Positions 1 to 64,000 of a DNA stretch of 64,000 nucleotides are shown here, piece after piece. A program made the position numbers and the translations under genes. How positions within the stretch are numbered: position 1 is the first letter of the stretch; each line of letters begins with the position of its first letter. Below the pieces are notes generated by a model. That model was given only the letters and a program-made list of their open reading frames with translations, was not told the origin of the DNA and made no database searches. This stretch comes from a virus (taxonomy: Duplodnaviria > Heunggongvirae > Uroviricota > Caudoviricetes): IMG/VR virus record IMGVR_UViG_3300005323_000037, positions 51,988 to 115,987 of that record; one strand, given 5' to 3'.

Positions 1-2709
1 TATTGAACTTGTGGGCGCGCCTGCTGTACCGCCAAAAGACGCTCCTCCACCTCCTCCGCCCACATCAAGTCTGCCACGCGCGTGTAACTTATCAGATATT
101 TCACTAATCTCTCTCAGTGGTGGAATCATATCTACCAAAGAATCCGCGGCAATAATAAGCGTATCGCTAAATTGCACTCCAGCCGCATTAGCCGCGCCAA
201 ATCCTCCTGGTAATACAGAGCCTAATCCAGTGAGCCCTTCAGATTGAATACGTGTTGTTACTGGCTCAATAGTAGCCTTGATTATCGCGGGAGGTACGCC
301 AGTAGCAGTACCCGCTTCAGTAATAGCGGCTGTAGCTATCTGTTCCGGGGCTGCTTTTAGACCGCCATTTTTGAGCGCCATAGCGTTAGAGATTCCAGTA
401 ACCGTACCGACTGACATAGCCTCAGCTACCGTTTTCCCTTGCGCAAGTGAATTCAAGAACCCCAATGCTGAACCGCCAGCAATCTCAAATATATTCAATC
501 CGGTTTGCTTAAGAGCAGCAAGCAAGCCAACTAGATGTAAGAATTCGGCTAGCTTTGCTATGGCGGGAGCAACTGCTGCCACTATAACATCCACTACTTG
601 AGCTATGGCTGGACCAATTTTATCAATAGCAGACGTAATCTTATCAATGGTTTCAGCTAGGTCTGGCGCTATCTGATAAACAACGTCGCGAATATTAAGC
701 CAGTTATCCTGCCAAGCAGTCTTCAGTAAAGCAACTGCTCCGATCAATAATGCAATGGCTGTAATTGGCGCGCCGACAAATGACGCGATACCTTTTATTA
801 CTTTACCAACTAGGGCAAACGCACCAAACTTACCCAAGATAAGCGTGGTCATCAATCTTACTAAATGCCCTAGTCCAGTTGCTATAATATTGAGCGACAC
901 ACCAGCTATCAGTAATGTCGGCCCCAAGATTGCTAAAGCCATACCGAGCTTGATGATGCCTGTTTGCGCATCCTTGGTAAGCATTCTAAATTTATCAATC
1001 AACGGAATAACAGCAGTATTCAGAAAGTCAATTACTATCGGTAGCACAATATTGCCAACCACTATACCAATAGCAATAAAGTTGTTTTTGATTGTTTGCA
1101 GCTTACTCTCAAATGATGTCGTCTGTACATCGAATACTTTTTGTAGCGCAGTCTTATCACCTAGCAGGGCAACGTTCTCATTGAATGCTTTCATATCATC
1201 CATGAGTAGGGCATACGCACCACGTAGCTGCCGAATGTCGGGGAAGATTTGCGCGACCAATCCTGGATCAATGCCCTTCTGCGCTGATATATCAGCGATC
1301 AATTGCTCGTATGTCTTCAGGCTAAATATAGTATCAACAATTTCAGTACGTTCATCCTTGAGTGCGGCTAGCTTGGTCTTTAGTGTAGCAGTACCTTCCT
1401 TGTTGGCCTGAGCCTCTCTGATCCTGTTCTGAGTTTGCGTAATCTGATCATCAATATCGCGAATTCTGCCAGTACGGTCCTCGGCAGTAATAGCATTGTA
1501 CAGACCTAGCTTCTCATTGATGTCAGCCATTGCGCCAACAAAACCTTTAGTCTTGATCGTATTAGCAGACATGTCAAGACCGATCTTCTCCGCAGCTTCA
1601 ACTACCTTTGGTGCGGGGCGCAAGAAGCCAACTAGCATGCGGTTCATAGCAGTGCCAGCCTCATCGGCTGACATGCCCATCTGCGACATAGTTGCAATAC
1701 CTGCTGCCACTTCTTCAAATGGAGCTTTCACCATGCCGGCAGTAGTCAACCACTTGCCCATTGAGCCAATCAAGCTATCAAACGTGAAAACACCGACATC
1801 GACCGCGCGTACCATAGTATTGGCAAAATCAGCGGCTAGATTAGCATCCTTACCATAAGCATTGACTACTTGTGATAGACCACGGGCAGTAGTTTGCTGA
1901 TCGGCTAAGCCAGCGGTAGCCGCCTTAGTGGAAGCTTCCAGCACCTTTTGCGCGCTAGCGGTATCTCGAATACCAGCAGATTGAATCTCCCAAAATGAGC
2001 TCATTAGATCAGCGGGCGAGGCAACTGACTTCTTAGGATCGAGCGACATAGCTATAATGTTGTCAGATATCTTCTTAGTCTGCGCTTCAGTTAGACGGCC
2101 AGTGGCTTGCACGTTGCGCATTGCCTTGTCGTACTCAATAGTTACTTTACTAGCTGCTGAGCCGAGTCCAATTATGCCAGTAGTAAGAGTAGCAGTCATA
2201 ACTAGGCCGGTAGTTTGTAGCGTACCAGCAAATTTAGCTAATGAGCCTAGACCAGCCTGAAGTCGCTGTGACAGCATACCTATGGCAGCAGCAGAAGTTT
2301 GTGTCTTGACAGCAAAGTCAGCCATGGCGGCGGAGGCATTAGCAATTCCTTGCACATCGCGCGGTGAATAGCCAACCATCTTCCAAGGCAGGGATGTACC
2401 AGCGGGGACTATAACCTTGCTATACCAACCACGTTTCTTGATAATATCTTCTTTAGCAATGAAGGTATTAGTAACCTTATCATACTCAATCGCGGCTTGA
2501 CGCATGGCCTTGATATTGCTATCCCAGGTCTGCACCCACTTGCGCGGCGTGACCGCCATGTTCATCGAAGTACTGAGCCGCTTACCTTGCGTCTCGATCC
2601 GATTAACCATATTGGTGTAGGAGTTGCTTATTTGCTGAAACGTTTTACTAGAGTAATCGAACGCTCTAGTAGTCATCAGTATGCTGCCATTATTTATCAA
2701 TGGACTCAT
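1..2709 (-). CDS. Tail tape measure protein (N-terminal ~900 aa; C-terminus continues past window start)
   Basis: Minus-strand ORF opens at ATG 2707-2709, with an in-frame TAG three codons upstream and RBS-like GGCAGG, and stays open to base 1. Translation is Ala/Gly/Ile/Thr-rich, helical with hydrophobic blocks, typical of TMPs. Absent from the track because there is no stop in the window. Plus-strand ORFs 11-1858 are low-complexity antisense artefacts. Confidence 0.8.
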   Translation of the reverse strand, partial: MSPLINNGSILMTTRAFDYSSKTFQQISNSYTNMVNRIETQGKRLSTSMNMAVTPRKWVQTWDSNIKAMRQAAIEYDKVTNTFIAKEDIIKKRGWYSKVIVPAGTSLPWKMVGYSPRDVQGIANASAAMADFAVKTQTSAAAIGMLSQRLQAGLGSLAKFAGTLQTTGLVMTATLTTGIIGLGSAASKVTIEYDKAMRNVQATGRLTEAQTKKISDNIIAMSLDPKKSVASPADLMSSFWEIQSAGIRDTASAQKVLEASTKAATAGLADQQTTARGLSQVVNAYGKDANLAADFANTMVRAVDVGVFTFDSLIGSMGKWLTTAGMVKAPFEEVAAGIATMSQMGMSADEAGTAMNRMLVGFLRPAPKVVEAAEKIGLDMSANTIKTKGFVGAMADINEKLGLYNAITAEDRTGRIRDIDDQITQTQNRIREAQANKEGTATLKTKLAALKDERTEIVDTIFSLKTYEQLIADISAQKGIDPGLVAQIFPDIRQLRGAYALLMDDMKAFNENVALLGDKTALQKVFDVQTTSFESKLQTIKNNFIAIGIVVGNIVLPIVIDFLNTAVIPLIDKFRMLTKDAQTGIIKLGMALAILGPTLLIAGVSLNIIATGLGHLVRLMTTLILGKFGAFALVGKVIKGIASFVGAPITAIALLIGAVALLKTAWQDNWLNIRDVVYQIAPDLAETIDKITSAIDKIGPAIAQVVDVIVAAVAPAIAKLAEFLHLVGLLAALKQTGLNIFEIAGGSALGFLNSLAQGKTVAEAMSVGTVTGISNAMALKNGGLKAAPEQIATAAITEAGTATGVPPAIIKATIEPVTTRIQSEGLTGLGSVLPGGFGAANAAGVQFSDTLIIAADSLVDMIPPLREISEISDKLHARGRLDVGGGGGGASFGGTAGAPTSSI

Positions 2710-2839
2710 GTTGCCTGCCTATCTAGAAGAAATCCGCGCCTATTACTAAGCGCGGACCCCTTGTCTGCTACATGTACGTGATAAGTGCGTTATCTCCGTA
2801 CCTGATATATACTTGTACTGGTAATGTCAATATCAACAA

Positions 2840-3028
2840 TCAATCATCTGATCTTGAGCCACTATTGTACTGACTCTTCTCGTACCGCTCATTTTCATAT
2901 AGTTGATAGATATTCCATGATATGAGCAAATCCCCTGCATCGCAATCATCAACTACATTCAGCGGTATATTGAACTCCTTACTAATTAGTACTCGCAACA
3001 ACTCTACTGGCATCGGAGCGCCCGTCAA
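2840..3028 (-). CDS. Tail assembly chaperone, T segment (probably made as a G-T fusion by -1 frameshift)
   Basis: Lies in the -1 frame relative to the upstream chaperone ORF and overlaps its end. Positioned between the major tail and TMP genes. TTG start. Confidence 0.4.
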   Translation of the reverse strand: MTGAPMPVELLRVLISKEFNIPLNVVDDCDAGDLLISWNIYQLYENERYEKSQYNSGSRSDD

Positions 3029-3051
3029 GACATGCTCGACGATTGCTCCCT

Positions 3052-3363
3052 CTAGGCGTTTGGGAGCTTGGCAATCCGATCCATGATTGAGCTAATAACA
3101 GTTGATGTCAGATCGAGCGGTAGCATGCTAGTCGCGCCTTCTTCTTTAGGCTGCGGAAGAGGATTGCCTTCCTCGTCTACAAAGTTCCATTCCACAACCA
3201 TAGTAGACAATGCTTCCGCCATACGATCAAAGTTACCGCTTGCCGCGTCAGCAAACATCCCTAATGTCGGATTGGTACGCGCGGTGAAATTCCAGCCTTC
3301 CCAATCGCCTTCTAGTTCAATCTTTGCCGTCTTGATCGGCATCTTCCTTTTAGTACTTGTCAT
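3052..3363 (-). CDS. Tail assembly chaperone (gpG-like)
   Basis: 103-aa acidic protein immediately upstream of the TMP in conserved order. Slippery-type heptamer CCCAAAC (rc of 3058-3064) lies one codon before its stop. Confidence 0.45.
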   Translation of the reverse strand: MTSTKRKMPIKTAKIELEGDWEGWNFTARTNPTLGMFADAASGNFDRMAEALSTMVVEWNFVDEEGNPLPQPKEEGATSMLPLDLTSTVISSIMDRIAKLPNA

Positions 3364-3390
3364 TAGATTGTCAATCTCCTCAGTATAATA

Positions 3391-3813
3391 TTATCCGAAT
3401 GTGGTCCGTGTTAGTGAGCCAGACCTGCCCACCATGGTCATTGAGATTTTAGCTGCATCCATCAACGTAAACGACATTTCATAGCTGCTCAATATCGTAC
3501 ACGCAGTATACATAACGCAGCCACTGCCTGAACCAGAAGGCCCAAGCGCAAAGCGCGTGCTGCCACCAAGAATGCCATACATTACTATATCAGTTTCATT
3601 CGCTCCGGTATCCATAAAGCCCGACATAGTAAGCTCGACATCCTTGATCGAATCAGCAACGCGCTGCTTGACTACATCACCGAAACCTGTAACCTCTGGC
3701 ACTTCGGCAGTGTAGCGCAATGTGATTTCGTTTGTTTTGCCGGAGATAGCGCGACAAGTGCCTGCACTATCATCGACACCTAACGATGCGTTCCTTGCTA
3801 CTAATTTAGCCAT
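3391..3813 (-). CDS. Major tail (tube) protein, short paralogue
   Basis: N-terminal 85 aa clearly paralogous to ORF 4132-4857 (MAKLVARN.../MAKIVARN..., shared LRxTAExPExT and SIKDVELT motifs). Position upstream of the chaperones. Confidence 0.55.
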   Translation of the reverse strand: MAKLVARNASLGVDDSAGTCRAISGKTNEITLRYTAEVPEVTGFGDVVKQRVADSIKDVELTMSGFMDTGANETDIVMYGILGGSTRFALGPSGSGSGCVMYTACTILSSYEMSFTLMDAAKISMTMVGRSGSLTRTTFG

Positions 3814-4131
3814 ATCTTATTACCTCAACCCTTTCTGGATGCCCACTGCCCGCCAGAACTATGGGCTACATACACTCGATCAACTACCTACTTGAGAAAA
3901 CTTATGGGTTAGAATAATTGCTATCTATAACGGATAAGTTTTCTGCTTACAAATAATAGCTGCTACATTTGCAATTTTCCATATAGCAGTATTTATTTGT
4001 CGATGTACTTGTCGCTAAACTCTACAAATAACCCTACTACATTTACTTTTTTCGATGTAATAGTATTTATTTGTAGTCGGGAAAACTATCCGTTATAGAG
4101 GCTTTATTTCTATACGGATAAGTTTCCTAAA
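3814..4131. repeat. Structured intergenic element: two ~60-bp tandem palindromic units flanked by inverted ACGGATAAGTTTYC half-sites
   Basis: Units at about 3951-4076 each contain CAAATAA...TTATTTG hairpins. Half-sites at 3926-3943 (forward), 4079-4097 (reverse) and 4111-4127 (forward). Confidence 0.5.
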
Positions 4132-4857
4132 TTAGCTCGCTGCTACCATAAATGTCGCGCATGGGCTGGTGCCAGCAAGCTGAATTGATACCCTGCGATA
4201 ACGCGATGCGCCAGTGATTGCACTCCATGATGCACTTGAGATTCCTACCGCGGCCACACTAGCCTTGTCTGTAATTACAAGCGCGGTGGTCCAAGTTGAA
4301 TCATCAGAACTGTTTTGAATACTAGCACTGAATTCTGGCGTCGTCCCAGTAAGCGTGTATAACCTAATGAATCCATACATCGAGCCAGCAGGACTAGCGC
4401 CATAATCAACTGATGCTAATGGGCTAGTGCCAGCACCGTTCATGGTTGTATATCCAAGCGAGCGCGTGTAATACAGATTACCAGTGCCAGCATATGTAGT
4501 GCTAAATGCCGCGGCTTCCGCTAACGGATAGCGCATTTCATAATTGGACAAGATGCCAACAAATTCCTTACCAACCTTAGATGCGCCATACCCTTCAGGA
4601 TATTGACCAACTATTCCCGATGCGCCAAGCATAGAATTGTACAGTTCATCGACTTGAGATGCCGCCACATCCTGAAAGCCATCAACTGTTAATTCCACAT
4701 CCTTGACACTATCAGCTAGCCTGCACTTGATCGAGTCTGTAAATGCGGTTGCCTCTGGCGCTTCAGCAGTTAGTCGCAAGGTAGTACTATTTGAACGCGT
4801 CGATAAATCTCTGCCACCTAGTGAGATACGCACATTACGTGCTACGATTTTCGCCAT
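4132..4857 (-). CDS. Major tail (tube) protein, long paralogue with ~100-aa Gly/Ser/Tyr/Thr-rich C-terminal extension
   Basis: Paralogue of 3391-3813. The extension resembles decorated or Ig-like long-form tail tube proteins. Confidence 0.55.
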   Translation of the reverse strand: MAKIVARNVRISLGGRDLSTRSNSTTLRLTAEAPEATAFTDSIKCRLADSVKDVELTVDGFQDVAASQVDELYNSMLGASGIVGQYPEGYGASKVGKEFVGILSNYEMRYPLAEAAAFSTTYAGTGNLYYTRSLGYTTMNGAGTSPLASVDYGASPAGSMYGFIRLYTLTGTTPEFSASIQNSSDDSTWTTALVITDKASVAAVGISSASWSAITGASRYRRVSIQLAGTSPCATFMVAAS

Positions 4858-5017
4858 TACTTACCTCCACATCAGACAACGCAATGAGACCAATGCTAAG
4901 AGCGGATTGAATGTGCTTCTTCGGCCAATCTACTAGCTCATCTAATGTGCCAGCATTGTAGATTGTATGTGTCCCATCTTTATTGTCGTGCCACACTGTT
5001 TGTACAAACTTGTACAT
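4835..5017 (-). CDS. Hypothetical small protein
   Basis: 60-aa ORF co-oriented and packed with its neighbours. Confidence 0.25.
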   Translation of the reverse strand: MYKFVQTVWHDNKDGTHTIYNAGTLDELVDWPKKHIQSALSIGLIALSDVEVSNGENRST

Positions 5018-5165
5018 ACTTTTCTCCTGCTAATTATTATACCATACTTAGACTAAAATGTCAATAGACGTTGCAATGACATTACATAATAAAACGCGTA
5101 TATTAGCACTCTCGTGTCCTATACGCGTTTGCTGAACTGATATTTCAGATGATTAATCTGATAGA

Positions 5166-5600
5166 TTAGATAACGTTCTCTACTTCAAGCGTATACATAA
5201 TTGGTATCCAAGTTGCTCCACCTGGGAATGTGATACCGGTTTGCGGATTGTGTTCAGCTTCCAATCTGATTACTTGATCGACAGTATTATTGATAGTTGG
5301 ATTAGCTTTGATTGCCGCGATTACCTTATCATTGATAGACCAGATAGTATTGAGCACAGTTTCTGGCACACCGGTATCTCGAACATATGTTTCAAGTCTA
5401 AAACGCCAATCATCAGATGGTTCGCCATCGCCAAATACAGTAAATGCGCCACTGTAGCCAGTGAATGAGACTTTCATTGCAACGTCATTGGAGGATTCCA
5501 TAATGGCATAGGAATTCTTCGATACATAGCTGCCGAATAATGTAGACGCGCTGAAGATGCTGACTAACTGATCTGCAATTGCCGAGCCGCTACTAGCCAT
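5166..5600 (-). CDS. Putative tail terminator / tail completion (neck) protein
   Basis: 144 aa, positioned immediately upstream of the major tail gene as in sipho-type modules. No diagnostic motif. Confidence 0.3.
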   Translation of the reverse strand: MASSGSAIADQLVSIFSASTLFGSYVSKNSYAIMESSNDVAMKVSFTGYSGAFTVFGDGEPSDDWRFRLETYVRDTGVPETVLNTIWSINDKVIAAIKANPTINNTVDQVIRLEAEHNPQTGITFPGGATWIPIMYTLEVENVI

Positions 5601-5605
5601 TATCG

Positions 5606-6214
5606 TTATCCTTTACTTATACTTACAAAGCGCCCGCCAGCGCCGCGCCATTTAGAACCACGCCCAGATGGAGCATATGTAAACTGTCCAGCTTTAGAAT
5701 AGAAGGCTGGATTCTCAAATGCGGCAACGTACTGTGCAGCCAATTGTCCTGCTGTACGCTCGGCTGCTACATATGCCTCATCTATAAATGGATTAGCTGC
5801 CGATCCTGGATGGCGCGCAGTGTATGGTTCGCCAACCCATTTGACAGGATGCTCTAGCCCAGGCCAGGATAATGCTCTAGCTGAGCCTTTACCAGTGATG
5901 GAACCTGGAAAGATCATATAGCCAGGCTTAGTCTGCCTAGTTACATAATCTAATTTCTCTGGCTGCGATGTCCATACTGAATATGTGCCCACTCCAGATT
6001 CAATGCTGAATGAATCCTTCAGATGCGAGTTACCATAACGCTTATCGCGCGCTTCGCCAACTGGACTATGAGTTACCGCATAATTGTAGAAACTCCTAGC
6101 TACCTCTAATGCTATAGCATTGAGTATTTTACCGCCAGTAGTGGGCAACGCTTTCATGATTGGATCAAACTTAGCCCTTAGATCGCTGATATCAGTTTCA
6201 AATGTTGGTCCCAT
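5606..6214 (-). CDS. Putative head-tail joining (neck) protein
   Basis: 202 aa, Gly/Pro/Ala-rich, positioned in the neck module. Confidence 0.3.
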   Translation of the reverse strand: MGPTFETDISDLRAKFDPIMKALPTTGGKILNAIALEVARSFYNYAVTHSPVGEARDKRYGNSHLKDSFSIESGVGTYSVWTSQPEKLDYVTRQTKPGYMIFPGSITGKGSARALSWPGLEHPVKWVGEPYTARHPGSAANPFIDEAYVAAERTAGQLAAQYVAAFENPAFYSKAGQFTYAPSGRGSKWRGAGGRFVSISKG

Positions 6215-7452
6215 TATCCCGCCTTTGGCAGCAATGACAATATCCAGTCGGATATCTTACGTGTAGCTGTGCCGCCATTTTGCACAAGATACTTATTGAT
6301 TAGACTATTGTAGCTTGGCGGCGGCTGTCTAAGAGATGTTCTGATGGCGGCCTCAAGTTCATCTGGATTAGCACCTAGTGCAATTACTTCGGGCACAAGT
6401 GGCGGATCGCCAATTTCGATCAAGCGCGCTGTACGTACACAAGCTGCTTCAAGCAACACATTACTATTGCCATAGCTGATCGCTACATCCGCACAGCTAA
6501 GCATGACATCTAAATGCCCTGGGCAGAATAGTATTGGCATACCAGTTGCCTTGGCTTGCTCGATGCGCTGCTTGATGAGTCCCTCATTGCGATCATTCGG
6601 ATGCGCTGAGAATATAAACTGGCATTCAGGTAGACGCTTAGTAGTCTCTAGAAATGCAGCAAACGCTTCTTCTAATCCATTATGACAGCCAAGGATATTG
6701 GTATCTTGTGACCAGCTTGGGAAATAAACCACAATTGGCTTACGCGTATCAAGGCTGAGCAGTTTGCATGAGCGCTCGCGATCTGGATGCACATTAGCTA
6801 AGCGATCATATTGTGGTAAGCCAGTAATGCGAATCTGTGCACCTAGCTTGAGCAGATCATAGCGCTCCTTATACCAGTTAGCTTGAAATGGCCCACCCGC
6901 AGCCACATGTGTCGCCATAGCAAAGTCGTGTATATCCGACATAACTGGACCACGGCCAGTATTAGGCAAATAGATTGCATGCGGAATATGTAGAACAGGA
7001 ATGCTATGTGCCCTACCCCACTGACAGATTGGCTTCATCACTGTATCGACATCATTGTGAACAATGATAAGCTCGGGCTTGATCTTATTCAAGGATACGA
7101 TAATTGCCGCGATGTTGGGCACGGAATTGTACATAAACATGTCCAGATTATCATTTAGCCATCTTGCTACTGCGATAGTTGCTCCCGAGTTTTTGGCCAC
7201 ATTATAGATATCATTACGCTGGCTAGCCTTGCTTATATTAGATACAATTGCAGCAGCCATGCGTGTGGCATCATTGCGAGCCGGTGCATCAATCAGGCTA
7301 GCAATGCACTCTGATTTCAAGTCTACATTCTTGATTACTTCACAGAAGTCCTGCGTTAGCGTCCAGAATACTACATCATTATGTAAAGCATCATTGACAA
7401 TCCGCATGATGGGCAAGAATCTCTGGTCAGGCGAGACGAAGATATTATGCAT
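6214..7452 (-). CDS. GT-B glycosyltransferase of the TagF/KpsS-like family (CDP-alditol phosphotransferase or capsule-type)
   Basis: Motifs VVYFPSWSQD (compare YAPTWR) and FIFSAHPND (compare K-x-HP) in a C-terminal Rossmann half. Start moved to MHNIF at 7452 with a GGAGA RBS. The track's 5' extension to 7530 is low-complexity. Confidence 0.5.
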   Translation of the reverse strand: MHNIFVSPDQRFLPIMRIVNDALHNDVVFWTLTQDFCEVIKNVDLKSECIASLIDAPARNDATRMAAAIVSNISKASQRNDIYNVAKNSGATIAVARWLNDNLDMFMYNSVPNIAAIIVSLNKIKPELIIVHNDVDTVMKPICQWGRAHSIPVLHIPHAIYLPNTGRGPVMSDIHDFAMATHVAAGGPFQANWYKERYDLLKLGAQIRITGLPQYDRLANVHPDRERSCKLLSLDTRKPIVVYFPSWSQDTNILGCHNGLEEAFAAFLETTKRLPECQFIFSAHPNDRNEGLIKQRIEQAKATGMPILFCPGHLDVMLSCADVAISYGNSNVLLEAACVRTARLIEIGDPPLVPEVIALGANPDELEAAIRTSLRQPPPSYNSLINKYLVQNGGTATRKISDWILSLLPKAG

Positions 7453-7657
7453 TGTTTGATTCTCCAGCCAAGCGCTCATTGAGGAAGGCATGATTGATAT
7501 GCTGAATGATATCGTAAGCCGCACACTCAATCAGATTGACGCCATCAATGATGGTAGCTTCACCGAATAAGCGCGGTAGCTTGTCCATGATTAGCATTAA
7601 GTGTATCTGATTAGTATCAGAGAATTCTTGCAGCATATTATCTTCACTCATGCTCAT
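7445..7657 (-). CDS. Hypothetical 70-aa protein between the two glycosyltransferase genes
   Basis: Short ORF with ATG start overlapping neighbours by a few nt. No motif. Confidence 0.25.
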   Translation of the reverse strand: MSMSEDNMLQEFSDTNQIHLMLIMDKLPRLFGEATIIDGVNLIECAAYDIIQHINHAFLNERLAGESNNA

Positions 7658-8858
7658 TCACCTCGACTGGCTTATCCGATTCAATCATCTCTGTAGACTT
7701 GCTCGCTTCAACAGTAGGCTTAGCATCCCAATTGATAAAGTACAGTCCAGGCAGCACGCCATGATCGGCACGAAAGTCATTGATGATCTGACTGTATACT
7801 GACTTTACATAATCTAACTGATTATCAATGAATAAGCTTTGAAAGTATGGTATACCACGCGTTGCTAGCTCATTCTCACTGACCAGATTATCCAAAGTGT
7901 CCATAATGGCTTTAGCCCAATTGTCGGTACCGTCACGGACTAGCTTGCCGAATTTAGAGAACTCTTCATACGGCTCACCGTAGGAGCCAATCCAAGGAAT
8001 ACCAGCCAGTCCATACTCCAACCCCTTGATCCATGACCTGCGCTGATCGTATGGGCCATAGAGAGGCGCTACACCAATATCAAACATGCTAACTACTTTA
8101 GGCCACTCGTTAGGCGATACACCGGGCTGCATGCGCTTCTGGTCAATTGGTACAGGTAGCTGCTCAAATATCCTTGGATCATTACCACAGATTACCCAGA
8201 TTACCTCTGGATGATTGCGACTGATAATTGTAGCAGCGTCACGTAGTCCTGATCCCCACCAGGAATCATAATGACTGACAGAGCCACCCCAGCCGATTAG
8301 AATGCGATCACTCAAGCCTAGCTCAGCCTTACGAGCAGTCCTGTCCGACATTTCTTGCCACCACTCGCGCCTAGCATAATTTGGCACATAGTACCCGTTT
8401 GTGATATACTTCCAATCAGCTAACAGTAACCGATTGGGAGAAATCAACCCATCGCTGACTGACAGTCCACGGCACAGCATCTGCAATGGCGGTGTAGGCA
8501 GCTTAGCCGAATTGCGATGCCAGAAGTTATGCGCTGGATTAGATGAGGGCAGCATCTGATAGGCGTCATCTAGGTCTACTACAGTTGGCTTACCTCTGCC
8601 TTGCCAATAGCGCACACCATCAACCATTTGATCGCTGAGCAGATTGCGCTGAAAGATTACTATATCGGCATCACTGATCCATTTCTGTACATCGGGCGAC
8701 ATGTAGTGCTCGAAACCGGATACATGAATGAGCTTAGCGTGCCAGTCAGCTTTCTTTTCAGCAGCAGCTTTATTCATCGCGTCGGCAAAGGCTAAGCAGC
8801 GCCATTCGGATGTATTCCATTCTAGTGCGCTATCAGCGTATACATAGACTACGTTCAA
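7644..8858 (-). CDS. GT-B glycosyltransferase (GT4/GT1-like)
   Basis: C-terminal DIGVAPLYGPYDQRRSWIKGLEYGLAGIPWIGS resembles the E-x7-E donor-binding motif region of GT4 enzymes. 404 aa. Confidence 0.45.
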   Translation of the reverse strand: MNVVYVYADSALEWNTSEWRCLAFADAMNKAAAEKKADWHAKLIHVSGFEHYMSPDVQKWISDADIVIFQRNLLSDQMVDGVRYWQGRGKPTVVDLDDAYQMLPSSNPAHNFWHRNSAKLPTPPLQMLCRGLSVSDGLISPNRLLLADWKYITNGYYVPNYARREWWQEMSDRTARKAELGLSDRILIGWGGSVSHYDSWWGSGLRDAATIISRNHPEVIWVICGNDPRIFEQLPVPIDQKRMQPGVSPNEWPKVVSMFDIGVAPLYGPYDQRRSWIKGLEYGLAGIPWIGSYGEPYEEFSKFGKLVRDGTDNWAKAIMDTLDNLVSENELATRGIPYFQSLFIDNQLDYVKSVYSQIINDFRADHGVLPGLYFINWDAKPTVEASKSTEMIESDKPVEVNEHE

Positions 8859-8934
8859 TATTGTTTCTCCTTATGATGATTATGTAATGCACCTGTATAA
8901 TTATATCACAAAGCAACACTAATTGCAATAGCTA

Positions 8935-9471
8935 TTACCAATCATCATAATCATCGTCGTCATCTGCATGCGCATTAGCTAGTGTGCCAGGAAAATCATG
9001 CATACCACGATAGAAGCGCGGCTTGACTCGATCGGTGTTAGATTCATAGGTGTCTTTATCAGAGATAGATATACCACCAGCATATGGCACCATAGTAGAT
9101 GAGCGCGTTACGCCCATAGCAGTGAGGTCCATTTGACCGAGACTATTGATGCCTTCATAGAACATGTCCATGAAGATTTTGCCGCGTAAGCGCTCGCCGG
9201 CGTTGATTACTATACCGACACGTGACATTTCTGCTCTGGCTGCCGCGTAGAGCGCATTCAGGTCTACTAGCTCATTGTAAATGCTGGCAGTGGAAGCTAC
9301 TGGAATAGTATAGCCACTGCCAGATAGATAAGCATTGATGCGACTATAGCCAGCAGCTAACCAATTTTCTACATGCGATGAGGCCGGAGAGGTAGTAGAA
9401 TCAAAGGTTGAAGCTGAGCCAAGTAGACTCTTGCAATAACCGACTACATTAGATGCTGATGCATAAGTCAT
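8935..9471 (-). CDS. Hypothetical virion-module protein with poly-acidic C-terminus (HADDDDDYDDW)
   Basis: 178-aa ORF in the morphogenesis arm. Confidence 0.3.
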   Translation of the reverse strand: MTYASASNVVGYCKSLLGSASTFDSTTSPASSHVENWLAAGYSRINAYLSGSGYTIPVASTASIYNELVDLNALYAAARAEMSRVGIVINAGERLRGKIFMDMFYEGINSLGQMDLTAMGVTRSSTMVPYAGGISISDKDTYESNTDRVKPRFYRGMHDFPGTLANAHADDDDDYDDW

Positions 9472-9478
9472 ATTTGTA

Positions 9479-10120
9479 TTATCCTCTGCATGTCCAGTTA
9501 TCTAGCTTGTCACCGGAGATGCTAGAAAACATGCCATGAATTGTGCCGTCCACAATAACTGTCGTGCCGCTACCTAATAGTATATCATTTTTGTATGCTT
9601 GCCAGGACGTGCCAGAAAGAACCAGCTTCAACACATCATTGGCAACGTATTCGGACACGTATTCAGCCAAGAGAGACGACCCTTCTGGTAAGGACTCTAA
9701 AATAACTACAGAACTGCCAGCTTGAAACATCTGAAATGAAATAGTAGGATTAGTAGCCGAGTCACATCTGGCATATATGCCAGCAGCCTCAGCTAACGCT
9801 CTAACAGTAACACTGATAGTAACATTGGATATACCGCACGATTGAAGCGCAAATACATTGATCTCGCCACTTTGCACTACACCGCTCGCAATCGACCAGC
9901 CAGATGCATTCCAAGCAATGGATTGGGCCGTCTCGCCGCTTGGACCAACTGATTCACTTGAACCAAGAACTCCATTGGCGCGTGTAAAGCTATCGTATGA
10001 TAAGAATGGTTGAGCAGTAGCATTGGAGCCGAATAAGCGCTTGCCTATAATAACTGGCTCAACTCTAATAACACCATTAGCTATTGGTTGCACAGTAATT
10101 GGATCAATAATAATAGTCAT
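9479..10120 (-). CDS. Hypothetical virion-module protein (Ser/Gly/Thr-rich, beta-rich; possible fibre or adhesin-like)
   Basis: 213-aa ORF, good coding texture. Confidence 0.3.
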   Translation of the reverse strand: MTIIIDPITVQPIANGVIRVEPVIIGKRLFGSNATAQPFLSYDSFTRANGVLGSSESVGPSGETAQSIAWNASGWSIASGVVQSGEINVFALQSCGISNVTISVTVRALAEAAGIYARCDSATNPTISFQMFQAGSSVVILESLPEGSSLLAEYVSEYVANDVLKLVLSGTSWQAYKNDILLGSGTTVIVDGTIHGMFSSISGDKLDNWTCRG

Positions 10121-10124
10121 GCTT

Positions 10125-10793
10125 TCACCCCGTCAGCGCGGCCATCGCGGCGGAAACGGCCGGCACCCATGTGGCGTGACCGGTAGATGTATCGTAAATC
10201 GCACCTGCTTGCCAGTAGCCCACCATTAGCCCCTCTGCCGCACCAACGCCATATCCGCCAATGATAAATTCTCGGTTTGGCGTAATCCCCGCGTCGGTCA
10301 GCGTTGCGATCAGCGCGCCATCCATATACGCGCTTCTGCCAGCCAGCGCCTGTACGCCCGCGGCGACAGCTGTGCCATTTTTCAGAATCGTACTGCCGCG
10401 CCACCACATACGCTTACCTCCATTCCCCTCATTTATTACAAAAGCGGCTGTTACTGCTGCGTTTGTAGATCCGAAAATATAGCGATTATCGCCGGAAACG
10501 GCGGCAAAGCGCACGATGATGGTATAGTCAAGATTCGCGGGAATTGCGCCTGTCCGGAGGCGTTTTGACGATCCGTCAAAGATCCATCCCGTCGCGCTGG
10601 AAAAACCTGGTGTTACACCCTCAAACGCATCCTGGATTTCCGCGAAATCGTGCAGGCTCGCGGCGTAGTTTGCCGCGCCGAGCGGGCAGTACGCGCGAAT
10701 CGGTGCCGGTGCGCCGCCCGCGCGGTACCAAGCACTATTAGCATCGCGTCTCCGTATTATTCCACTCATGCCACCGCGCAATAATCCGGTCAT
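10125..10793 (-). CDS. Hypothetical Gly/Ala-rich protein on a GC-rich island
   Basis: About 60% GC against about 40% in flanking genes. 222 aa. Confidence 0.35.
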   Translation of the reverse strand: MTGLLRGGMSGIIRRRDANSAWYRAGGAPAPIRAYCPLGAANYAASLHDFAEIQDAFEGVTPGFSSATGWIFDGSSKRLRTGAIPANLDYTIIVRFAAVSGDNRYIFGSTNAAVTAAFVINEGNGGKRMWWRGSTILKNGTAVAAGVQALAGRSAYMDGALIATLTDAGITPNREFIIGGYGVGAAEGLMVGYWQAGAIYDTSTGHATWVPAVSAAMAALTG

Positions 10794-10794
10794 C

Positions 10795-11448
10795 TTACCA
10801 TCTCACATTATGTAATGCGGTTTGCACGTCGCTTGGATTGACTGGAGCTAAACCAACCTGTTCCGCTCGACTACATAGCTTGACAGTATTACTATAACTA
10901 GGATCATCTTCCTTTTCAGCTAGAATAGCTTGGATTTTTCTAATAGTATTATCAGAGAGTATACTTGCCGCTACTTGCAATACAGACACCAGCGCGTCAC
11001 GATTGTCCATACTAATGGCTGTTTCAATATCGGTCTTGAGTCCAGGAATACGATAAATATCCAATGCCTCAGTAGGCTCCATGACGTCCAGTAAATCATA
11101 TATAGATACATGTTTAGGAATGGACGTAATACTATCTGGATTAATTGTCTCGGCCCGATAGTTGAGCAGGCTCGCAATTGACTCGTAGTCACGACCGTAC
11201 TGGCGGTAGTCTAGATTAGCTGGATCGTTCAATAATTCACTAAGTAATGCGCTCTGATCGCGTACCAGAATACGAGTCTCACCAGTATCAATTGGACTGA
11301 AGATGCGATCTACTTTCCCCAGCTTAGCCTTCTCTGCTACAGTTTTAGTAAACTTATGCTTCTTGCCTAATCGTAGAATGGTCAATACGCCTATTACAAT
11401 TGCTACAGTAGACATGAACAATGATATACCAAGCAAAATGTCATTCAT
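10795..11448 (-). CDS. Type II (N-terminal signal-anchor) membrane protein
   Basis: Start moved to MNDILLGISLFMSTVAIVIGVLTIL (TM helix followed by RLGKKHK). The track ORF extends to 11598 but overlaps the upstream gene. Confidence 0.35.
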   Translation of the reverse strand: MNDILLGISLFMSTVAIVIGVLTILRLGKKHKFTKTVAEKAKLGKVDRIFSPIDTGETRILVRDQSALLSELLNDPANLDYRQYGRDYESIASLLNYRAETINPDSITSIPKHVSIYDLLDVMEPTEALDIYRIPGLKTDIETAISMDNRDALVSVLQVAASILSDNTIRKIQAILAEKEDDPSYSNTVKLCSRAEQVGLAPVNPSDVQTALHNVRW

Positions 11449-11449
11449 A

Positions 11450-11782
11450 TTATGACTCCACAAAGTAGCCAATTGTATAGCCAAATGGCGAACCCGTACT
11501 GATATCCAGTACCAATGCATCGTTCGGATCAAGGCGAATCTCGCGTCCCTCAGTAAAAGCAAGCGCCACTCCATCGCCCTGATCCTTGCATAATACATTC
11601 AATTTCGTACTGGAGCTACCAGATTTTAGCAGCGCCAACTGCGATGCGGCAACATAATTCTGTAACACAACAGTTGATAAGCATATCTGCGCGCCCACTC
11701 CAGGACTGGTGGCTATAGTATTAGCACCACTAGCTATAACACTACCACTGATAACTGTGACTGCTTTGACTAAACGTCCCAT
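11450..11782 (-). CDS. Hypothetical protein
   Basis: 110-aa ORF in the packed array. Confidence 0.3.
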   Translation of the reverse strand: MGRLVKAVTVISGSVIASGANTIATSPGVGAQICLSTVVLQNYVAASQLALLKSGSSSTKLNVLCKDQGDGVALAFTEGREIRLDPNDALVLDISTGSPFGYTIGYFVES

Positions 11783-11783
11783 A

Positions 11784-12125
11784 TTACACCGGCCTTAGAT
11801 ACCAGCATGTTCGTAGTGCGCTGGCATCATCGTCACCATTGATATATGTAACTTTAGCAGCGTTGCCAACTACCTCAATCGAGAAGCCTGAACCTGAATC
11901 AGCAGTAACAACGGACGCGGATATATAATCCCAGTTGACACCATAATCAGCAGATTGATAGATGCTCAATCCAGACGCGGCTTTAGATGAGGCGCTACTA
12001 AATACAATGCCTACAATGCTGCGACAGCCCATTGATATCAGGCTACCAGATACACTACCATCAGCAGCTAACGATCCTGAACTACGCAAAATTTCTATAG
12101 CTGCTTGACCATACAATCTAGACAT
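11784..12125 (-). CDS. Hypothetical protein
   Basis: 113-aa ORF in the packed array. Confidence 0.3.
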   Translation of the reverse strand: MSRLYGQAAIEILRSSGSLAADGSVSGSLISMGCRSIVGIVFSSASSKAASGLSIYQSADYGVNWDYISASVVTADSGSGFSIEVVGNAAKVTYINGDDDASALRTCWYLRPV

Positions 12126-12189
12126 AATTCACTCCCGGCCACGATTGGTTACGTGCGCCACGCAATTAAGGTATGTGAATAGTTTCACA

Positions 12190-12972
12190 TTAGGTATGCA
12201 ATTCAATTACATCCATGATAACAGTTGGTGAGCGCTCTACTGCCAGATAGAATGCATCATTCGGATCAGAGCCGTCGCCGATTGCTGTCCAGAATATTCT
12301 GATAAACAATGCAATTGCCTCTTCCGGTACCGCTCCTCTAACTGTGATAACATACGGTACACTACCGATCAAGGCTGCCGCAAAAGATGTATCGCGCCCA
12401 ATTAGCACCAGCACATCAACATCAGTTAGGATTCCATCTAGATCAGTTGGTGTATACTCGCCATCTTTGAAGATTAGCCTATTGCCACTCACTTCAAGTA
12501 GCAGATACACATAACGAATTGGTATGCCAGTTGCTCTACGCGTATCAAGCAAACTCTTCATGCGTTTGAATTGCACTGGTCGCATAAATGTTGGTGCAAA
12601 GCAGCCCTTCTCACGAATCGCTCGCATGGCCGCGATACTGGCATCGGATTCCTTACTATTGATACCAACTAGAATAGTAGAGTTTTTATCAGTAGCAGCA
12701 ATCTGGCTACTCTCCAATACATTGATGCGTTCACGCGCTACTGTAAGCTGTGTTTCGAGTTCTTGAATGCGCTTTCTGGCTAAATCCAGTTCGGTTACTA
12801 ATGTATTAACAGTCTTACGCAAGTCTTCGACCTGTTTCGACAATTGCTCCTCCTTAGTTTCTGGCAGCAATGAGCGTTTCGCATTAGCTCGAATGCCTAA
12901 TAGGAGCGATACTAATGCCACTCCAAACGAGATGATGATCTGCCAATTTTCGCCAATGATTTTGATGTCCAT
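12190..12972 (-). CDS. Membrane-anchored coiled-coil protein with C-terminal alpha/beta domain
   Basis: N-terminal TM helix (IIISFGVALVSLLLGI), then a heptad-rich stretch of about 60 aa (KQVEDLRKTVNTLVTELDLARKRIQELETQL), then a globular domain. Start moved to MDIKII. Confidence 0.35.
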   Translation of the reverse strand: MDIKIIGENWQIIISFGVALVSLLLGIRANAKRSLLPETKEEQLSKQVEDLRKTVNTLVTELDLARKRIQELETQLTVARERINVLESSQIAATDKNSTILVGINSKESDASIAAMRAIREKGCFAPTFMRPVQFKRMKSLLDTRRATGIPIRYVYLLLEVSGNRLIFKDGEYTPTDLDGILTDVDVLVLIGRDTSFAAALIGSVPYVITVRGAVPEEAIALFIRIFWTAIGDGSDPNDAFYLAVERSPTVIMDVIELHT

Positions 12973-13337
12973 TAGCAATGCCTCTCGTTTTGAGCAGCTT
13001 CTAATATGCAAAATACGGACAGTATCAACGCTGACCATGAAGATGATAGTATCGGCATTACAGCTAGAGCGGCAAGCATATTAGTAGACGCACAGATTGC
13101 AGCGGATATTCTACCAAACCAACCACCACGCCAACCGTTGAATGCCGATACTAAAAATAATAGCCCTGAGACAACTTGCAACAAGCCAAATACAATCGGA
13201 TTAGTATAGTGCACAGTTAACGTGTTTAGTCCAGCTATACGCAGAATACCTTGCCCGATCATCATTAGACTAATTACATAACGCGCGCCGCCACTGATAG
13301 GCGGCATTTTTATACGTGCCAAGAATTCAGTCAGCAT
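12972..13337 (-). CDS. Small polytopic membrane protein (3-4 TM; holin-like topology)
   Basis: 121 aa with three to four hydrophobic helices. Confidence 0.35.
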   Translation of the reverse strand: MLTEFLARIKMPPISGGARYVISLMMIGQGILRIAGLNTLTVHYTNPIVFGLLQVVSGLLFLVSAFNGWRGGWFGRISAAICASTNMLAALAVMPILSSSWSALILSVFCILEAAQNERHC

Positions 13338-13358
13338 AGCACACTCTCCCTATTGGGA

Positions 13359-13724
13359 TTATAGAACGTATGCTACGTAATGAAATCCTACTGTACTAGC
13401 GCCGCCATTTGCATCGCCACAGTTGAACAGGTTAATTGAAGCGCCATTTGTGCCAACACGGATATTGTTGATTACAAATCCGTTCGGTAACGAGGCATTC
13501 AATACGCATGCACCAATTGCAAATACCTTAGATGTGGCCGACACACCTGTAATAGCAATTGAAGCCGAGCCCATAGTAGACGCATTGATTGCGCCCATAC
13601 AAGCTGCTACTGACCCAGCCAAAATAGCCGAGATACTTGTGCCATTGACATCAACAGTGTTGCTAGCACCAACAGTAAGCCCACCAGCCGCGAGTAGAGT
13701 TCTTCGAGTCTTGAAACTAGGCAT
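13359..13724 (-). CDS. Hypothetical Ser/Ala/Gly/Asn-rich protein
   Basis: 121-aa ORF directly downstream of the capsid gene terminator region. Confidence 0.3.
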   Translation of the reverse strand: MPSFKTRRTLLAAGGLTVGASNTVDVNGTSISAILAGSVAACMGAINASTMGSASIAITGVSATSKVFAIGACVLNASLPNGFVINNIRVGTNGASINLFNCGDANGGASTVGFHYVAYVL

Positions 13725-13919
13725 TTTACTATCTCCTTATAGATAGAATACAAATACTCCTGGATAATACACTTAAGTTTATTACGCACAGGAGTATTCA
13801 AGGGTATTCAATTGTATTCTTTTTCTGTGGGAGCGCCACAGCATCTCCTGTGCGGAGGACATGCAAACTCATTCTTGCGAATAAGTCCCAACCTGCTAGC
13901 ATGCTAAGCAATAATGGCT

Positions 13920-13968
13920 GTGTGGACTGGGCATTCTGCTATCAATAAGTAAATCAACCAGTCCACAC
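13920..13968 (-). terminator. Strong stem-loop (11-bp perfect stem GTGTGGACTGG/CCAGTCCACAC) immediately downstream of the capsid gene
   Basis: Inverted repeat 13920-13930 / 13958-13968 followed on the minus strand by a U-rich tract. More hairpins at 13749-13800 and 13828-13860. Confidence 0.4.
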
Positions 13969-13978
13969 AAGCCCTAGG

Positions 13979-14899
13979 TTACACACAGTTGTACAGAACA
14001 GCACCAGCATCAGAGGCGGCAATGACTTCATCGGTAGAGTGCGATGCTTCAAATACATCCTGGTAACGCTGATCTTCACGGAAACGAGCGATCTTGCGCG
14101 TCTTCCATTCAAGGACATAGCCAGCCGCGGGCGTGCGCAGTGACGGCGAAGGCGGAACATAACCACACCAGAACTGATCGCCCCAGATGTAGGCAGGAGA
14201 TGCAGTCTGGCCTTCCATGGCCTTATCCCATAACTGCGTGCCAATGAGGACCTTGCTAAAGCCAAACCAGTCAACTAGATCGCTCGGATCGACGCGCCCG
14301 CCCGGTCGAGTGTACTTCACCCGATCCAGGAAGTCAGGATGCTGACGCAGATGCCGCCATACATCCCAGGACATAATTGCTACATTAGGCGTGCGACCAA
14401 TTGAGCTGACCACACCATTGACCGCAGTGTCGATATCGCCCCATGGATCAGAAAGATCAGAACTCCAAGCAGTATTAGGCGTAGCAGAATACGACCATAG
14501 TCCAGACCCGCCTGTGGTGAGATTGGCGACTCGAATTTCCTGTGCCCGCAAGAGTGCGTCAGTAACGAATTCGGCAGCCTCAACATCGGGCCGTAGCGGA
14601 GCATCTGCGTTTTCGCGCACTTCATCCGGTACAACCTTAGCTACTGCGTAGGTCATGCAGTTATAGGTCCCAGTCGTTAGGTCGTACTCTGCGCGTTCAG
14701 CAATTGCTCCCGGCGCACGCTGAGCAACCACATTACGCTGCCAAGCCTGCTTCGGGAACGTGAAGTAGTAATCCGACTTTTTCATTACCGGAATAGTAGA
14801 GAATACCTGTGTATTCATGTATTCAGGATTACTATATCCGATACTGATCGAAGTCATTACCGCATCGACATGAACATCATGTAAAGTAGGAAGTGGCAT
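13979..14899 (-). CDS. Major capsid protein (putative)
   Basis: 306-aa ORF with a strong RBS (AAGGAG), downstream of the scaffold and decoration-like genes and followed by the terminator hairpin. Size and order fit an MCP. Confidence 0.5.
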   Translation of the reverse strand: MPLPTLHDVHVDAVMTSISIGYSNPEYMNTQVFSTIPVMKKSDYYFTFPKQAWQRNVVAQRAPGAIAERAEYDLTTGTYNCMTYAVAKVVPDEVRENADAPLRPDVEAAEFVTDALLRAQEIRVANLTTGGSGLWSYSATPNTAWSSDLSDPWGDIDTAVNGVVSSIGRTPNVAIMSWDVWRHLRQHPDFLDRVKYTRPGGRVDPSDLVDWFGFSKVLIGTQLWDKAMEGQTASPAYIWGDQFWCGYVPPSPSLRTPAAGYVLEWKTRKIARFREDQRYQDVFEASHSTDEVIAASDAGAVLYNCV

Positions 14900-14916
14900 A
14901 TCTTATTCTCCTTTCC

Positions 14917-15321
14917 TTATACTACCGCACGCTGCGGTATGGTGAGGAAGATTGTGCCATAAGCGCCTGAGCCAGACGCGTAAGCCACTTCCGATTGCCC
15001 CATACACCAGGCACAGCCGGCAGTCGTATTGATATAACCAGTAGCCAAACCAGTGCTAGAGCTAATTACCAAGCCGCCAAACGTCAGCGGGCTAGCGTTG
15101 GATGCCTCAGCAGTTAGGCGTACCTTGGTCTGCCCAAAGCGCCGTACAGTAGCTTCTTCACCAGCGGTAGGATCGTTCTGCAAGACACCCAAGCATGACC
15201 CGCCCATCGTAGCATTTAGCTCGACATTACCCGCGGTGCTAGAAGCCTTTACGAACCGATACTGATAGCTGCTCAAGTCCGAGTCAGCAATATAAGTGTA
15301 ATCCCAACCCTTGCTAGCCAT
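14917..15321 (-). CDS. Putative head decoration / capsid accessory protein
   Basis: 134 aa, Gly/Ser/Thr/Ala-rich, between the scaffold and capsid genes. Confidence 0.3.
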   Translation of the reverse strand: MASKGWDYTYIADSDLSSYQYRFVKASSTAGNVELNATMGGSCLGVLQNDPTAGEEATVRRFGQTKVRLTAEASNASPLTFGGLVISSSTGLATGYINTTAGCAWCMGQSEVAYASGSGAYGTIFLTIPQRAVV

Positions 15322-15323
15322 GA

Positions 15324-16250
15324 TTACACCTCCCTTCCAGGCTTACGCGCGCTGCGCAGATAAGCCATTGCATCGTCCCGACCAACCTTTAGCAACTCGT
15401 CGCGCGGATTAGCCGACCGAGTAGCCTTAGTCACCGCGTCAGTTGCTTCAGCAGCATAGTTGACGCCCTTCTCTAGCCAAAGCTGATTGTCTACAAGGTG
15501 ATTATCCATCGTCTGCATGACGGCAGCAAACCACTCGTAGCGCGTCGGATCAGTCTTGGACAGCCAGTACATATGATCGGCTAACTCGTCCGGGCTAAGC
15601 GGTAAGGCAGAAAGACTACGTGCCTTGGAAATGAATTCAGAGCGTTCCTTCTCTTCCTTGGCGATAACCAGTGCCTGCTCGGCCTTTTCCAAACGAGATA
15701 CCAAGTCATTGTACTTCTCCACATCGACCTGATTCTCTTCACTCATATTGTTCTCCTTACTTAATTCGTTCTCTTCAACTGCTACTTCAGCTATTGCAGC
15801 CTGCTCAGTTGTTTCCACTACATCAGATTCAGTTACCGGTTCAGATGTCTCTTCTTTTACCTCTTCCTCCTTAGCAGATTCAATGATTTCAGCTTCACTA
15901 GCTACAGTATTATCAACAGTTTCAGTAGACTCTTCTACGACGCTGGCGGGCGACTTTTCTTGTAGAAGAATTTCCTTAGCTGTATTGACAATCAACTCGA
16001 TAAAGCGCTTACCTAAATCGGAAAGCTTTTTGGAGTCCTGCCCCATTTCCGACTTATCCGCTTCTTGCATTTCGTCGCATTCTTTCTTCTTGTCTTCGTC
16101 TTCGATGCCATCCTCATTATCAGTGCTAGCTTCGGCACTCTTGACCATGAAGAAGTCTTCACGATTGGCTCCTGCAAAGACTAGACCAAGTGTTTCGACA
16201 TCAACATCAGATAGCTCAAACTTCTGCTTTTCCTCATTAGGCATTGTCAC
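15324..16250 (-). CDS. Scaffolding protein (putative)
   Basis: 308 aa, extremely acidic (E/D/S-rich), predicted helical or coiled, immediately upstream of the capsid genes. Confidence 0.45.
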   Translation of the reverse strand: MTMPNEEKQKFELSDVDVETLGLVFAGANREDFFMVKSAEASTDNEDGIEDEDKKKECDEMQEADKSEMGQDSKKLSDLGKRFIELIVNTAKEILLQEKSPASVVEESTETVDNTVASEAEIIESAKEEEVKEETSEPVTESDVVETTEQAAIAEVAVEENELSKENNMSEENQVDVEKYNDLVSRLEKAEQALVIAKEEKERSEFISKARSLSALPLSPDELADHMYWLSKTDPTRYEWFAAVMQTMDNHLVDNQLWLEKGVNYAAEATDAVTKATRSANPRDELLKVGRDDAMAYLRSARKPGREV

Positions 16251-16554
16251 TATCCTTTCTGGTAATCAGCTTACGCGTATGAGCGGCACTGGAACCAGCA
16301 AAAGCTGACATGCCAGCTACTAGCGCGGGCCAGATTACCTGTTCAAAGTTTGCTGAGTAATGCCCAGTAACTATGCCAAGCAATACACCGAATAGAGGGA
16401 TAGCTAGACAGATCAAGAATGTGTATAGACGCTTGAGCTTAGCATCTAGATTGCCCCAATTAGGAATCCACTCAATCGCAAAGCTCTCAATAAAGCCGAT
16501 CACTACATTTATGCCTGGTGCCTGCAACCAACTTAGAAACATCTCAAAACTCAT
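16237..16554 (-). CDS. Small membrane protein
   Basis: 105 aa with 2-3 hydrophobic helices. RBS AGGAG. Preceded by the promoter and terminator pair. Confidence 0.3.
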   Translation of the reverse strand: MSFEMFLSWLQAPGINVVIGFIESFAIEWIPNWGNLDAKLKRLYTFLICLAIPLFGVLLGIVTGHYSANFEQVIWPALVAGMSAFAGSSAAHTRKLITRKDSDNA

Positions 16555-16568
16555 AGGCTTTTCTCCTG

Positions 16569-16605
16569 AAATAAAAATGCGGATCGAGACCGGAGTCCCA
16601 TCCGC
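16569..16605 (-). terminator. Intrinsic terminator-like hairpin (GCGGAT...ATCCGC plus U-run) between a strong promoter and the head-gene block
   Basis: Stem 16579-16584 / 16600-16605. On the minus strand it is followed by AUUUUUAUUU, then the RBS of ORF 16237-16554. Confidence 0.5.
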
Positions 16606-16627
16606 AAATCCTTACCAGTACGTGAAT

Positions 16628-16656
16628 ATTATAACATATATTATAATATTTGTCAA
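16628..16656 (-). promoter_or_regulatory. Consensus sigma70-type promoter (TTGACA-17-TATAAT) on the minus strand
   Basis: The reverse complement reads TTGACAAATATTATAATATATGTTATAAT. A second GTACTTGACAA copy at 16670-16682 lacks a -10. Confidence 0.55.
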
Positions 16657-16698
16657 GTACTTAGTTGAAATATTGTCAAGTACTTGTGATGCATCACA

Positions 16699-17502
16699 TT
16701 AGTTGGCTGATATATCAGATTGATCTATGATTAGCGGCTTACGTTTGGCCTTGCCGCGGATTGAGTAAGCATTGATTTTGCCAGTAGTAATCTTATTCCA
16801 TAGCTCATCATCGGGCACATAAGTAACAGTTACCCAAGAACCTTTTGTAATTAGATGGCCGTCGATACTAAAATCTACTGGTGCAATATAGGATTCTACA
16901 GCAACTGCCTTACCTTCTAGACCGATCACCTTATGCTGCTCGTCATATTGCTGCGACTTCATCATCCAGCGGTGCGCCATAGTTTCAATCTCGTCTGGAT
17001 TGATCCAATCATTTTGTGTGTCAGACCAGCCGAATGGTTTGGCTGGATAGGATACGCCATAGACTAAGCGCTTAGCGTCGCTACTCTTGAAGATAAAGCT
17101 AGACTCCGCACTCATACTAACTGGATCACCAGATACACGAGCAAGGGCGGCTAGCTCTTCAACGGCAAATGAGATGTATTCTTCACCAGAAGCGTCTTTA
17201 GCAAGAGATGTTTTGATACCAGCGGATTGCATGAGTGAGACTAGCTTGCGCCTAGCTACAGCCTTGGATTCTGGGCTGGACTGGACTTGATCTAGCCTAG
17301 CCGCTGCATTACGCAAGGCATTCTTATTGACTGGCCCACCTGGAGTAGACTTGACTGGTAGATGACATTTGGACTTTACTTTAGGAGTGTCGGTATTGTC
17401 ATCAATCAAGCAGACTGAGCAATAAGACTCTGCGGATAAGTCTGACTTAGGTGTATCCCAAGGTACGTCTGTAAAATTTACTTTACTAATATCTTCATCC
17501 AT
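16699..17502 (-). CDS. Putative prohead protease / head morphogenesis protein
   Basis: 267 aa, upstream of scaffold and capsid. Family assignment is uncertain. Confidence 0.25.
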   Translation of the reverse strand: MDEDISKVNFTDVPWDTPKSDLSAESYCSVCLIDDNTDTPKVKSKCHLPVKSTPGGPVNKNALRNAAARLDQVQSSPESKAVARRKLVSLMQSAGIKTSLAKDASGEEYISFAVEELAALARVSGDPVSMSAESSFIFKSSDAKRLVYGVSYPAKPFGWSDTQNDWINPDEIETMAHRWMMKSQQYDEQHKVIGLEGKAVAVESYIAPVDFSIDGHLITKGSWVTVTYVPDDELWNKITTGKINAYSIRGKAKRKPLIIDQSDISAN

Positions 17503-17669
17503 TATAATATTGCCTCCAAAACTATAATCATAACTTGCTGCACCATAGTAATATTATAGCACAGTTTTATGAAAAAAGCAAGAGGCATATCATTATGTAA
17601 TGTACTAGAGAGGGGTGATAGAAGAAATAAAAAGAGGCCAACCATTGCTGATTGACCTCAAGAGGAAGA

Positions 17670-17858
17670 CTAGACTTGTACGTCTACACTTTTATCATAG
17701 ACGTCGATCCGAATGCGTGACAAGTCGGATGATAGACGATAAACTGTAATAGAGATATCTCTAAATTCAGTCTGGTATTCAGCGCGCCTAGCGCCATATT
17801 CAATTGTGGTGATACCTAGTCTGATTAAGTCAATGATCTCATTCAGGTTATCGTCCAT
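17670..17858 (-). CDS. Hypothetical small protein
   Basis: 62-aa ORF. Confidence 0.25.
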   Translation of the reverse strand: MDDNLNEIIDLIRLGITTIEYGARRAEYQTEFRDISITVYRLSSDLSRIRIDVYDKSVDVQV

Positions 17859-17874
17859 TGCTCACTCTTCGGGC

Positions 17875-18123
17875 TTAGATCAAGCCCACTCTTTCAGCAA
17901 TCGCTACTAGAGCGCGTCCAGTAGCAACATCAATGCCGCGACCTTCATCATACTGATCGTGCGGCCCACATTTAGAGATAGCCGACTGATAGTACCTCTT
18001 GCCCTCAATCTCTGCGACCAATGCGACAAGTGTATATGGCCGCTCGGAATGCACGCGATTCTCTACCACATGCGCTTCAACAAAGTCCTTAGCATAGTTA
18101 CGTTTCTTGCACACTTTGATCAC
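17875..18123 (-). CDS. Hypothetical small protein
   Basis: 82-aa ORF. Confidence 0.3.
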   Translation of the reverse strand: MIKVCKKRNYAKDFVEAHVVENRVHSERPYTLVALVAEIEGKRYYQSAISKCGPHDQYDEGRGIDVATGRALVAIAERVGLI

Positions 18124-18205
18124 CCCTGTTAGAGATAAGATTGGCGAAGTTATTAGTTCGCTCTGTTCATTATTATACTATAGTAAGAAGTAGTTTGTCA
18201 AGTAG

Positions 18206-19195
18206 TTAGGAGATGTGAATTACTTCACGAATTGAATGCTTGCCAGAAACAAGATTCTCAAATGTAGCAGGCACATCTGCAAGTTGACTGATACCAGTGA
18301 TTAGCTTGTCGTAAGAACATTTGCACATGTTATCAATAACATCAAGAAAGTTATGCCTAGAAGCATTGCGTGCACCAATCAGAGTGAGCTCCTTGCGAAC
18401 TACATCATTCATGTCTACTGTAATTGGACCGGAGCTATAGCCCACACTAGCAATGCAACCTAAACGCTGCACTTTACTCATAGCTGTATCATAGACTTCC
18501 TGCGAGCCAGCGGCATCTATAACTATGTCGTAGCTGATGTTGCTGAGGCTCTTATTGTAAACCGTTACATCAAATAGATGATGTGCTAGATCAGTCTTGT
18601 ACACATTGTGATCTAGCACAGTAGTAGGAATACGATACGTGGTCAGATAATCAATACAACCTAAGCCTACTGCGCCGCAACCGATAACTAATACATTAGG
18701 CGCATGAGTGGGCAGTAGTCGATAGGCATTGATAGCGGCGCTGGCAGTATGATAACCAATGGCCAGAGGCTCAACTAGGGCAGCGGTATAGTAGCTACCC
18801 ATAATACCTGTAACATCTATAAGAATATCTCTAGGCAGATTGACGTATTCAACCATCAAGCCGTCGCGCTGTACACCAAAGGTTTGATTGAACTTGCATG
18901 AATTGGTATGACCATTGCTGCATGAAAAACATGGTACAGCCGCCTTGCGATCTAGACAGTTGGTGTATGGATAGACTGTTACAATACTACCATCAGACAG
19001 CTCACCTACCATCTCGTGGCCAAGAATGACTGGATACTTTACATTGGGAGAGGAGCCTGAGTAGGCTGCTAGATCGCTGCCGCAAATGCCAACATAGAGT
19101 ACTTTTACACGCTCTTCGCTTGGCTTAGGCAGGGGCGGTTCGGGAATGTCGATGACTTGAATGCTATGTGGAGATTGTAGTGAGACTGCTTTCAT
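18206..19195 (-). CDS. Zn-dependent medium-chain dehydrogenase/reductase (alcohol, polyol or alditol-phosphate dehydrogenase family)
   Basis: Motifs VGICGSDL (compare GxCGSDxH) and GHEMVGE (compare GHExxG), plus a Rossmann GxGxxG (VIGCGAVGLG). Start moved to ATG 19195 with a GAGGT RBS. Confidence 0.6.
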   Translation of the reverse strand: MKAVSLQSPHSIQVIDIPEPPLPKPSEERVKVLYVGICGSDLAAYSGSSPNVKYPVILGHEMVGELSDGSIVTVYPYTNCLDRKAAVPCFSCSNGHTNSCKFNQTFGVQRDGLMVEYVNLPRDILIDVTGIMGSYYTAALVEPLAIGYHTASAAINAYRLLPTHAPNVLVIGCGAVGLGCIDYLTTYRIPTTVLDHNVYKTDLAHHLFDVTVYNKSLSNISYDIVIDAAGSQEVYDTAMSKVQRLGCIASVGYSSGPITVDMNDVVRKELTLIGARNASRHNFLDVIDNMCKCSYDKLITGISQLADVPATFENLVSGKHSIREVIHIS

Positions 19196-19197
19196 TG

Positions 19198-19719
19198 CTA
19201 AATTACCTCTTTGCAAGTACAATACGCGGCAGGATCGCGCTCGACAGCAATCTTGATACCGCCCGTATTGAAACTAGATATCGGCTGCGGCAAGCGACTT
19301 ACTCCGCCGCATTTATAGCATAGATGCTCTCTGTACGTCACTCTTCCTATATCTACCGTGCGCTGCAAACAGCTTGCATCAATGCCCCAACGATGTAGGT
19401 TGCTATTGTATCCTGCCTTGATAACGATATAGATTACATCACCGTATTCGTGAAAATAGTAACGAGATAGTTTGATATACTCTACTCTAGTATTAATACA
19501 GGCAGCGTAAGTATCATCTTTTGAAACATATCTACTAAGATTATTATCATAAACTGGAACAGCAACCGTATCACTGTAAAGAACTGCATAGGGAAGAGTT
19601 ATTTTCTTCTGATCGTATATAGATAGAAATTCTGCCCTACCTATCGCCTTGATATTGCCATCGCTGTAGCCGAGTACGACAAAAGGAATTCTAGGCAGGT
19701 CTAGTAATTTATCAGTCAT
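19198..19719 (-). CDS. Hypothetical protein (C-terminal CxxC...CxC)
   Basis: Follows the dehydrogenase gene. Start moved to MTDKLL. Confidence 0.3.
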   Translation of the reverse strand: MTDKLLDLPRIPFVVLGYSDGNIKAIGRAEFLSIYDQKKITLPYAVLYSDTVAVPVYDNNLSRYVSKDDTYAACINTRVEYIKLSRYYFHEYGDVIYIVIKAGYNSNLHRWGIDASCLQRTVDIGRVTYREHLCYKCGGVSRLPQPISSFNTGGIKIAVERDPAAYCTCKEVI

Positions 19720-20026
19720 CGTCCACCATCTGAGCACATATTCTGATAATGGCTGCAATCGCGTCAGTGCTAATAGCTCGACCAATTATAGCCATGGCAG
19801 CTAAATCAGCGAAATCAATCGTGGCGTGCCCATCATTGAGTATACTAATGCGTTTCAAGGTATCACTAACAACTCTAGAGCAAGCAATATCAAACATTGG
19901 ATCGTTGGAATTCTTGATAGACTTGACTACAGAGATGCTATCTATTTCAGGAGTAATTATCTTGTACTCCTTATATTCATTGATATCGAACAAGGGAGGA
20001 TTGGCCGGTTCACGCATGCGCTTCAC
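19712..20026 (-). CDS. Hypothetical protein
   Basis: 104-aa ORF. Confidence 0.25.
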   Translation of the reverse strand: MKRMREPANPPLFDINEYKEYKIITPEIDSISVVKSIKNSNDPMFDIACSRVVSDTLKRISILNDGHATIDFADLAAMAIIGRAISTDAIAAIIRICAQMVDDD

Positions 20027-20419
20027 CTATCCATCTTCCTCGCACGAAACGATTTCATTATAGTAGGGATGTAATTTACAATGTGCCCCTACTGGCGTAC
20101 CGATATACTCTGCGCCATAGCAATTATAAATATCAACGGTGAGCCTATCGCCGTCATCAGATATGAGCAAAAGAGTATAGCTAACCCCTTTACTGGTTTC
20201 CATAACACCGCTCGGTAAGGTTGCGTACTCTTCATTCCAACCGCTTCCTGATTTGCTATATGAACAATGCTTGTGAAAAATAGTGTACACGCTTTCGCAG
20301 TAAACTGTAGTTCTATATGTTACTGATAATAGCGTATATGCCCTAAGGCTTTCCTCGGCAGGGGAAGAGCATGAACATAGTACAAGTAATGCCATGACTA
20401 CTAAAACTAACTTGTACAT
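20027..20419 (-). CDS. Lipoprotein (signal peptide with lipobox LVLCSC)
   Basis: N-terminus MYKLVLVVMALLVLCSCSS. Confidence 0.4.
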   Translation of the reverse strand: MYKLVLVVMALLVLCSCSSPAEESLRAYTLLSVTYRTTVYCESVYTIFHKHCSYSKSGSGWNEEYATLPSGVMETSKGVSYTLLLISDDGDRLTVDIYNCYGAEYIGTPVGAHCKLHPYYNEIVSCEEDG

Positions 20420-20874
20420 GTGACTCGCTTCTCAATTCGATCTAAGCGATCTTTGACAGTAATGTATATATCTGATTGCCACTCCCATACAAGTATAATT
20501 GATTCTACAGCGTCGCCCACGTATCCATTATTAGCTATAAGTGCCTCGACTACCTGAAAGGCTATGGTCTCAAGGCCCAACATGCAACTCTCATAATGCC
20601 AATTCCAAGAGCTAGTCCTCCAGCTAAATTGATCGCCCATAGCCGTTAATAGCATGATTAGACAATCAGCAAGTTCACTCTCTACATCTACATTCTTGTC
20701 ATGATTGCGGTTGTAGACTGGATTCTGTCTAAGCTGCGCATCGACTGCTTCACCGATTTCGGTGAATGCGAATGCTAAAGAGTCTTCACGATTAGGTGTA
20801 GGCCAAAGATTGGATAAGCGCTTGCGATAAGACCAGACTAGAGAGTGTAGACTTTGAATGTAGGCGATGTTCAT
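20407..20874 (-). CDS. MazG-like nucleotide pyrophosphohydrolase (putative)
   Basis: EIGEAVDA and ELADCLIMLL, an E-x2-E...E-x2-D motif pair as in all-alpha NTP-PPases. 155 aa. Confidence 0.4.
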   Translation of the reverse strand: MNIAYIQSLHSLVWSYRKRLSNLWPTPNREDSLAFAFTEIGEAVDAQLRQNPVYNRNHDKNVDVESELADCLIMLLTAMGDQFSWRTSSWNWHYESCMLGLETIAFQVVEALIANNGYVGDAVESIILVWEWQSDIYITVKDRLDRIEKRVTCTS

Positions 20875-21137
20875 TTATCTAATTCCTGAGCATCTTCCAA
20901 TACGCAATCTAAACACATGTATTTGCCACACTTATGGCCATCATCTTCGTAACCAACTACCAGCGCTACTGGCAATGTGCAATAGTGGGTGTTTTCATCC
21001 TGGTCGTATCTAATATTATAACAATGCCCGCATGGAGTTCCATCAAGATAAAACTCTTCGTTGCATAGAATGTTCCAATCATCAGTAAAGCTTATTTGCC
21101 AATTATCTAAACTCGTTGCTATGTTATACATTATCAT
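20871..21137 (-). CDS. Small Cys-rich (zinc-ribbon-like) protein
   Basis: CGHCYN...CGKYMCLDC. Confidence 0.3.
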   Translation of the reverse strand: MIMYNIATSLDNWQISFTDDWNILCNEEFYLDGTPCGHCYNIRYDQDENTHYCTLPVALVVGYEDDGHKCGKYMCLDCVLEDAQELDK

Positions 21138-21495
21138 TCTCCAATAGACAGTCTATGCATACCGCGCAATCATCACCCTCATCATCTTCAAATACAAGCG
21201 CTCTTGGAAGAGTAAAGTTGTGGGCCAGATTACAATATCTATACGTTGTCTCGATGCCACGTGCGTGCTTGCATGGCTCTATGGAATCATGAGTATAACA
21301 TTTTACATTGTGCTGGATTCTATCCTGATAATTAACAAACGCTCTTGCTTGATCAAGGATGCGCCATTCGTAACTAGGCGGATAGCCATCCCTCCCAATA
21401 GTGCTACCAGATATAACAATGTCCTTCATGCTTATATATGTCGCACCTGAATACAATAACGCTGGTTTGTCATTCATAATCATACCTATGCTCAT
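21124..21495 (-). CDS. Small Cys-rich protein
   Basis: 123-aa ORF with C...C pairs. Confidence 0.3.
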   Translation of the reverse strand: MSIGMIMNDKPALLYSGATYISMKDIVISGSTIGRDGYPPSYEWRILDQARAFVNYQDRIQHNVKCYTHDSIEPCKHARGIETTYRYCNLAHNFTLPRALVFEDDEGDDCAVCIDCLLENDNV

Positions 21496-21874
21496 TATCT
21501 AGCTCATCACACTTAACAGCCCATACCTTGGCGGTGCAGGTTTCATAACAAACTTTACATAAGAAATCTTCCTCCCAGCAACCAAATGAGGCTCCTATCT
21601 GGTCACTACTGCGTACCTCTCCGCATAGCGCACAAGTAAATGTAGCCTTGCCTGCCTCGGCGCACTTCTCGCATATATACTCTCTATTGCCATGTTCACC
21701 AAAAGAAAACTCGGACCTTCTAGCAATTTCCTTACCATAACCATTCTTTGTCATATAGTTTCCGCAAATTGGACACGTGTCGATTGCTATTAGTACTTTA
21801 GCAAAGTAGCCACTGTCGCTAGTAAAGAATTCCGTATCCCAATCACTAGCCTTGAGTTTGTCTACCATAATCAA
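21470..21874 (-). CDS. Zinc-ribbon protein (four CxxC pairs)
   Basis: CPICGN...CEKC...CALCGE...CKVC. Confidence 0.35.
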   Translation of the reverse strand: MIMVDKLKASDWDTEFFTSDSGYFAKVLIAIDTCPICGNYMTKNGYGKEIARRSEFSFGEHGNREYICEKCAEAGKATFTCALCGEVRSSDQIGASFGCWEEDFLCKVCYETCTAKVWAVKCDELDNEHRYDYE

Positions 21875-22355
21875 TCCCTACTCCAATCTCAACCATGCCG
21901 CCACCTGAATTCCATTTATTCCATTCCTTAGCGGCACCGTCAGCATTAATTCCGCTAAACCCTCTTGCTCCACATTTGCACGTAATATAGAAACCGCTTG
22001 TTAGCATGTGCTTGCATACAAGATTACTAGCCGTACCGCAAAACATACATGGAACTAATTCCATACTAGCAGCAAGAACAAGTTGTGTTTCGTACCAGCG
22101 TTGTTTGTGATTACATAAAAGTTCGGATGCATCACACGAAATAACACCATCTCCTACTAGATACTCCCAACCACCAATCACTTCTGTATTCTCTACCATA
22201 TCAGTAATCGGCAAAACGTGTCCAAAGTAACCGCGGAACCCAGTATCGGTTTCTACTATATCGCCGATGTTATATATTGGAGGTTGATGAATGTTGCAAC
22301 CGGGATGCCGTAATGTAACTGGACGGCCAGCTTTGTAGAATTGAAATTTCTCCAA
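21846..22355 (-). CDS. Hypothetical protein
   Basis: 169-aa ORF, TTG start. Confidence 0.3.
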   Translation of the reverse strand: MEKFQFYKAGRPVTLRHPGCNIHQPPIYNIGDIVETDTGFRGYFGHVLPITDMVENTEVIGGWEYLVGDGVISCDASELLCNHKQRWYETQLVLAASMELVPCMFCGTASNLVCKHMLTSGFYITCKCGARGFSGINADGAAKEWNKWNSGGGMVEIGVGIDYGRQTQG

Positions 22356-22367
22356 ATCTAAGCTCCA

Positions 22368-23087
22368 TCATTCCTCAAACAGCGACTTCTGCACTGGCGT
22401 CATCCATCCCGCCATATCTTCTATCTTAGGCGGATCAGTAATCCAGGACTGCGGTGGTACGCGCCTACTCATACATTCAGATACAATCAGTGGGCGTCCT
22501 AATGTAACTGAATTGTTCCTGCCAGATTTACTGATCCAATCGAAGCCACGATTGTCACGTACAAACTTAGCTACGGCCATAGTGGTCTCTACATCGCCAC
22601 CAAGATAATATAAGACTTCTTCATAGCGACCTTCACGCCATAATCTGGGCACATTTTCACCATGGCCACCGTCCAAGTCTTTCTTAGATTGCACACCACA
22701 GCCTTTAGCACACGCATCTAAGCCCAGTCGATAGCCTTTAGTGATGACGAATTGCAGCATGATGTCCCAATGATTACGGGCAAGAGCAACTACACGACTG
22801 AAATACTCAACTGGTGCGTTTTCTGCAACAGTTCGAAAGTCAAATGCTAGACCATTCCAAGTGACTAGCAGATAGCCGTTGTTTACATAATGTTCTAAAT
22901 CTTCTACCATGCACGCTACGGCGGATTCAGATAAGCGATCTGGATTATGCCAGTAAATAGGAGTAGATGAATCCTCTGCTAGAACCGCGGCACAAGAGAT
23001 GCCCATTTCTCGATGTGAGCGGACGTGGCCAGATTCATCCTCAAATTCATTAGAGATTTCTAGATCGAAGCTAAGTAGTTTTGTCAT
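22368..23087 (-). CDS. DEDDy-type 3'-5' exonuclease (DnaQ-like fold)
   Basis: Exo I SFDLE, Exo II WNGLAFDF, Exo III YYLGGD. Confidence 0.55.
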   Translation of the reverse strand: MTKLLSFDLEISNEFEDESGHVRSHREMGISCAAVLAEDSSTPIYWHNPDRLSESAVACMVEDLEHYVNNGYLLVTWNGLAFDFRTVAENAPVEYFSRVVALARNHWDIMLQFVITKGYRLGLDACAKGCGVQSKKDLDGGHGENVPRLWREGRYEEVLYYLGGDVETTMAVAKFVRDNRGFDWISKSGRNNSVTLGRPLIVSECMSRRVPPQSWITDPPKIEDMAGWMTPVQKSLFEE

Positions 23088-23427
23088 CTCTTACATTGTA
23101 CTTTCTCAAATTATTCGCGCTAAATCCAATATACTTATCCGGCTCACACATGTCGTGAATATCGACAATATACTTGTAGTCACCTACCGTGTAGAAATCT
23201 TCTAGAATAGCAACTACCTTTCCACAATGATGACTATCATCAGTAACATGGTCGCCAATGGCAAACACTGGTTCTAGCTTAGAATATAGAATAATATTAG
23301 ATTCAAGATACTCTCCATTGCGACCGCTAATAGTATACACAGGTTGAATATCAATACTGGATACAGTATATACGCCACCGTAATAGTCATCGACACGTAC
23401 GCGATCACCTACTTGAAACTTGCTCAT
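23071..23427 (-). CDS. Small SH3/KOW-like protein (GDRV family)
   Basis: N-terminal VGDRVRV and a second GDHV repeat. Paralogues at 46455, 50302, 50499 and 32685. Confidence 0.3.
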   Translation of the reverse strand: MSKFQVGDRVRVDDYYGGVYTVSSIDIQPVYTISGRNGEYLESNIILYSKLEPVFAIGDHVTDDSHHCGKVVAILEDFYTVGDYKYIVDIHDMCEPDKYIGFSANNLRKYNVRDDKTT

Positions 23428-23669
23428 TCGATTACCGCTCGCTTACAGGCAATAGTATCGCTCATCAAGTTGTCTTCAAATGTAACTTCACATAATGTGA
23501 TACCGTCAGCTACTACTACAATAAATGCCTTGCCGGACGTATTAGGTACAATCTGAGCAACCGCTCTGCCACTTCCATTGCTTGCAATAGTTGGGCCAGT
23601 ACATCCAGCAAGCATTGCTATTACCATCAAGATTGCAATCAGCTTATTCATGCTTCCTCCACTCCACAT
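23424..23669 (-). CDS. Lipoprotein (lipobox LAGC)
   Basis: MNKLIAILMVIAMLAGCTGPT. Confidence 0.4.
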   Translation of the reverse strand: MWSGGSMNKLIAILMVIAMLAGCTGPTIASNGSGRAVAQIVPNTSGKAFIVVVADGITLCEVTFEDNLMSDTIACKRAVIE

Positions 23670-23714
23670 TCATTTTGACGTACTCTCACGACTGGAAGTC
23701 GTGAGATTCTGGGG

Positions 23715-24860
23715 TCAAACAGCAAACGCCGGACACTCCGGTCTTACTTCGCCTAGCCCAAGAGAAAACGCCCCTTCTCTACGAATGTTGATAGCAGCGT
23801 TTCGGTCGCGATCATGGATGGTGCCACATGTTGCGCAGGCCCAACGACGCTCGGATAGTTGCAAGCCCTGATACACGTTTCCGCACACCGAGCATGTCTT
23901 GCTTGACGGGTAGAATCTGTCAATCAAGCGAACTATCTTGCCCTTGCCGTTGGCAACATGTCTGAGGATGCCCATGAACTCCGAGCGGGCCAAATCGCCG
24001 ACTTTGCGGCCCCACAGCCGCTGCATGCCCTTCATGCTCAGGTCCTCAAAGTACAGGTAGTCATACTGATCGGTGAGTGTGTGCGCTAGCTTGAAGAAAA
24101 AGTCTCGGCGCTTGTTTACTATTCTCTGGTGAATCCGCTCGACGACCCGTTTGGCCTTCTGCCAACCGTGCGAGAACTTAACCTTGCGGGCAAGATTCTG
24201 TTGCGCAAGCCTGAGCGCAGACATCGCCTGTTGAAGGTACAATGGCGACTCAATCACCGATCCATCATCAATGGTTAGAAACGTCTTCAAACCAAAATCA
24301 AAGCCTGCGCTATTACCCGTCATGGCTCGATTGCCTTGGTTCTCCGGTGCTTCAACCACGAAATATAGCCAGAGCGCGCCCAGGTTGTCGCGCTTTACCG
24401 TCAACGTCTTCACTTCGGCCGGGATGTCCCGGCTCCTGCTGAACTTGTACACCCGTCCTTGAATCTTGACTCGATTGCCATCAAGCAACTTCCAACCAGC
24501 CTGTTTGAGCGTGAAGCTGCTGTACTTCTTGACTTTCCTGAAGCCTGGTGGTGCAGTCTTGACGCCTGCTTTCAGATTGCGAAAGAACAGTGTGTACGAC
24601 CGCTCGATCCGCTGTACGATGTCCTGAATCGCCTGGGAACCGACTAGGTTCCAGAATGCATAGCTGGGCCGCTGCTTGAGTTTGGCAATGTGCGCCATCA
24701 AAGCGTATTGGTTCAGGTGCTTACCAGTCAGGTGATAGTAGCGGCGATGGAGCGCAACGCTGTGGTTCCAGATGATGCCAGCCACGTCGATCTGCTGGTT
24801 CAGGAACCTATTCCGCTTCGCCCGGTACAGCTTGAACTTGTACGTCTTGATGCCGTTCAT
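23715..24860 (-). CDS. tnpB: TnpB (IS605 OrfB; RuvC-like RNA-guided nuclease family)
   Basis: C-terminal zinc finger CSVCG...CATCG and a RuvC-like split domain. Start assigned to MNGIKTY, whose ATG overlaps the tnpA stop as ATGA. The track's longer 5' extension is rejected. Confidence 0.8.
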   Translation of the reverse strand: MNGIKTYKFKLYRAKRNRFLNQQIDVAGIIWNHSVALHRRYYHLTGKHLNQYALMAHIAKLKQRPSYAFWNLVGSQAIQDIVQRIERSYTLFFRNLKAGVKTAPPGFRKVKKYSSFTLKQAGWKLLDGNRVKIQGRVYKFSRSRDIPAEVKTLTVKRDNLGALWLYFVVEAPENQGNRAMTGNSAGFDFGLKTFLTIDDGSVIESPLYLQQAMSALRLAQQNLARKVKFSHGWQKAKRVVERIHQRIVNKRRDFFFKLAHTLTDQYDYLYFEDLSMKGMQRLWGRKVGDLARSEFMGILRHVANGKGKIVRLIDRFYPSSKTCSVCGNVYQGLQLSERRWACATCGTIHDRDRNAAINIRREGAFSLGLGEVRPECPAFAV

Positions 24861-25258
24861 TGGCCCTTTTGTCCCTCGATGTAGTGGCGAACGGTGTCTT
24901 CTGAAATATGCCCGATCGACTCGCAATAGTACAAGCGCGTCCACAGCGACGGCAACCGGGTCTTGAGCTTGGGAAACTCCGCCCGCAGCTCATGCGATGC
25001 ATAGCCCTTCAACTGTTGTACCAAGTAGTGCGGCGCGTGCACAGGTGACGCCCTGAGAAAGAGATGCACGTGATCCGGCATGACTTCCAACGTCTCCAGT
25101 GTACACCCCAACTCCTGAGCCTTGGCTTGCAGCAACCCCAACAAGCGTTCGGCTACGGCTCCGACCAAGACCTTGCGGCGATACTTGGGGCACCAAATCA
25201 GATGGTAGCCGGTGTTGTAAACAGCCTTGTGGCTAGTAGTCCATCTTGCATTTGTCAT
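24857..25258 (-). CDS. tnpA: TnpA (IS200/IS605 Y1 HuH transposase)
   Basis: 133 aa with HVHLF HuH motif and a C-terminal tyrosine region. Own promoter TTGACA-17-TAGATT upstream. Confidence 0.8.
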   Translation of the reverse strand: MTNARWTTSHKAVYNTGYHLIWCPKYRRKVLVGAVAERLLGLLQAKAQELGCTLETLEVMPDHVHLFLRASPVHAPHYLVQQLKGYASHELRAEFPKLKTRLPSLWTRLYYCESIGHISEDTVRHYIEGQKGQ

Positions 25259-25411
25259 GCTACCAATCTACCACAACCATAGCTACTTGTCAAGTACCTA
25301 TCGTTGATCGTGCCAAGTCCCGCCCGTGGGCGGTCGCTATTCATCCCACGAGTGAACTCGGATGGGCTTTCTACCGATTTATCGTAAAACCAGTACAATC
25401 CAGCCCATTAT

Positions 25412-25960
25412 CTATTCCTTCTTTGTACAAACAATCACAAATGGCTCCGCCACTGTATTGTTATGATATTGCGCTGCTCTGAGCGCCATGGTAATCCTAT
25501 CAGCAGGAGCAATATTAGCTCTATCAGTTGTGTACAATGATCCTAACGCTACGTCGTCACCAGCGCCCACCGCAACATAATTACAGCATAGCTCACCTAC
25601 CTGATAGTCACTATCAATGAAGAATAGGTGGCCATGAAAGCCAACTAAGAATGTGCCGGCTGAGTCTCTGCCATTATCAGTATACTGATAGCCGCCATCC
25701 TTGAAACAGGTACGTACCGCATTGATAAAGTCAGTTACCATAAACTTATTGACATCCACTGATTCATCATATACAGGTGGCTTGAGCGCATAGCGTAATA
25801 GTTGTCCCATGCGATACGATCCGGTAACGCCCATGATATAATCTTCATTACGAAACACTTTAGCATCAGCACGAATCTGAAGCGTAGAGTAAGATGTGCC
25901 AGCGGAATCGCCGCCTAGCCAGACGTCATTGTTATCAACGATGCCTATGATGCAAGTCAT
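25412..25960 (-). CDS. Proteasome/HslV-like Ntn-hydrolase family protein
   Basis: N-terminus M-TCIIGIVDNNDVWLGGDSAG with Thr at position 2 (the nucleophile after Met removal), followed by a GxxGxxG-like segment. 182 aa. Confidence 0.45.
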   Translation of the reverse strand: MTCIIGIVDNNDVWLGGDSAGTSYSTLQIRADAKVFRNEDYIMGVTGSYRMGQLLRYALKPPVYDESVDVNKFMVTDFINAVRTCFKDGGYQYTDNGRDSAGTFLVGFHGHLFFIDSDYQVGELCCNYVAVGAGDDVALGSLYTTDRANIAPADRITMALRAAQYHNNTVAEPFVIVCTKKE

Positions 25961-25964
25961 TGGC

Positions 25965-26399
25965 TCAATCTTTCTTATCTTTATTTTTCTTCCATTTGAT
26001 TCGATCCACTACATAGACAATATCGGTAGGCTTGAAATCAATTACCTCAAAGCCATCATTATCTGTTACTGTATACCCTCCACAGACGTCTGTTTGCTTA
26101 AGATATACGCGCCTTCTATTACGATCTGCCGCGATAAATAATCCATAATCTACCTCACTGAATTCGTATGGCTCAGGAGCAATCTTTAGAGATACGCTTT
26201 TATACGAGCAGTCTGGAATTTCTGGTGGACCAAGAGTATCTGTAATGTCTCTACATTGCATTGTACCGTTCTCGTCTTTCCAAAACGACATACAGCTACG
26301 TTTCGCATTTGCTAATTCGTCTACTATATCCTTGCATTGCAGTACACCATTTTCATCTTCCCCAAATGTTATGCTTCCTCTAGTACATGCTAACTTCAT
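25965..26399 (-). CDS. Hypothetical protein with internal tandem repeat (GEDENGVLQCKDIVDEL / KDENGTMQCRDITDTL)
   Basis: Two roughly 17-aa repeats, each with a conserved Cys. Confidence 0.3.
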   Translation of the reverse strand: MKLACTRGSITFGEDENGVLQCKDIVDELANAKRSCMSFWKDENGTMQCRDITDTLGPPEIPDCSYKSVSLKIAPEPYEFSEVDYGLFIAADRNRRRVYLKQTDVCGGYTVTDNDGFEVIDFKPTDIVYVVDRIKWKKNKDKKD

Positions 26400-26628
26400 A
26401 TTCCTCCCACTTAGCCTCTACTGGCTGAACAATCATGCTTACTCGATCTTCCATATATTCGCCAGCCTCATTAAATGCATCGCATATCGTTTCACCATCA
26501 ATGAGTTTAGCATACTCACTCTTAAATCCTAGTATATGCTCACTGTCTACATTGTAGAGGAAATAGCCTGGAGGGCATTCGGATATTGTGCAAGGCCACT
26601 CAAGCGGGATTAATACTAAACGCTTCAT
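26380..26628 (-). CDS. Hypothetical small protein
   Basis: ORF in the packed early array. Confidence 0.25.
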   Translation of the reverse strand: MKRLVLIPLEWPCTISECPPGYFLYNVDSEHILGFKSEYAKLIDGETICDAFNEAGEYMEDRVSMIVQPVEAKWEEYEVSMY

Positions 26629-26634
26629 ATACTA

Positions 26635-26928
26635 CTACCAATCTGGGGGCTCATCCACATTCCATTCATAATTACTATACACTCCCATCTCGCTAGCTAA
26701 ATCATAGATGAAATCTGGCATGCCATCTAGTTTTCTATAATAGCCATCAGTTGTGAAACTCCACGCCTCACCACAATCACGACAAGATGCATCGACCGTA
26801 ATTACTCTATCCCAAGACGGCCAACAACTTGTTCTGTTATTGCCGTCAGTATACATAACTGTAGATACGAATTTGCTTCTAGTAACCTCTATTCGGCAGT
26901 TAGTATGTTTACATAATGCTTCATCCAT
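26635..26928 (-). CDS. Small Cys-rich protein
   Basis: 97-aa ORF. Confidence 0.25.
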   Translation of the reverse strand: MDEALCKHTNCRIEVTRSKFVSTVMYTDGNNRTSCWPSWDRVITVDASCRDCGEAWSFTTDGYYRKLDGMPDFIYDLASEMGVYSNYEWNVDEPPDW

Positions 26929-27308
26929 TATTCATTCTCCAAGCTAATCTCAATCTCTGGCATACGTACAAACTTATAGTCAACCATCTTCCAGTATTCT
27001 AGCACGCGCAATGGTATGCTAGTCTCAACTATACCTGTATCGCAGCATTCCATATTAGGCGGATCGCCATAGTATAATCTCTTAATTGAGACTCGATCGC
27101 TCAAATGTATCTTGGCATAACAATCAGTGGACAGGGCAACATCAAAGATTTTGCTGCAACTTTGGCAAGCAATTCTTAGCAAGACTACTTCAGTGGCGTA
27201 TACATCGCACTCTTCTGGAGCGAACTTACAGTAGCGTGGTACGGCATGCTCGCTCCACCAGATTGGCTCACCTAGGCGGTCTATAATATCATGATAGTAG
27301 ACATGCAT
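26928..27308 (-). CDS. Hypothetical Cys-rich protein
   Basis: 126-aa ORF. Confidence 0.25.
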   Translation of the reverse strand: MHVYYHDIIDRLGEPIWWSEHAVPRYCKFAPEECDVYATEVVLLRIACQSCSKIFDVALSTDCYAKIHLSDRVSIKRLYYGDPPNMECCDTGIVETSIPLRVLEYWKMVDYKFVRMPEIEISLENE

Positions 27309-27312
27309 ACCG

Positions 27313-27621
27313 TTACTCTCTCAATAGCCCACTAGCTATATCGTATATATCATCTATCCCGCTATGCAATGTCCTGATTTTCTCCTCTAAATATTCTATC
27401 TCTAACTCCTTCTCTTCTAATGCACTAGAGCTGTCGTCATCAACATATGCTAAGTGCTCTCTCATTATAGCCTCGGCATTATCAGTAGAGCAATTTTCAC
27501 ATACCATTCTACCACGCTCATCAATGATTCGATACTTGAGTATATCAAGACTAGGATAGCTTTCCATAAACCAGTCTACTTTTTCCATCATCCTCTGCAT
27601 CCTAAATGAAGTGCATTCCAA
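27313..27621 (-). CDS. Hypothetical protein
   Basis: 102-aa ORF. Confidence 0.25.
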   Translation of the reverse strand: MECTSFRMQRMMEKVDWFMESYPSLDILKYRIIDERGRMVCENCSTDNAEAIMREHLAYVDDDSSSALEEKELEIEYLEEKIRTLHSGIDDIYDIASGLLRE

Positions 27622-27799
27622 ATTCTACACCGTCACACTTTAGCTCGTGAGTCAATTCCCACTTTCTACCACAACTTGAACATACAACTGGCTCATCAGT
27701 GATAACAAGTGTATCATCACTACCACATATGCAATGTATCTCGCAACCGAGTTCAAGCCATTCTGTATACGCGTAATCATTGATCATTTCTTCCACCAT
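27602..27799 (-). CDS. Zinc-ribbon small protein
   Basis: CICGSDD...CSSCGRKW. Confidence 0.3.
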   Translation of the reverse strand: MVEEMINDYAYTEWLELGCEIHCICGSDDTLVITDEPVVCSSCGRKWELTHELKCDGVEFGMHFI

Positions 27800-28023
27800 T
27801 TACCCTCCACTTGTGTAGTCTGATTCTTACGCCATACATGCCCACATCTGCCACATTCACATAGTACGCTTACCGGTCCACCAGGTTGCTTGCAGCCTTT
27901 ATCACGCTCGGTATAAGGCGTCCAAGTGATATAGGATTCCCATACCTCAGTTATCTTGATTTCGTGGCATTTGCATCTTGGGCACTTGGGCCAGACGCGT
28001 GATGCTTTTCTAGCTACTACCAT
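27784..28023 (-). CDS. Zinc-ribbon small protein
   Basis: CPRCKCHE...CECGRCGHVW. Confidence 0.3.
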   Translation of the reverse strand: MVVARKASRVWPKCPRCKCHEIKITEVWESYITWTPYTERDKGCKQPGGPVSVLCECGRCGHVWRKNQTTQVEGKWWKK

Positions 28024-28037
28024 TGTTGTTAGCCTAT

Positions 28038-28580
28038 CTAGGTATTGGGAAAATCTTCACAAGCAGCTATGCCGTCTACAATTTTGGTAGCGGACATTAC
28101 AAAGGAAGGCGCATAGCCGATATCGGTAAAGTTCTCAGCTGCTTTGAGTGAATAACCCTCATCAATTAGGTACTCGATAAACTCGTCGCGCGTAGCGAAT
28201 ACAGGCGATACTGGCGAGCCTTCCGATACGTTTTCCCAAAGCTGCCAGCCTTCTCCAATAGGCGGCTCAATCTCTTGCCATGATTCATACATCTCTTTAT
28301 GCTTGGGCGTCATCCATATAAGCGTTGTCCCATCACAGGCTTCGCAGTAACCGTATATACCAGCCTGCTCAGCAATTGTCTTGACACGAGAATGTCTATC
28401 CATTGAAAGCATGTGCTCTTTTGAAAGAGAATCGTCAATTGCCTGTGTGGCGGGATTGTAACCATTCTTGCACCATGGACATTTTGTTGAATACTTGTAG
28501 TATGGATTGAGATAGCCATCCCATACCTTGTGCAGCGGCCAATCAAAGTCTACAGGTACGCGCTTTATTTCTCGGCCCAT
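28038..28580 (-). CDS. Hypothetical protein (CPWCKNG...CEAC)
   Basis: 180-aa ORF. Confidence 0.3.
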   Translation of the reverse strand: MGREIKRVPVDFDWPLHKVWDGYLNPYYKYSTKCPWCKNGYNPATQAIDDSLSKEHMLSMDRHSRVKTIAEQAGIYGYCEACDGTTLIWMTPKHKEMYESWQEIEPPIGEGWQLWENVSEGSPVSPVFATRDEFIEYLIDEGYSLKAAENFTDIGYAPSFVMSATKIVDGIAACEDFPNT

Positions 28581-28891
28581 TTGTCCTCCACTTGCAGATA
28601 GTTACTATCAAAAATCTCTAGCCACATCTTACGCTGTATAATGCGATGAACATAAATGGTACTACCAATTTCAAAGTCTGCTATACCTTGTGAGGTCAAG
28701 AATATGGATAACTCTTCCATATCTTCAGCAGCATCGGTATGGAATTCGATGTAAGAGAAGCTGTCCTCGCCTGGACCGTCAGCATATGTAACGGTGAAGC
28801 CCTCATCGTTCAATAAGCTAATTAGATTACTGATTACTGGACCAACCTTCTGTCGCCAATCATTGCCCATGCTAATTGCCCCTGTTGACAT
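28565..28891 (-). CDS. Hypothetical protein
   Basis: 108-aa ORF. Confidence 0.25.
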   Translation of the reverse strand: MSTGAISMGNDWRQKVGPVISNLISLLNDEGFTVTYADGPGEDSFSYIEFHTDAAEDMEELSIFLTSQGIADFEIGSTIYVHRIIQRKMWLEIFDSNYLQVEDKWAEK

Positions 28892-29008
28892 TTGTTGAAT
28901 CTTGTGCTATGATTGTATTGACTCTTGCTGATAGCTTGAGTTCTACAAAGGCTTCTGCCACTGAGCCAATATTAATCAGTGGCCTGCATTGTCATCCAAA
29001 TACAATCT

Positions 29009-29431
29009 TCAGTCATTGTTGCTACCTACTACTTCTAGTAGTTTCTCGGTACGCTCAGACCATGGGTCATACATATAGTACCAATCACTTGGACTCATAT
29101 GGAAAGAGAAATTCTTCGCTTGCTCTAGTAACTCGCATGCTGCTACAAGTAATGCACGAAGCTCACCATTCTCCCTAGATGCATCTGACAGTTTACATAA
29201 GAGTTCGCCATTTACACGATTGATATCATCTGCTTGCGGCTCATGAGAAACATTACTCATGCGTTGCAAGACACTATTATGAAGAGTAATATACCCATCA
29301 GTCGCCTTAGCAATAATGGTTTCATTCGTTCGGCTAAAATGAACCTCATCATACCAATGAGATGCTATTTCGAGTTTCTCAAGTAGCTCCTCGTTACTAC
29401 AATCTTTCTCTGTTATCATCGCTGAAACCAA
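29009..29431 (-). CDS. Hypothetical protein
   Basis: 140-aa ORF. Confidence 0.25.
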   Translation of the reverse strand: MVSAMITEKDCSNEELLEKLEIASHWYDEVHFSRTNETIIAKATDGYITLHNSVLQRMSNVSHEPQADDINRVNGELLCKLSDASRENGELRALLVAACELLEQAKNFSFHMSPSDWYYMYDPWSERTEKLLEVVGSNND

Positions 29432-29646
29432 ACCTGTATCATGCTATCGTCTACACGGCTTACAGAATCAAGAAACCACTCACCGCGATCGTCCATATTG
29501 TTTACATAATCACTAGCCACATCAATCGCGTCGCCCTCTGATAGATACTCTCCAGCACTATCAACTACTTCAATAAAGCAAGTCTCGCTTACGCTGACTA
29601 CACTAATCATTATGCGCTCCTCCATCCCAAAGCATTGCGTGCCCAA
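29416..29646 (-). CDS. Hypothetical acidic small protein
   Basis: 76-aa ORF. Confidence 0.25.
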   Translation of the reverse strand: MGTQCFGMEERIMISVVSVSETCFIEVVDSAGEYLSEGDAIDVASDYVNNMDDRGEWFLDSVSRVDDSMIQVWFQR

Positions 29647-29969
29647 TCCGTCAAATCATGATTGTTAACCCAACCTTCAGCTAAGTAGCGCACCAGTGGC
29701 AATAGCCTATCGCGTTCAATCCTCAATCCTTTTACTTCAGATGATTCTATTCCAGATGCATCACAAATAGCGCTCACCACAGCAGGTGCTTCAGTAATTG
29801 CAAACGCTACATGTGCGCCACTGATGTCATTAGATATGCTAATATAGTCATCGCCACTGCTGACGCATACTTTTCCAGGTAGATGGGTATCAATATACTT
29901 GTATACCATTGTATCTACTCCTTTAGTAAGCCAACCTTTACCGCCACAGCTCGCACTTGTTGCATCCAA
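29610..29969 (-). CDS. Hypothetical protein
   Basis: 119-aa ORF. Confidence 0.25.
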   Translation of the reverse strand: MDATSASCGGKGWLTKGVDTMVYKYIDTHLPGKVCVSSGDDYISISNDISGAHVAFAITEAPAVVSAICDASGIESSEVKGLRIERDRLLPLVRYLAEGWVNNHDLTDWARNALGWRSA

Positions 29970-30133
29970 TCAATAAAATCATCTAGCCTATCAACGGGTA
30001 TTATAACCTTTTGAATCCTGTCACATCCGATCTGCTCAATACAAGTATCGCATTTGAAGATATCAGTATATACCGATATCCTTACTTCTCCATGTGGGCG
30101 GGTGCGCTCAGCAGATGCAATATGATAATACAT
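29915..30133 (-). CDS. Hypothetical small protein
   Basis: 72-aa ORF. Confidence 0.25.
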   Translation of the reverse strand: MYYHIASAERTRPHGEVRISVYTDIFKCDTCIEQIGCDRIQKVIIPVDRLDDFIDWMQQVRAVAVKVGLLKE

Positions 30134-30411
30134 TACTCATCATCCATAAACTCGATGCTAGACATGCTTACCACGCTATTTACTACTCGGCCTATTATGT
30201 AAACTATCGTTGCGCCCACCGCAGCAATAGTAAACCCTACCCAGCGTGTAGATATATCAGCAGCAACAATGTGATTGGATATGATAGCTATTACCATTCC
30301 AGTAGATAAGCCAATATCAAATGAGGTGGTAGCTGATTTTATGTACCAGTCCTTGATTACATTCTTAGTCATTAGCATGCCAACCTTCATAATCCCAACG
30401 CTCTGGATCAT
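30133..30411 (-). CDS. Small membrane protein (2-3 TM)
   Basis: Hydrophobic 92-aa ORF. Confidence 0.3.
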   Translation of the reverse strand: MIQSVGIMKVGMLMTKNVIKDWYIKSATTSFDIGLSTGMVIAIISNHIVAADISTRWVGFTIAAVGATIVYIIGRVVNSVVSMSSIEFMDDE

Positions 30412-30733
30412 AGCGTATCTCGCTAGGCTGAATTACTGGATTGATTGTATCCCAATTCACACCAGTAGATTGTTTGGGCTCAATAATCAAATTACTGTTA
30501 TAGGACAGTACCGCGCGCAGTAGCTCTACGTCAATGTCTTCTGCATAATCAGCAGGGGCTACCCCAAGTCTAAGTCGAAGTTCGGCATCAATCAAGTTAG
30601 ACATGCTCCTAAAATACTCTGCCTCCGCTTCCCAGCCTTGACCAACTGACTTACCTAGCGCATACATATAAGCACTATCATAAAGCAGTAGCTCCCGATT
30701 AGACATGTGTTTGATTCGATCAGAATTATTCAT
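30365..30733 (-). CDS. Hypothetical protein
   Basis: 122-aa ORF. Confidence 0.25.
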   Translation of the reverse strand: MNNSDRIKHMSNRELLLYDSAYMYALGKSVGQGWEAEAEYFRSMSNLIDAELRLRLGVAPADYAEDIDVELLRAVLSYNSNLIIEPKQSTGVNWDTINPVIQPSEIRYDPERWDYEGWHAND

Positions 30734-31188
30734 TATGCTTCTTCGCTCCCATCATCTAGATCGCGTAGTGTAAATGGATATTGTTTTAGGTCCTGCTCAA
30801 TTGCTTCCCAGTTACTAGCGTCGTTCTCTGGATCAAGCAGCCATGCATGCAGTAGCTCAAGAGCTTTAGTTGTATTTGATGCATTGTAAACGCGTGGGAT
30901 AAAGCTGAGCACCCAGTTGGTAATAGCTTCTACATCTACACCGGTAAAACTACCGCTAGCTTGAACATCACCAAGACTACAGTCTGATACAATATACCAA
31001 GATGGATTATTGTCTACTGATATACCGATGCGTAGGTTATCAGTAAGCCACTCGATAAGATATATCTCAGCTTCTATACGAGTAACACGCCGCATGGTGC
31101 CAGTAAGTAGACTTTGATGCTTCTTCCAAAAGGCTTCTTCGGCAGCTATGATGCGCTTGGTCAGATCATCATTAAGCATCTTTAGCAC
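30733..31188 (-). CDS. Hypothetical protein
   Basis: 151-aa ORF. Confidence 0.25.
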   Translation of the reverse strand: MLKMLNDDLTKRIIAAEEAFWKKHQSLLTGTMRRVTRIEAEIYLIEWLTDNLRIGISVDNNPSWYIVSDCSLGDVQASGSFTGVDVEAITNWVLSFIPRVYNASNTTKALELLHAWLLDPENDASNWEAIEQDLKQYPFTLRDLDDGSEEA

Positions 31189-31387
31189 TCACGTTCACCT
31201 CTACATTAGCATAGTCGTTGTATATCTTTTGCAATACTAAAATCAATGCTGGAATAGCTTGCGGAATCAAGCTGACATCAGACTCCGTGTACGGATTGAA
31301 TATAATAACGCCTGGATACAGACAATCGCAATTATCCTCAACAGTAAGGGCAACTTCATTAGCTACAGTAATTGTGTACTCTTTCAC
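31172..31387 (-). CDS. Hypothetical small protein
   Basis: 71-aa ORF, GTG start. Confidence 0.25.
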   Translation of the reverse strand: MKEYTITVANEVALTVEDNCDCLYPGVIIFNPYTESDVSLIPQAIPALILVLQKIYNDYANVEVNVSAKDA

Positions 31388-31413
31388 GTATACCTCTGTC
31401 TAAATTGATTCGA

Positions 31414-31497
31414 TAGGGCAGCTAGGACTCGAACCTAGATAGGATTGCTCCTGGCAATTCTTAAGATTGCTGCGTCTACCAGTTTCGCCACTACCCC
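31414..31497 (-). tRNA. tRNA-Leu (anticodon UAA), class II with long variable arm
   Basis: Manual fold: acceptor GGGGTAG/CTGCCCT (two G-U pairs), D-arm GCGAAACTGGTAGACGC, anticodon stem GCAAT/ATTGC with loop CTTAAGA, variable stem AGGA/TCCT, T-arm CTAGG-TTCGAGT-CCTAG, discriminator A. Confidence 0.8.
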
Positions 31498-31538
31498 ATA
31501 TACTAGCCAACCTACCTTGGCGGGCTAGTATTACTAAT

Positions 31539-32450
31539 TTATTGCTGCGCCCCAGGGATGGGCACGTATGTATTAGCGCTGCTGTCTGTATTGCTACCTA
31601 AGAACAATGTAATATCTGATCCCTGCGGAATGAAGTAGAGCTTATCGCGCTCGCCAATTACACCAGACAATAGCTCAAGCCGACGCAGCTCGTAGGCTTC
31701 AGGACTAATAGTGTATACCTTTGCTTGCTCTTCTGCCACCGCGTTATTGCGGCGAGCAATCTCTAACGCTACTTTAGTCTGCGCCTCTTCTTGCTTAACT
31801 TGTTCGGCCAGTTGCGCGGTGCGCTGCGTGGCGATTTCAACGTCAATTTTTACTTGTGCCTTGTCTTTCAACTTCTGCGCATAGGCAGGATCTGGTGTAA
31901 TGTTATTGATACCTACGTCTAGTAACTCAATACCAAATTCGCTTAGCTCAGGAGCTAGTAAATCAAACAATTCCTTTTGCACCTGTGCTCGACCAACACT
32001 AACATTACCATCACCAATACCCAGCATTTGATCTAGTGTATACTTAGTAGTGATCGCTTTGGCAACACGCGGTACACGATTAGCAACCTGGGTTTCAAGA
32101 GCGGCATCGTCACGCGCTTCAGCATTATAGGTCTGCCAGAGGGTGCGCGCTGATTCATCATCACCTTTACGTCGATAAGTAACACCAACCTCAAAGCCTA
32201 GCGGCTGCTTATCATTAGTCCATAGATCGGGATCGCTCCACTTGAGCGTCTTAGCTGAAGCGTCCATAACGACTAGCTGCGAGAACCACCCCATATTAGT
32301 ATAGCGACCAAACGTAACGACTTGACTAATTGAAACGCCGTCTCGCATAATCAAGCCCACTTCATTAGATTCAACGCGAGCATTCCAGTAGCAACCAGAT
32401 AGCAAAGTGCTAGTAACTAGTAAGATAGCGATTGATAGTGCCTTCTTCAT
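31539..32450 (-). CDS. SPFH/band-7 (stomatin/flotillin-like) lipoprotein
   Basis: Signal peptide with lipobox LLSGC, SPFH-like core, then a long Ala/Glu/Gln/Lys-rich coiled-coil region as in flotillins. Confidence 0.55.
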   Translation of the reverse strand: MKKALSIAILLVTSTLLSGCYWNARVESNEVGLIMRDGVSISQVVTFGRYTNMGWFSQLVVMDASAKTLKWSDPDLWTNDKQPLGFEVGVTYRRKGDDESARTLWQTYNAEARDDAALETQVANRVPRVAKAITTKYTLDQMLGIGDGNVSVGRAQVQKELFDLLAPELSEFGIELLDVGINNITPDPAYAQKLKDKAQVKIDVEIATQRTAQLAEQVKQEEAQTKVALEIARRNNAVAEEQAKVYTISPEAYELRRLELLSGVIGERDKLYFIPQGSDITLFLGSNTDSSANTYVPIPGAQQ

Positions 32451-32459
32451 GCTTGCTCC

Positions 32460-32681
32460 CTATTCTAAATTAGATTTGCGTCGTGCAAAGTAAAATACTA
32501 AAGCGACAACTCCGATAACTAAGGCCACAATTTCAATTAAGTCATCTATGCCACTCCCTAACGGTAACAGAAATAGAATAATAGCACGTCCAAACGGGTG
32601 TGCTAGCATAAAAGCTAGCAGCAAACACGCAATGGCTACTAACAATAACTTTTTAGTATGGTGCATACTAGCGCTCCTCAC
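32460..32681 (-). CDS. NfeD-like small membrane protein (two TM), partner of the SPFH gene
   Basis: 73 aa with two hydrophobic helices, immediately upstream of the SPFH gene as in bacterial NfeD-SPFH operons. Confidence 0.3.
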   Translation of the reverse strand: MRSASMHHTKKLLLVAIACLLLAFMLAHPFGRAIILFLLPLGSGIDDLIEIVALVIGVVALVFYFARRKSNLE

Positions 32682-32684
32682 TAC

Positions 32685-33017
32685 TTACAATGCTTCCAGT
32701 ATAGCCCTTAGTGATTCTAGCTTCTTCGTCAAGTTAGCAATTCTAGCATCGCGCCATTCGATTTCGCGTTCCAATACTTCAATCTTAGCCCATGCTTCAT
32801 TACGCTCCTGCTCTATGACGCAATTTTTACTAAACCCAGTCTTTGCTAAGTTGCTTGGCTTAACCCACCACCAACTATCTAAATCATTATCCCATACAAC
32901 TTGGATGCAATAAGAATCTCCGTAATCAACTTTTGTCACATTACCAATCCAGCCAAGCCAGTCATGCCTAATTGCACCGATGTACTTCACGTGATCGCCT
33001 ACTTTGAAATCATCCAT
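32685..33017 (-). CDS. Small protein with SH3-like GDHV domain and C-terminal coiled coil
   Basis: Start moved to MDDFKVGDHV to remove overlap. Confidence 0.3.
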   Translation of the reverse strand: MDDFKVGDHVKYIGAIRHDWLGWIGNVTKVDYGDSYCIQVVWDNDLDSWWWVKPSNLAKTGFSKNCVIEQERNEAWAKIEVLEREIEWRDARIANLTKKLESLRAILEAL

Positions 33018-33018
33018 T

Positions 33019-33480
33019 TTATTCAAGCTTCTTGTGCATATTTTGGTACATGCTTGTGACATTTTTCCTAAGCTGATGCTCTTCAAGCGCATACATCAAT
33101 GCCATGCGCATACTGGTACCCCAGCAGCGCGTTATAGCAGAAGCGCCAGCATCCAGCACAACTCGATATACATGATATTTAGAAGACTCAACTCGATATG
33201 ACTCTACATGCAGCTTTAGGCCACTACTCTCACATTCATACAAAAGAGTTTCTAGCTCGTGCTTTTTATCATTAGGAGTGAAGAGTGAACGATTTCTCTC
33301 ATCTATGCTCATATAAGCAATCTTATCGGCGTGCTTAGGCACCCAATCAAAGTCACTTACTAGACGAGCAGCAAAGTCGGCATGGTAGATACGTTCATAA
33401 AGCGCGCTGTCCATATCTGCATTTATTAGACACGGAACTGACCTGCCAGTTCCATCTGGTTCAACTAGAATGTATTCCAA
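33019..33480 (-). CDS. Hypothetical protein
   Basis: 153-aa ORF. Confidence 0.3.
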   Translation of the reverse strand: MEYILVEPDGTGRSVPCLINADMDSALYERIYHADFAARLVSDFDWVPKHADKIAYMSIDERNRSLFTPNDKKHELETLLYECESSGLKLHVESYRVESSKYHVYRVVLDAGASAITRCWGTSMRMALMYALEEHQLRKNVTSMYQNMHKKLE

Positions 33481-33509
33481 TTTCGACCTCTCTATTGCTA
33501 GTAAAATAA

Positions 33510-33582
33510 TGAGACAGCCGAGATTTGAACTCGGATGAGCTTGCGCCCACTATAGCGCGTCTACCAGTTTCGCCACTGTCTC
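33510..33582 (-). tRNA. tRNA-like gene with non-canonical anticodon arm (4-bp GCGC stem with 8-nt loop, or 5-bp stem with 6-nt loop)
   Basis: Perfect 7-bp acceptor GAGACAG/CTGTCTC, D-arm identical to the tRNA-Leu D-arm, and T-arm CCGAG-TTCAAAT-CTCGG. The anticodon region GCGC-TATAGTGG-GCGC cannot form a 5-bp stem with a 7-nt loop. Confidence 0.5.
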
Positions 33583-33588
33583 AGCCAA

Positions 33589-33789
33589 TTAATCAAGCGC
33601 AGTCAACTCGTATATCACCGATACGGTATTAGGGCTAATGCGACTAACACGAACGACTTGCCATTCATTAGAAACTATAGTGGCACTAAGCCATCTATTA
33701 GCGGCATCTATAGCATCGACCTCACTGATAGGACCATCAGAGTACATACCAATTGTGCGTACAAAACGATCGTAGTCAATACTAATCAT
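33589..33789 (-). CDS. Hypothetical small protein
   Basis: 66-aa ORF between tRNA genes. Confidence 0.25.
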   Translation of the reverse strand: MISIDYDRFVRTIGMYSDGPISEVDAIDAANRWLSATIVSNEWQVVRVSRISPNTVSVIYELTALD

Positions 33790-33808
33790 TGCTTATTGTA
33801 ATCTCCTA

Positions 33809-33882
33809 TACTGAGGGCTGGACTCGAACCAGCAACCGCTGCGTTATAAGCACAGTGCTCTAACCATTGAGCTGCCTCAGCT
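33809..33882 (-). tRNA. tRNA with anticodon UAU (Ile-AUA type)
   Basis: Acceptor GCTGAGG/CCTCAGT, D-arm GCTC-AATGGTTA-GAGC, anticodon stem CTGTG/CGCAG with loop CTTATAA, T-arm GCTGG-TTCGAGT-CCAGC. Positions 8-9 are CA rather than UA. Confidence 0.65.
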
Positions 33883-33912
33883 GAACTATGCTAGACCAAC
33901 ACCACTGACGTA

Positions 33913-34095
33913 CTAGCTATCTTCATCATTGTGATATTCTTCACGCTCCCAATCGGGATCGTAATCCGTCTCAAAAACATAATCATCATCATGCCAGCTA
34001 CTCCAACAGTCATCATCATGCTCGTACTCGTCCGGTATACCGGCATCATCGGTCCAAGCTACCTCTTCGCTCCAATCGCGCATGCTTACCTCCAT
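33913..34095 (-). CDS. Small highly acidic protein (D/E/W-rich)
   Basis: Paralogue of 34113-34325 (shared DYDPDW...EEYH motif). Confidence 0.3.
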   Translation of the reverse strand: MEVSMRDWSEEVAWTDDAGIPDEYEHDDDCWSSWHDDDYVFETDYDPDWEREEYHNDEDS

Positions 34096-34112
34096 ACTAT
34101 ACTAGGCCCGCA

Positions 34113-34325
34113 CTAATCATTTTCACAGTTGCGCCACGTTTCGCATTCATCTTCATAGTCATGATATTCTTCCCATTCCCAATCGTCCCAATCAGGATCA
34201 TAATCTCCATCCTCATGCAATAGAGTGCCGTCATCTAGCAGTAACGTCACGCCGCTTCTGGTAAGTATACAACTAGCGGAACTAGCGTCAACAGTCATGC
34301 TCGCAACTCCTGTACGCACCTGCAA
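34113..34325 (-). CDS. Small highly acidic protein (paralogue)
   Basis: Shares DGDYDPDWDDWEWEEYHDYEDE with its neighbour. Confidence 0.3.
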   Translation of the reverse strand: MQVRTGVASMTVDASSASCILTRSGVTLLLDDGTLLHEDGDYDPDWDDWEWEEYHDYEDECETWRNCEND

Positions 34326-34489
34326 ATTACATCTGCTTCCACGCCAATAGCTGCAATGTACCCACTAGACATGTTATGATAAGCCTCTTCATTGGTACTA
34401 CCAATTCTAATCAGCGAGCGGATCAGTGCCGACATATCCTCTGCTGCCACATTGATACTGTCTAAATAGTCGAAAGTCTCTGCGTTCAT
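34295..34489 (-). CDS. Hypothetical small protein
   Basis: 64-aa ORF. Confidence 0.25.
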   Translation of the reverse strand: MNAETFDYLDSINVAAEDMSALIRSLIRIGSTNEEAYHNMSSGYIAAIGVEADVICRCVQELRA

Positions 34490-34499
34490 TATATCACTC

Positions 34500-35174
34500 C
34501 TACCAATAAGTTAATGGATTAGCATGGTCTGGATAATGTTCGTTCAGCCAGTTATCAGCCATCTTAGAAATATTATTACGGACAGCCGCGTATTTCCAAT
34601 AGGTAGCATCGTCAACTTTGCCATCTGGTCGGCAAATGTACTCTTCTGTCCGATAAATAATGGTATACTCATCAAAGCTGCTGCCGACGCCGGTATCGAA
34701 TACATAACCACGTTCAGGAGATTTATCATCATAATTGTCGCCATAGCCAGATTCTAATCGTAGTGTGGCAACGTACCTCTTCCTTAGTGACATATCTGCT
34801 CTACGATCATAGAAGGCCGCTTTATAAAACATATGGCCCCGAATACGCCCCTGCTCGTCAATCAAGTTAGAATGCATACTATGCTCAGTGGGCGCAAGCT
34901 CCCAGCCGGTAGGAAACTCTACTTCATAGAACAGATCATCATGTTCACTAATTATCTTGAAGCCAAGGGATTTCAAATCATCCCAGAGTGATCTGCTACT
35001 ATACATATCGCCTTGCTTGGGCAAAAGATGGCTCTTACATACTAGCTGTTGACCTCTAGCCTCTTGCGCCTCAATGCCACCAGGAGTCTCTGAGATAATA
35101 GCATTCTCAAGATCGCCACTCAGTAACGCTACTAATGTAGATGGTTTCATTATACTATACCCTACCAATCCCAA
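34500..35174 (-). CDS. Hypothetical protein
   Basis: 224-aa ORF. Confidence 0.3.
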   Translation of the reverse strand: MGLVGYSIMKPSTLVALLSGDLENAIISETPGGIEAQEARGQQLVCKSHLLPKQGDMYSSRSLWDDLKSLGFKIISEHDDLFYEVEFPTGWELAPTEHSMHSNLIDEQGRIRGHMFYKAAFYDRRADMSLRKRYVATLRLESGYGDNYDDKSPERGYVFDTGVGSSFDEYTIIYRTEEYICRPDGKVDDATYWKYAAVRNNISKMADNWLNEHYPDHANPLTYW

Positions 35175-35354
35175 TCGTAGTCATCATCGCAATCATAATC
35201 ATCAATTTCATCATTCTCGCTAGTGTGTTTAGCTTCCATTATCTCAATTACCGGCTCAATATACACATACTTTCTATACGCGTCTCCCAAGCTAGTAGCG
35301 TCTATATATATACCCACGTTGTCAATCCTTTCAATATATTGTTAGATAAACTAA

Positions 35355-35570
35355 TTAGATAGCCTCTCCAATAAACTTATCATTCTTCAGTTGACATAAC
35401 TTATCAATGATCTGGTCAATATCCTTGAACGAGAAATCAAAGCACATACCTGTCTCCTTATTGCTATCATCAGGATACCAGATTGTACACCAAACTGATC
35501 CGTCCTCACAAGTAAACTTTTCAGCATACACCGTGCCAGTGCGAATGCTTCTATCTACTTTCATCTTCAT
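35355..35570 (-). CDS. Hypothetical small protein
   Basis: Start moved to MKMKVD to reduce overlap with 35551-35754. Confidence 0.25.
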   Translation of the reverse strand: MKMKVDRSIRTGTVYAEKFTCEDGSVWCTIWYPDDSNKETGMCFDFSFKDIDQIIDKLCQLKNDKFIGEAI

Positions 35571-35754
35571 TGTCCGATCCTTTGTATGCTTTGGGAAATT
35601 CACAGTAAGCGACAATATTTTCTTGCCAAAACTCAGCGCTATCAAATGCGTTATGAAAAGCATTAGGATCGTAATGCCAATCGGACACGCCGCCCCACTT
35701 AGTAGTTACAATGTAACTCCCCTTCTTCTTGGGTAAGCCTAGCTTCCATCTCAT
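35551..35754 (-). CDS. Hypothetical small protein
   Basis: Start at MRWKLG. First gene downstream of the leftward early promoters. Confidence 0.25.
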   Translation of the reverse strand: MRWKLGLPKKKGSYIVTTKWGGVSDWHYDPNAFHNAFDSAEFWQENIVAYCEFPKAYKGSDNEDESR

Positions 35755-35983
35755 ACCTGCCACCTCTGTAAGATTGAGCAAAAGTGTTCAAAATCCCGTA
35801 CTTCTAACCCAGTATACCACAAGTGTAGCGGCTAAGTCAAGAGGTTGGAATAAGTCGCAGAAAACTGATAACAATTGAGCGAGGAGTGTACTAGGAGTGA
35901 GAATACAAGAAGGCCCAATGCCTAAACTGCACACTGGGCCTCTTGCAGAGGAGGAGTAGAACATGAAATTCACTACTAGCCTT

Positions 35984-36013
35984 AGTATAGCACATTTAGT
36001 ATAGACTTGTCAA
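35984..36013 (-). promoter_or_regulatory. Sigma70-type promoter (TTGACA-18-TATACT), leftward; first of three tandem leftward promoters
   Basis: The reverse complement reads GTACTTGACAagtctatactaaatgtgcTATACT. Further copies at 36111-36140 (TTGACA-18-TATACT) and 36223-36252 (TTGACA-18-TACAAT). Confidence 0.5.
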
Positions 36014-36040
36014 GTACCTGGCTAAAGAGATAGATGTCTT

Positions 36041-36260
36041 ATAAACAGAAAGACCCAACGAGTGCGTATCTCATTGAGTCTCTCTGCTTCCGGTGACAAG
36101 GCCTAGCTTCAGTATAGTACACTTGCCGCATGCTTGTCAAATACCAGTATAAACAGAAGAGCCCAGTAAGTGCATACTCTACTGAGCTCGTCTGCCATAC
36201 GGTACGGTATAGACCTAACATCATTGTAGCATATCTACTGCCTGCTTGTCAATAGGCAAT
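36041..36260. repeat. Two tandem ~108-bp imperfect direct repeats, each carrying a leftward sigma70-type promoter
   Basis: Units start ATAAACAGAA(A/G)AG(A/C)CC at 36041 and 36149 and end at GC(A/C)TGCTTGTCAA. Confidence 0.5.
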
Positions 36261-36288
36261 ATAGAACATCTCTATTGACATAGCGCAG

Positions 36289-36374
36289 TGGGCGGAGAAA
36301 GATTTGAACTTTCGCAGGCACGAAGCCAACTGGGTTACAGCCAGCCCCCTTTGACCAAACTTGGGTATCCGCCC
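36289..36374 (-). tRNA. tRNA-Tyr (anticodon GUA), class II
   Basis: Acceptor GGGCGGA/TCCGCCC, anticodon stem GCTGG/CCAGT with loop CTGTAAC, long variable arm, T-arm GAAAG-TTCAAAT-CTTTC, discriminator A. Confidence 0.8.
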
Positions 36375-36464
36375 AATGAATATAGTATAGCATACTATGC
36401 TAGCTTTGTCAAGTAGTTCGATGACTATGCTAGGCCAACACTCACTCTTACCGCGATCTTATAC

Positions 36465-36534
36465 AATTATTACAGTAGCTATATAATTATAGTAACTGGG
36501 CAATTACAGTAACTGAACAATTATAGAGACTGAA
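36465..36534. repeat. Four tandem ~17-bp iterons CAATTA(T/C)AGTAACTG
   Basis: caattattacagtagct / ataattatagtaactggg / caattacagtaactgaa / caattatagagactgaa. Confidence 0.5.
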
Positions 36535-36637
36535 TAAGCATTGAGCATGGAAAAGCCCAGCCTTGGGTGACTGAGCCTTTCGCATAGAGGAATTAGGATA
36601 AATGATGAGGATAGCAACCATTTGACAGATCATAGTA

Positions 36638-36666
36638 ATTATAGCATAAGATTAAGCATTTGTCAA
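36638..36666 (-). promoter_or_regulatory. Consensus sigma70-type promoter (TTGACA-17-TATAAT), leftward toward the iterons and tRNA-Tyr
   Basis: The reverse complement reads TTGACAaatgcttaatcttatgcTATAAT. A 25-bp repeat of this promoter sits at 38593-38621. Confidence 0.55.
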
Positions 36667-36890
36667 GTAGGTTGTTTATTTTCATTAGTAATCTCATTTA
36701 GCAGCATTTGTTTGCGAGATTCTAATTCAGCCTTAGCTAGATCAACGGTCCAGTGCATCTGCCATTGACTTTTATATGTCATGTCATCGAATTGATTATA
36801 TTTAGCAGCGGCAACTATGCCAAGTCGATAAGCGGCATGAATGAGTTCATCAATACTATTCATCGCGTAACGATTTCCATACACTTGCAA
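36663..36890 (-). CDS. Hypothetical small protein
   Basis: 75-aa ORF. Confidence 0.25.
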   Translation of the reverse strand: MQVYGNRYAMNSIDELIHAAYRLGIVAAAKYNQFDDMTYKSQWQMHWTVDLAKAELESRKQMLLNEITNENKQPT

Positions 36891-37209
36891 TTACAGGCAG
36901 TGACTCAGTAAATACATCTACTTCATCAGCTAGCTCGCCGGCATCATAGATAGTGTGAATCTCTACTGATACATCATTGAACTTACGAATAACAGCTATG
37001 CGATTACTTGCTATGCGGAAGTAGGTATCTAGCTTAGAATTCTCTAGAACATCAATAGCTTCATCAATATAGTTGCTATCTATAAACAAATCTCCATCAT
37101 AAGAATCACTTGCGGCATAAACACTATTACGCTTGCTGACATAACAATTACATTCTCCATCCACTATAATACTATACAATCTGTTACATTCAGTAGTTTC
37201 TATTTTCAT
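36856..37209 (-). CDS. Hypothetical protein
   Basis: 117-aa ORF. Confidence 0.25.
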   Translation of the reverse strand: MKIETTECNRLYSIIVDGECNCYVSKRNSVYAASDSYDGDLFIDSNYIDEAIDVLENSKLDTYFRIASNRIAVIRKFNDVSVEIHTIYDAGELADEVDVFTESLPVIASVWKSLRDE

Positions 37210-37359
37210 TGCACTCTCCTATACTCATTATACCATACTATTCTAATAATGTAGCTAGTAATAATATTCACAAGTACATTACAATAATCAAACTAGCATA
37301 GTACAATGATTATCTGCGCGTCGAATAAGCTTACCGACTCATTTAGCAGCTTGAACTAA

Positions 37360-38463
37360 TTACTGAAGCGGCAACTGCTGAAAACTTTGCTTAGTAACGG
37401 CCTCAATATACCAATTAGTATCGGAATCCTTATGCTTGGCGGAATAGTTAGCGGCAAACTGATCAGCTTGTGCTTGTGAAATAAATCCTTTATCAACTAG
37501 ACTCGGCAAAACTATCCGTATATAACCTGTCCAATTAGTAACGGATAAGTTTCCAAAAACACGCACCTCGCCAACCTTGAAATTGACCTTCGCGCCGATC
37601 AGTTTATTCTCGTAGATGAAATTCCTCTGATTGATTAGTCGTTGCACATCTTCTGGCGTAGTCGGGTCATACGTCATTGTCTCGGCTAGTGTTTCGAGTT
37701 CGAGTAGGCTAGCAAGTGGCTTATCGGCTTCTTCCACTAAATACGAATGCGTACCAACCGTATAAGTATCGGCAGCCTTAGCTTCTTCAACTTGCTTGCC
37801 GAGCTGTCCGGAAGCATTTCTGCCATCAGGAGAATTCTGCAATGCAAACCAATCCATAATTTCAACAAGGCCACAATAAACATGTTCGCCAATTAGCTCA
37901 TCTGTACGGATGAACAAATACTCACTGCCATCTCTTTGTGGTAGGCGCAAGTAATTCTCTTTGCCTCTAGCCATTTCTACTAGCTTCTCAGCTTCTTCCA
38001 GCCCGCTCGCATGCACGCATCTGATATTCTTATTAGCAATCGCGGCGGACTCTACTCGCTTCATCAGCTTGAATGCGCGCCGGCCACCGCAGCTAGCATT
38101 GGGACATTCCTTGAGTCCACATTCCCAGGGATAGGATATTAACATGCCAGTATTAGGATTACGTCTCTGATGCCAGGTGCCACATTTATCGAGAGCCGCT
38201 TGTCGCTCAGCGCCAGTCAGCCGCCTACAGGATCGCTTAGGCTTGCTGTCTTCTTCCTCTTCGAGATCCATCAAGTGTTCTAGTCCAGTTTGTAGCGCGC
38301 CAACCATCAGCTTACGATAAGGAGTCTGCACAGGAGCACAATCATTATAACCTTGAGCAAACAGTTTATCATATTCGTCATTGCCGCATTCATCATAGTC
38401 TTCATCAAATAAATGACTTAAATCCCAAGCTGGACCAACGTTGAGTCTCTTTTGTATATCCAT
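37360..38463 (-). CDS. Hypothetical 367-aa protein with Cys-rich zinc-finger-like segment; candidate replication initiator
   Basis: Sits in the control region directly downstream of a consensus promoter and iterons. Cys cluster CGTWHQ...CGLKECPNASCGG. Contains the operator-like inverted repeat at 37508-37554. Confidence 0.3.
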   Translation of the reverse strand: MDIQKRLNVGPAWDLSHLFDEDYDECGNDEYDKLFAQGYNDCAPVQTPYRKLMVGALQTGLEHLMDLEEEEDSKPKRSCRRLTGAERQAALDKCGTWHQRRNPNTGMLISYPWECGLKECPNASCGGRRAFKLMKRVESAAIANKNIRCVHASGLEEAEKLVEMARGKENYLRLPQRDGSEYLFIRTDELIGEHVYCGLVEIMDWFALQNSPDGRNASGQLGKQVEEAKAADTYTVGTHSYLVEEADKPLASLLELETLAETMTYDPTTPEDVQRLINQRNFIYENKLIGAKVNFKVGEVRVFGNLSVTNWTGYIRIVLPSLVDKGFISQAQADQFAANYSAKHKDSDTNWYIEAVTKQSFQQLPLQ

Positions 38464-38592
38464 ATTTTATTTACCTCTGCTTATATGATTATTGTTGCTA
38501 TTACTATTATTGCTTGATTCTACCATGCATTTATCCTATCTGTCAAATACGACAATAAATATAATTACTAATCAACAGATCGCTATGCAGTT

Positions 38593-38621
38593 ATTATAGC
38601 ATAAGATTAGATATTTGTCAA
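38593..38621 (-). promoter_or_regulatory. Consensus sigma70-type promoter (TTGACA-17-TATAAT) driving ORF 37360-38463
   Basis: The reverse complement reads TTGACAaatatctaatcttatgcTATAAT. Confidence 0.55.
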
Positions 38622-38650
38622 TATCTAGTATCACTTACTACTGAAGATGG

Positions 38651-38760
38651 GTACTAAAGTACTTACAGCAAGTACTAAAGTACCGAGATGCAAGTACTAA
38701 AGTACCCTATTATTATGATAAATATTATAATAATCATAACAATTATAGTAATCATAATAA
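38651..38760. repeat. Three helically phased iterons GTACTAAAGTAC (period 21-22 bp) followed by a ~55-bp AT-rich element
   Basis: Copies at 38651, 38672 and 38694. AT-rich run aatattataataatcataacaattatagtaatcataataattatcac. Confidence 0.5.
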
Positions 38761-39786
38761 TTATCACAGTGCGGGCCAGCGGTAAGCATGGACAATCATT
38801 GGATTAATACAATCATTCAATCATTGGATGATTCATTAGTCTACTACAATAATTAGTAAGAAGTCAGCAGGTAAGCGATTTTTTATTCTACAATTTTGCA
38901 GAATTCAATTCGATGACCGCAGGCGGGTATTTATAAATGTATTGCTAGTGTAGTCTGTATGCTTAGATAGCAGATAAATCGACGTGTATGCTGTCAAGCG
39001 CATCAGTTGAGTGGGTACAAATAGTAGTGTGACATGTATGCATCAGTAGTAAATGAGTTAGTATAGCAGTGGATAAAATGATTAGGCAAGCATATAACAG
39101 GACAAATGAGCAAGAGTGTAGTAGAAGATAGAATAAGATAGTAATAGTAGCAGAGTAAAGAGTGAGCAATCAAAGAGAAGGTAAGCATGGCGGGGTAATA
39201 GAGTTAGTAAGAAGTGGGGTGGGAGAGAAAATTTGCATGCTATGCTCAGTAGGGTACCCCCTTGCAACTTTTCTTGTCTGCATAATATTTTCTTGTCAAT
39301 TCCATTCTCATTGTCAATCCATTATGCATTTGGCATACTAGCTCGACTTGCCGGCTTCGATCTCAGTTGTCAGATTGCACTGTCTATAGAAGCTGTAAGC
39401 TGCTAGTAGTCACTGCCGGCAATTGTTGCAAGATCATGCTCGAACCGATATATGAGCCTCGATGCTGGTGTAGGCCGGTATGACCCTGATAGAATGAGCA
39501 TAGAATGAGCATGGCATAGCAGAGTAGATCGGGGGTAGGATAGCAGCATGCAGGGCAAATGTGCAAGCCGGCAGGGTAGGCTGCAAGATTGAGCTGCATA
39601 AGCACACAAAAAGTTGCAGCCTATCAGTGATCTTGCCAACTCTTGTTGCTTCCATACTTGCACTGCAATTGTCATCGACAAGTATGCTAGTAATCCAGTC
39701 TGATATATCAGATTGTAGCAGTCCATATAATGACCGGTTCAGTCCAAAGCTGCCCTACCAGTTTTGACATTATGTAAAGTGAATGC

Positions 39787-39815
39787 TTGACTCCTCGTGC
39801 TGGAGGTGATAGTAT
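39787..39815 (+). promoter_or_regulatory. Sigma70-type promoter (TTGACT-17-TAGTAT), rightward, start of the plus-strand arm
   Basis: ttgactcctcgtgctggaggtgatagtat, about 110 nt upstream of ORF 39923. Confidence 0.5.
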
Positions 39816-39922
39816 GGAGTCACGGCAACGCACCGGCGTAGTCGAACACATGTTCGGATTAGGGACATTGTGCAATCCTTCACAATCGGATAATCCAACA
39901 AGGGGAAGGGAAGGGGATCATT

Positions 39923-40165
39923 ATGAATCAGGATGAATGGAAGACTATGCAAGCATCACATCGAAACGAGATCGAAGAACGCCTACGCGAAACGCGTAAC
40001 GCTGCACTTCACGCATTGAACGAGTATCGTTCGGCTTTGGCTGATGCAATCAAACGTTCCTACCCTGAAGACGATCATAGGATCAAACACTACGCAGAAT
40101 GCAGTATTCGTGCCAATCGTGCAATTGACGGGATCAAGCGATTGGATGGACGTAGGCACAACTAG
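39923..40165 (+). CDS. Hypothetical small basic helical protein
   Basis: 80-aa ORF, first gene of the rightward arm. Confidence 0.3.
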   Translation: MNQDEWKTMQASHRNEIEERLRETRNAALHALNEYRSALADAIKRSYPEDDHRIKHYAECSIRANRAIDGIKRLDGRRHN

Positions 40166-40254
40166 TTCACCCGCCTAGCATATCAGAGTCAATCTGGTAT
40201 GCTATGGGGTGCGCTTGTTGTGCATCATTATCACAGTTCAGGAGGTTTCCTAGA

Positions 40255-41160
40255 ATGGCTACTACCAAAGCTCAAAAAGCGGAGATGTCGAAGGATGTGC
40301 GCGCTCAAGTTCTTGCAGTGAGCGGAGCGTCAGACCTACCTGAAGGCCTGCTAGTCAAGGCGATTGAGTACAGGAGCGCAATCAACGTCGGAGAAACCAG
40401 CGTGACAATTCAGAAGATCCGATTGTTCGCTGGCGTGTGCAGCATGATCGATGAAGCATTCACGGGCAAAGATGTCATGCGGGTACTTGGCATTTGGAGT
40501 AGGGCAGCCGGTTACACTGGATCAGGATCGGCTAGTGTGCGCGACTACGCCAAGCTTGGAGTAGAAGAATCTGCAAAAGTGTTGGAAGCGTACTCGGCAG
40601 GGAAGATAACCCAAAAATCTGCAATCCTAATCGCCCGTGGCGTCACGCATCGAAGCAAGCCCATTGACTCAGTGACAATGGACAAAGCTCTCAAGATCGC
40701 AGAAGTGATTCGCTCAAAGGGGATGAATCAGCCCACCACCCTGGACAAGCTTCTCGGCAAGAGTGATCCCGAGGTATCCGCTAGTCAGAGGTATGCAGTG
40801 CTGGTGAAGAAGATCGATGCGCTCAACACTGAGTTGCAAGCTTTGGAGTTTGACGCTATCAGTGCAGGCCTGAAGGATAGGGTCATCTTCACCCGCACCA
40901 GCAATCCGGTTGCAGAGGACATTGAACAGGGAGCAAGTAGGGCTTCATCTATTCGCCAATCCGTTGACCATACTTCCATCTCTGCGGCCAACGTTGCCGA
41001 CGATCTTGACGCAAGGATTGCTAGAGGGGTTCAAGCGGCCGTCAAGGCTCTCGGGCTGGTTGCCCCTGTCCAGTCTACTACCCCTGTTGCGGAGCCTGTC
41101 AAGAGGGGGCGGGGTAGGCCCAAAGGCAGCACTAGCAGCAAGGCAGCACCGGTAGCATAG
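40255..41160 (+). CDS. DNA-binding protein with C-terminal AT-hook (KRGRGRPKGS)
   Basis: Start set at MATTKAQ with an AGGAGG RBS. GC-rich gene flanked by AACTTTTCTTG and ACTTGCCGGCTT repeats. Confidence 0.45.
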   Translation: MATTKAQKAEMSKDVRAQVLAVSGASDLPEGLLVKAIEYRSAINVGETSVTIQKIRLFAGVCSMIDEAFTGKDVMRVLGIWSRAAGYTGSGSASVRDYAKLGVEESAKVLEAYSAGKITQKSAILIARGVTHRSKPIDSVTMDKALKIAEVIRSKGMNQPTTLDKLLGKSDPEVSASQRYAVLVKKIDALNTELQALEFDAISAGLKDRVIFTRTSNPVAEDIEQGASRASSIRQSVDHTSISAANVADDLDARIARGVQAAVKALGLVAPVQSTTPVAEPVKRGRGRPKGSTSSKAAPVA

Positions 41161-41749
41161 GTCCTGCTAGTCGGCTCATTGGGGGGAGGGTCGCGAGATT
41201 CTCCCCCTTCTCTTTAGAGTAGACTTGCAACTTTTCTTGGTACTTCTGCTCTTTATCACAGTACATGCGTTCAACTTTTCTTGGTGCTCTGGTTCACTTG
41301 CCGGCTTTTAGTTGGCAGCTCATTTTGCTTATCCGACTATGCTTGTCACTCGGTTCTGAACTCGCAAAGCGGTCGATCTGCAATTAATAATATTTGCGCT
41401 ACTGTACTCCAAAAATGGGAGGAATGAAAATTATTTCCAGAATTTGCAATTTTCGTCGCAACGCGAACTTTTCTTCAATATTAGCGTTGCATTACTGTGG
41501 CTAATATTTGACAGGAATGAAAATGGCTTTATGAATTGGTAATTGCACGGTGATGGCACTGGAATTTGGATAATCCAAATGAGGAGCTTACAGACTTGGG
41601 ATATAAGTTGGGATAAAAGTTAGCTTATTTACTGTAATTATTGAAGCTGGGAAAATCTAAAATAGTCGCTTGTACACATGAACGCTTACTCATATGTGCA
41701 AGTGACTGAATTGGATAATCCAAATCTCAATCTAGGGAGGAATTGAACA

Positions 41750-41965
41750 ATGGACATGTACGATATCTACTACTGTTCTGATGAAGAGCCCGTCGCTGAT
41801 AGCTCTAACAAAAGTATGAAGAATTCCTTGCTGTTGGATGAGTATACTACATACATGCAACGGTCATCCAGCGGCATCTATGATGAGGAGCACCAGAACC
41901 TGTATTTCGATCGCGCTATGGAGTTGCGTAAGCGTATTCTGGACGCCATGAACAGAGTTGGATAA
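41750..41965 (+). CDS. Hypothetical small protein
   Basis: RBS GGGAGG. Preceded by the palindrome. Confidence 0.35.
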   Translation: MDMYDIYYCSDEEPVADSSNKSMKNSLLLDEYTTYMQRSSSGIYDEEHQNLYFDRAMELRKRILDAMNRVG

Positions 41966-42086
41966 TCCAAAGTTCAAGCCTTGACAATTGATATCTCTTG
42001 CTGGGTAGCTATGGCGCTTATAGTTACTCAGCGTGGGCCGATCAATTGAGTATCGGTATAGTTGAACTATATACAGTGAGGATAAG

Positions 42087-42278
42087 ATGAAACAGAGGAC
42101 ACAAGCGCAATTACGCAAGTTGTCTACGCAAGAGCTGCTGGATTTGTATGAAGAAAATTTGTGCATAGGCTCAGATTCCTGCTCGTATTACAGCCTGTAT
42201 GAGCAGGCGCTACACTCTGCTCGTGCTGACAAGGCGCGTGCCGAGATCATGCGTAGATTGGAAGCGAATACGAAATAG
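42087..42278 (+). CDS. Hypothetical small protein
   Basis: 63-aa ORF. Confidence 0.3.
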   Translation: MKQRTQAQLRKLSTQELLDLYEENLCIGSDSCSYYSLYEQALHSARADKARAEIMRRLEANTK

Positions 42279-42326
42279 AACATACTTAGCTTACTGTCTA
42301 TCTATACCATTTAGGTAGACAGTGAG

Positions 42327-42566
42327 GTGAGCGCGTTACTTACCATTTGGATAATCCAAAAGGAGTCTGGAATGCCTAGCTTCATCGCTTTCCAAGTTCA
42401 GTATCAGTCTGTACTGTTTGCAGTTGCTAGTGTCGCAACTGTACTGATTTGCATTCATGCTCGCGAGCGAATCCTGAAGCGCGCTTGGATGGATGCAGTT
42501 GTGGCCCTACTGTTAGCGGTGCTAGTTATGACTCTGGCGTTCAGGACGTTCTTCTACTTGGGGTAG
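42327..42566 (+). CDS. Small membrane protein (2 TM)
   Basis: Hydrophobic. Preceded by the palindrome. Confidence 0.3.
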   Translation: MSALLTIWIIQKESGMPSFIAFQVQYQSVLFAVASVATVLICIHARERILKRAWMDAVVALLLAVLVMTLAFRTFFYLG

Positions 42567-42609
42567 TTGACAATTTGGATAATCCAAATCTGCGCACAAG
42601 GAGAGAACT

Positions 42610-43020
42610 ATGAAAGCGCGTGGTATTCCAAAAAGTTATCTTAGTGTTCATCGAAACGATGTTGTGGAGTGCTATGAGTACAAGTACGACATCAAAGATA
42701 GAGGCAATACGGACAATGTTGCTCGTTTCTACAATTGGGCATGGGATTCCAAATGTGGAGATGCACCATACTCGCCATGGACAGTGCTACTTGATGCAAA
42801 AGGGAGACGTATACTGGTAGCTCATGGCACAGAGGATGGAGTATTATTAGCGCCGATCGAAGAAGCAGAACAAGCTGATCGCGTTATCTGCTGCTACTCC
42901 GATCAGGTCAAGTATCAACATCCTGACTGGAAAATAGCAGTATGTAAGTACGACCTTACTGTCGTAGAGGTTCGTAAAGAGGTACTATACGTATCGTCGT
43001 GTAAACAGGAAGTTGGATAA
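42610..43020 (+). CDS. Hypothetical protein
   Basis: 136 aa. Palindrome plus AAGGAG upstream. Confidence 0.35.
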   Translation: MKARGIPKSYLSVHRNDVVECYEYKYDIKDRGNTDNVARFYNWAWDSKCGDAPYSPWTVLLDAKGRRILVAHGTEDGVLLAPIEEAEQADRVICCYSDQVKYQHPDWKIAVCKYDLTVVEVRKEVLYVSSCKQEVG

Positions 43021-43055
43021 TCCAAATCTCAAGCCCACTCTAAGGAGATAGTATT

Positions 43056-43256
43056 ATGAAAAGGTTATTTCAGCTGACCAATCTCGATATCTTGCATAGC
43101 GTTCAATTGCCAGTAGAGCGCGCTCGTCAATCATCTGTCGATCCAGCAACAGGAATGTTTGCACATACTGATGTGTATACTATTACTGTTACCGCTGACA
43201 ATGCTGAAGAGGTTAGCGCGCTTGCTGAATGTGGATTTGGCAAGTATCTAGTCTAG
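43056..43256 (+). CDS. Hypothetical small protein
   Basis: 66-aa ORF. Confidence 0.3.
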   Translation: MKRLFQLTNLDILHSVQLPVERARQSSVDPATGMFAHTDVYTITVTADNAEEVSALAECGFGKYLV

Positions 43257-43287
43257 GCTCAATCTTGCTACAATATGGAGGAAGATA

Positions 43288-43563
43288 ATGAAAGGGTCAT
43301 TACTACAAAATAAGCGCATTCCAGCAGTAGGTGATAGCGTTTGGTTTCTCAGTAACAATGGACCATCATACGGTGCCGTTGTAAATGTATTCAATATTGA
43401 CTGCGACCTGGAATATGTATCATGCGATATCTTTGGCGGTGTTGACGGTATTGTGAAATTTGATGAGTATATTGCACATACTCAACTCAATAGTATTTTC
43501 GATCATTGCCCGATCCAAGTAGTAATCAATGACTATTTCGGAAAGGTTACTGTATGGGAGTAG
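43288..43563 (+). CDS. Hypothetical small protein
   Basis: 91-aa ORF. Confidence 0.3.
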   Translation: MKGSLLQNKRIPAVGDSVWFLSNNGPSYGAVVNVFNIDCDLEYVSCDIFGGVDGIVKFDEYIAHTQLNSIFDHCPIQVVINDYFGKVTVWE

Positions 43564-43824
43564 ACTGTAAATAATAATAGGTCTATATACGCTTTATTTT
43601 TCTTGTGTGTTTGATGATACATTGTGCAAGCCTGTAATGTATCTGAAGATACGCTTTCAGGAAATAATCCGTATATAACAATTTATATTTATACAGGCTT
43701 AGATTGGAGTATGCTATATAACAACAGATACATTGCAAAAATAAAGCGTATGTAGACTTGTTATTACATACGGACTATTTCCTTGACATAATGAAAGTTG
43801 GATAATCCAAATCAGGAGGCTACC

Positions 43825-44016
43825 ATGTCAGATGAGGATATTAGTAACTATCTAGCAGATAAGTCTAAGAATGAGCTAGTTGCCATATGTGCAGCATGTA
43901 TAGCAGAAGGGGTAATATATCGAGATTGCGGTTACTGCGAGATTCACATACGCACTATTTCATTTGAACGATGTGGTCGATCTACTCAAAGTGTAAATCA
44001 ATTCATCCAATCATAG
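43825..44016 (+). CDS. Hypothetical small Cys-containing protein
   Basis: Start at ATG after AGGAGG. The track's TTG start lies inside the palindrome. Confidence 0.3.
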   Translation: MSDEDISNYLADKSKNELVAICAACIAEGVIYRDCGYCEIHIRTISFERCGRSTQSVNQFIQS

Positions 44017-44033
44017 AATAGGAGAATATCATC

Positions 44034-44228
44034 ATGTTACTTACTGTAAAACTGGATCACGATCGCCATTGTCATCATTTCGATATTGCTAGTTCACTCA
44101 ATAGTAAAATTGCTAAAGCTGCTATCCGTGCTATTGGCGGTAGCAGAGCTACTGGTACGGTCAAGTGCGAACAGTGTATCTACCGCGTGGACGGTAAGAG
44201 CGCGATAAGAATTTGGAAAGATGTTTGA
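44034..44228 (+). CDS. Hypothetical small protein
   Basis: 64-aa ORF. Confidence 0.3.
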   Translation: MLLTVKLDHDRHCHHFDIASSLNSKIAKAAIRAIGGSRATGTVKCEQCIYRVDGKSAIRIWKDV

Positions 44229-44284
44229 GTTGGATTATCCAAATTTCAATCTTACACTAAATATGATAACAGGAAAGGATTAGC

Positions 44285-44629
44285 ATGAAACTCAACGACT
44301 ACTTACAACTGTCATATAAAGAACGTGGATATAGTCTTACAAAAAGCGTAGAAGAGTTCGCTCAACGCGTCATAGAAGCTGGCTGTACAAGCCTGACAAC
44401 TAGAGATGCCGCGCTTGCTGAATTTCTAGGAGTAATGGCTGGCTATATGATTACCGCAAACAATGCTTCCGAATTTCCAGCTATCGTATCAACCATGATT
44501 GGACTAGCATATCGCCTTGGTATGATTGGAGTAGATAGTGTAGTTAGCTCAGTCGATGGTACAGCTAGTTCAGTCAATAATACTGATCTAGGAGAATTTA
44601 GTTCGTTCATCAACGGACTGGAGATTTGA
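44285..44629 (+). CDS. Hypothetical protein
   Basis: 114-aa ORF. Confidence 0.3.
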   Translation: MKLNDYLQLSYKERGYSLTKSVEEFAQRVIEAGCTSLTTRDAALAEFLGVMAGYMITANNASEFPAIVSTMIGLAYRLGMIGVDSVVSSVDGTASSVNNTDLGEFSSFINGLEI

Positions 44630-44630
44630 T

Positions 44631-44891
44631 ATGGCTACTGCATTCCTAGTACAGGAAATTCCTACTGGTTCAGAAACAGAGTCACGATCAGGCATGTTGC
44701 CACTCGCAGTCTTTTTGACATACTCTGAAATGGAAGAAGCTATTACTGAGCATTTCATCAGCCACACTGGTGCAGCACCATACACGTGGGCTAGCGACAT
44801 CTTGGACCATGTACATTACTGGACGAATGACAATACTGATGAAGTGCTTGCATCGTTCGAGCTACCGCTTGGCGATAAGCAGGTAATCTAG
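44631..44891 (+). CDS. Hypothetical protein
   Basis: 86-aa ORF, translationally coupled. Confidence 0.3.
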   Translation: MATAFLVQEIPTGSETESRSGMLPLAVFLTYSEMEEAITEHFISHTGAAPYTWASDILDHVHYWTNDNTDEVLASFELPLGDKQVI

Positions 44892-44942
44892 CTTCAATTT
44901 GGATAATCCAATTCCCATTCTCGTACTGAAAGGAATACTATC

Positions 44943-45320
44943 ATGGCTAAGAACGATCAGCTATTCGCTAACATTTGGACTGAAGCATACGAGCTCGGCC
45001 TTGTCGCTGGGCAGGATTGCACACCTGATCCAATGATAGTAGATGATGGTAGGCAACGCTATTTCGTCGAAGATGGCTTGTGTGGCTTTGCTTGGGTGCA
45101 TATTTCCCCTGCTACGAGCTCATTTGCACGCTGGCTAATGAAGCAAGGATATGCGCATACTGCTTATTATGGCGGTGCCGACATCTGGATTAGCGCACAC
45201 GGACAATCGTATGCGCGTAAGTTAGCTCATGCTACTGCAATGGCGAAAGCGTTCAAGAGGCTGTTTGATGCCAATGGTATTACATGTAAGTACGTGTATG
45301 CTGATGGCAGGTTGGACTGA
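44943..45320 (+). CDS. Hypothetical protein
   Basis: 125-aa ORF. Confidence 0.3.
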   Translation: MAKNDQLFANIWTEAYELGLVAGQDCTPDPMIVDDGRQRYFVEDGLCGFAWVHISPATSSFARWLMKQGYAHTAYYGGADIWISAHGQSYARKLAHATAMAKAFKRLFDANGITCKYVYADGRLD

Positions 45321-45351
45321 TTACTGTATTCTTGCTATAGGAGAACGAGCA

Positions 45352-45600
45352 ATGATTGTCAATCATCGCGCTACTGAACTACCAATCAAGCATACTGAGT
45401 ATGGTGAGCGCATGCTCTGGTGCCATAGCTGTAGAGCATATAGTGAAGTAGTGGAAGTAGATTACGGTAATGGTGGCAAAGCTTGGCTATGCTACCATTG
45501 TCGCAATACTGTTGCCACTAGAGAGGTAAGAGCAAGCAATGACTGTACGCCAATGAAGAAGACGGTAGTAAGGAAGTGCAAGCACGATCATAGTAAGTGA
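45352..45600 (+). CDS. Zinc-ribbon small protein
   Basis: CHSC...CYHC. Start moved to MIVNH. Confidence 0.3.
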   Translation: MIVNHRATELPIKHTEYGERMLWCHSCRAYSEVVEVDYGNGGKAWLCYHCRNTVATREVRASNDCTPMKKTVVRKCKHDHSK

Positions 45601-45643
45601 TTTGGATTATCCAAGTCTTAGGATTATACAAAGGAGAAGAGTA

Positions 45644-46000
45644 ATGCGTAAGCCAACAAATAAATTAGAGAAACATGTTGCAGCTTGGTTAAAGAGGGAA
45701 GGCAAGGAATATCCAGACAAGGAGCAAGGAGTATTAGATGGTCTAGTATACGGTGGCTGTGCTAGCGGTATGGTAACTCATTTAGTCTACTACACTGATA
45801 CTACAGAATTCTATAAGCACTATCAAGCTGAGATTATAGAAGTGCTGTATAATGTGCTCAAAGGAAGGCGCCTGTCTATTGCTGGGTTGCTTGGCAATGG
45901 CTGGGATCGAGATGATCCACTAGCAATGGATGTGTATAATCAGAATGTAATAGTATGGTTTGTGTTTGAAGAGGTGGCGCGTAGACTAATGGAGGAATAA
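45644..46000 (+). CDS. Hypothetical protein
   Basis: Start moved to MRKPTNK with an AGGAGAAGAG RBS. Confidence 0.3.
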   Translation: MRKPTNKLEKHVAAWLKREGKEYPDKEQGVLDGLVYGGCASGMVTHLVYYTDTTEFYKHYQAEIIEVLYNVLKGRRLSIAGLLGNGWDRDDPLAMDVYNQNVIVWFVFEEVARRLMEE

Positions 46001-46267
46001 ATGTTGTATGTATATTTGATAAGTTATGGCGATAAAATTTATGGCGTTACGGTATCTATTGAGGAGGCGCTAAATCTTGCTACAAAAATACAAAATAGAC
46101 GCTGTCTAGATGGGGATAAAGTTGAGATCGTATACGGGAAATACGATGGCACTCCAGAAAAAGTAATTATAGTACGGGATGGTCGCGTGATTAGAGAAAT
46201 ATGCATTGACCCAATAATCATGCTAAGCGCACCAAGTAAAATAGTTGCGTGGGTACAAGAAGAATGA
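46001..46267 (+). CDS. Hypothetical small protein
   Basis: 88-aa ORF. Confidence 0.3.
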   Translation: MLYVYLISYGDKIYGVTVSIEEALNLATKIQNRRCLDGDKVEIVYGKYDGTPEKVIIVRDGRVIREICIDPIIMLSAPSKIVAWVQEE

Positions 46268-46443
46268 CAACGATTGATAAGCTGATTGCGCCTAAAATAT
46301 TCAAGCCAGATGCTGCTAAAAAGCTAGTCGAAAGATTGAATTCAGAAAAGGATGGCTGGATTTATAGAATCAAGCTAGGCAATGGTGGCGTAAAAATTGC
46401 CGTCTACGATGCCGCTGATAATACGTTCCTAGGTTATCTATAA
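46249..46443 (+). CDS. Hypothetical small protein
   Basis: 64-aa ORF. Confidence 0.25.
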   Translation: MGTRRMTTIDKLIAPKIFKPDAAKKLVERLNSEKDGWIYRIKLGNGGVKIAVYDAADNTFLGYL

Positions 46444-46454
46444 GGAGTAATAAA

Positions 46455-46904
46455 ATGACTGATTTTGCTGTTGGTGATCGCGTAATCGTTCGCGACGACC
46501 ATATTAATTTAGAGAACGGTACAGGTACGGTCGTTACTGGACTGAGAAACACTTATGTAACAGTAAAATTGGATAATCCGCCAAAAGAATGGGGAGATTC
46601 AAGTACATGTCTATTCTATCCCAAGGAGTTAATGCTGCTCAATGATAAATGTATGTATGTAGTCTGGCTACCAATCGACCTCGATAATGGTGAGTTTGAA
46701 TTAATCGCTACTGCCAGCACGGAAGAGCTAGCTATCAAATATGCTTTCGATGAGGTTAGAAAGTTCTACAAGTATGACATCACTGACTGCGAGATTAGTA
46801 AATGGTCATTAGGAAAGATCATTTGGGTAGGCGCAATTAGTAATGCAACTAACTCTCTTATGCAGAGAGAATATGCAGTCGAGTGTGTACCATTTATCGG
46901 ATAA
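46455..46904 (+). CDS. SH3/KOW-like GDRV-family protein
   Basis: N-terminal AVGDRVIVRDD. Confidence 0.3.
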   Translation: MTDFAVGDRVIVRDDHINLENGTGTVVTGLRNTYVTVKLDNPPKEWGDSSTCLFYPKELMLLNDKCMYVVWLPIDLDNGEFELIATASTEELAIKYAFDEVRKFYKYDITDCEISKWSLGKIIWVGAISNATNSLMQREYAVECVPFIG

Positions 46905-46931
46905 CTTGGATAATCCAAAAAGGAGAATACT

Positions 46932-47597
46932 ATGTCTGATCAATTTGAATATGCAAAGTACACGAGTCAAAACTATATCAGAGACGGTGATTATGCCGGT
47001 CATTGGGAGGATACCGATATTGATGGCGAGGATCGTTTATACTGTGGCGATCTAGAAGAATGTACCACTGGTGATCTGATGGTCATCCCATATACTGTCT
47101 ACTCAGACTATAGTGGTAGCACAGTTGATCGTTCTAACTGCGATGTATTTCTTGAGCGTTACGGTAAGCGAGCCGATGTATGGGAAACCTATGGCGGATT
47201 TGGCACACGCGGTGTAATCATGCGACGCAGGGTATATGACGATCCTCAGACTGAGGAAGAGGAAGAGATCAGAGAATGTATTGATAGTCTGTTCAATTAC
47301 CCGCTGATCGACGAGGAGCATCATTCTAATCTAGAATTTGAGCTTGAAGAAGAGGGCTGGAATGATTACGGCAGAGACGACTTGCGACGCGCGCTGAAGA
47401 AATCTGCTATTTATACTGATGAAGAGCTAGATGATATCAGCGATGAAGTTCTAGATTGGATGTGGTATGTAGTTTGTGATGTAGAGGCAATTTATCCGCT
47501 CTTTGAAGACGCGGTTAGCTGCTACTTCTATATTGATGAAGCAGTCAAGGCGTGGAACAAAGATATCTTGAAGGATAAGGAGGATAACAATGGCTAG
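46932..47597 (+). CDS. Hypothetical highly acidic protein
   Basis: 221 aa, D/E-rich. Confidence 0.3.
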   Translation: MSDQFEYAKYTSQNYIRDGDYAGHWEDTDIDGEDRLYCGDLEECTTGDLMVIPYTVYSDYSGSTVDRSNCDVFLERYGKRADVWETYGGFGTRGVIMRRRVYDDPQTEEEEEIRECIDSLFNYPLIDEEHHSNLEFELEEEGWNDYGRDDLRRALKKSAIYTDEELDDISDEVLDWMWYVVCDVEAIYPLFEDAVSCYFYIDEAVKAWNKDILKDKEDNNG

Positions 47598-47934
47598 TCC
47601 AATCTTTATTCAAGAAGAGTATGTAGACGTATCGGATAGCGAGCATCAGTATAGCACTGGCACAAGTGAGGTGTACGAGACCACTTACACTACTAATGAA
47701 GTTGGCGATCTATACCGCGCGCTTCAAAAAGAGCATGGCAGGTGTGTCAGTAAAGTATACATTGATCGCAAGAATGGTGAGCCAAGAGCAATTGGCTGGG
47801 TATTTCGTAAGCGCGAAAGGAGAGACCATTGCTATAAAAGTAGCGACACGTATTTGCTTGAAACTTGGGTAACGCTATATTCAGGCAAGCCAATAACTAC
47901 TGTTACTTATACTGAACCAATTGTAATTGGATAA
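47590..47934 (+). CDS. Hypothetical protein
   Basis: 114-aa ORF. Confidence 0.3.
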   Translation: MASPIFIQEEYVDVSDSEHQYSTGTSEVYETTYTTNEVGDLYRALQKEHGRCVSKVYIDRKNGEPRAIGWVFRKRERRDHCYKSSDTYLLETWVTLYSGKPITTVTYTEPIVIG

Positions 47935-47954
47935 TCTAATAGGAGGAACTCATA

Positions 47955-48254
47955 ATGGAATACAAACAGGGTAGGCAAATCTCATATAGCACTCATGGAC
48001 AAGCATATTCTACTAACGGCGATGCGTACAGTGTTCATGGCGATGCGACATCAGTTAATGGAGATGCTTACAGTCTTCATGGTTACGCTAAATCTGGAAG
48101 CGGCAACGCATATAGCATTCATGGCTGGGCGCACAGCGATACTGGTAATTGCTATACTGGAGGAAAGGCGCATCAAGCATTTGATGAGATTGAAGCATAC
48201 ATAGAACGCAGAAATCCCGATGGAACTCCAAGGTGGAATGGGGATAAAAAGTAG
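47955..48254 (+). CDS. His/Tyr-rich tandem-repeat protein (octapeptide repeats GDAYSxHG)
   Basis: At least six imperfect repeats, with a matching nucleotide periodicity of about 24 nt. Confidence 0.35.
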   Translation: MEYKQGRQISYSTHGQAYSTNGDAYSVHGDATSVNGDAYSLHGYAKSGSGNAYSIHGWAHSDTGNCYTGGKAHQAFDEIEAYIERRNPDGTPRWNGDKK

Positions 48255-48284
48255 ATTGGATAATCTAATAGGAGAGCATAGACA

Positions 48285-48629
48285 ATGGACGTAATGATTA
48301 GAGAAACTGGTGACATCAAGCAGCTTCATTACCACATCAATGGTATTGATGCTGCCATGGACTTCATTGGCAACAATACATACAATCCGGAAATCAACGC
48401 TGACGGCATTGTGGTCATGAGCCAAGATGATTACGATTGGTGGAAGCGAGTTATTATTGACCACGCTGCAAAAGATCGCTTAATTGATGTGTATGTACAG
48501 ATGTATAGTAGAGAGGAAGTAGAGGAAGCGTTGGAGAAGACGCACGTATTGGACGTAGATATTGATCTTCAACTTGGAAGCGTTAGATATCAACTTGCCA
48601 AATGGTTCGATGAAGATACTGTACTGTAG
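48285..48629 (+). CDS. Hypothetical protein
   Basis: 114-aa ORF. Confidence 0.3.
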   Translation: MDVMIRETGDIKQLHYHINGIDAAMDFIGNNTYNPEINADGIVVMSQDDYDWWKRVIIDHAAKDRLIDVYVQMYSREEVEEALEKTHVLDVDIDLQLGSVRYQLAKWFDEDTVL

Positions 48630-48735
48630 GCATTAGCTTACTACAGTCCAATCTGTACCTGGGGAATAAAACTAATTTTGGGAACGCGCAACTTACTCGA
48701 AACGGATTTGGATAATCCAAATTAGGAGATTAACT

Positions 48736-49191
48736 ATGCTCACTCTATTTTGTACCAACTGTCACACTACTTGGTATATTGATCCTGAAGAAGCTAGCTA
48801 CTTTGGCTTGGATACTAGCTTACCCAAACAAGACATTGCTTGCTGTGCTGTCATTGGACAAGAGTGTATTCCAACTGAGGCAGATGTAACATGCGAACGT
48901 TCAGTTGCGGAGCTTGGTAGCATATCTACTGCCACAATGCGAGTAGAGGACTTGTTACCAATCTTCACTGAAGTGCTATCATATCTCGATACGCTCAGTG
49001 AATACACTTGGCTAATTGATGAGTGCGAGCAGATTATTGCAAGAGCGGACTGGGATTCAGAAGAAACATTTTACGTACTGAATGAAAGCCTATGGGATGC
49101 GCTAGATTCATTCAGTCCAGAAGGCGCATACTTTGGAGCACATCCAGGTGATGGATCGGATTACGGTTACTGGATGGCGGAGGAAGAATAA
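48736..49191 (+). CDS. Hypothetical acidic protein
   Basis: 151-aa ORF. Confidence 0.3.
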   Translation: MLTLFCTNCHTTWYIDPEEASYFGLDTSLPKQDIACCAVIGQECIPTEADVTCERSVAELGSISTATMRVEDLLPIFTEVLSYLDTLSEYTWLIDECEQIIARADWDSEETFYVLNESLWDALDSFSPEGAYFGAHPGDGSDYGYWMAEEE

Positions 49192-49204
49192 TTGGAGAAA
49201 GTTT

Positions 49205-49501
49205 ATGATTGAATACTGTTACCTGCTACGCGCTAATCATTACTATGCTGGCGCAGGTAATCCAATCGGTATAGCCACAACTATTGCTAAAGCTAAGCAA
49301 TTAGCTAAAGCATACCTGGCTCACGAAGCCGCATATGAAGGAGTAGAATGGAAAGGTAAGATGCTATCCCTACAAGAAGGCATTTGTGATCGTCAATTGG
49401 TAGTGTGCTGCGATAAGATTAGCATGCTAGTACACATTGATAAGCTGCCACTGAACGATCTTGAAGATTACTATAAGTTGGATAATCCAAATCGGAAATA
49501 G
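49205..49501 (+). CDS. Hypothetical protein
   Basis: Start moved to MIEYCY. Confidence 0.3.
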   Translation: MIEYCYLLRANHYYAGAGNPIGIATTIAKAKQLAKAYLAHEAAYEGVEWKGKMLSLQEGICDRQLVVCCDKISMLVHIDKLPLNDLEDYYKLDNPNRK

Positions 49502-49512
49502 GAGCAACAATC

Positions 49513-50289
49513 ATGGAAATCCGCTATTCAAACGATGTACCAGATGACAGTTATTTCTTGGGGCATGATGTAGAGCCAATTGTAGGTAAACGAGTTACTG
49601 TACTTTACAACGGCAATGGCAAAGGTGGCAAATGGGGTAGGCCAGGAGTAACTAGCACTGCTGTAGTACAAGAGAAGAACTTTCTTGCTATTCATGTTGG
49701 CTATCATCATAAGTATGGTGGCGGACAGTTCTGGCGCTACTATAATATTAATGGTCTAGGCATCGCTACACAAATTACATGGCGCAGTCTGTCAGATGAA
49801 ATGCGCGAGACTGTACTGGATAATTGGCAAGACTTTGCACCTGCATGGGCACGCTGTCCAGGTAAGTTGCGTTCAGCATATATTAGTCCTAAACAGAATA
49901 AGTTTACTGCATTCAAGATTGTAGAAGTCCTTGATGACGGGTCATTTGAAAGCCTTTATGATCATACTAAATATGTAATTGGTCGTACTATGACTCAGCG
50001 CGCTCTTCGGCATCACAATGGTGGCTACTATGTTTATCCGGGCAGTGATGCCAAGGAGAGATTCTTAGCTGGCAAGATTGCGTATAGATACCCAGGCAGA
50101 TTTGCTATACTGGAATGCGAATGTTGGGGCAATACTGTTCGCTATGATAGTAGTGGCAATTGTATTGATGACGCATGGTATTGTGATGATATGAATGCGC
50201 ACAAGATAGCGGTAACATACTGTAAGCCAATTACTGTACGTGAAGAGTTTAGAATAATGGCCGAAGATGTTGGTAGATGGTCTAAATAA
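49513..50289 (+). CDS. Hypothetical protein
   Basis: 258-aa ORF. Confidence 0.3.
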   Translation: MEIRYSNDVPDDSYFLGHDVEPIVGKRVTVLYNGNGKGGKWGRPGVTSTAVVQEKNFLAIHVGYHHKYGGGQFWRYYNINGLGIATQITWRSLSDEMRETVLDNWQDFAPAWARCPGKLRSAYISPKQNKFTAFKIVEVLDDGSFESLYDHTKYVIGRTMTQRALRHHNGGYYVYPGSDAKERFLAGKIAYRYPGRFAILECECWGNTVRYDSSGNCIDDAWYCDDMNAHKIAVTYCKPITVREEFRIMAEDVGRWSK

Positions 50290-50301
50290 TAAGGAGGCAA
50301 T

Positions 50302-50496
50302 ATGTTTAATGTAGGCGATCGCGTAGTGGTAGTAGATTATCCTAATAATGATAATACTATTATTGGCGCGATCGGGGTGGTATATAGTATTGAGGGGTCC
50401 TTTGTTTGCGTGAATTTAGATACCGCCCCATCTGGTTACAGTAGCGGAGAGTATTTTCTATTTCAGCCTAGTGAGTTAAGGAAAGTAGAGGGATAA
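50302..50496 (+). CDS. SH3/KOW-like GDRV-family small protein
   Basis: MFNVGDRVVVVDY. Confidence 0.3.
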   Translation: MFNVGDRVVVVDYPNNDNTIIGAIGVVYSIEGSFVCVNLDTAPSGYSSGEYFLFQPSELRKVEG

Positions 50497-50498
50497 CA

Positions 50499-50867
50499 GT
50501 GTTCAAGAAGAATGATCGAGTCAAAGTTTGGACGTGGCTAATTGCTGGAAACAATATTTATATAGGACGATTTGGCACAGTTACAGATGACCCAATTGTT
50601 TATGTGCGCGTCTTGCTGGATGGCGACGCTTATTCTACACCATTTCTACCTGGCGAGCTAGAGCTTGATGTAAAATTCAAGGCTGGCGACCGTGTAAAAG
50701 TAATCGACTATCTTGTAAGAGACCTCGACCCTAACTTTGTTGGCTCAGTCGGAACAGTAGCTGAAATTGATAAATATATCTATGTAATTCTTGATGAGCA
50801 CAGTGAATGTGAGAGATGGCTATTTGAATCCTACGAATTGAAACACTGCGATGCCGCTTCTGTTTAG
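50499..50867 (+). CDS. SH3/KOW-like GDRV-family protein (two repeats)
   Basis: KNDRVKVWTW and KAGDRVKVIDY. GTG start. Confidence 0.3.
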   Translation: MFKKNDRVKVWTWLIAGNNIYIGRFGTVTDDPIVYVRVLLDGDAYSTPFLPGELELDVKFKAGDRVKVIDYLVRDLDPNFVGSVGTVAEIDKYIYVILDEHSECERWLFESYELKHCDAASV

Positions 50868-51039
50868 AATGCTAGCAGTAATAGCCTTACTGTTCTGTAT
50901 GAGTTTCTCACTAGGACTAGCTTATGAATCACTAACCGATCCATTTGGTTCCAGTGCTGGGATCATTATCTCGGCAATCATCTCAGCATTCGGCTTCCTT
51001 ACTTTACTGATTTACTTTCTAATTCTCATTACTAGCTAA
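50851..51039 (+). CDS. Small membrane protein
   Basis: Two hydrophobic helices. Confidence 0.3.
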   Translation: MPLLFRMLAVIALLFCMSFSLGLAYESLTDPFGSSAGIIISAIISAFGFLTLLIYFLILITS

Positions 51040-51050
51040 GGAGAACTATC

Positions 51051-51251
51051 ATGTCGGCCAAGAGACTAGTTAATCATGCCTTACGTCGCGTGATGAAGAA
51101 GTACGCTAGGCCGTGTCAGCTAAATCTGCTAATGGATTTTCTAGAGGAAGTACATATCGCGACGCGTGATGTACGGTTGTTGCAAAGGTTTCCGCCAGTA
51201 GCGCGCAAGGATTTGGATAATCCAAAAGGAGGCATTGGTTATGGATGCTAG
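51051..51251 (+). CDS. Hypothetical small protein
   Basis: 66-aa ORF. Confidence 0.25.
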   Translation: MSAKRLVNHALRRVMKKYARPCQLNLLMDFLEEVHIATRDVRLLQRFPPVARKDLDNPKGGIGYGC

Positions 51252-51594
51252 GCTGCAATATACATTGGATTGGATGAAGCGTACTGGTAAATCGTATGCA
51301 AAAATTGACATGAACGTTGTTGTTGACCTAGCTGATAGGGCAGGTAGCCATTGGTTTAGCCCTAATGCGATGCGTAGTTTTAGTACACGCCTGCCAAGGC
51401 TAGCTATACTAACCGCTACTGGACTCATGTACTTTGTCTCATCAGATAAGACGCCATCTGGCCGCATGTACGCGATTCGTCTAGTGAATCCAGAGACGAT
51501 GAATATCACATCATTGATGAGCTACATTGGCTCACGTAAGCGTGCTTGGAAATTAATGTATGAGGAAATAGAAAGGAACTCGAACAATGGATAG
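51241..51594 (+). CDS. Hypothetical protein
   Basis: Start moved to MDARLQ. Confidence 0.3.
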   Translation: MDARLQYTLDWMKRTGKSYAKIDMNVVVDLADRAGSHWFSPNAMRSFSTRLPRLAILTATGLMYFVSSDKTPSGRMYAIRLVNPETMNITSLMSYIGSRKRAWKLMYEEIERNSNNG

Positions 51595-51931
51595 AGAATT
51601 TATGGCTATTACTGCTGACCTACTGAATGATATTCGGGCCAACGCCAACGCGATTCAGTATAACAAGGAACGTGTGGAGTCGCTTGAGCAACAGATTGCC
51701 CATCTCGAAGCAGTGATCGAGTCGGATCGAAAGTCAGTTGACATTCTTAATCAGATTGTAACTAGCGCCTGGGCAACCAATAGCTTACTGAGCTATGCCG
51801 TTCTCTTTGATAACTTTGTCTACTTCTATATGGGTGACAGGCTAATCAGAGTATCGAAGTCTACATGGTATAATGAAGTGGCGACCAGGGATTTGTATAC
51901 CTTGATTGAGGTAGGGGAGGATAAGCAATGA
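51587..51931 (+). CDS. Hypothetical protein
   Basis: 114-aa ORF. Confidence 0.3.
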   Translation: MDREFMAITADLLNDIRANANAIQYNKERVESLEQQIAHLEAVIESDRKSVDILNQIVTSAWATNSLLSYAVLFDNFVYFYMGDRLIRVSKSTWYNEVATRDLYTLIEVGEDKQ

Positions 51932-52218
51932 AAATGTATATAGTCTGCTATTCAAACACTACCTGGAGAGGTGATTATCATCCAATATGCGCGGTTGCCG
52001 ATTTTGAACTAGCATTTGAGATCACTTGCAAAGCTGCTGAAAGTATTGGTAAAAATATGAAATATGCACACCTGTACGACGCGTATACTGACGGCTATAA
52101 TTATGTTTGGTTCGATGAGATAGACACTGTTGATAGTGTAGAGAACGCGAGTGAATGGATACAACTTGCTCACGATCTTTCTACTGGCTTGTATGTGGGC
52201 GCTGCTGAGTGGAGATAG
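51928..52218 (+). CDS. Hypothetical protein
   Basis: 96-aa ORF. Confidence 0.3.
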   Translation: MKMYIVCYSNTTWRGDYHPICAVADFELAFEITCKAAESIGKNMKYAHLYDAYTDGYNYVWFDEIDTVDSVENASEWIQLAHDLSTGLYVGAAEWR

Positions 52219-52221
52219 AAC

Positions 52222-52485
52222 ATGAAATTAGTATACGCTGTACTATTCTCTGAAGGTATCGGCTGGGATACCGGTTCTCTGATAGCGGTTGCTAATAGTA
52301 AGGATGAAGCATTTGGAATCGCTCGCTACTATGCTTGCTTGCTACTCTATACTGAAGTAGAGCGCGAGGTAATAGACACTTCAGGATTCTCATTAGTAAT
52401 TTCAATGAGGAGTGGCGACTCTGTACTTGTCAAGGAGTATAAGATTCAGACACTCAAATCTTTTATCAAGGATGGTAGGCAATAA
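52222..52485 (+). CDS. Hypothetical protein
   Basis: 87-aa ORF. Confidence 0.3.
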   Translation: MKLVYAVLFSEGIGWDTGSLIAVANSKDEAFGIARYYACLLLYTEVEREVIDTSGFSLVISMRSGDSVLVKEYKIQTLKSFIKDGRQ

Positions 52486-52605
52486 GATGGACGACATTGT
52501 ATTTGCTAAACACGTTGCTAGTATGGAGGATCGTCTTGCAAAGACAATAGAAGAACACTCGCTTAGAGTGATTCATTCGGCGGGAATTACTTCACCGTAA
52601 GATGC

Positions 52606-52884
52606 TTGAAATTTATTGATGACGGGCACGTTGTGTGCGGAACTGTTATTGATGGTATTGAATGCATAACGCTTGATTATTTAGACTATACCACACACGT
52701 GCTTGAATGGAGGTCGCCAAATAGTATACTTGTAAACGAATTTGTGTTTGACTGTATGGATCATACTGAACTATATACATCTACCGTATCTATCCTATCC
52801 CCTCTCGTCAGGTATAGAAAGCTTAACGAAGTGTGTCCGCAATGCGGCGAGATAATTCATGTACGTACATATTATGGAGGGTAG
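52606..52884 (+). CDS. Hypothetical Cys-containing protein
   Basis: 92-aa ORF. Confidence 0.3.
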   Translation: MKFIDDGHVVCGTVIDGIECITLDYLDYTTHVLEWRSPNSILVNEFVFDCMDHTELYTSTVSILSPLVRYRKLNEVCPQCGEIIHVRTYYGG

Positions 52885-52887
52885 ACA

Positions 52888-53121
52888 ATGAATGTATATT
52901 TACTGTACGTAGAAGACGGCTTACTGAACTGGATTGTACTAGGGGTATTCTCTACTTGGGAGCTAGCATATAATTACATAGATAGCGATACTGATAAGAT
53001 ACTGGACCAAGGAAGTCTTTGGACATTTGACCAGATCACTAAGGGCAAGATTGATGCTAAGAGATTGGAGTGTCGCGGTATGACATACTACATCGAGCAG
53101 CGTACAGTGGTAGACAAATGA
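52888..53121 (+). CDS. Hypothetical small protein
   Basis: 77-aa ORF. Confidence 0.3.
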   Translation: MNVYLLYVEDGLLNWIVLGVFSTWELAYNYIDSDTDKILDQGSLWTFDQITKGKIDAKRLECRGMTYYIEQRTVVDK

Positions 53122-53297
53122 AGCGAGTAAAAATCAATCGTAGAGAATATCGGGCCTTTGTATCTTGGAGCAGATGCTTCGTCATGCAAGATGTTAGGCG
53201 TACCAATCTGGCATTGCGCAAGTGGGAGCATTATGTGCTCGATCATAGCGACCGACTATTTGCACGCATCAATAAATTATACGGAGAGGAACAATAA
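53118..53297 (+). CDS. Hypothetical small basic protein
   Basis: Start moved to MKRVKIN. Confidence 0.25.
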   Translation: MKRVKINRREYRAFVSWSRCFVMQDVRRTNLALRKWEHYVLDHSDRLFARINKLYGEEQ

Positions 53298-53299
53298 TT

Positions 53300-53626
53300 A
53301 TGAGGATGCTTGATCTATTAACAATTGATGATGATGAAGAGTTTACAGCCACAGTACATAAGCATAGCGTAGATATTATCAAATGTATTCTTGATATACT
53401 GCTCAAACCTGATATAGAGCAGCTAAAACTGGATGATAGAATAGTAGAAATAATAAGCGCCGGAGCATGCGATATACTACAAAGCGTTATTGCTAAAAGA
53501 GGAAGCGATAAGCGCGCTATATATGAGTGCGTTGAGGGCATTGTAACATCTTCTTATATGGTCGGCCAACTTAGTGTAGACAATCTTGTTGAACTATATG
53601 AAAGGAATTTCAATGAAACTGTCTGA
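53300..53626 (+). CDS. Tandem paralogue 1 of a four-gene family (MxLxxLLxIDDxEEF...)
   Basis: Aligns with the next three ORFs along its full length. Confidence 0.35.
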   Translation: MRMLDLLTIDDDEEFTATVHKHSVDIIKCILDILLKPDIEQLKLDDRIVEIISAGACDILQSVIAKRGSDKRAIYECVEGIVTSSYMVGQLSVDNLVELYERNFNETV

Positions 53627-53930
53627 GCTACTTGCAATTGAGAGCGACGAGGAATTTACTGGCAAAGTACATAAGTATAGTGTAAGTGTTACTGAGTGCA
53701 TTTTAGTTGCGCTGCTCGAATCTAATGTAGAACAACTAGAACTAGATAATAGGATAGTGGAAGCAATAAGTATTGGAGCACACGATGTATTACAAAGCGT
53801 TGCTGCTAGAGAGGGAATTGGTGAGAGCGCTGTATATAAGTGTGTTGAAGGCGTTGTTGCATCGGCTTATATAGCTGGACAACTTGGCGTAAGTAATCTT
53901 GTAAAATTATGCAAAGAGGAACTCCTATGA
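53613..53930 (+). CDS. Tandem paralogue 2 (MKLSELLAIESDEEF...)
   Basis: Start moved to MKLSELL. Confidence 0.35.
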   Translation: MKLSELLAIESDEEFTGKVHKYSVSVTECILVALLESNVEQLELDNRIVEAISIGAHDVLQSVAAREGIGESAVYKCVEGVVASAYIAGQLGVSNLVKLCKEELL

Positions 53931-54259
53931 AACTGTCTGAGCTACTGGCAATTGAGGATCATACAGAATTTTGGAATGCAGCGCTTGAGCATAGCGTGGA
54001 CGCCATTGGCGAGCTTGAAGATAGACTGAAATCAATATTACGGTCAGGCTTAGACGATCGTCTAGTAATGGTTTTCGGCGTGGTCGCATATAATCTGCTG
54101 CAATTTGTCATACGTTCTGTTCTGGCTGGTGAAGAGAAGAATGAGTATGCTGTATACGAATTTCTTTGCGGCACCATTGGCAACGCGTATATAATGGGGC
54201 AGATTGGCGCGAGCAATCTCATCAAATCACTTGAAGAGGACAATCATGAAGCTATCTGA
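53927..54259 (+). CDS. Tandem paralogue 3 (MKLSELLAIEDHTEF...)
   Basis: Start moved to MKLSELL. Confidence 0.35.
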   Translation: MKLSELLAIEDHTEFWNAALEHSVDAIGELEDRLKSILRSGLDDRLVMVFGVVAYNLLQFVIRSVLAGEEKNEYAVYEFLCGTIGNAYIMGQIGASNLIKSLEEDNHEAI

Positions 54260-54605
54260 ATACTTGAGCTTGCCTACTGTACCCGATCAAATTGATGCCA
54301 TCGACAATCATGGACATGAACTTCTCGCTGCAATTGCTGCGTCCGTAGATTACCTGCCCACACTAGACAGTAAGGAGATGGCTATGTGTGGACTAATGAG
54401 TGTCATTATTGAAAACCTTGCTATGATAACGAGCAGCGCTTCTGTATTTGTTGTTGATGTCATGACTATAGCTATGCTTTTATATAAGATTGCTAGCATG
54501 GACTTATCTGTATTTGCCGAGCATGTTGATGGAGTGAACTTGGATAATCCAATTTCAATTAGAAGCACTATCAACTTTCTTACCGAGCGACTGGCAGAGG
54601 AATAA
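54246..54605 (+). CDS. Tandem paralogue 4, divergent (MKLSEYLSLPTV...)
   Basis: Start moved to MKLSEY. Confidence 0.3.
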   Translation: MKLSEYLSLPTVPDQIDAIDNHGHELLAAIAASVDYLPTLDSKEMAMCGLMSVIIENLAMITSSASVFVVDVMTIAMLLYKIASMDLSVFAEHVDGVNLDNPISIRSTINFLTERLAEE

Positions 54606-54610
54606 AATGT

Positions 54611-55069
54611 ATGCTAATTGTATTTGGAGTGATAGTTATTGTACTGATAGTAATTGGAGTAGTACGCAGGAGTGTGTTTGATAGCGTCAAAGCAGTCAAT
54701 ACATGTAAGGCAATTGACTATGCATATCTAAATTCTCAGTCAGATACTGTTCAATCACCCGTAGCGCGCTACCATGGTACAATCATTACTGATGAAGCAC
54801 GCGTGCGTGAAATCATGTCTGCCGAGGACTACGCCGCGGCTACGGTAAATGGTACGCAGCAACTAGAAGCCATTCCTAAGCTAACCGTTAGCGACGACGT
54901 AGCAATTGTTCAGTATCCCGATCATCAGCAAGTAATCAGAGCAGATCAGAACACGTTAGTTGTAGTGGAGTCTAAGTATGGTGCACCCAATGCTAGGCAG
55001 GTTGTACTGGACTTGCCCGCGGTATTAGAAATTCTATGGCGATTCAAAATCATTGAGAGGATAGAATAA
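54611..55069 (+). CDS. N-terminally membrane-anchored protein
   Basis: MLIVFGVIVIVLIVIGVV TM helix. Confidence 0.3.
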   Translation: MLIVFGVIVIVLIVIGVVRRSVFDSVKAVNTCKAIDYAYLNSQSDTVQSPVARYHGTIITDEARVREIMSAEDYAAATVNGTQQLEAIPKLTVSDDVAIVQYPDHQQVIRADQNTLVVVESKYGAPNARQVVLDLPAVLEILWRFKIIERIE

Positions 55070-55070
55070 T

Positions 55071-55280
55071 ATGAGCGACTATGTTACTAGCTGGGAAGAC
55101 TTGAAGAGTATCATGGCTGATAAGGGGCATTGCTTTTATTGCTATGTAAGCTCTAGCATTGTGTATCAGGCATTACTGTCGGATGATCAAGGACGCTTAC
55201 CGGATGGCAGACAAGTTTACTTTACTCAGGTTGGTAATCTAGAAATCTTTGGAGCAGATTTTATGGGAAGTGAATCATGA
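55071..55280 (+). CDS. Hypothetical small protein
   Basis: 69-aa ORF. Confidence 0.25.
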   Translation: MSDYVTSWEDLKSIMADKGHCFYCYVSSSIVYQALLSDDQGRLPDGRQVYFTQVGNLEIFGADFMGSES

Positions 55281-55726
55281 CTACACGCGAAGAACTAATT
55301 GATCTGCGCAATAAACTTGCAGTAGCTAGGGAACTATCAGCATCCACCAAGCAAGCAGTAGATGACTTACTGGCAAAGGTACGAGCCGACAATGTTGAGC
55401 TATTTACAGAGCTAGATCTAATCAAGGAGCGCGTAGGAGAGTACGAAGATCAACTCCGTACGGCAGGTATTGCATATTTTGCAACAACTAAGGATAAGCA
55501 TCCAGTTACTGGCGTCAACATCAATGATGCTACTGTTATCGAATACGATAATGAGAAGGCGCTAGAATGGGCAAAGAAAAATACCAACCTGCGCTTGTTG
55601 AAGTTGGACGATACTGCGTTCAAGGGACTGGCTAAGTCTAAGGCTAAGCCAGATGATATGCCAGTTACTGTATACAGTGAGCCTAAGACGGTGCTCGGAA
55701 CTAAGCTGGAGGTGAGCAATGAATAA
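55277..55726 (+). CDS. Hypothetical coiled-coil protein
   Basis: 149-aa ORF. Confidence 0.3.
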   Translation: MTTREELIDLRNKLAVARELSASTKQAVDDLLAKVRADNVELFTELDLIKERVGEYEDQLRTAGIAYFATTKDKHPVTGVNINDATVIEYDNEKALEWAKKNTNLRLLKLDDTAFKGLAKSKAKPDDMPVTVYSEPKTVLGTKLEVSNE

Positions 55727-55857
55727 CACGGTGATCTGCATTAGCAATAGAGAACTTGTTGAAATAATTGCCGGAGTAGACGACGCTGATTTTGTAAGCG
55801 TTTACCCGCGTGCTGCGTACATCACAGACGATGGCGACGTAGAAATTGTAGTAGACT

Positions 55858-56085
55858 ATGAGGAGAATTACGATGATGAATGAGCAAACTATTCCTGTAA
55901 TAGTTTTCAGTGAAACTATTGTAACCAACGTAGAAAAAGCGGTACAAATAAGTATAGACTTAAGCGATATTGTTCAAGACAAGCAAGCGCGAGATGTAAA
56001 CATTAATAATGTTAGCTATCACGCGGAATGCAGCAACGCTATATTTACTTTCAATGTATCATTCAGTACATATGAGGAGAATTGA
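55858..56085 (+). CDS. Hypothetical small protein
   Basis: 75-aa ORF. Confidence 0.25.
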   Translation: MRRITMMNEQTIPVIVFSETIVTNVEKAVQISIDLSDIVQDKQARDVNINNVSYHAECSNAIFTFNVSFSTYEEN

Positions 56086-56276
56086 AAATGGACGTCAATA
56101 TCGAGCTAGCTAACGTAGTTGTAAATAAGCGAATCATTTTGTATGCTGATATTTCTAAGTACATTCCTGAGTCAGCCATATATGTCAACATGGAAGACGT
56201 ATCTGGTACGATCAGAGATGGCAAAGTGGAAATTGAATTTAGTATCCAGTATGAAAGGGAAGATGATGAGAATTGA
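56082..56276 (+). CDS. Hypothetical small acidic protein
   Basis: 64-aa ORF. Last phage gene before the TnpB insertion. Confidence 0.25.
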   Translation: MKMDVNIELANVVVNKRIILYADISKYIPESAIYVNMEDVSGTIRDGKVEIEFSIQYEREDDEN

Positions 56277-56279
56277 TTT

Positions 56280-57565
56280 GGTAGGTAAACAACCCCATGC
56301 CTAAAGGCAGTGGGTTTGTCCCTGACGCTACACAGGTGACTCATTGACCCGTAGTGTAGTCGAGACGTTTGGCCGGTTTACTGCGGCCCTACTGGCAATA
56401 TTGCCAGCAGCGATGTGGTCAGCAAGCCCGGAGAAGCCGCAAACCACGCAGAGGAAAGTAGATTGATTACGACGATTGGCCTTAGCGATGTGACCACAAG
56501 CAGGACAGGTACGCGATGTGTTGCGTGGATCAACCGTAAACACGGGAATACCGCGCAACTTAGCTTTGTATTCGATAAAGCCGCGCAGTTGGGCGAACGA
56601 CCAGCTATGCAGGGTTGCCCTCCGAGACTTGCGAACCGTGACCCGCTGGCTAATGCCGCCGAGTTCTTCGATGGCAATCGCCCGCTTTGTGTCTACAGCC
56701 TTAGCAACCAAATGCTTCGAGATACCGTGATTGACCCACTTAGCAAAGCGGGCCTCCTTGCCAGCAAGTTTATGCAACCTGCGACGCGACGACTTCGTAC
56801 CCTTCCGCTGCAACTTGGCACGCAGGCGGCGATGGCGATGCCTGACATTGTTGACCTGGCTGGACGAATGAACTTCACCGTCAGAATCAACCGCGATATT
56901 GACGATGCCGAGATCAACACCCAACGCGCCCTCAATGTCAATTGGATCCGGTTCCTGCACTTCGCAGGTGGCCGACAGGTAGAAGTTGCCGCGGAAAAGG
57001 ATCAGGTCACTCTCGCCCTGCCGACTGGCGAGCAAGGCGCGTTGTCGCTCGCCACGGACGAATGGAATACGCGCGCGACCACTTGCTGTCCAGATCGAGA
57101 CTTCCGACTTGTCCACGTACCAATGCAAAATACGGTCATCGTAGGCCATGGCGCCGATTGGTTTGAAAGTGCGCTTGTGCTTATGATCCAATTTGTAGGC
57201 ATCAGCCACCTTTGCCAGCAGGCGTACCACGACCTGTGCTGTCAGGTCGAAGCGTTCCTTCAACTCGTAGTACAGGGCTTTATGCAAGTCGTACTGTCGC
57301 CATGTGTGCGTGTTCCAAGCGTAATCGCTCACGTATTGGCTGGCAGCATTGGTCTGTTGCAGCGTCAATTCGAGAGATTTGTGCTGTTCTGGTGTAGGAA
57401 GGAGCTTCACTTGCGCGCTCAGTTTCATAGTTCACAGTATAGCACGGGAGCGCGGAGTTGTCAAATCTTGATAATAGCAACATGAGCAATGTATCACAAG
57501 TCCGTACGCATGGCCCTACATGGCCAGCTCCTATCCCTCCCCACGGCTGAAGCCGGGGGTATCCT
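56280..57565 (-). mobile_element. Solo-TnpB insertion element (IS1341/IS605-OrfB type)
   Basis: GC-rich block. Subterminal hairpins (CTACAC...GTGTAG and CCCCATGCC...GGCAGTGGG) overlap the tnpB 3' end. GC-rich left-end GGCC palindrome near 57510-57530. No tnpA. Boundaries approximate. Confidence 0.6.
56328..57428 (-). CDS. tnpB: TnpB (RuvC-like RNA-guided nuclease family)
   Basis: 366 aa with zinc finger CPACG...CVVCG and a RuvC-like split motif. Plus-strand ORF 56415-57485 is its antisense artefact. Confidence 0.8.
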   Translation of the reverse strand: MKLSAQVKLLPTPEQHKSLELTLQQTNAASQYVSDYAWNTHTWRQYDLHKALYYELKERFDLTAQVVVRLLAKVADAYKLDHKHKRTFKPIGAMAYDDRILHWYVDKSEVSIWTASGRARIPFVRGERQRALLASRQGESDLILFRGNFYLSATCEVQEPDPIDIEGALGVDLGIVNIAVDSDGEVHSSSQVNNVRHRHRRLRAKLQRKGTKSSRRRLHKLAGKEARFAKWVNHGISKHLVAKAVDTKRAIAIEELGGISQRVTVRKSRRATLHSWSFAQLRGFIEYKAKLRGIPVFTVDPRNTSRTCPACGHIAKANRRNQSTFLCVVCGFSGLADHIAAGNIASRAAVNRPNVSTTLRVNESPV

Positions 57566-57578
57566 GGAGGCTTTGATG

Positions 57579-57842
57579 AAGATGACGATAGTTGATGAAG
57601 ATATTAGTACAACATTTGGTTATGCTAGCGCGCCTACTGTATCGCCGCCAGAAACCGATCACAGGGTAGTTTACCTAAAGATTGCATTCGATGACGGTGA
57701 TATCATTGATGCCGCGGGAGAATTTGGATTATCCAAATATGATATCGGGCTTGAGGATGATAGAATAATTTGGAACAAGCAGACTAGAGAGTATGAGATT
57801 AATCTTACTATCTATGGCGACGATGTAATTGGAAGGAGATAG
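57579..57842 (+). CDS. Hypothetical small protein
   Basis: Start at MKMTIVDED with a GGAGG RBS. The track's 5' extension runs into the IS end. Confidence 0.3.
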   Translation, partial: KMTIVDEDISTTFGYASAPTVSPPETDHRVVYLKIAFDDGDIIDAAGEFGLSKYDIGLEDDRIIWNKQTREYEINLTIYGDDVIGRR

Positions 57843-57847
57843 CAGCC

Positions 57848-58750
57848 ATGATTCACTCGTATCCAAAAGTATATCAACTTGGACATAAAGCTATTTCTGG
57901 AATTTTAGATGGTCCAGTAGATGTAACTGAGAAAGTAGATGGCAGCCAATTTTCATTTGGCGTATTCAATGGTAAGCTGGAATGCCGCAGTCATAATAAG
58001 CAAATTGTTCTAGACGCACCAGAGAAAATGTTTGCAAGAGCGATCTTTACCTGTTATGAACTAGAGAAATTACTGTGCCCAGGCTGGACGTATCGCGGAG
58101 AATATCTGAACACTCCGCATCATAACGCTCTATGCTATGATCGCGTGCCGCCAAAGAATATTATTCTATTCGATATCATGACTGAAAATGTTGAATGCTA
58201 TTTGTCGTATAACGCCATGTACGAAGAGGCCAATCGTCTCGGCTTGTCAGTTGTGCCATTACTGTATAGTGGAGTGGTAGCAAGCAGGAGTGAATTGAGT
58301 AAGCTTCTCGATACTGTTAGTATTCTCGGCGGTCAGAAAATTGAAGGCGTAGTTATCAAGAACTACTCTATGCTTTCTCTGGACGACAAGATTGCCATGG
58401 CTAAAGTAGTGCGCGAGGATTTCAAAGAAGTCAACGCGACTAACTGGAAGGCGAACAATCCTGGTAAGCAGGATATTGTAGAGGAAATTGCTGCGCGCTA
58501 TGCTACACCGGCACGTTGGAAGAAAGCTATTCAACACTTGCGTGAAGATGGTTTGATTCAAGATGCGCCGCAGGACATTGGCAAGCTAATCAATGAAGTC
58601 AAGCGCGACGTGCTAGAAGAGGAATCTGAAGCGATTGCTAATATGCTGTTCAAGGAATTCTGGCCGCAGATTGCACGTAAACTGATTGCTGGTTTACCAG
58701 AATGGTATAAGGGCACGCTAGCAGATTATGCCTTTACTGATAAGGAGTAG
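57848..58750 (+). CDS. ATP-dependent RNA ligase-like nucleotidyltransferase (Rnl1-like motif I KxDGS)
   Basis: Motif I TEKVDGSQF, motif IV EGVVIK, motif V MAKVVREDFK. Confidence 0.55.
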   Translation: MIHSYPKVYQLGHKAISGILDGPVDVTEKVDGSQFSFGVFNGKLECRSHNKQIVLDAPEKMFARAIFTCYELEKLLCPGWTYRGEYLNTPHHNALCYDRVPPKNIILFDIMTENVECYLSYNAMYEEANRLGLSVVPLLYSGVVASRSELSKLLDTVSILGGQKIEGVVIKNYSMLSLDDKIAMAKVVREDFKEVNATNWKANNPGKQDIVEEIAARYATPARWKKAIQHLREDGLIQDAPQDIGKLINEVKRDVLEEESEAIANMLFKEFWPQIARKLIAGLPEWYKGTLADYAFTDKE

Positions 58751-58755
58751 CTACC

Positions 58756-60321
58756 ATGTTTCTACAAAGACTGCGCTTAGGGTTTGCGACCAATTCGTCA
58801 TCGAGTCACTCGCTCATCTGGATTCCAGGTAATACTAAATTCACAAGCGATCGCTTAGCATATGATGGTGGCTGGGGTTGGGATGAATTTGTTCTGGCCA
58901 CACCAAAAGCTAAAGCGTCATATCTGCTGTCGAATATCTACAATAACCTGCTTGGTATCATGAATGAAGATTATGCCAAAGCGGTTGTCGAGCACGTGTT
59001 AGCTAAGCAGATACATGTAAAAGTTGACTCAGACATGATTGGTTATGTCGATCATCAGTCAAGCATTATCTTGCCGCATAAGAGAGGGCGTTTCGGCGGA
59101 CGTCCTGATGTCGATATGGAATTCTTTACGAATGTATTTACTGAAATTGTGCAATCGCCAGATTATGTTATTATTGGCGGTAACGACAATAGTGATAATG
59201 AGTCACTTGATCCGATTAAGTGGGCTGGCGAGAAAGTAATCAGAACCGATGACGATAATATCTATAACTGGCTAGCCGAGCATAGCAACAGTAATCGTTC
59301 TTCTGTAAAGCAGGGCCGCTGGGGAGAGCGCTATAGTAAGGGCAGCTTCACCGCTCGCCGTGACGGCAGGTTCTGGACTATGTTCAATACTGTCAATGGA
59401 GCAAAGATTACTCTTACTACTAGCCCGGTCAGTGATAAGGATGCACGTGAAGCATATACTTATTCCACTGTACCAGAACTGATCGACCTAAAGATTACTG
59501 ACTTTTGCACTAAGGGATGTGAGTTCTGTTACGCCAACAGTAAGCATGACGGCAAGCACGCGTCCCTAGACAATGTTCGTTCCATTGTGTACGCTTTAGA
59601 TGATCTTGGTGTATTTGAAGTAACGCTTGGCGGAGGCGAGCCAACATTGCACCCAGATTTCTATAAGATTGTAAAGGAGTTCAATGATTACGGTATTGTG
59701 GTAAACTTTACCACTAATGATCACAGCTTCTTGAGCAAAGGCACCGATGCTAATGAGCGTGAGAAGAGAGAGATTATGAAGCTAGTAGGTGCAGTAGCTG
59801 TTACTGTGCGCAGCCTACGCGATTGCGAGCTGGCGCTTAGATTCAATGAGCGTTGCGGTGGATCGGTAGTATTCCAGATTCCAATGGGCACCGTATCGCG
59901 TAATGACTTTCATAATATTGGCGAGCTAGCCAGAGCATCCAAAATTCGTATGACATTACTGGGCTACAAGAATGTTGGACGCGGTGGCAGTTACAAGCCT
60001 ATTCCATATGACTGGTGGCTAGACGAGGTAGTTGAAACGTCTAAGTCTCAAGATAGCGATGATTACTGTTGGCTTAATAATGTTATCGGTATTGATACTA
60101 CTTTAGCTGCTCAGTATAAAGATAAGCTAGAGGCGCTTGGCGTGCCCGAGTATATGTATTACTTGCAGGAAGGCAACTTCTCGTGCGCAATTGACGCGGT
60201 GAATATGACTGTAGCTAAGTCGTCATATGATGGCGGTGCGCTTTCAATCAAACCGACTAGCAGATTGGTAGGTGTAGCAAATATGATCAAGAAACATTAT
60301 GCAACGTTTAGGGAGGCATAG
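58756..60321 (+). CDS. Radical SAM enzyme with ~240-aa N-terminal domain of unknown function
   Basis: CxxxCxxC cluster DFCTKGCEFCY near aa 245 and a GGGEPTLHP SAM-binding motif. Translationally coupled to the ligase gene. Confidence 0.65.
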   Translation: MFLQRLRLGFATNSSSSHSLIWIPGNTKFTSDRLAYDGGWGWDEFVLATPKAKASYLLSNIYNNLLGIMNEDYAKAVVEHVLAKQIHVKVDSDMIGYVDHQSSIILPHKRGRFGGRPDVDMEFFTNVFTEIVQSPDYVIIGGNDNSDNESLDPIKWAGEKVIRTDDDNIYNWLAEHSNSNRSSVKQGRWGERYSKGSFTARRDGRFWTMFNTVNGAKITLTTSPVSDKDAREAYTYSTVPELIDLKITDFCTKGCEFCYANSKHDGKHASLDNVRSIVYALDDLGVFEVTLGGGEPTLHPDFYKIVKEFNDYGIVVNFTTNDHSFLSKGTDANEREKREIMKLVGAVAVTVRSLRDCELALRFNERCGGSVVFQIPMGTVSRNDFHNIGELARASKIRMTLLGYKNVGRGGSYKPIPYDWWLDEVVETSKSQDSDDYCWLNNVIGIDTTLAAQYKDKLEALGVPEYMYYLQEGNFSCAIDAVNMTVAKSSYDGGALSIKPTSRLVGVANMIKKHYATFREA

Positions 60322-60322
60322 T

Positions 60323-60658
60323 ATGAGCTATACTGATTGGCACTCTATGGGCGATCGGTGTAAATTATCTAACGAACCAATTGACGACTTACTTGGCAGG
60401 ATTAGAGATTTGTATACGGGCGGCCCGAGTCCGAATTACAATCCAGCATACGCAAAGAATTCTATATGCCCGCTATGCAATAGAAGGCAAGTGTCTGGAC
60501 TGGCGCGAATAAACATGAAGCCGCTTGATGGAACTAACCTTTGCTGGGGCGACTGTAAGTGGGAGGCGGATAGCACGATTCCAATTACTGATGTAATTCG
60601 TATTATCGAATATTTTGAAGATCAAATTGATAGCTCGCATCGCGTGTATTTAGAATGA
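60323..60658 (+). CDS. Small zinc-binding-like protein (CPLCN...LCWGDCKWE)
   Basis: Paralogue of 60794-61075 (shared DGTNLCWGDC). Confidence 0.3.
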   Translation: MSYTDWHSMGDRCKLSNEPIDDLLGRIRDLYTGGPSPNYNPAYAKNSICPLCNRRQVSGLARINMKPLDGTNLCWGDCKWEADSTIPITDVIRIIEYFEDQIDSSHRVYLE

Positions 60659-60793
60659 CAGAGTATGTATCCGCTTCACTTTGGAGCATACTAATTGATG
60701 AGTATACATTTGATCCAGTAATTTCAATCTGGGTAGACGGCTTTGTTCCAGATGATGTAGATGAAAGCGAGATTATAGAATGGAGATTAGACA

Positions 60794-61075
60794 ATGAGTG
60801 AGCAAGTAGATTCTATTATAGCAAATGTTGAGTCTCTTTATACTGCCTTGCTAGGCGATCGCCCAGCACTCGATCGAGCTTATATCTCTGAAAATACATG
60901 CCATTACTGTGGCAAGCACAAGCCCACAGATAAAGCGTGGATTGAGCTTGATGATGGAGACGGAACTAACCTTTGTTGGGGAGACTGTTGGAGCACGTAT
61001 AATGTATCTATTGAGAGCGCTCTAGTACTGATTGCTGAAATCAAACGACTACGCTCTAAATTGGGAGAGGAATAA
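60794..61075 (+). CDS. Small zinc-binding-like protein (CHYCG...LCWGDCWS)
   Basis: Paralogue of the previous ORF. Confidence 0.3.
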   Translation: MSEQVDSIIANVESLYTALLGDRPALDRAYISENTCHYCGKHKPTDKAWIELDDGDGTNLCWGDCWSTYNVSIESALVLIAEIKRLRSKLGEE

Positions 61076-61077
61076 TA

Positions 61078-61485
61078 ATGGGCACACATGCACTGATCAA
61101 GATATACGATGAAGATGAAGAAATGCTCACTCAAATCTATCACCACTATGATGGCTATCCGAGCGGGGTGGGCAAAGAGCTTGCCGAGTTTCTTCTGGAT
61201 CGCAAGATAGTCAACGGATTCAATGATCCAAGTGAACTGCTAATAGCTAATGGCATGGGTAATCTTGCAGCGCAGCTAGTCTATCATTTTGTACAAGTAG
61301 ATGGTATGGTGGGTAATGTATACATTGAAGCGCCGTCAGATGATGTGGAAGAATATGTGTATGAAGTGCACTTTGGCGGCAGAGATGATGAGTGTTACGT
61401 AATTTGCTTTGCAGATGGAGAGATGGTATTTCATGGACTTCCAATGGAAATGTTGGGATGGATTGAAAGCGAGGAATGTCAATGA
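61078..61485 (+). CDS. Hypothetical protein
   Basis: 135-aa ORF. Confidence 0.3.
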   Translation: MGTHALIKIYDEDEEMLTQIYHHYDGYPSGVGKELAEFLLDRKIVNGFNDPSELLIANGMGNLAAQLVYHFVQVDGMVGNVYIEAPSDDVEEYVYEVHFGGRDDECYVICFADGEMVFHGLPMEMLGWIESEECQ

Positions 61486-61754
61486 TAGATTTGGATAATC
61501 CAAATGTCGAAGCTAGAGTAAAGCAATGGATGCGCGAGTATGTTGAAGAGGAATATTTGATCCTGCTAGATGAGAAGCTAGATGAGAATACTATCAATAT
61601 GACAGAGCTGGCTGAGATAGCCTGTGATCAGTTTGATTTGTTCGAGCCGCCGCCAGACTTTGATTGCCCGGAGGAAGTATTCTATTGGGCTTATGAAGTT
61701 AGCTGTGAGTACGAAGTAGAGCTCGATACTGATATTGGTGAGAGGGAGGGATGA
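61482..61754 (+). CDS. Hypothetical acidic protein
   Basis: Start at the second ATG. The palindrome lies in its first codons. Confidence 0.25.
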   Translation: MIDLDNPNVEARVKQWMREYVEEEYLILLDEKLDENTINMTELAEIACDQFDLFEPPPDFDCPEEVFYWAYEVSCEYEVELDTDIGEREG

Positions 61755-61756
61755 CA

Positions 61757-62020
61757 ATGCTAAGTCAATCAGATATAGAATCAATTAATAATGAGGCTAG
61801 CGAGATTGCTTTCAACATTATGGAGCTTGATGATATTACTCTGTATCTCGAATGGTTTCGTCATAGCTTTGTAAAGCATGGCACCAAGCGTGAGTTGGCC
61901 GCTATCGCTATGCTGCATGATAGAATTGCTAGGAGTATCTCTAAATGGAAGGAATGTGCGAGTAGTATTTCTGTGTCTCTCGATATACTGCAACGGATAG
62001 TTGAGAAGGAGAAAGAATAA
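61757..62020 (+). CDS. Hypothetical protein
   Basis: Start at the second ATG after GGAGGG. Confidence 0.25.
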   Translation: MLSQSDIESINNEASEIAFNIMELDDITLYLEWFRHSFVKHGTKRELAAIAMLHDRIARSISKWKECASSISVSLDILQRIVEKEKE

Positions 62021-62283
62021 TGGTATGCTATAGTCAAGACTTCATTGATCGCTGTAAAGCTGAGTATCCAGATTGGACTAGACTACACGAGCTGCTTGAT
62101 GCTGGAGTGCCCTTTGCTGGACGCTATCTAGATGATGCTCAGTATGAAACCATTGATCCAGCAGCATTGCTTAATGATAGTAACCTGCCGGTACTGCAAA
62201 AGAAAGCTAAAAGAATCATTCGACGAAGAGCCTTATACGCCGAATGGATTGATAAGTATTCTGATTGCTCAGAGGAGAAATGA
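62020..62283 (+). CDS. Hypothetical protein
   Basis: 87-aa ORF. Confidence 0.3.
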   Translation: MVCYSQDFIDRCKAEYPDWTRLHELLDAGVPFAGRYLDDAQYETIDPAALLNDSNLPVLQKKAKRIIRRRALYAEWIDKYSDCSEEK

Positions 62284-62286
62284 TTA

Positions 62287-62789
62287 TGAGCTTAGATATT
62301 GCACTCTACAATTCTGCTGATGAAGAAGTAGCAGCAATGAACTGGCTACGTAATCCATTTGGTTTATGCCAATGGGCTGAAGACAATGTTGGAGACGGTG
62401 AGCAGTCATTATACTTTGTATGCAATGCTTGGACGTATGATGAAGCAGTAAATGTGAATCGAGTATTCTTCAAGCGTGTAGTAGATGCATACTGGGAGAG
62501 AATTCAAGTACTCGAACGTGGTTACTATTGCTTCAACTTATCTGCATACATTCAGTTTGTTGAAGGTAATGCATTTGGCTTTCCACGCACTAAATGGCGC
62601 AGTATTGTAGACGCAGAGTACGCAAAAGATGGTACGTATATCAAGATTCCAATGGAATACTTTGTCGATCCGGTGTTTCATTTGGCTGGCTACAATACAT
62701 TAGATCACTATAAGGAATGGTTTACTGAGCTAGTGGAATTTGCCGAGCTATTGCAGGATGAATCATTACGCTTTGAATGTGATAATTAA
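62287..62789 (+). CDS. Hypothetical protein
   Basis: Start moved to MSLDIALY. Confidence 0.3.
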
Positions 62790-62801
62790 AGGAGAATGGA
62801 A

Positions 62802-63218
62802 ATGAGCCTATCGCAAGCGTATGTTAAAACCAAATACGAGATACAGTTTCAGCTTTTAGTTGATAGGTACGAAACCTCGTTTAGTATAAGCGAGATTCCG
62901 CGAGGTGAGCACAAGATCAGCTGCTATAAAACAGATGCTCCTGCGCTCATCGCCGCGATCGCAAAGGCCGTCGATGTAACTATCGAGCAGATCGCGCAGG
63001 CAATGGGCGTGACGTTGCCGCAAGCGCAGGCGTGGATACCTGTAAGCGATCACTTGCCCGACGAAAAAGGCGACTACAACGTCACGATACCCGACAACGA
63101 GTCGGTGGTAACATGGTGGTTCCATCCTAATAGTAATAGTTCATGTGGCCCAGACTCTTGGCGTAAGGAGGTGATTGCATGGATGCCCTTACCGAAAACG
63201 TACAAAGCAGGTGAATGA
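62802..63218 (+). CDS. Hypothetical protein
   Basis: Start at MSLSQAY. Confidence 0.3.
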   Translation: MSLSQAYVKTKYEIQFQLLVDRYETSFSISEIPRGEHKISCYKTDAPALIAAIAKAVDVTIEQIAQAMGVTLPQAQAWIPVSDHLPDEKGDYNVTIPDNESVVTWWFHPNSNSSCGPDSWRKEVIAWMPLPKTYKAGE

Positions 63219-63478
63219 TGAGCGATCTAGCAGAAATGAGTGATACTGATTTAGTCATTAGTGTTGAGGTATTGCACAGAAACGTTTATGTGGCCGAGTT
63301 ATTCAAGCGTTTGGGGGCAGGCGATGCGGCCGCAGCAGAAGTGGAGCGGTTGCGCAAGGCGCTGCAAGAGGCGATCGAGCTGGTAGAGGACGTTGCCGAT
63401 ACGTCGTATGCGCAGAACAGCACGGTCTACAAGCACAAGATTGCCGAGTTGAAGGCGGTATTGGAGGAAGCGAAATGA
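63215..63478 (+). CDS. Hypothetical coiled-coil protein
   Basis: 87-aa ORF. Confidence 0.3.
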   Translation: MMSDLAEMSDTDLVISVEVLHRNVYVAELFKRLGAGDAAAAEVERLRKALQEAIELVEDVADTSYAQNSTVYKHKIAELKAVLEEAK

Positions 63479-63945
63479 TAAACCCGCGCGATACGATACG
63501 AGTGATAGTCATCGTCGATCCTGTCGGGTCCGCGCTGGGTACCCCCAACGAGGAAATCGCTGGCATCATGCGCGACCTACGCGACTTCTGCGATGACATG
63601 AACTTTGAACTCGTGGCCGGGTTGACCGGGACATACGCCATCGATGACAAGCGCGCTGATCTCCTGATCGTTGACTATGGCGGCATGTCATGTGCAGGTG
63701 CATCTGATACGTGCGTTTGGGAAATGCGATTTGCGACCGAATGGGCGCAGAATCATCCAGGCTGCCTCATGGTTGTCTGGTCGAGTTTCAGCCGCAGGCT
63801 TTACGAGCGCGAACTAAGCGAGGAGTTCGGCCATCTCGACAACGTGATCTGGCGTTGCGAGGGGGATACTGATCAGTTTGACGCGATCAGGCAGTGGTTT
63901 GGTGATCCACTGAAGGGCTGCGACGGCAGCACTAAAGTGGCATGA
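63475..63945 (+). CDS. Hypothetical protein (GC-richer)
   Basis: 156-aa ORF. Confidence 0.3.
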   Translation: MINPRDTIRVIVIVDPVGSALGTPNEEIAGIMRDLRDFCDDMNFELVAGLTGTYAIDDKRADLLIVDYGGMSCAGASDTCVWEMRFATEWAQNHPGCLMVVWSSFSRRLYERELSEEFGHLDNVIWRCEGDTDQFDAIRQWFGDPLKGCDGSTKVA

Positions 63946-64000
63946 ATGACAGTACTGGAGGAGAAGGAATGAAGCTATCAGCGCACCTGCGTAACCACGC

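Follow-up and report, generated by a model that had tools for sequence, protein, structure and literature searches.

A covarying interrupted palindrome carried within an orphan phage gene and, as derived copies, within a tail-gene spacer

Gene layout and the three interrupted palindromes

The window analyzed here, 64,000 nucleotides in length, belongs to a novel siphovirus that is known from metagenomes alone; no protein in 50,697 phage records is more than 32% identical to its major head protein. From ~39.7 kb to the left edge of the window, genes lie on the minus strand, in an array that includes the prohead protease, the major head protein, two major-tail-protein paralogues, and the tape-measure protein. 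The two tail (tube) proteins, one long (241 aa; 4132-4857, minus strand) and one short (140 aa; 3391-3813, minus strand), both have PHROG matches and share 43% identity over 129 aa, in agreement with the preliminary description, which had named them as tail-tube paralogues. A spacer of 318 nt (3814-4131, minus strand) separates the two genes. The second locus of interest is an ORF that we call X (37360-38463, minus strand), which encodes a 367-aa protein with four invariant Cys followed by an alpha/beta core, our candidate for the cognate factor of the elements described below. X adjoins the window's most AT-rich DNA and a switch in GC skew at ~38 kb, which coincides with the switch in gene orientation.

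Consensus sigma-70 promoters were found at 5064->5036, 38621->38593, 38546->38517, and 36666->36638. The first, a perfect consensus, is the long tube gene's own promoter, and X is the first gene downstream of the second and third. Beside these early promoters of X lie three 12-bp repeats, GTACTAAAGTAC, at 38651-38705 with a 21-22-bp period, which are genuinely the operator-like repeats of this phage, a status that the palindromes described below do not share. No helicase, primase, polymerase, or other replication gene was recognized among the ~50 window ORFs tested, and there was no match to an HTH family among the neighboring ORFs tested. The genome encodes a Y1 transposase, that of a resident IS200/IS605 TnpA element. 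Independent metagenome contigs are collinear across both the tail spacer and the X locus, with neither rearrangements nor contig ends at either.

The preliminary description had listed half-sites of an operator-like inverted repeat in the spacer, TATAACGGATAAGTTTTC at 3926-3943, GGAAAACTATCCGTTATA at 4080-4097 (with its start set one base earlier), and TATACGGATAAGTTTCC at 4111-4127, and a further pair inside the ORF at 37360-38463 (37508-37524 and 37539-37554), with spacings of 13 and 14 nt. All of these half-sites are present, and the spacings are correct with the arm boundaries that were used. The half-site at 3926-3943, which had been left on its own, has a partner, AGAAAACTTATGGGTTA at 3895-3911, to which it is complementary at 15/17 positions. 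The window therefore contains three complete interrupted palindromes and no isolated half-sites. We named these palindromes A1, A2, and A3. A1 (3895-3944, minus strand) reads AGAAAACTTATCCGTTA-N16-TAACCCATAAGTTTTCT on the sense strand, with two C.C mismatches, and is followed 81 nt downstream by the short tube gene. A2 (4080-4127, minus strand; GGAAACTTATCCGT..ACGGATAGTTTTCC on the sense strand) begins 5 nt past the stop codon of the long tube gene and has the same arms as A3. A3 (37506-37554, minus strand; GNLSVTNWTGYIRIVLP) occupies codons ~304-319 of X, ~150 nt ahead of the end of the gene. As a set, the three palindromes are far beyond chance. The 12-mer ACGGATAAGTTT has three exact matches and one with a single mismatch in the window, where 0.16 are expected, and the full inverted-repeat pattern has 2 matches, versus 0.00 expected from 100 shuffles. 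A covariance model scores A1 at 52 bits (E 2e-10), A2 at 47.6 bits, and A3 at 58 bits.

The three elements have a common geometry. Each spans 48-50 nt, the non-coding copies included, with arms of 14-19 bp that pair contiguously and whose centers are ~32-34 bp apart. The outer part, GRAAA(A)C...GTTTTYC, recurs in most copies, while the inner part covaries. The arms of A2 and A3 (12 and 14 nt) are identical down to a common imperfection, whereas the loops that they enclose are unrelated. Selection must therefore act on the sequence of the arms, not on pairing alone, and since it does so at both loci, a common sequence-specific reader is called for and a generic hairpin is insufficient.

A covariance-model search with filters off found no further copies in the window, and such a search found no extra copies in the tail regions of relatives either. 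Pattern scans of IMG/VR with the palindromes of this phage and of its homologues returned nothing, one of the patterns carrying an extra base with which it could not match A2 or A3. Among 185,579 genomes, we found five perfect palindromes in unrelated Bacteroidales, Lachnospiraceae, and Undibacterium, which we judged to be chance matches, the rough expectation being ~1. For the spacer and the homologues' loci, Rfam 15 gave no match at the gathering threshold and none at E <= 1. Two other identities were considered and rejected. A DnaA box was suggested by the resemblance of TTATCCGT to TTATCCACA, a motif that is absent from the homologues' arms, and ends of IS200/IS605 (PATE-like) elements were dismissed because the resident IS ends in GC-rich hairpins (near 23680-23710 and 25320-25370) that are unrelated to A1, A2, and A3.

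The coding copy is ancestral and selected at the nucleotide level

We recovered the DNA of X for six further lineages (L008, L019/L028-30, L026, L032, L033, and L034), the proteins of which are 31-39% identical to X of this phage; the contigs of these other X-bearing phages are all <=7.4 kb. In 7/7 homologues examined, no inverted repeat in the gene is stronger than the one at or beside these codons, although that of L034 is weak and slightly shifted downstream. The repeat reads GAAAACTCTGCCTA-N20-TAGCCAGAGTTTTC in L008 and GAAAAACTCTCCCTAATA-N14-TATTAGCGAGAGTTTTTC in L026, and is a perfect 16-bp pair in L033.

The stems of these repeats covary. Aligning 11 copies, we found pairing in 88% of stem cells, compared with 30-54% when the partners are slid, and both sides have changed in 8/16 stem pairs. 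The covariation score is 0.356, versus 0.150 +/- 0.025 in shuffles, 0/500 of which reach it. Synonymous codons point the same way. In six of the seven lineages, no more than 0.3-6.5% of synonymously recoded sequences attain the folding energy of the native one (p = 0.003-0.065), and codons within the hairpin are virtually frozen. Between L008 and L019, residues that are identical use identical codons at 13/13 positions in the hairpin, versus 48% elsewhere in the gene; between L026 and L033, the corresponding values are 12/13 and 31%. Two further comparisons gave 8/8 and 7/7 in the hairpin, versus 31-48% elsewhere. The peptide itself has given way in one place: the 3' arm encodes YIRIVLP (IRIVL) in this phage and SxSF in the closest homologues, a departure by which the arm stays complementary to a 5' arm that has changed. 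One strain variant differs from this phage at 115 positions of gene X (89.6% nucleotide identity), none of which falls in the 86 nt around A3.

Part of this signal could have had its source in the protein, since the 5' arm partly encodes a fairly conserved peptide, G-K/N-L-x-x-T-D/N-W, and even after synonymous recoding the folding energy is about -9 to -13 kcal/mol. Codon constraint alone, which had been named as an outcome that would overturn the idea of a binding site, does not explain A3, as shown by the recoding, the frozen codons, and the covariation. The element is thus real, covarying, and under selection at the nucleotide level. Moreover, the coding copy is ancestral and the spacer copies derive from it; the "two unrelated loci" of the preliminary description are hence related by descent.

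The part of X that is encoded by A3 is well folded (pLDDT ~97), and the DNA flanking A3 is 41-43% GC, with no adjoining AT-rich stretch. A C-terminal extension of X (37379-37425, minus strand) contains degenerate relics of parts of the hairpin: the segment 37411-37425 matches 37531-37545 at 14/15 positions, and 37379-37396 matches the 3' arm of L008 at 15/18.

Architecture and conservation of the tail spacer

Between A1 and A2, the spacer contains two AT-rich palindromes able to form hairpins, B1 (3949-4000, minus strand) and B2 (4022-4076, minus strand), the second a direct repeat of the first. These are the tandem units that had been described as internally palindromic, which each of them is, with a period of ~60 nt, which proves to be 74 nt; a 41-nt core is 80% identical between them. 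The B region is 30% GC, among the lowest values in the window, and no copies of B1 or B2 exist in the window outside the spacer. The four units together form a 233-nt composite palindrome, A1-B1 / B2-A2 (3895-4127, no strand assigned), in which the left half and the reverse complement of the right half are identical at 82/122 positions, with a score of 31 versus -8 +/- 5 for shuffles. The likeness between A1-B1 and B2-A2 extends to the A1 and A2 loops, from which it follows that the spacer originated when an A-B unit was duplicated in inverted orientation.

Folding of the minus-strand transcript, one of the checks that had been proposed, showed that spacer RNA folds far better than shuffled sequences (z = -5.7). 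Comparing sense and antisense hairpins, neither strand is consistently more stable, and the length of the stems is compatible with a processing site for RNase III (~20 bp of dsRNA). A scan detected no intrinsic terminator in the spacer; the stems are AT-rich, are followed by CGACUAC.. or CAAGUAG.., and have no U-tract, which rules such a terminator out.

The spacer is an addition to the tail genes. In four independent relatives (L001, L002, L036-38, and L039-40), whose long tube proteins are 40-54% identical to the 241-aa protein, the gap between the tube genes is only 9-18 nt, and the spacer is therefore lineage-specific and its copies of the element derived. The insertion polymorphism that the preliminary description had suggested looking for in this intergenic region is borne out insofar as these four relatives are without the spacer. 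Inspection of the flanks revealed no target-site duplication at the ends of the spacer, and 50,697 phage records contained no DNA match for the spacer and its flanks.

Once present, the spacer has been kept. In the strain variants L017 and L018, which are ~88% identical overall, it is 97.2% identical, compared with 84-94% for the genes around it; the short tube gene is 94.1% identical, with its protein unchanged. Stems contain only two of the nine spacer substitutions that separate these strains: one at the inner edge of the A2 stem, and one that turns the outermost base of A1 into the form, GGAAA, that A2 and A3 have. Both leave G.U pairs on the sense strand. The spacer copies are hence not only derived but also conserved, under selection. 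That A2 and A3 have identical arms around unrelated loops, and that both loci are unchanged or almost so in a strain ~88-90% identical, supports the earlier proposal of a sequence-specific factor.

Protein X and the reading of the element

While the DNA of X carries a well-defined element, the protein is an orphan. No family in Pfam, PHROGs, or NCBIfam matches X (42 family members were used), a profile search of the X family against PDB sequences found no match, and neither did tblastn of X against phage and plasmid collections or a peptide-pattern scan for its relatives in IMG/VR. The family is nonetheless widespread, with 155 cluster representatives in metagenomes. The predicted fold of X is confident yet unmatched. 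The Cys4 motif, in which all four Cys are invariant, is zinc-ribbon-like, and several Arg and Lys are invariant among the closest homologues, while no acidic residue or His is invariant, whether among 42 aligned homologues or among the closest ones. Neither homology nor fold gives X any likeness to an initiator, terminase, recombinase, or nuclease. The best Foldseek match is RepB' of plasmid RSF1010, and it is non-significant (E = 0.22, TM = 0.12). The oriV of RSF1010 contains two related hairpin inverted repeats, ssiA and ssiB, disposed with dyad symmetry around the origin and read by the RepB' primase. Related hairpin-forming repeats arranged with dyad symmetry are what our phage has in common with it; the match just cited is, however, the sole link, and conserved acidic catalytic residues are missing from X.

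What the A elements best imply is a trans-acting factor that recognizes their sequence. Our preferred, and still tentative, explanation, to which we assign a probability of roughly 40%, is that a single cis-acting recognition element, present in three copies as A1, A2, and A3, is ancestral in X, probably read by X, and exported to the tail spacer, in the manner of an initiator and its origin. The home of the element would be the 3' part of gene X, and its sequence-specific reader would be a nucleic-acid-binding factor encoded by the phage, with the zinc-ribbon protein X as the most probable candidate. We favor X because the site always travels inside its gene, because the inner arms vary by lineage while the outer GAAAAC/GTTTTC is mostly kept, and because X resembles a nucleic-acid binder (Cys4, invariant Arg/Lys, and no invariant acidic residues). 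A site inside gene X would keep protein and site genetically linked. In this lineage, an A-B unit would have been copied and inverted-duplicated between the tube genes, creating a second cluster in which two sites bracket an AT-rich core. The form recognized would be DNA; the fixed span of 48-50 nt and the absence of strand bias fit recognition of a duplex. The position of X, first behind two strong promoters and beside the skew switch and the most AT-rich DNA, also speaks for this explanation. The outcome would be related to replication (initiation or fork arrest) rather than regulatory.

By analogy, the arrangement most resembles an initiator/origin pair with a satellite site, especially gp38 and oriL/oriR of phage SPP1, and also lambda O. 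In SPP1, one origin, oriL, is situated within gene 38, and the other, oriR, occupies a long intergenic stretch that interrupts late genes; gp38 binds both, each has an unwinding element rich in AT, and oriR is believed to stall forks and set off the change to concatemer synthesis (PMC6316719). Our phage likewise has one cluster inside the gene of the presumed binder, X, and a second in an unusually long non-coding segment that breaks an otherwise conserved order of virion genes, with an AT-rich region beside the repeats of the second site and the same recognition sequence at both loci. There are clear differences. The SPP1 boxes are direct repeats, whereas ours are interrupted palindromes of 48 bp; gp38 is a known origin binder encoded beside a helicase loader and a helicase, whereas X is unlike gp38 and has no replication genes nearby; and A3 has no adjacent AT-rich element. 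In phage lambda, ori-lambda is located within gene O (PMC4488673), and A3 would similarly be a cis site within the coding sequence of its own binder, for which X is the candidate. That origin consists of four tandem 19-bp iterons and an AT-rich segment, in contrast to a single palindrome of 48-50 bp, which here moreover encodes a well-folded part of the protein. Each lambda repeat has internal dyad symmetry. Repeats that covary inside the gene of their own reader are the form expected of an initiator with its origin, and A3 has this form if the putative binding by X holds.

Several observations count against this preferred explanation. Neither homology, nor fold, nor recognized gene neighbors link X to replication; the flanks of A3 are not AT-rich; the 14-19 bp of contiguous complementarity, which exceeds the usual protein half-site, suggests that pairing itself, as a hairpin or cruciform, matters; and stem substitutions that leave G.U pairs are no less compatible with an RNA hairpin. 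The compact relatives have X directly upstream of the prohead protease, a position that fits an origin poorly and is more suggestive of a gene heading a structural operon than of a replication module.

Hairpins in the sense transcript, acting as processing, stability, or antitermination signals, are the rival that we take most seriously, though we consider it rather unlikely. In the tail operon, a block of four hairpins behind the strongly transcribed long tube gene would determine how much long tube protein is made relative to short, by 3'-end protection or by cleavage of the RNase III type, and in gene X the hairpin would control X mRNA; the reader would be a shared RNA-binding factor, possibly X, or a host machine such as RNA polymerase or a nuclease. 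All three copies are on the transcribed strand of one long leftward array, A2 closely follows the stop codon of a gene with its own perfect promoter, and the fold of the minus-strand spacer, the covarying 14-19 contiguous base pairs of the arms, and the G.U pairs left on the sense strand by both inter-strain stem substitutions all agree with a transcript signal. Moreover, the hairpin sequence has persisted where the X proteins share only 32% identity, as might be expected with a conserved host partner. RNase III hairpins of the T7 type and the put RNAs of HK022 are related hairpins of ~20 bp with mismatches, placed between or within the units of long phage transcripts, and ours resemble them in being related hairpins with internal mismatches between or within units. 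Those hairpins, however, belong to untranslated RNA, whereas the ancestral copy here is translated, so that ribosomes would unwind it, and the sense strand has no consistent advantage in stability over the antisense. Without a U-tract the hairpins cannot be intrinsic terminators, Rfam offers no match, and structure alone leaves unexplained why arms are identical and loops diverged at two loci. A selfish, palindromic, MITE-like unit, which would make the spacer an insertion of no function to the phage, is improbable. It would account for the absence of the spacer from four relatives, for an AT-rich composite palindrome with terminal inverted arms, and for the hairpin relics in the C-terminal extension of X, and a Y1 transposase is encoded in the genome. 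A mobile family would nevertheless be expected to have left more than three copies in 64 kb, where the covariance model adds none, and the genomes and IMG/VR contain no matching family, the five unrelated matches being about what chance gives. No target-site duplication was seen, the end hairpins of the resident IS are unrelated, and insertion cannot explain the positional conservation and covariation of a coding copy that is ancestral, nor why the spacer is more conserved than neighboring genes. Enterobacterial REP/BIME elements are clustered imperfect palindromes in alternating orientation, found after stop codons in operons, where they can stabilize upstream mRNA; REPs number in the hundreds, are strictly extragenic, and are associated with RAYT transposases. 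The tail spacer is similar in its clustered, alternating palindromes after a stop codon within an operon, but membership in a REP/BIME or MITE family was rejected, since there are only three copies, one of them intragenic and ancestral, and no host family was found.

The operator-like character originally given to the repeats would make them sites of a small dimeric repressor or autoregulator that occupies the two half-sites and either governs initiation or blocks elongation, both at the tail genes and within X. This is a reading of very low probability. Dyad symmetry, half-sites conserved at two loci, and the position of A1 upstream of the short tube gene are in its favor. No copy, however, has a credible promoter (the best matches in the spacer, in B1, are 9/12), the strong promoters being instead at 5064->5036 and 38621->38593; elements of 48-50 bp, with 14-19-bp arms whose centers are ~32-34 bp apart, are unlike HTH operators; and a separate, typical set of three 12-bp repeats lies beside the early promoters. 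The earlier interpretation is thus partly supported, in its sequence-specific reader and not in its repressor operator. Equally little probability attaches to a site for recombination, packaging, or nicking, that is, a crossover site, a pac-like signal in the first gene of the structural operon, or a nick site. A site embedded in its own gene is typical of small-terminase/pac pairs, and the place of X directly before the prohead protease in compact relatives would suit packaging. X, however, is unlike a terminase, recombinase, or nuclease and has no invariant acidic or His residue, the metagenome contigs are collinear, with neither rearrangements nor ends at the two loci, and a second pac-like site in the tail genes would harm the phage. 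For a homing or recombination site, as had also been suggested, there is no sign of such an enzyme, of target-site duplications, or of further copies. Finally, the idea that the palindromes are a product of chance, or a by-product of the peptide partly encoded by the 5' arm and of the ease with which recoded versions fold, is barely credible. Chance expectation, the recoding test, the frozen synonymous sites, and covariation are all contrary to it, as are two further copies in non-coding DNA, and it is already refuted as far as analysis of sequences allows.

The results point to an orphan protein family and to an undescribed pairing of a site with a protein or other factor. A broader reading, which we put forward as doubtful, is that X and its palindrome represent a new and widespread family of nucleic-acid-binding phage proteins, each with its own site inside its gene, which is more conserved in nucleotides than X is in amino acids, and that they form an unrecognized module for origin function or genome organization, seeding satellite sites. 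If X does read its own palindrome, the site would offer a way into an orphan family of phage proteins whose predicted fold is confident but unmatched, and the pair would be a further example of a site placed inside its binder's gene, a principle known mainly from a few model phages, in a case that shows export of the site into a structural operon. The exported site may serve as a second origin, as a fork barrier, or as a control point for the ratio of tube proteins. The frozen synonymous sites make a textbook case of an overlapping nucleic-acid code within a gene, and as a probe for this group of phages, the palindrome is better than the protein.

Control region and promoters of gene X

Divergent gene arrays are separated by ~1.4 kb lacking convincing genes (window 38464-39900), upstream of gene X, which encodes a zinc-ribbon-like protein. 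Long non-coding DNA is also found upstream of X in contigs carrying homologues of this gene (~900 nt in L032 and ~1340 nt in L034), and the GC skew changes sign at ~38 kb. Directly upstream of the gene X promoters, within 38649-38765, the motif GTACTAAAGTAC occurs in three exact copies (at 38651, 38672, and 38694) with a period of 21-22 bp, for a chance expectation of 0.19 matches at up to one mismatch, and the three repeats are followed by a 66-nt stretch of 15% GC. The repeats resemble a set of operators or iterons in the divergent control region.

On the minus strand, promoters that match the sigma-70 consensus (TTGACA-17-TGnTATAAT) perfectly or nearly so are found at 5036-5064, 36638-36666, 38517-38546, and 38593-38621. 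Their presence even before the major tail gene suggests that virion genes are transcribed by host RNA polymerase, from several strong internal promoters.

Palindrome fragments and other repeats in and after gene X

The lineage-specific C-terminal extension of X contains hairpin relic fragments (37379-37425), which are less conserved between strains than A3, the interrupted palindrome inside the gene. One of them, TCCGATACTAATTGG, matches the A3 region at 14 of 15 positions, and another, TACTAAGCAAAGTTTTCA, agrees with the L008 homologue's 3' arm at 15 of 18 and codes for ..TKQSF.., a peptide similar to SQSF in the nearest homologues. Directly after the X stop codon in L019 there is an additional half-site resembling the 3' arm (TTACCAGAGTTT, 1319-1332), and three tandem CCAATTTAGG units (1202-1235) follow the stop codon in L008, succeeded by a consensus promoter.

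Tail spacer and tube genes

Within the tail spacer, a GC-richer hairpin is present on the minus strand at ~3826-3863 (GCCCAU..CUGGCG..CAUCCAG..AAGGGU), and the ribosome-binding site of the short tube gene (GAGG) follows ~10 nt downstream of its end. The segment in which it lies (3814-3894) shows just one substitution in 81 nt between strains. A distant relative, L001, has three tandem tube paralogues (4012-5639) of 250, 142, and 141 aa, each starting with MAKIVARN or MSKIVARN, and the copy number of the short form is thus variable within this phage group.

Accessory genes and an insertion element

Accessory genes lie between X and the protease and in the right arm (18206-19222, 21846-22355, 25412-25960, and 57848-60321), their products being a zinc alcohol-dehydrogenase-like protein, a Lar-like restriction-alleviation protein, an HslV-like peptidase, an RNA ligase and, encoded next to the latter, a 521-aa radical-SAM protein. 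Since X directly adjoins the XkdF-type protease in compact relatives, ~20 kb here has probably been acquired as cargo. Genes for tRNA Leu(TAA), Ile(TAT), and Tyr(GTA) are located within 31412-36374, where one ARAGORN call (33509-33583) is aberrant, with a two-base anticodon.

The phage also harbors a complete IS200/IS605-type element on the minus strand (23650-25380), which has its own hairpins, rich in GC, at the two ends (near 23680-23710 and 25320-25370). Its two ORFs, which overlap, encode the Y1 transposase TnpA (24857-25258, minus strand; Pfam Y1_Tnp, E = 1e-35) and TnpB (23715-24944, minus strand), which displays OrfB_IS605 and Cas12f1-like TNB domains.

Follow-up and report, generated by a model that had tools for sequence, protein, structure and literature searches.

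Two GT-B enzymes conserved in the head-to-tail region of uncultured siphoviruses as candidates for virion glycosylation

Introduction

To our knowledge, glycosylation of phage virions has been demonstrated so far only in mycobacteriophages, and Freeman et al. reportedly thought in their abstract that it is rare elsewhere. Systems are described in cluster O (Corndog) and cluster F1 (Che8) (Freeman et al. 2023, Cell Host Microbe, as cited in passages of PMC11600133 and PMC11256854). In Corndog, glycosyltransferase genes (gp35-38) lie in the structural operon between the genes for portal and protease (PMC4351075). Their products reportedly modify subunits of the capsid and the tail tube (PMC11600133, citing Freeman et al. 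2023), and the enzymes themselves were reportedly not detected in Corndog virions.

Here, we describe glycosyltransferase-like genes that, as in Corndog, are encoded by a siphovirus inside its structural operon. They were found in a 64,000-nucleotide stretch of an IMG/VR virus record, which we call the window. Unlike the Corndog and Che8 systems, this cassette is a candidate predicted from its genes, and it forms a core set of genes in a broad lineage of uncultured phages. It also differs from them in its enzyme set, a GT-B pair with one TagF/KpsC-like member and a small partner protein. Its slot is between adaptor-like and tail-completion genes, in contrast to the portal-protease slot of Corndog. 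A tblastn search of 50,697 GenBank phage records gave no match to the TagF/KpsC-like enzyme (GT1). The other enzyme (GT2) had one metagenomic match at 21% identity and none in actinobacteriophages, so neither has a detectable sequence relationship to the Corndog and Che8 enzymes. No isolate of this phage lineage was found among the GenBank phages.

Organization of the cassette

The cassette genes, their neighbors and the capsid and tail-tube genes discussed below all lie on the minus strand. An earlier note assigned two glycosyltransferases to positions 5166-8858. Two GT-B genes are indeed present, but the interval is too wide, since 5166-6214 holds two other ORFs of 144 and 202 aa. GT2 (7644-8858, 404 aa) starts with TTG, 8 nt after an AAGGAG Shine-Dalgarno sequence. 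It is followed by a small ORF of 68 aa (7445-7651) and by GT1 (6214-7452, 412 aa). The true start of GT1 is the ATG at 7452 rather than the TTG at 7530, because public gene calls yield a 412-aa product that is 100% identical. The small ORF overlaps the GT2 stop by 8 nt and the GT1 start by another 8 nt. The GT1 stop overlaps the start of the 202-aa gene at 6214 (TAATG), and judging from this junction, translation of the GT genes is coupled to that of the neck/tail gene downstream. A scan of 3000-17800 for terminator-like elements found none within 5166-9471. The 76-nt gap before GT2 contains a putative sigma-70-like promoter (8900-8928, minus strand), a consensus match only (TTGCAA-17-TATAAT with an extended -10 TG, 10 of 12 positions).

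In 14 of 48 loci, GT2 and GT1 have between them a homologous small ORF carrying the motif Y-x-L-I-Q-x-x-N-x-x-(F/Y)-L. GT2 carries it as a C-terminal fusion in two relatives (P0097 and P0121). The 68-aa protein is therefore a candidate docking module of GT2, and the fusion offers a direct handle for biochemistry.

Directly upstream of GT2 is the gene of a 178-aa head-tail adaptor-like protein (8935-9471), which keeps this place in about 42 loci with 28-51% identity. The protein matches phrog_1732 (unknown function), and its family profile weakly matches 'Head to Tail protein gp72' (11bp_M; E 0.037). Apart from this weak match, the 'neck' identity of the direct GT neighbors is positional. By position, the 202-aa product (5606-6214) would be a neck or tail-completion protein and the 144-aa product (5166-5600) a tail terminator or completion protein. 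The former has no Pfam, PHROG or PDB match, and L006, L008 and several IMG/VR loci have homologues of it in the corresponding place. The latter has no Pfam or PDB match and is kept downstream of GT1 in many loci (27-41%). The context is marked by the major capsid protein (13979-14899; phrog_1005, 5e-71) and by a tape-measure ORF (PF10145) that extends past the window start.

Clearly non-structural genes also occur in the capsid-to-neck segment of the lineage, among them homing endonuclease genes, a gene for a GH25 lysozyme in L005 and genes whose products were read by eye as membrane proteins. By itself, position is thus weaker evidence than it appears.

Conservation across the lineage

Of 49 IMG/VR loci, 42 keep the gene order adaptor-like, GT2, GT1, tail tube, and three more stop short of where GT1 could appear. 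Six other contigs have the same order: the metagenome relatives L004-L007, L008 and the MAG contig L021. The earlier placement of the pair in the neck/tail morphogenesis module, not in an accessory island, is thus borne out across the lineage. In every relative the homologues sit in the late structural operon and not in the lysogenic-conversion cassettes that the note had raised as the contrary case. Among the 110 window ORFs at 16-64 kb, neither an integrase nor any other lysogeny gene was found.

Loci with the GT2-GT1 order range in GC from 39.5 to 67.8%, and capsid identity falls to about 38%. Identity to relatives is 47-55% for GT2, 58-61% for the capsid protein, 44-56% for the tail tube and 40-48% for the adaptor-like protein. 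GT2 is therefore conserved nearly as well as the capsid protein. The cassette differs from the known mycobacteriophage case in that unrelated enzymes are fixed between neck and tail genes with about capsid-level conservation over this GC range. Homing endonucleases adjoin GT2 in L006 and L007, as is typical of conserved core genes. Methyltransferase genes stand beside the cassette in L053 and L073, which parallels the O-methyltransferase and glycosyltransferase cluster of Corndog (PMC4351075).

The two GT-B enzymes

AlphaFold2 models of both proteins (pLDDT 89 each) have the GT-B fold, with the two Rossmann-like beta/alpha/beta domains and inter-domain cleft that define this superfamily, and glycosyltransferases are among the structural neighbors of both. 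The best PDB matches of the GT2 model in Foldseek are MshA, glycogen synthase, PimA, BshA and GtfC, and phrog_7162 'glycosyltransferase' matches GT2 at 3.7e-10. GtfC/Gtf3 are protein O-glycosyltransferases of serine-rich-repeat adhesins. GT2 shares the GT-B architecture and the L-E-x-x-x-x-G-x-P donor-site helix with these and with the GT4 enzymes MshA, PimA and BshA, at 11-15% identity. The earlier description of GT2 as GT4-like holds for the fold and the structural matches. However, the window protein has no Pfam match at E<=0.1, and it lacks a complete E-x7-E motif of the GT4 type. Of the two Glu residues, the second alone is kept (E281, invariant), and the nearly invariant R273 occupies the position of the first, eight residues ahead, in a register that we set by our own reading on G-L-E-Y-G-L-A-G-I-P. 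The GT2 family has 37 invariant columns, including IGWGGSxSH and RSWxKGLEY. Its C-domain begins with a G-W-G-G-S-x-S-H loop, which resembles the G-G-S loop of MurG/GT1-type enzymes. The acceptor-side N-domain is about as conserved (0.61) as the donor-side C-domain (0.67), which argues for an acceptor common to phages of very different hosts.

GT1 defines an uncharacterised GT-B family of about 900 cluster representatives (E<1e-10) between the TagF, KpsC and UDP-GlcNAc 2-epimerase families. The YAPTWR-like and K-x-HP-like motifs of the earlier TagF/KpsS-like assignment are present (FPSWSQDTN and SAHPN in the window protein; SSWRQDTN and K-x-HPR in the family consensus), and HMMER aligns them with YAPTWR and RGH of Cps3D, a TagF-like polymerase. 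W247 and H284-P285, opposite T-W-R and R-G-H of Cps3D, are invariant or nearly so. Most relatives have the Arg of W-R, whereas the window protein and P0002 have Ser there (Ser248 in the former). GT1 has the GT-B fold in common with TagF/TarL and the capsule polymerases Cps3D and Bcs3 (PF04464), and its G-x-P-x-x-D, (S/P)-(S/T)-W-R and (K/R)-x-H motifs align with theirs. The family profiles match Cps3D (9e-4 and 2e-10) and TagF (0.036 and 2e-8). Sequence alignments to TagF and TarL begin past the catalytic His (TagF H444, TarL H300), for which the invariant H132, H155, H158 and H175 are candidates in GT1.

Unlike TagF/TarL, GT1 is a single domain pair of 412 aa without membrane-targeting or extra domains, and it is encoded by a phage without CDP-polyol synthesis genes instead of in a wall-polymer locus. 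It also differs from these enzymes and Cps3D in missing the PF04464 threshold: 16 of 21 close relatives (best 2e-11) and 24 of 48 distant ones (best 9e-16) match this family (gathering score 22.1 bits), whereas the window protein has no match to it at E<=0.1. In the HMM classification suggested in the earlier note, PF13692 is matched by 20 of 36 GT2 family members (best E 6.5e-8), and the window GT2 has no match to it at E<=0.1.

In Anaerolineae, cellular homologues of GT2 belong to a conserved triad that includes a TPR protein, and TPR domains are fused to distant relatives of GT1. These associations hint at protein substrates.

A possible role in virion glycosylation

We consider virion glycosylation the best reading, with a probability of about one half; it rests on synteny and on the Corndog/Che8 precedent. 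We infer catalytic activity, a protein acceptor, an order of action and a donor chemistry as follows. GT2, the 68-aa protein and GT1 would form a late-expressed three-gene enzyme cassette that belongs to the core of the head-to-tail region throughout a large uncultured siphovirus lineage. The enzymes would be soluble and cytoplasmic and co-produced with the structural proteins. They may use nucleotide-activated donors of the host to build a short glycan on at least one virion protein, before or during assembly. GT2 would attach the first sugar, using a phage acceptor that is conserved, and the small protein, a detachable C-terminal module of GT2, may dock it to the acceptor or to GT1. GT1, with its H-P motif, would then lengthen the glycan, and the unit added may be a phosphodiester-linked polyol or a CMP-activated acid sugar.

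Several points count against this reading. The window GT2 lacks a Pfam match and a complete E-x7-E; GT1 stays under the cut-offs of both PF04464 and PF02350 and has Ser for the Arg of W-R; and no donor-synthesis genes are nearby (110 ORFs, 16-64 kb). In addition, TagF-type enzymes normally act on lipid-linked polymers, not on proteins.

The donor supply proposed in the earlier note, in which a TarJ-like MDR dehydrogenase (18206-19195) provides an alditol-phosphate precursor, does not hold. The protein is a generic Zn-dependent enzyme of the polyol/threonine-dehydrogenase type. Every NCBIfam score is far under its cut-off, and in the PDB the protein best matches alcohol dehydrogenase, RspB and threonine dehydrogenase. 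No homologue was found in the 49 IMG/VR loci, the metagenome relatives L004-L007 or the MAG contig L021. The 110 ORFs of 16-64 kb include no cytidylyltransferase or other nucleotide-sugar gene, so a TarI/TarJ-type precursor route is not encoded here. CDP-glycerol or CDP-ribitol, for which these ORFs provide neither TagD nor TarI and TarJ, could come from the host.

In its most specific form, the proposal is a lineage-wide glycan on a conserved virion protein, containing a teichoic-acid-like polyol-phosphate or a CMP-derived acidic sugar, made by a GT4-like primer, a small docking module and a TagF/KpsC-like extender. We regard this version as doubtful. If it is true, glycan-phosphate decoration would be one of the core steps in particle assembly rather than an accessory trait. 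More generally, if particles are modified by these products, a large group of environmental phages would have glycan decoration as a core feature of ancient origin. We speculate that such a coat could affect adsorption, particle stability and sticking to surfaces or mucus.

Alternative roles

The pair may instead modify the host envelope late in infection. Its substrates would be undecaprenyl-linked wall-polymer, LPS or capsule intermediates, or it may mask receptors, which would keep progeny from being trapped on debris or would block superinfection. The nearest families of GT1 (TagF/TarL, the TagF-like capsule polymerases and KpsC) all use lipid-linked cell-surface polymers, both folds are explicable without a phage acceptor, and universal lipid carriers would also account for an acceptor domain conserved across hosts. 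The fixed position between adaptor-like and tail genes, with coupling to the next gene of the structural region, speaks for a different role. So does the capsid-level conservation at such different GC contents, whereas host surface polymers differ widely. Known serotype-converting enzymes of phages are located in lysogeny modules, and no integrase is found here (110 ORFs). Neither enzyme has an N-terminal hydrophobic segment by eye, and the AlphaFold2 models have no separate terminal helix. We therefore think an envelope role unlikely.

A UDP-GlcNAc 2-epimerase/NeuC-type GT1 would convert a nucleotide sugar and feed it to GT2, leaving one encoded transfer step. PF02350 is in fact the sole Pfam match of the window protein, and GT1 shares an H-x-D motif with the epimerases (H-N-D134 and H-G-D, Asp kept). 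The match, at 26.6-26.9 bits, is below the gathering score of 30.6 bits, however, and TIGR00236 (wecB) reaches 13.8 bits against a cut-off of 210. PF02350 is also matched by fewer close relatives (10 of 21) than PF04464. In the HMMER alignment to WecB, continued without gaps, the epimerase H-V-E-A-G motif, whose Glu we take to be catalytic, faces H155-I-P157-H158-A with an invariant Pro157 in place of the Glu. GT1 thus lacks this Glu and carries the TagF-type signature, W-x-Q and H-P, its W-R-Q and K-x-H-P motifs aligning with TagF-like polymerases. These features make a sugar-converting GT1 quite improbable.

Glycosylation of phage DNA at hydroxymethylated bases as a defense against restriction is highly unlikely: the T4 alpha- and beta-glucosyltransferases are likewise GT-B enzymes, and the glycosylation of phage DNA takes diverse forms (Pyle et al. 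2024, as cited in a passage of PMC12619734), but the 110 ORFs of 16-64 kb include no thymidylate-synthase-like hydroxymethylase or base-modification gene, the cassette is in the late structural operon of every relative, and no T4-type DNA glucosyltransferase is among the top structural matches of GT1 or GT2.

Tail-tube proteins as candidate acceptors

If virion proteins are glycosylated, the tail tube is one candidate acceptor. The earlier note favored the Ser/Thr/Tyr-rich extension of a 241-aa tail-tube paralogue (4132-4857; phrog_9522, 1.6e-23). The extension is real: Ser, Thr and Tyr make up 35% of residues 126-241, compared with 18% in the structural proteins overall. However, we rejected the paralogue as a general acceptor, since a separate orthologue is found in only about a dozen related loci and most relatives that retain the GT pair lack it. 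Nearly all loci encode, downstream of the GT pair, the conserved tail-tube protein of 140 aa (3391-3813; phrog_10528 'major tail protein'). We consider it a candidate because its C-terminal R-S-G-S-L-T-R tail is conserved throughout the lineage as R-(S/T)-G-S-(L/M)-T-R, and more distant members have x-S-G-S-x-T.

Genomic context of the two GT-B enzyme genes

The window belongs to an uncultured tailed phage. A megablast search with positions 3000-20000 against 50,697 GenBank phage records gave no match, and identity to the nearest cultured-phage capsid proteins does not exceed 32%. A late morphogenesis operon occupies the minus strand of 1-17.5 kb. In the direction of transcription, the first recognised gene encodes an XkdF-type protease (16699-17502; PF14550), followed by an acidic scaffold-like ORF, a 134-aa ORF (14917-15321) and the major capsid gene (13979-14899; phrog_1005, 5e-71). 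Further downstream on the same strand are two tail-tube genes, a long paralogue (4132-4857; phrog_9522) and a 140-aa protein (3391-3813; phrog_10528), a 103-aa ORF in the chaperone position and a tape-measure ORF (PF10145) that extends past the window start. The two genes for GT-B enzymes, GT2 and GT1, lie between an adaptor-like gene, p178 (8935-9471), and the genes for a 202-aa protein (5606-6214) and p144 (5166-5600), all on the minus strand. A Pfam search of 59 family members of the neck-position neighbours found nothing. In a PDB profile search, p144 had no match and p178 had only a weak head-to-tail match. Apart from this one weak match, the direct neighbours are neck genes by position only.

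Upstream of the protease, the minus strand of 17600-38500 carries small unknown ORFs, an MDR dehydrogenase, an SPFH/Band_7 protein and a lipoprotein-like ORF (31539-32450; phrog_200). Neither a portal nor a terminase was recognised in the window, and because none was seen upstream of the protease, the head module appears to be split. The minus-strand ORF at 23715-24944 was ruled out as the portal, since it is a TnpB-like transposase (phrog_506, 1e-91). OrfB_IS605 and Cas12f1-like TNB domains were matched by two of the 110 ORFs scanned in 16-64 kb.

Perfect 12/12 matches to the sigma-70 consensus (TTGACA-17-TATAAT), each carrying an extended -10 TG, occur on the minus strand at 16628-16656, upstream of the scaffold/capsid block, and at 5036-5064, upstream of the tail-tube genes. 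These matches suggest that the host is a bacterium with canonical sigma-70 recognition and that the late operon is split into at least three transcription units.

The enzymes and their small partner

GT2 (404 aa; 7644-8858, minus strand) starts at a TTG codon 8 nt after an AAGGAG Shine-Dalgarno sequence. The window sequence has no Pfam match, and it matches phrog_7162 ("glycosyltransferase") at 3.7e-10. Metagenomes yielded over 200 homologues with identities of about 50%, and PF13692 is weakly matched by 20 of 36 taken from these. Among GenBank phages, the single match is metagenomic and 21% identical. An AlphaFold model built from 36 sequences reached a pLDDT of 89. Its best Foldseek matches in the PDB are GT4-type GT-B enzymes, namely MshA, glycogen synthase, PimA, BshA, HepE and two glycosyltransferases of adhesins, GtfC and Gtf3. 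Of the GT4 E-x7-E motif, only the second Glu is present, as the invariant E281; R273 occupies the first position. The N-terminal, acceptor-side domain is nearly as conserved as the donor-side domain (mean major-residue frequency, 0.61 vs 0.67).

Homologues of GT2 at 35-40% identity are also present in about two dozen genomes of Anaerolineae, among them those of the isolates Thermanaerothrix daxensis and T. solaris. Here the gene forms a conserved triad with a TPR protein and an FGE-sulfatase-like protein (L009-L032; e.g., L024, 8328-11913), and phage genes are absent nearby. TPR partners are typical of protein-directed transferases. The TPR partner of the cellular homologues hints, and no more than hints, at protein-directed activity. 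In Thermanaerothrix, the triad adjoins CheA and an M23 peptidase.

GT1 (412 aa; 6214-7452, minus strand) starts at the ATG at 7452, as in public gene calls of 100% identity. No match was obtained by tblastn against GenBank phages. An exhaustive search of cluster representatives gave 2,957 matches at E<=1e-3, 893 at <=1e-10 and 138 at <=1e-30; a word-indexed second homologue search with the GT1 alignment brought little gain (11 matches). GT1 alone scores 26.9 bits for Epimerase_2, under the cut-off of 30.6. Among 21 family members, PF04464 (TagF) is matched by 16 (best 2e-11) and PF02350 by 10. Among 48 distant representatives, 24 match PF04464, 21 match PF02350 and 7 match PF05159 (KpsC/KpsS); TPR, GT2-family or methyltransferase domains occur as fusions in some of the 48. 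The family profiles match the TagF-like capsule polymerase Cps3D (2e-10), 2-epimerases (7e-9), TagF (2e-8), TarL (4e-8) and KpsC (3e-4).

The GT1 motifs G-L-P-Q-x-D, S-S-W-R-Q-D-T and K-x-H-P align to G-Y-P-R-x-D, Y-A-P-T-W-R and R-G-H of Cps3D, with Ser replacing the Arg of W-R in the window protein. When the alignment register is extended without gaps, the epimerase H-V-E-A-G corresponds to H-I-P-H-A, with an invariant Pro at the Glu position. These features lean towards the TagF side. Invariant or nearly invariant residues of GT1 include H155, H158, D173, H175, W247, Q249 and H284. Given the TagF-leaning motifs, the absent epimerase Glu and the Arg-to-Ser change, we place GT1 among GT-B enzymes, in an uncharacterised family that lies between TagF, KpsC and the epimerases, without counting it as a proven member of any of them. 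The label "TagF/KpsS-like" in the earlier note is a fair description.

Between GT2 and GT1 lies a 68-aa ORF (7445-7651, minus strand) with an 8-nt overlap at either end, of its start with the GT2 stop and of its stop with the GT1 start. In 14 of 48 related loci, this slot holds a small ORF with the motif Y-x-L-I-Q-x-x-N-x-x-(F/Y)-L. The distant loci inspected also have small ORFs here, for which homology to the 68-aa ORF was not demonstrable. In two family members, P0097 and P0121, GT2 carries the module as a C-terminal fusion. These fusions are good evidence that the 68-aa module functions together with GT2. Downstream, the GT1 stop and the start of the 202-aa protein gene overlap in TAATG. 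A sigma-70-like match with an extended -10 is present in the 76-nt gap upstream of GT2, and a scan for terminator-like sites found none within 5166-9471.

Conservation of the cassette

Four metagenome relatives (L004-L007) share the order adaptor-like gene, GT2, small ORF (joined to GT2 in L005), GT1, genes of about 200 and 143 aa, tube, chaperone and tape measure. The same order is found in L021, a high-GC contig from a Steroidobacteraceae MAG bin with a capsid identity of 39%; the GC content of the loci ranges from 39.5 to 67.8%. An IMG/VR scan with the GT2 profile yielded 49 loci, and a GT1 homologue in the same orientation lies downstream in 42 of them. Three others end too early to tell, and four lack both GT1 and any phage marker. 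Identity to L004-L007, the four closest distinct relatives, is 58-61% for the capsid, 47-55% for GT2, 44-56% for the tube, 40-48% for the adaptor-like protein and 30-37% for GT1. The earlier placement of the GT pair in the structural operon rather than in an accessory island is borne out by the gene order. Conserved order and identity indicate that the pair belongs to the core gene set of the lineage and is not a moron.

Some loci carry additional genes. LAGLIDADG plus HNH-repeat homing endonuclease genes lie directly upstream of GT2 on the opposite strand in L006 (9030-9908, minus) and L007 (8773-9648, minus). In the distant relatives L064, L067 and L072, extra genes beside the cassette mostly have no Pfam match; one has an integrase SAM-like N-terminal domain. 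A 7.8-kb contig, L008 (JBAYMG010000041.1), encodes GT2, the small ORF, GT1 and p178 at 97-99% protein identity to the window phage, and its other proteins are 44-100% identical. It is assigned to a "Candidatus Omnitrophota" MAG, which is either a binning artefact or a host clue.

Possible functions

We estimate a probability of about 0.5 that the cassette is a late-expressed, cytoplasmic, three-component system that glycosylates virion proteins. This reading is based on the fixed position of the cassette and its coupling to structural-region genes, conservation near the capsid level across very different hosts, the conserved acceptor domain of GT2 and an experimental precedent in mycobacteriophages. 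Mycobacteriophage enzymes are reported to modify the capsid as well as the tail tube, in passages of PMC11600133 and PMC11256854 that cite Freeman et al. 2023. Class-I SAM methyltransferases (Methyltransf_23, Methyltransf_24) near the GT pair in the neck/tail block of two distant relatives, L053 (14447-15241) and L073 (8315-9028), echo the arrangement in mycobacteriophage Corndog, where an O-methyltransferase accompanies glycosyltransferase genes between portal and protease (PMC4351075). Glycosyltransferases that decorate particles from within a structural operon are already known; the novelty lies in the enzyme families, the small partner protein, the position on the neck side and the conservation throughout the lineage. 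The literature search returned nothing relevant on TagF-like enzymes in phage tails or on newer reports of phage virion glycosylation.

Action of the cassette on host envelope intermediates is an unlikely alternative, and the fixed position and the near-capsid conservation speak against it. The argument from position is limited by non-structural genes that the lineage also carries in the capsid-to-neck interval, including ORFs that look by eye like membrane proteins, a GH25 lysozyme (L005) and homing endonucleases. It is somewhat more doubtful still that GT1 is a sugar-nucleotide epimerase or hydrolase and not a transferase; the family matches 2-epimerases and PF02350, the epimerase Glu is replaced, and in that case GT2 could still glycosylate virion proteins. 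DNA glycosylation is very improbable; Pfam scans of the 110 ORFs of 16-64 kb detected no thymidylate-synthase-like hydroxymethylase. Cytidylyltransferases, nucleotide-sugar enzymes and integrases were likewise absent from these scans.

The donor supply proposed in the earlier note, a TarJ-like gene (18206-19195) that could provide an alditol-phosphate precursor, is rejected. The product is a generic Zn-dependent MDR enzyme, homologues are absent from all related loci, and the scanned ORFs include no cytidylyltransferase. With NCBIfam models the product reaches 115 bits at best, where the cut-off is 376, and in the PDB it is closest to an alcohol dehydrogenase, RspB and threonine dehydrogenases. 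The gene is not part of the structural operon; it sits upstream of the protease, surrounded by small unknown ORFs.

The Ser/Thr/Tyr-rich extension of the long tube paralogue, previously suggested as the acceptor, is real (35% in the C-terminal half vs 18% background), but it cannot be a general acceptor because only about a dozen loci have a separate orthologue. The 140-aa tube protein is present throughout the lineage. Its C-terminal tail, R-(S/T)-G-S-(L/M)-T-R-x-T-(F/W), is conserved among orthologues in L004-L082, with a core of S-G-S-x-T in distant members. We infer that the R-(S/T)-G-S-(L/M)-T-R tail is a candidate acceptor.

Other genes of the window

Membrane-like ORFs were noted by eye at 16237-16554, 12972-13337, 12190-12972 and 10795-11448, all on the minus strand. 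Their hydrophobic segments are N-terminal or multi-pass, and one of the ORFs contains a coiled coil. The GH25 muramidase of L005 lies in the same capsid-to-neck interval, and the structural operon may contain lysis genes. Four tRNA genes are found on the minus strand in 31412-36374: Leu-TAA, Ile-TAT, Tyr-GTA and a tRNA-??? at 33509-33583 with an abnormal anticodon loop. On the plus strand, 57848-60321 encodes an RNA ligase (phrog_548) and, directly after it, a 521-aa radical-SAM/Fe-S oxidoreductase (phrog_16999); the two may act as a pair in RNA repair or modification.

Follow-up and report, generated by a model that had tools for sequence, protein, structure and literature searches.

A probable early-transcription hub with PeSL-like cassettes and a central dyad/AT-rich control element in an uncultured phage

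In the replication origin of phage lambda, four dyad iterons and an AT-rich region lie inside the initiator gene and are bound by the O protein. The lambda OR operator is tripartite and sits between divergent promoters, with its sites placed over them. In a typical bacterial small RNA gene, the promoter is followed by a short unpaired 5' leader and then by a hairpin terminator that ends in a run of U. In T4-type phages, hyperplastic regions contain PeSLs (promoter-early stem-loops), which combine strong sigma-70 promoters with stem-loop terminators and whose recombination causes indels (PMC2839356, Arbiol et al. 2010; PMC4122927, Comeau et al. 2014). One type of LexA operator is GAAC-N4-GTTC / RGTACNNNDGTWCB (PMC3091678, PMC4951493), N4-dyad variants having been reported for Cyanobacteria and Chloroflexi (PMC4951493), and phage GIL01 has several SOS boxes in its P1 promoter, at which it employs the LexA of the host (PMC4551915). 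Here we describe a 4-kb region that is probably an early-transcription hub with PeSL-like cassettes and a central dyad/AT control element; overall, it is a region of an ordinary kind in a novel phage.

The region was analysed within a 64-kb stretch of the phage genome (the window) and compared with one sister genome, L012. The major head protein belongs to phrog_1005, a family mostly of ~60-kb phages, with best matches in RDJL/KPP23-type phages of about that size. A host among the Chloroflexota is possible, judging only from the 61-69% similarity of TnpB to Chloroflexota MAGs.

Every gene leftward of the region is encoded on the minus strand, and every gene rightward of it on the plus strand. 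The window contains 13 near-consensus sigma-70 sites (at least 11/12 matches), compared with a mean of 1.98 and a maximum of 6 in 100 Markov shuffles, and eight leftward sites of this quality were found by the consensus scan in 35984-38621. For the pattern TTGACA-N16-18-TAYAMT, 10 copies were counted in the window (0.17 expected); six of them, all on the minus strand, fall in the same interval. This 4-kb arm junction is the densest consensus-promoter cluster of the window, and the sister genome keeps all six leftward promoters that fall in the part of the region it retains. The diverging arms, the promoter density and the conservation bear out the early transcription switch of the original prediction, and it is well supported that early transcription of this uncultured phage starts in the 4-kb stretch. 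The sequence features listed in that prediction proved real and far above chance, and its promoter list was incomplete, having missed P2 (see below), the tRNA promoter at 36384-36412, the sites at 35811-35840 and 39311-39339 (rightward), and the extended -10 element at 37227-37235. The promoters, like the hairpins, the gain and loss of cassettes and the conservation described below, are established at the level of sequence; promoter and terminator activities are predicted.

Leftward transcription by the host sigma-70 RNA polymerase would start at a tandem pair of consensus promoters with extended -10 elements, recognised in the consensus scan, P1 (38593-38621, minus strand, 12/12, TGn) and P2 (38517-38546, minus strand, 11/12, TGn), which are predicted to drive ORF367 (37360-38463, minus strand), the putative first early gene. 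Both are kept in the sister genome, where the P2 region is identical at 37/37 positions. As had been claimed, P1 and the promoter at 36638-36666 lie on a common repeat, which is 33 nt long and 88% identical between the two. In ORF367, residues 1-76 form an acidic, disordered N-tail (pI 4.2) and residues 77-145 a basic Cys4 zinc-ribbon segment (pI 10.1), and the protein also has an alpha/beta core; at the protein level its sister homologue is 94% identical. Its description as a zinc-finger protein was confirmed by Cys 94, 115, 120 and 125, which are invariant among 100 relatives, and the Cys4 zinc-ribbon family to which it belongs, with ~300 clusters, is an undescribed one. ORF367 matched none of the known families, replication-related or other, and a search for sequence and fold matches to initiators gave none.

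Downstream of ORF367 there appears to be a 'hyperplastic' string of self-contained minus-strand cassettes, each under a consensus promoter of its own; a strong hairpin/U-run terminator probably closes five of the six. Two would be loaded, with ORF117 + ORF66 and with a tRNA-Tyr gene, and four empty. The loaded protein-coding cassette (36663-37235) has the extended -10 element TGGTATAAT at 37227-37235, followed by ORF117 (36856-37209) and ORF66/75 (36663-36890), for which family matches were sought and none found. It is followed by empty cassette 4 (36535-36666), whose 12/12 promoter (36638-36666) overlaps the ORF66 stop codon with its -35 element; a transcript of ~85 nt is predicted to end at a hairpin (36547-36585, fold z = -2.3) followed by UUUU, the stem of which is retained and the loop diverged in the sister genome. 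The tRNA-Tyr cassette (36288-36412) has the promoter TTGACA-17-TATACT with TGn at 36384-36412, and the tRNA-Tyr (GTA) itself, at 36288-36374 on the minus strand, was confirmed both by ARAGORN and by Rfam (55 bits).

The remaining three empty units lie further downstream. Cassette 3 (36148-36252) has a promoter at 36223-36252 and a hairpin at ~36159-36189 (z = -5.5), and cassette 2 (36025-36140) a promoter at 36111-36140 and a hairpin at 36043-36089 (z = -5.0) that shows two compensatory base-pair changes relative to the sister genome. In cassette 1 (35895-36013), with its promoter at 35984-36013, the hairpin (35904-35947; -29.3 kcal/mol, z = -3.6) is identical in the sister genome. All three hairpins are followed by U-rich tails, at which short transcripts would end; a simple terminator scan flagged one of the four hairpins, that of cassette 4. 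The three tandem leftward promoters described earlier as TTGACA-N18-TATAYT are present, the third having TACAAT in place of TATAYT. Cassettes 2 and 3 are the two arms of a direct repeat (36040-36140 and 36148-36252; 78 identities in 109 columns, score 45, shuffles reaching at most 23). The 108-bp direct repeats of the original prediction are thus real, but they are diverged and ~105 bp long, and the third unit has the promoter alone in common with them. Beyond cassette 1, a further leftward sigma-70 promoter (TTGACT-18-TATACT, TGn, 10/12) at 35811-35840 precedes the next leftward ORF (Shine-Dalgarno sequence and ATG near 35766) and is kept in the sister genome at 3035-3064.

Comparison of the two genomes revealed that the sister phage lacks the whole block 36676-37256 (580 bp, ORF117/ORF66), the whole tRNA-Tyr cassette (~148 bp) and one empty unit, the promoter of cassette 3 being joined directly to the body of cassette 2 by a one-unit deletion of 112 bp. 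Promoters are the start and end points of these indels. The repeated promoters would serve as substrates for homologous recombination, by which cassettes may be gained and lost. The sister genome also has exactly one unit fewer of the 17-bp tandem repeats with AATTAYAGTAACTG core at 36465-36536, described earlier as four iterons, of which three are good units and one, the first, is degenerate. The repeats at 35984-36252 and 36465-36534 had been regarded as parts of an origin; they are instead promoter/terminator cassettes and a tandem repeat of variable copy number.

Judged from their sequence, the tandem promoters on repeats are PeSL-like promoter-plus-terminator cassettes: each of the repeated units joins a stable stem-loop terminator to an early promoter of sigma-70 consensus, most of them are clustered near small ORFan genes, and indels between close relatives begin and end at them. 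In contrast to PeSLs, whose hosts are T4-type myoviruses, these cassettes occur in a phage that is not T4-like, as its phrog_1005 head protein indicates, and one of them carries a tRNA gene. Moreover, the hairpin does not overlap the promoter but follows the start site at a distance of 20-50 nt, and therefore the empty units are predicted to make short, hairpin-terminated RNAs of ~60-85 nt and nothing else. It is rather doubtful that these four units are genes for small regulatory RNAs and not leftover or spare cassette junctions. Each has the anatomy of such a gene, its consensus promoter being followed by a short unpaired 5' stretch and a U-tailed terminator hairpin, the leader of unit 1 holds CUCCUCCUC, an anti-Shine-Dalgarno-like stretch, and unit 1 is near-identical in the sister genome except for a 7-nt indel near the 5' end. 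However, the leader of unit 2 is weakly conserved there and one entire unit is dispensable, the units gave no Rfam matches, and no target for the RNAs was identified.

Between the divergent promoters, upstream of P1, lies a central conserved module of 116 bp, in which three phased GTAC-N4-GTAC dyads abut an AT-rich palindrome. Three exact copies of GTACTAAAGTAC, reported earlier as phased iterons, were confirmed as repeats at 38651, 38672 and 38694 (38651-38705; 21 and 22 bp apart), and the sequence is absent from the rest of the window. They are identical in the sister genome at 36/36 bases, the remaining block differing at 5/20 positions. The AT-rich run noted beside them was likewise confirmed as an imperfect palindrome (38707-38766, 88% A+T), lower in GC than any other 60-mer of the 64 kb; it has 11-bp perfect inverted repeats (38709-38719 and 38751-38761), an ssDNA fold z of -6.3 and a core that is identical in the sister genome (52/52 bp). 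Two functions are conceivable for this small conserved element, that of a replication origin and that of a site for a repressor.

Counted from the start site of P1, the three dyads are centred near -70, -92 and -114 (span -65 to -120). The dyads overlap no recognised promoter, lying 30-85 bp upstream of the P1 -35 element and ~600 bp from the rightward promoter; for a LexA-type repressor such a position is unusual and counts against it. They resemble lambda OR in that three dyad sites, ~21-24 bp apart centre-to-centre, are found between divergent early genes, and differ from it in that they do not lie over the promoters and that none of the genes in the window was identified as a repressor gene. 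Each dyad fits the LexA-type box RGTACNNNDGTWCB on both strands (6 strand-hits against 0.67 expected, the sole matches in the window), a match recognised after the fact with a definition taken from PMC3091678 that may not be the LexA motif of the host. The multiple adjacent boxes in a phage early control region are also reminiscent of GIL01, but here the boxes are off any recognised promoter.

The same 12-mer arrays were found in intergenic control regions of two other phage contigs (L013 and L014), for which tblastx against the window gave no hits at E <= 0.1. Because the arrays occur in unrelated phages, the dyads are most likely bound by a host protein of the LexA (N4-dyad) type, an identity that we infer from sequence. 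The module would be a cooperative binding site for a dimeric protein beside easily opened DNA. Its role is most likely control of early transcription, and it may be a replication origin as well.

The original prediction had been of a theta-type origin with an adjacent initiator. According to this lambda-like scheme, which is possible but on balance unlikely, the dyads are iterons, the AT palindrome is the unwinding element, ORF367 is the initiator and the neighbouring promoters provide transcriptional activation. The layout is indeed like that of ori-lambda, phased dyad-symmetric repeats abutting an AT-rich, easily melted tract with its own inverted repeats and strong transcription nearby, and the perfect conservation of the palindromic AT element, the basic zinc-ribbon segment of ORF367 and the location of two ORF367 relatives (35% identical to each other), each just upstream of a DinG-like helicase, are consistent with it. 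The cumulative G-C curve of the window also has its minimum here, its position (38767) coinciding exactly with the edge of the AT palindrome, and the skew switches within non-coding DNA from -0.15 over 38464-38766 to +0.17 and then +0.38 rightward. Within the 64-kb window this minimum agrees with the prediction; it is, however, confounded by gene orientation, which changes from minus to plus strand across the region, with no counter-oriented gene to separate the two effects.

Unlike ori-lambda, the element is intergenic and not inside an initiator gene, has only three repeats, and is next to an ORF unrelated to the O, P, DnaA and Rep families. Several observations speak against the origin scheme. 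The alignment of the ORF367 family shows no conserved HUH or DxD-type residues. Against ORF367 as the adjacent initiator, no iterons or AT-rich elements were found beside its relatives, one of which lies within a co-directional gene array on an 84-kb contig. Against the dyads as iterons stand their fit to the LexA-type box and the recurrence of identical arrays in phages that lack an ORF367 relative in the DNA examined, the two contigs sharing no detectable protein with the window. Of the ~50 window proteins scanned, none was recognised as the product of a replication gene, and DnaA boxes were not enriched. With the skew minimum and the conserved element on one side and the confounded skew, the LexA-like dyads and the lack of a recognised replication gene on the other, the theta-type origin is only suggestive, and any origin function of the element is a prediction.

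At a distance of ~690 bp the consensus scan found a weaker, conserved promoter (TTGTCA-17-CATACT with TGn; 39311-39339, plus strand), from which rightward transcription would start. In the sister genome the aligned site reads TTGACA-17-CATACT with TGn despite a diverged spacer. It is better supported than the previously predicted rightward promoter at 39787-39815 (TTGACT-17-TAGTAT, plus strand), which has the TGn but matches at only 9/12 positions and lies past the end of L012; transcription may possibly start from 39787 too. Upstream of the 39311 site, a non-coding tract (39001-39230), polypurine on the plus and polypyrimidine on the minus strand, with GC skew up to +0.38, has retained its composition but not its sequence in the sister genome (~49% identity). 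The non-coding block 39587-39779, which contains the palindrome CTGATATATCAG (39700-39711), is 91% identical, compared with ~76% at neutral sites (third codon positions of ORF367, window against L012).

A large non-coding arm junction with conserved blocks and palindromes might also be expected at genome ends or a packaging site (cos, pac or terminal repeat), with terminase or end-processing signals in the form of the repeats and the AT palindrome, and the comparable region of L013 adjoins an arm with a terminase gene. This explanation of the 1.1-kb non-coding stretch is very improbable: five independent metagenome contigs run through it unbroken, no terminase gene was found among the nearby large ORFs of the window, and the strongest early promoters flank the stretch, which is a better fit to a control region. 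At the right-hand edge of this presumed control region, a short way ahead of the ORF that opens the rightward arm (39923-40165), CGGATAATCCA (39887-39897, plus strand) is an imperfect first copy of the TTGGATAATCCAAA motif, which precedes ~17 rightward genes.

The window comes from an uncultured tailed phage, which is represented by four further metagenome contigs (99.9-100% identity to the window). Samples that contain it include SRR5248198, ERZ27247097 and JGI 3300001866 and 3300027419, and INPHARED yielded no megablast match for the control region and no nucleotide match for the window. All genes left of ~38.5 kb are on the minus strand and all genes right of ~39.9 kb are on the plus strand. 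Plus-strand ORFs at 1-2840 are of low complexity (A/P/S/I-rich) and appear to be antisense artefacts of a long minus-strand gene, possibly of the tail tape-measure type, that extends beyond the window start. The left arm encodes a head protease and a major head protein (phrog_1005) sharing ~30% identity with those of RDJL Phi 1, KPP23 and several Arthrobacter phages, all ~60-kb phages. Among the ~50 window proteins scanned no replication protein was matched.

All features listed for the control region in the original prediction were present in the sequence. The tRNA-Tyr gene (GTA) was called by ARAGORN and supported by Rfam (RF00005, 55.1 bits; gathering threshold 29); the 17-bp repeats, the 33-nt repeat beneath the promoters at 36666 and 38621 and three exact copies of GTACTAAAGTAC were found, and the AT-rich element at 38707-38766 (88% A+T) proved to be the lowest-GC 60-mer in the 64 kb. 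The repeat announced as 108-bp direct copies is real (78 identities in 109 columns; score 45 vs a shuffle maximum of 23), but it is a diverged pair of ~105 bp. ARAGORN and Rfam also agree on tRNA-Ile (33809-33881) and tRNA-Leu (31412-31498). Another tRNA-like gene with the two-base anticodon 'ag' (tRNA-???) was reported by ARAGORN at 33509-33583 (-) and falls below the Rfam gathering threshold. Even at E ≤ 5 Rfam detected tRNAs alone and no other RNA family, which gives no support to a large structured RNA within the 1-kb spacer.

A consensus scan for sigma-70 promoters found eight sites matching at least 11 of 12 positions within 2.6 kb (35984-38621), all directed leftward. The stricter pattern TTGACA-N16-18-TAYAMT occurs 10 times in the window (0.17 expected), with six occurrences in the same interval, all on the minus strand. 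In a separate count 13 near-consensus sites were obtained for the 64 kb (shuffle mean 1.98, maximum 6); just one of them has plus orientation, and the rightward arm is served by none. Four leftward promoters can be added to those listed before: P2 (38517-38546), which stands in tandem with P1 (38593-38621) ahead of the 367-codon gene ORF367 (37360-38463), the tRNA promoter (36384-36412), a 10/12 promoter (35811-35840) and an extended -10 promoter (37227-37235). The nearest conserved rightward promoter lies at 39311-39339 (+; TTGTCA-17-CATACT with TGn), and the ~690 bp between it and P1 contain no credible ORF. A leftward near-consensus promoter in the rightward arm (57436-57464, -; TTGACA-17-TATACT with TGn) is antisense within ORF 56415-57485.

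Long hairpins followed by a U-rich tail were found 20-50 nt downstream of each of the promoters at 36013, 36140, 36252 and 36666. Their predicted stabilities range from -24 to -34 kcal/mol (z = -3.6, -5.0, -5.5 and -2.3, in this order), their G·U pairs can form in the leftward transcript only, and all four follow the outline GRGCYCAGT...loop...ACTGGGCYC-UUYU. The position of hairpin and tail behind each promoter suggests, therefore, that the units (units 1-3, 35895-36252; unit 4, 36535-36666) are modules consisting of a promoter, a short RNA and a predicted terminator. Since a simple terminator scan flagged the fourth hairpin and missed the other three, the latter are assigned as terminators from their folds and by comparison with a related phage.

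This relative, a 10.6-kb contig (L012) found in a metagenome scan with relatives of ORF367, shows 76-93% nucleotide identity over the aligned blocks. Its ORF367 protein is 94% identical, and the 76% identity of third codon positions in this gene was taken as a rough neutral benchmark. L012 retains P1, P2, the rightward promoter and equivalents of the promoters at 36666, 36252, 36013 and 35840. The counterpart of the 39311-39339 promoter reads TTGACA-17-CATACT with TGn, although the spacer has diverged. A candidate ORF at 39403-39726 (-) was rejected as a gene, since L012 has unrelated sequence in place of a block that this ORF spans. The unit-2 hairpin shows two compensatory changes (one G-C pair replaced by A-U and one A-U pair by G-C), and in the unit-4 hairpin the loop has diverged and the stem is retained. 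Absent from L012 are the ORF117/ORF66 block (36676-37256), the tRNA-Tyr gene plus its own promoter (~148 bp) and exactly one promoter-to-promoter unit, the unit-3 promoter being joined to the unit-2 body; there is also exactly one 17-bp repeat fewer. All three indels, namely the ORF117/66 block, the tRNA-Tyr cassette and the empty unit, start and stop at promoters. We are fairly confident in reading the 35984-36666 repeats as promoter/terminator cassettes that are gained and lost via recombination, and, with similar assurance, we regard the region as an early-transcription hub.

Such cassettes are known from T4-type phages as PeSLs (promoter-early stem-loop), in which a strong sigma-70 promoter and a stem-loop terminator are repeated (PMC2839356; PMC4122927). 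PeSLs are clustered among ORFans, and recombination between them leads to insertions, deletions and replacements (PMC2839356; PMC4122927). The units described here resemble them in the repetition of consensus early promoters (eight in 2.6 kb vs ~2 expected for 64 kb), in the stable stem-loop with a U-rich tail, a predicted terminator, and in the indels bounded by units, as seen against L012, the sole relative compared. In contrast to the PeSL-bearing phages, the present phage is not a T4-type myovirus, as judged on its major head protein, and for this reason we file the cassettes, provisionally, as a PeSL kind of element in a new lineage. A tRNA borne by a promoter/terminator cassette is new. 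The empty units could alternatively be small-RNA genes: the unit-1 leader, which includes CUCCUCCUC, is conserved in L012, whereas that of unit 2 is not, and L012 does without one of the units. If the cassette interpretation holds, PeSL-like modules and recombinational gene shuffling are not confined to T4-type myoviruses; the modules would work in an unrelated lineage of uncultured phages and could bear tRNA genes, which would shed light on the evolution of accessory regions in phages. The consensus promoters and predicted terminators would also offer ready-made strong parts for a poorly studied host group.

The central module of the region, 116 bp long and located next to P1 between the divergent early promoters, consists of three GTACTAAAGTAC dyads (GTAC-N4-GTAC; 38651-38705), unique in the window and spaced by 21 and 22 bp, directly followed by the AT-rich tract (38707-38766). 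This tract forms an imperfect palindrome that includes 11-bp inverted repeats matching perfectly (38709-38719 and 38751-38761). Folded as single-stranded DNA, the module gave z = -6.3. In the 56-bp dyad block all 36 dyad bases are identical between the two phages, and five of the 20 other positions differ. In the AT tract a 52-bp core is identical, whereas only 40-51% of the neighbouring non-coding DNA is alignable. Taking into account that 52 consecutive identities at 76% neutral identity (~0.76^52) are very unlikely without selection, the module is, on this comparative evidence, functional. The dyad array, the AT palindrome and the PeSL-like cassettes are each a known theme, here found in combination.

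An IMG/VR scan for two dyad 12-mers 8-12 bp apart returned two phage contigs: L013 contains two identical GTACTAAAGTAC 12-mers (8981-9015), and L014 five, together with one variant that has a single mismatch (9059-9171 and ~9360). Box spacing is 21 bp in L013 and 24 bp over three consecutive boxes in L014, and in both contigs the arrays occupy intergenic control DNA; those of L013 lie within a 1.6-kb divergent non-coding region with a consensus promoter and C-rich repeats. This non-coding region also contains the cumulative G-C minimum of its locus. At E ≤ 0.1, tblastx matched neither contig to the window, nor the two to each other. That one dyad array recurs in unrelated phages is new, and since the site is common to phages that are otherwise unrelated, its reader would most simply be a host protein.

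A candidate for such a reader is a LexA-type factor. Each dyad with its flanks fits RGTACNNNDGTWCB on both strands, a LexA box that was defined for Nostoc (PMC3091678), and the dyads are the only matches to it in the 64 kb (6 strand-hits vs 0.67 expected). From the cyanobacterial LexA consensus AGTACWNWTGTACT (PMC3091678) they differ at one or two positions. For Firmicutes and Actinobacteria N4-spaced dyads of this kind have been reported, and variants of them for Cyanobacteria and for Chloroflexi (PMC4951493). Phage GIL01, whose early promoter has several boxes at which host LexA is reported to act, offers a precedent (PMC4551915). We therefore consider it plausible, if short of probable, that the module serves transcription as an operator or enhancer recognised by a LexA-type protein of the host. 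However, no recognisable promoter, leftward or rightward, is overlapped by the boxes, which lie between -65 and -120 relative to P1; such a position is more easily reconciled with an activator, a looping repressor or an origin-binding factor than with a classical repressor.

A similarity that bears on the host comes from a TnpB gene (OrfB_IS605 and Cas12f1-like TNB domain) inside the left arm at 23715-24944 (-). Its closest relatives, 61-69% identical and often multi-copy, are in Chloroflexota/Caldilineales MAGs. This similarity, the sole clue to the host, hints at a member of the Chloroflexota.

The original prediction had taken the module for part of a theta-type replication origin, a role that is compatible with that of an operator but that we rate as somewhat unlikely. 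It would account for the three exact 12-mers phased at 21/22 bp and found nowhere else in the window, and for the adjoining element of extreme A+T content. The layout of dyads and AT palindrome resembles that of ori-lambda. The cumulative G-C minimum of the 64-kb window lies on the distal edge of the AT tract (38767), where it coincides with the switch in gene orientation; the sign of the skew changes inside non-coding DNA, from -0.15 (38464-38766) to +0.17 (38767-39000) and +0.38 (39001-39310). The skew is, however, inseparable from gene orientation, because the plus-strand ORFs at 1-2800 appear to be antisense artefacts and no counter-oriented gene is thus available as a control, and the high value at 39001-39230 stems from a polypurine tract. 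DnaA boxes are not enriched either (23 one-mismatch sites vs 17.6 expected in the window, only one of them in the region).

The polypurine (+)/polypyrimidine (-) tract itself is ~230 bp long (39001-39230), non-coding, and reaches a GC skew of +0.38; its composition is kept in L012 and its sequence is not. C-rich or G-rich tracts also lie beside the GTAC boxes of L013 and L014.

Further evidence on an origin was sought in ORF367, and the protein itself lends no support. Neither ORF367 nor 100 relatives matched Pfam, NCBIfam, PHROGs or PDB, and the structure model had no significant fold match, initiator families included; the top Foldseek match, a RepB' primase, was not significant (E = 0.16), and a Rep_1 match was sub-threshold (E = 0.0018) and confined to one family member. 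In the 100-sequence alignment the columns with at least 83% conservation comprise only four Cys and R129, Y171, P175, W205, S218, G219, T262, P267, R280 and W311. An HUH rolling-circle Rep or AEP primase was rejected, as there is no conserved HUH plus Tyr and no DxD triad. The family includes ~300 clusters known from metagenomes only; no tblastn match was obtained in INPHARED, IMG/VR scans revealed no relatives, and a profile search of a word-indexed database returned only 3 proteins. The family is sizeable, uncharacterised and new, and its fold, predicted with confidence, has no known match.

Two ORF367 relatives, 35% identical to each other, are located 0.1-1.8 kb upstream of a DinG-like helicase gene (PF13307; L215, 9617-14189, and L006, 1420-4300), a neighbourhood that speaks for an origin. 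Against it, iterons were looked for beside ORF367 homologues and none were seen, the contigs carrying relatives have no AT element beside the gene, and one relative sits within a co-directional gene array. Genes for an Acb5 (anti-CBASS) homologue and for a DnaJ-domain protein likewise flank the relative in L215. That ORF367 represents a new class of zinc-ribbon protein that binds the origin or recruits the helicase, with the module as a lambda-like origin, seems improbable to us. Under such a mechanism the flanking purine-rich tract and the consensus promoters would help to open or prime the origin, and one type of module would be common to several unrelated phages of one host lineage. For the module, the probability left over from the operator and origin readings goes to other roles, among them genome ends or packaging; five independent contigs that run through the region speak against fixed ends. 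Conserved in the sister phage and recurring in unrelated ones, the dyads and AT palindrome are a concrete and cheap target, through which a phage origin or a host-factor (LexA-type) switch might be revealed in organisms that have no genetic system.

In the rightward arm, for which no near-consensus sigma-70 promoter was found, the most over-represented 10-mer of the window was encountered. This near-palindrome, TTGGATAATCCAAA (core TGGATAATCCA), has 39 strand-hits with at most one mismatch in the window (1.5 expected). They correspond to 22 places. The rightward arm contains 21 (39887-61502; for example at 41565, 42346, 42574, 43014, 43799, 44898, 46907, 48707, 49479, 51212, 54541 and 61490), of which 18 share one orientation. 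A Shine-Dalgarno sequence and start codon typically follow at a distance of 3-40 nt. The motif is a candidate for a phage-specific (middle or late) promoter, an operator or an RNA-processing site. An IMG/VR scan for it gave matches at chance level (118 single matches and two contigs with two copies), and a literature search on the motifs found nothing relevant. In contigs carrying ORF367 homologues no over-represented intergenic motifs were seen, so the idea that ORF367 reads TTGGATAATCCAAA has no comparative support and was dropped.

Several accessory genes were noted in the two arms: an RNA ligase adjoining a radical-SAM protein (57848-60321, +), an HslV-like peptidase (25412-25960, -), an SPFH/Band-7 protein (31539-32450, -), a zinc-type alcohol dehydrogenase (18206-19222, -) and glycosyltransferase- and epimerase-like genes (6214-8858, -). 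A second palindrome, CTGATATATCAG, is present in three exact copies and one with a single mismatch (0.34 expected), at 39700-39711, 16707-16718, 1284-1295 and 5137-5148. Three of the copies lie ~50-85 bp upstream of the promoters P39787, P16656 and P5064, and the copy at 39700 is conserved in L012; CTGATATATCAG is a possible activator site.
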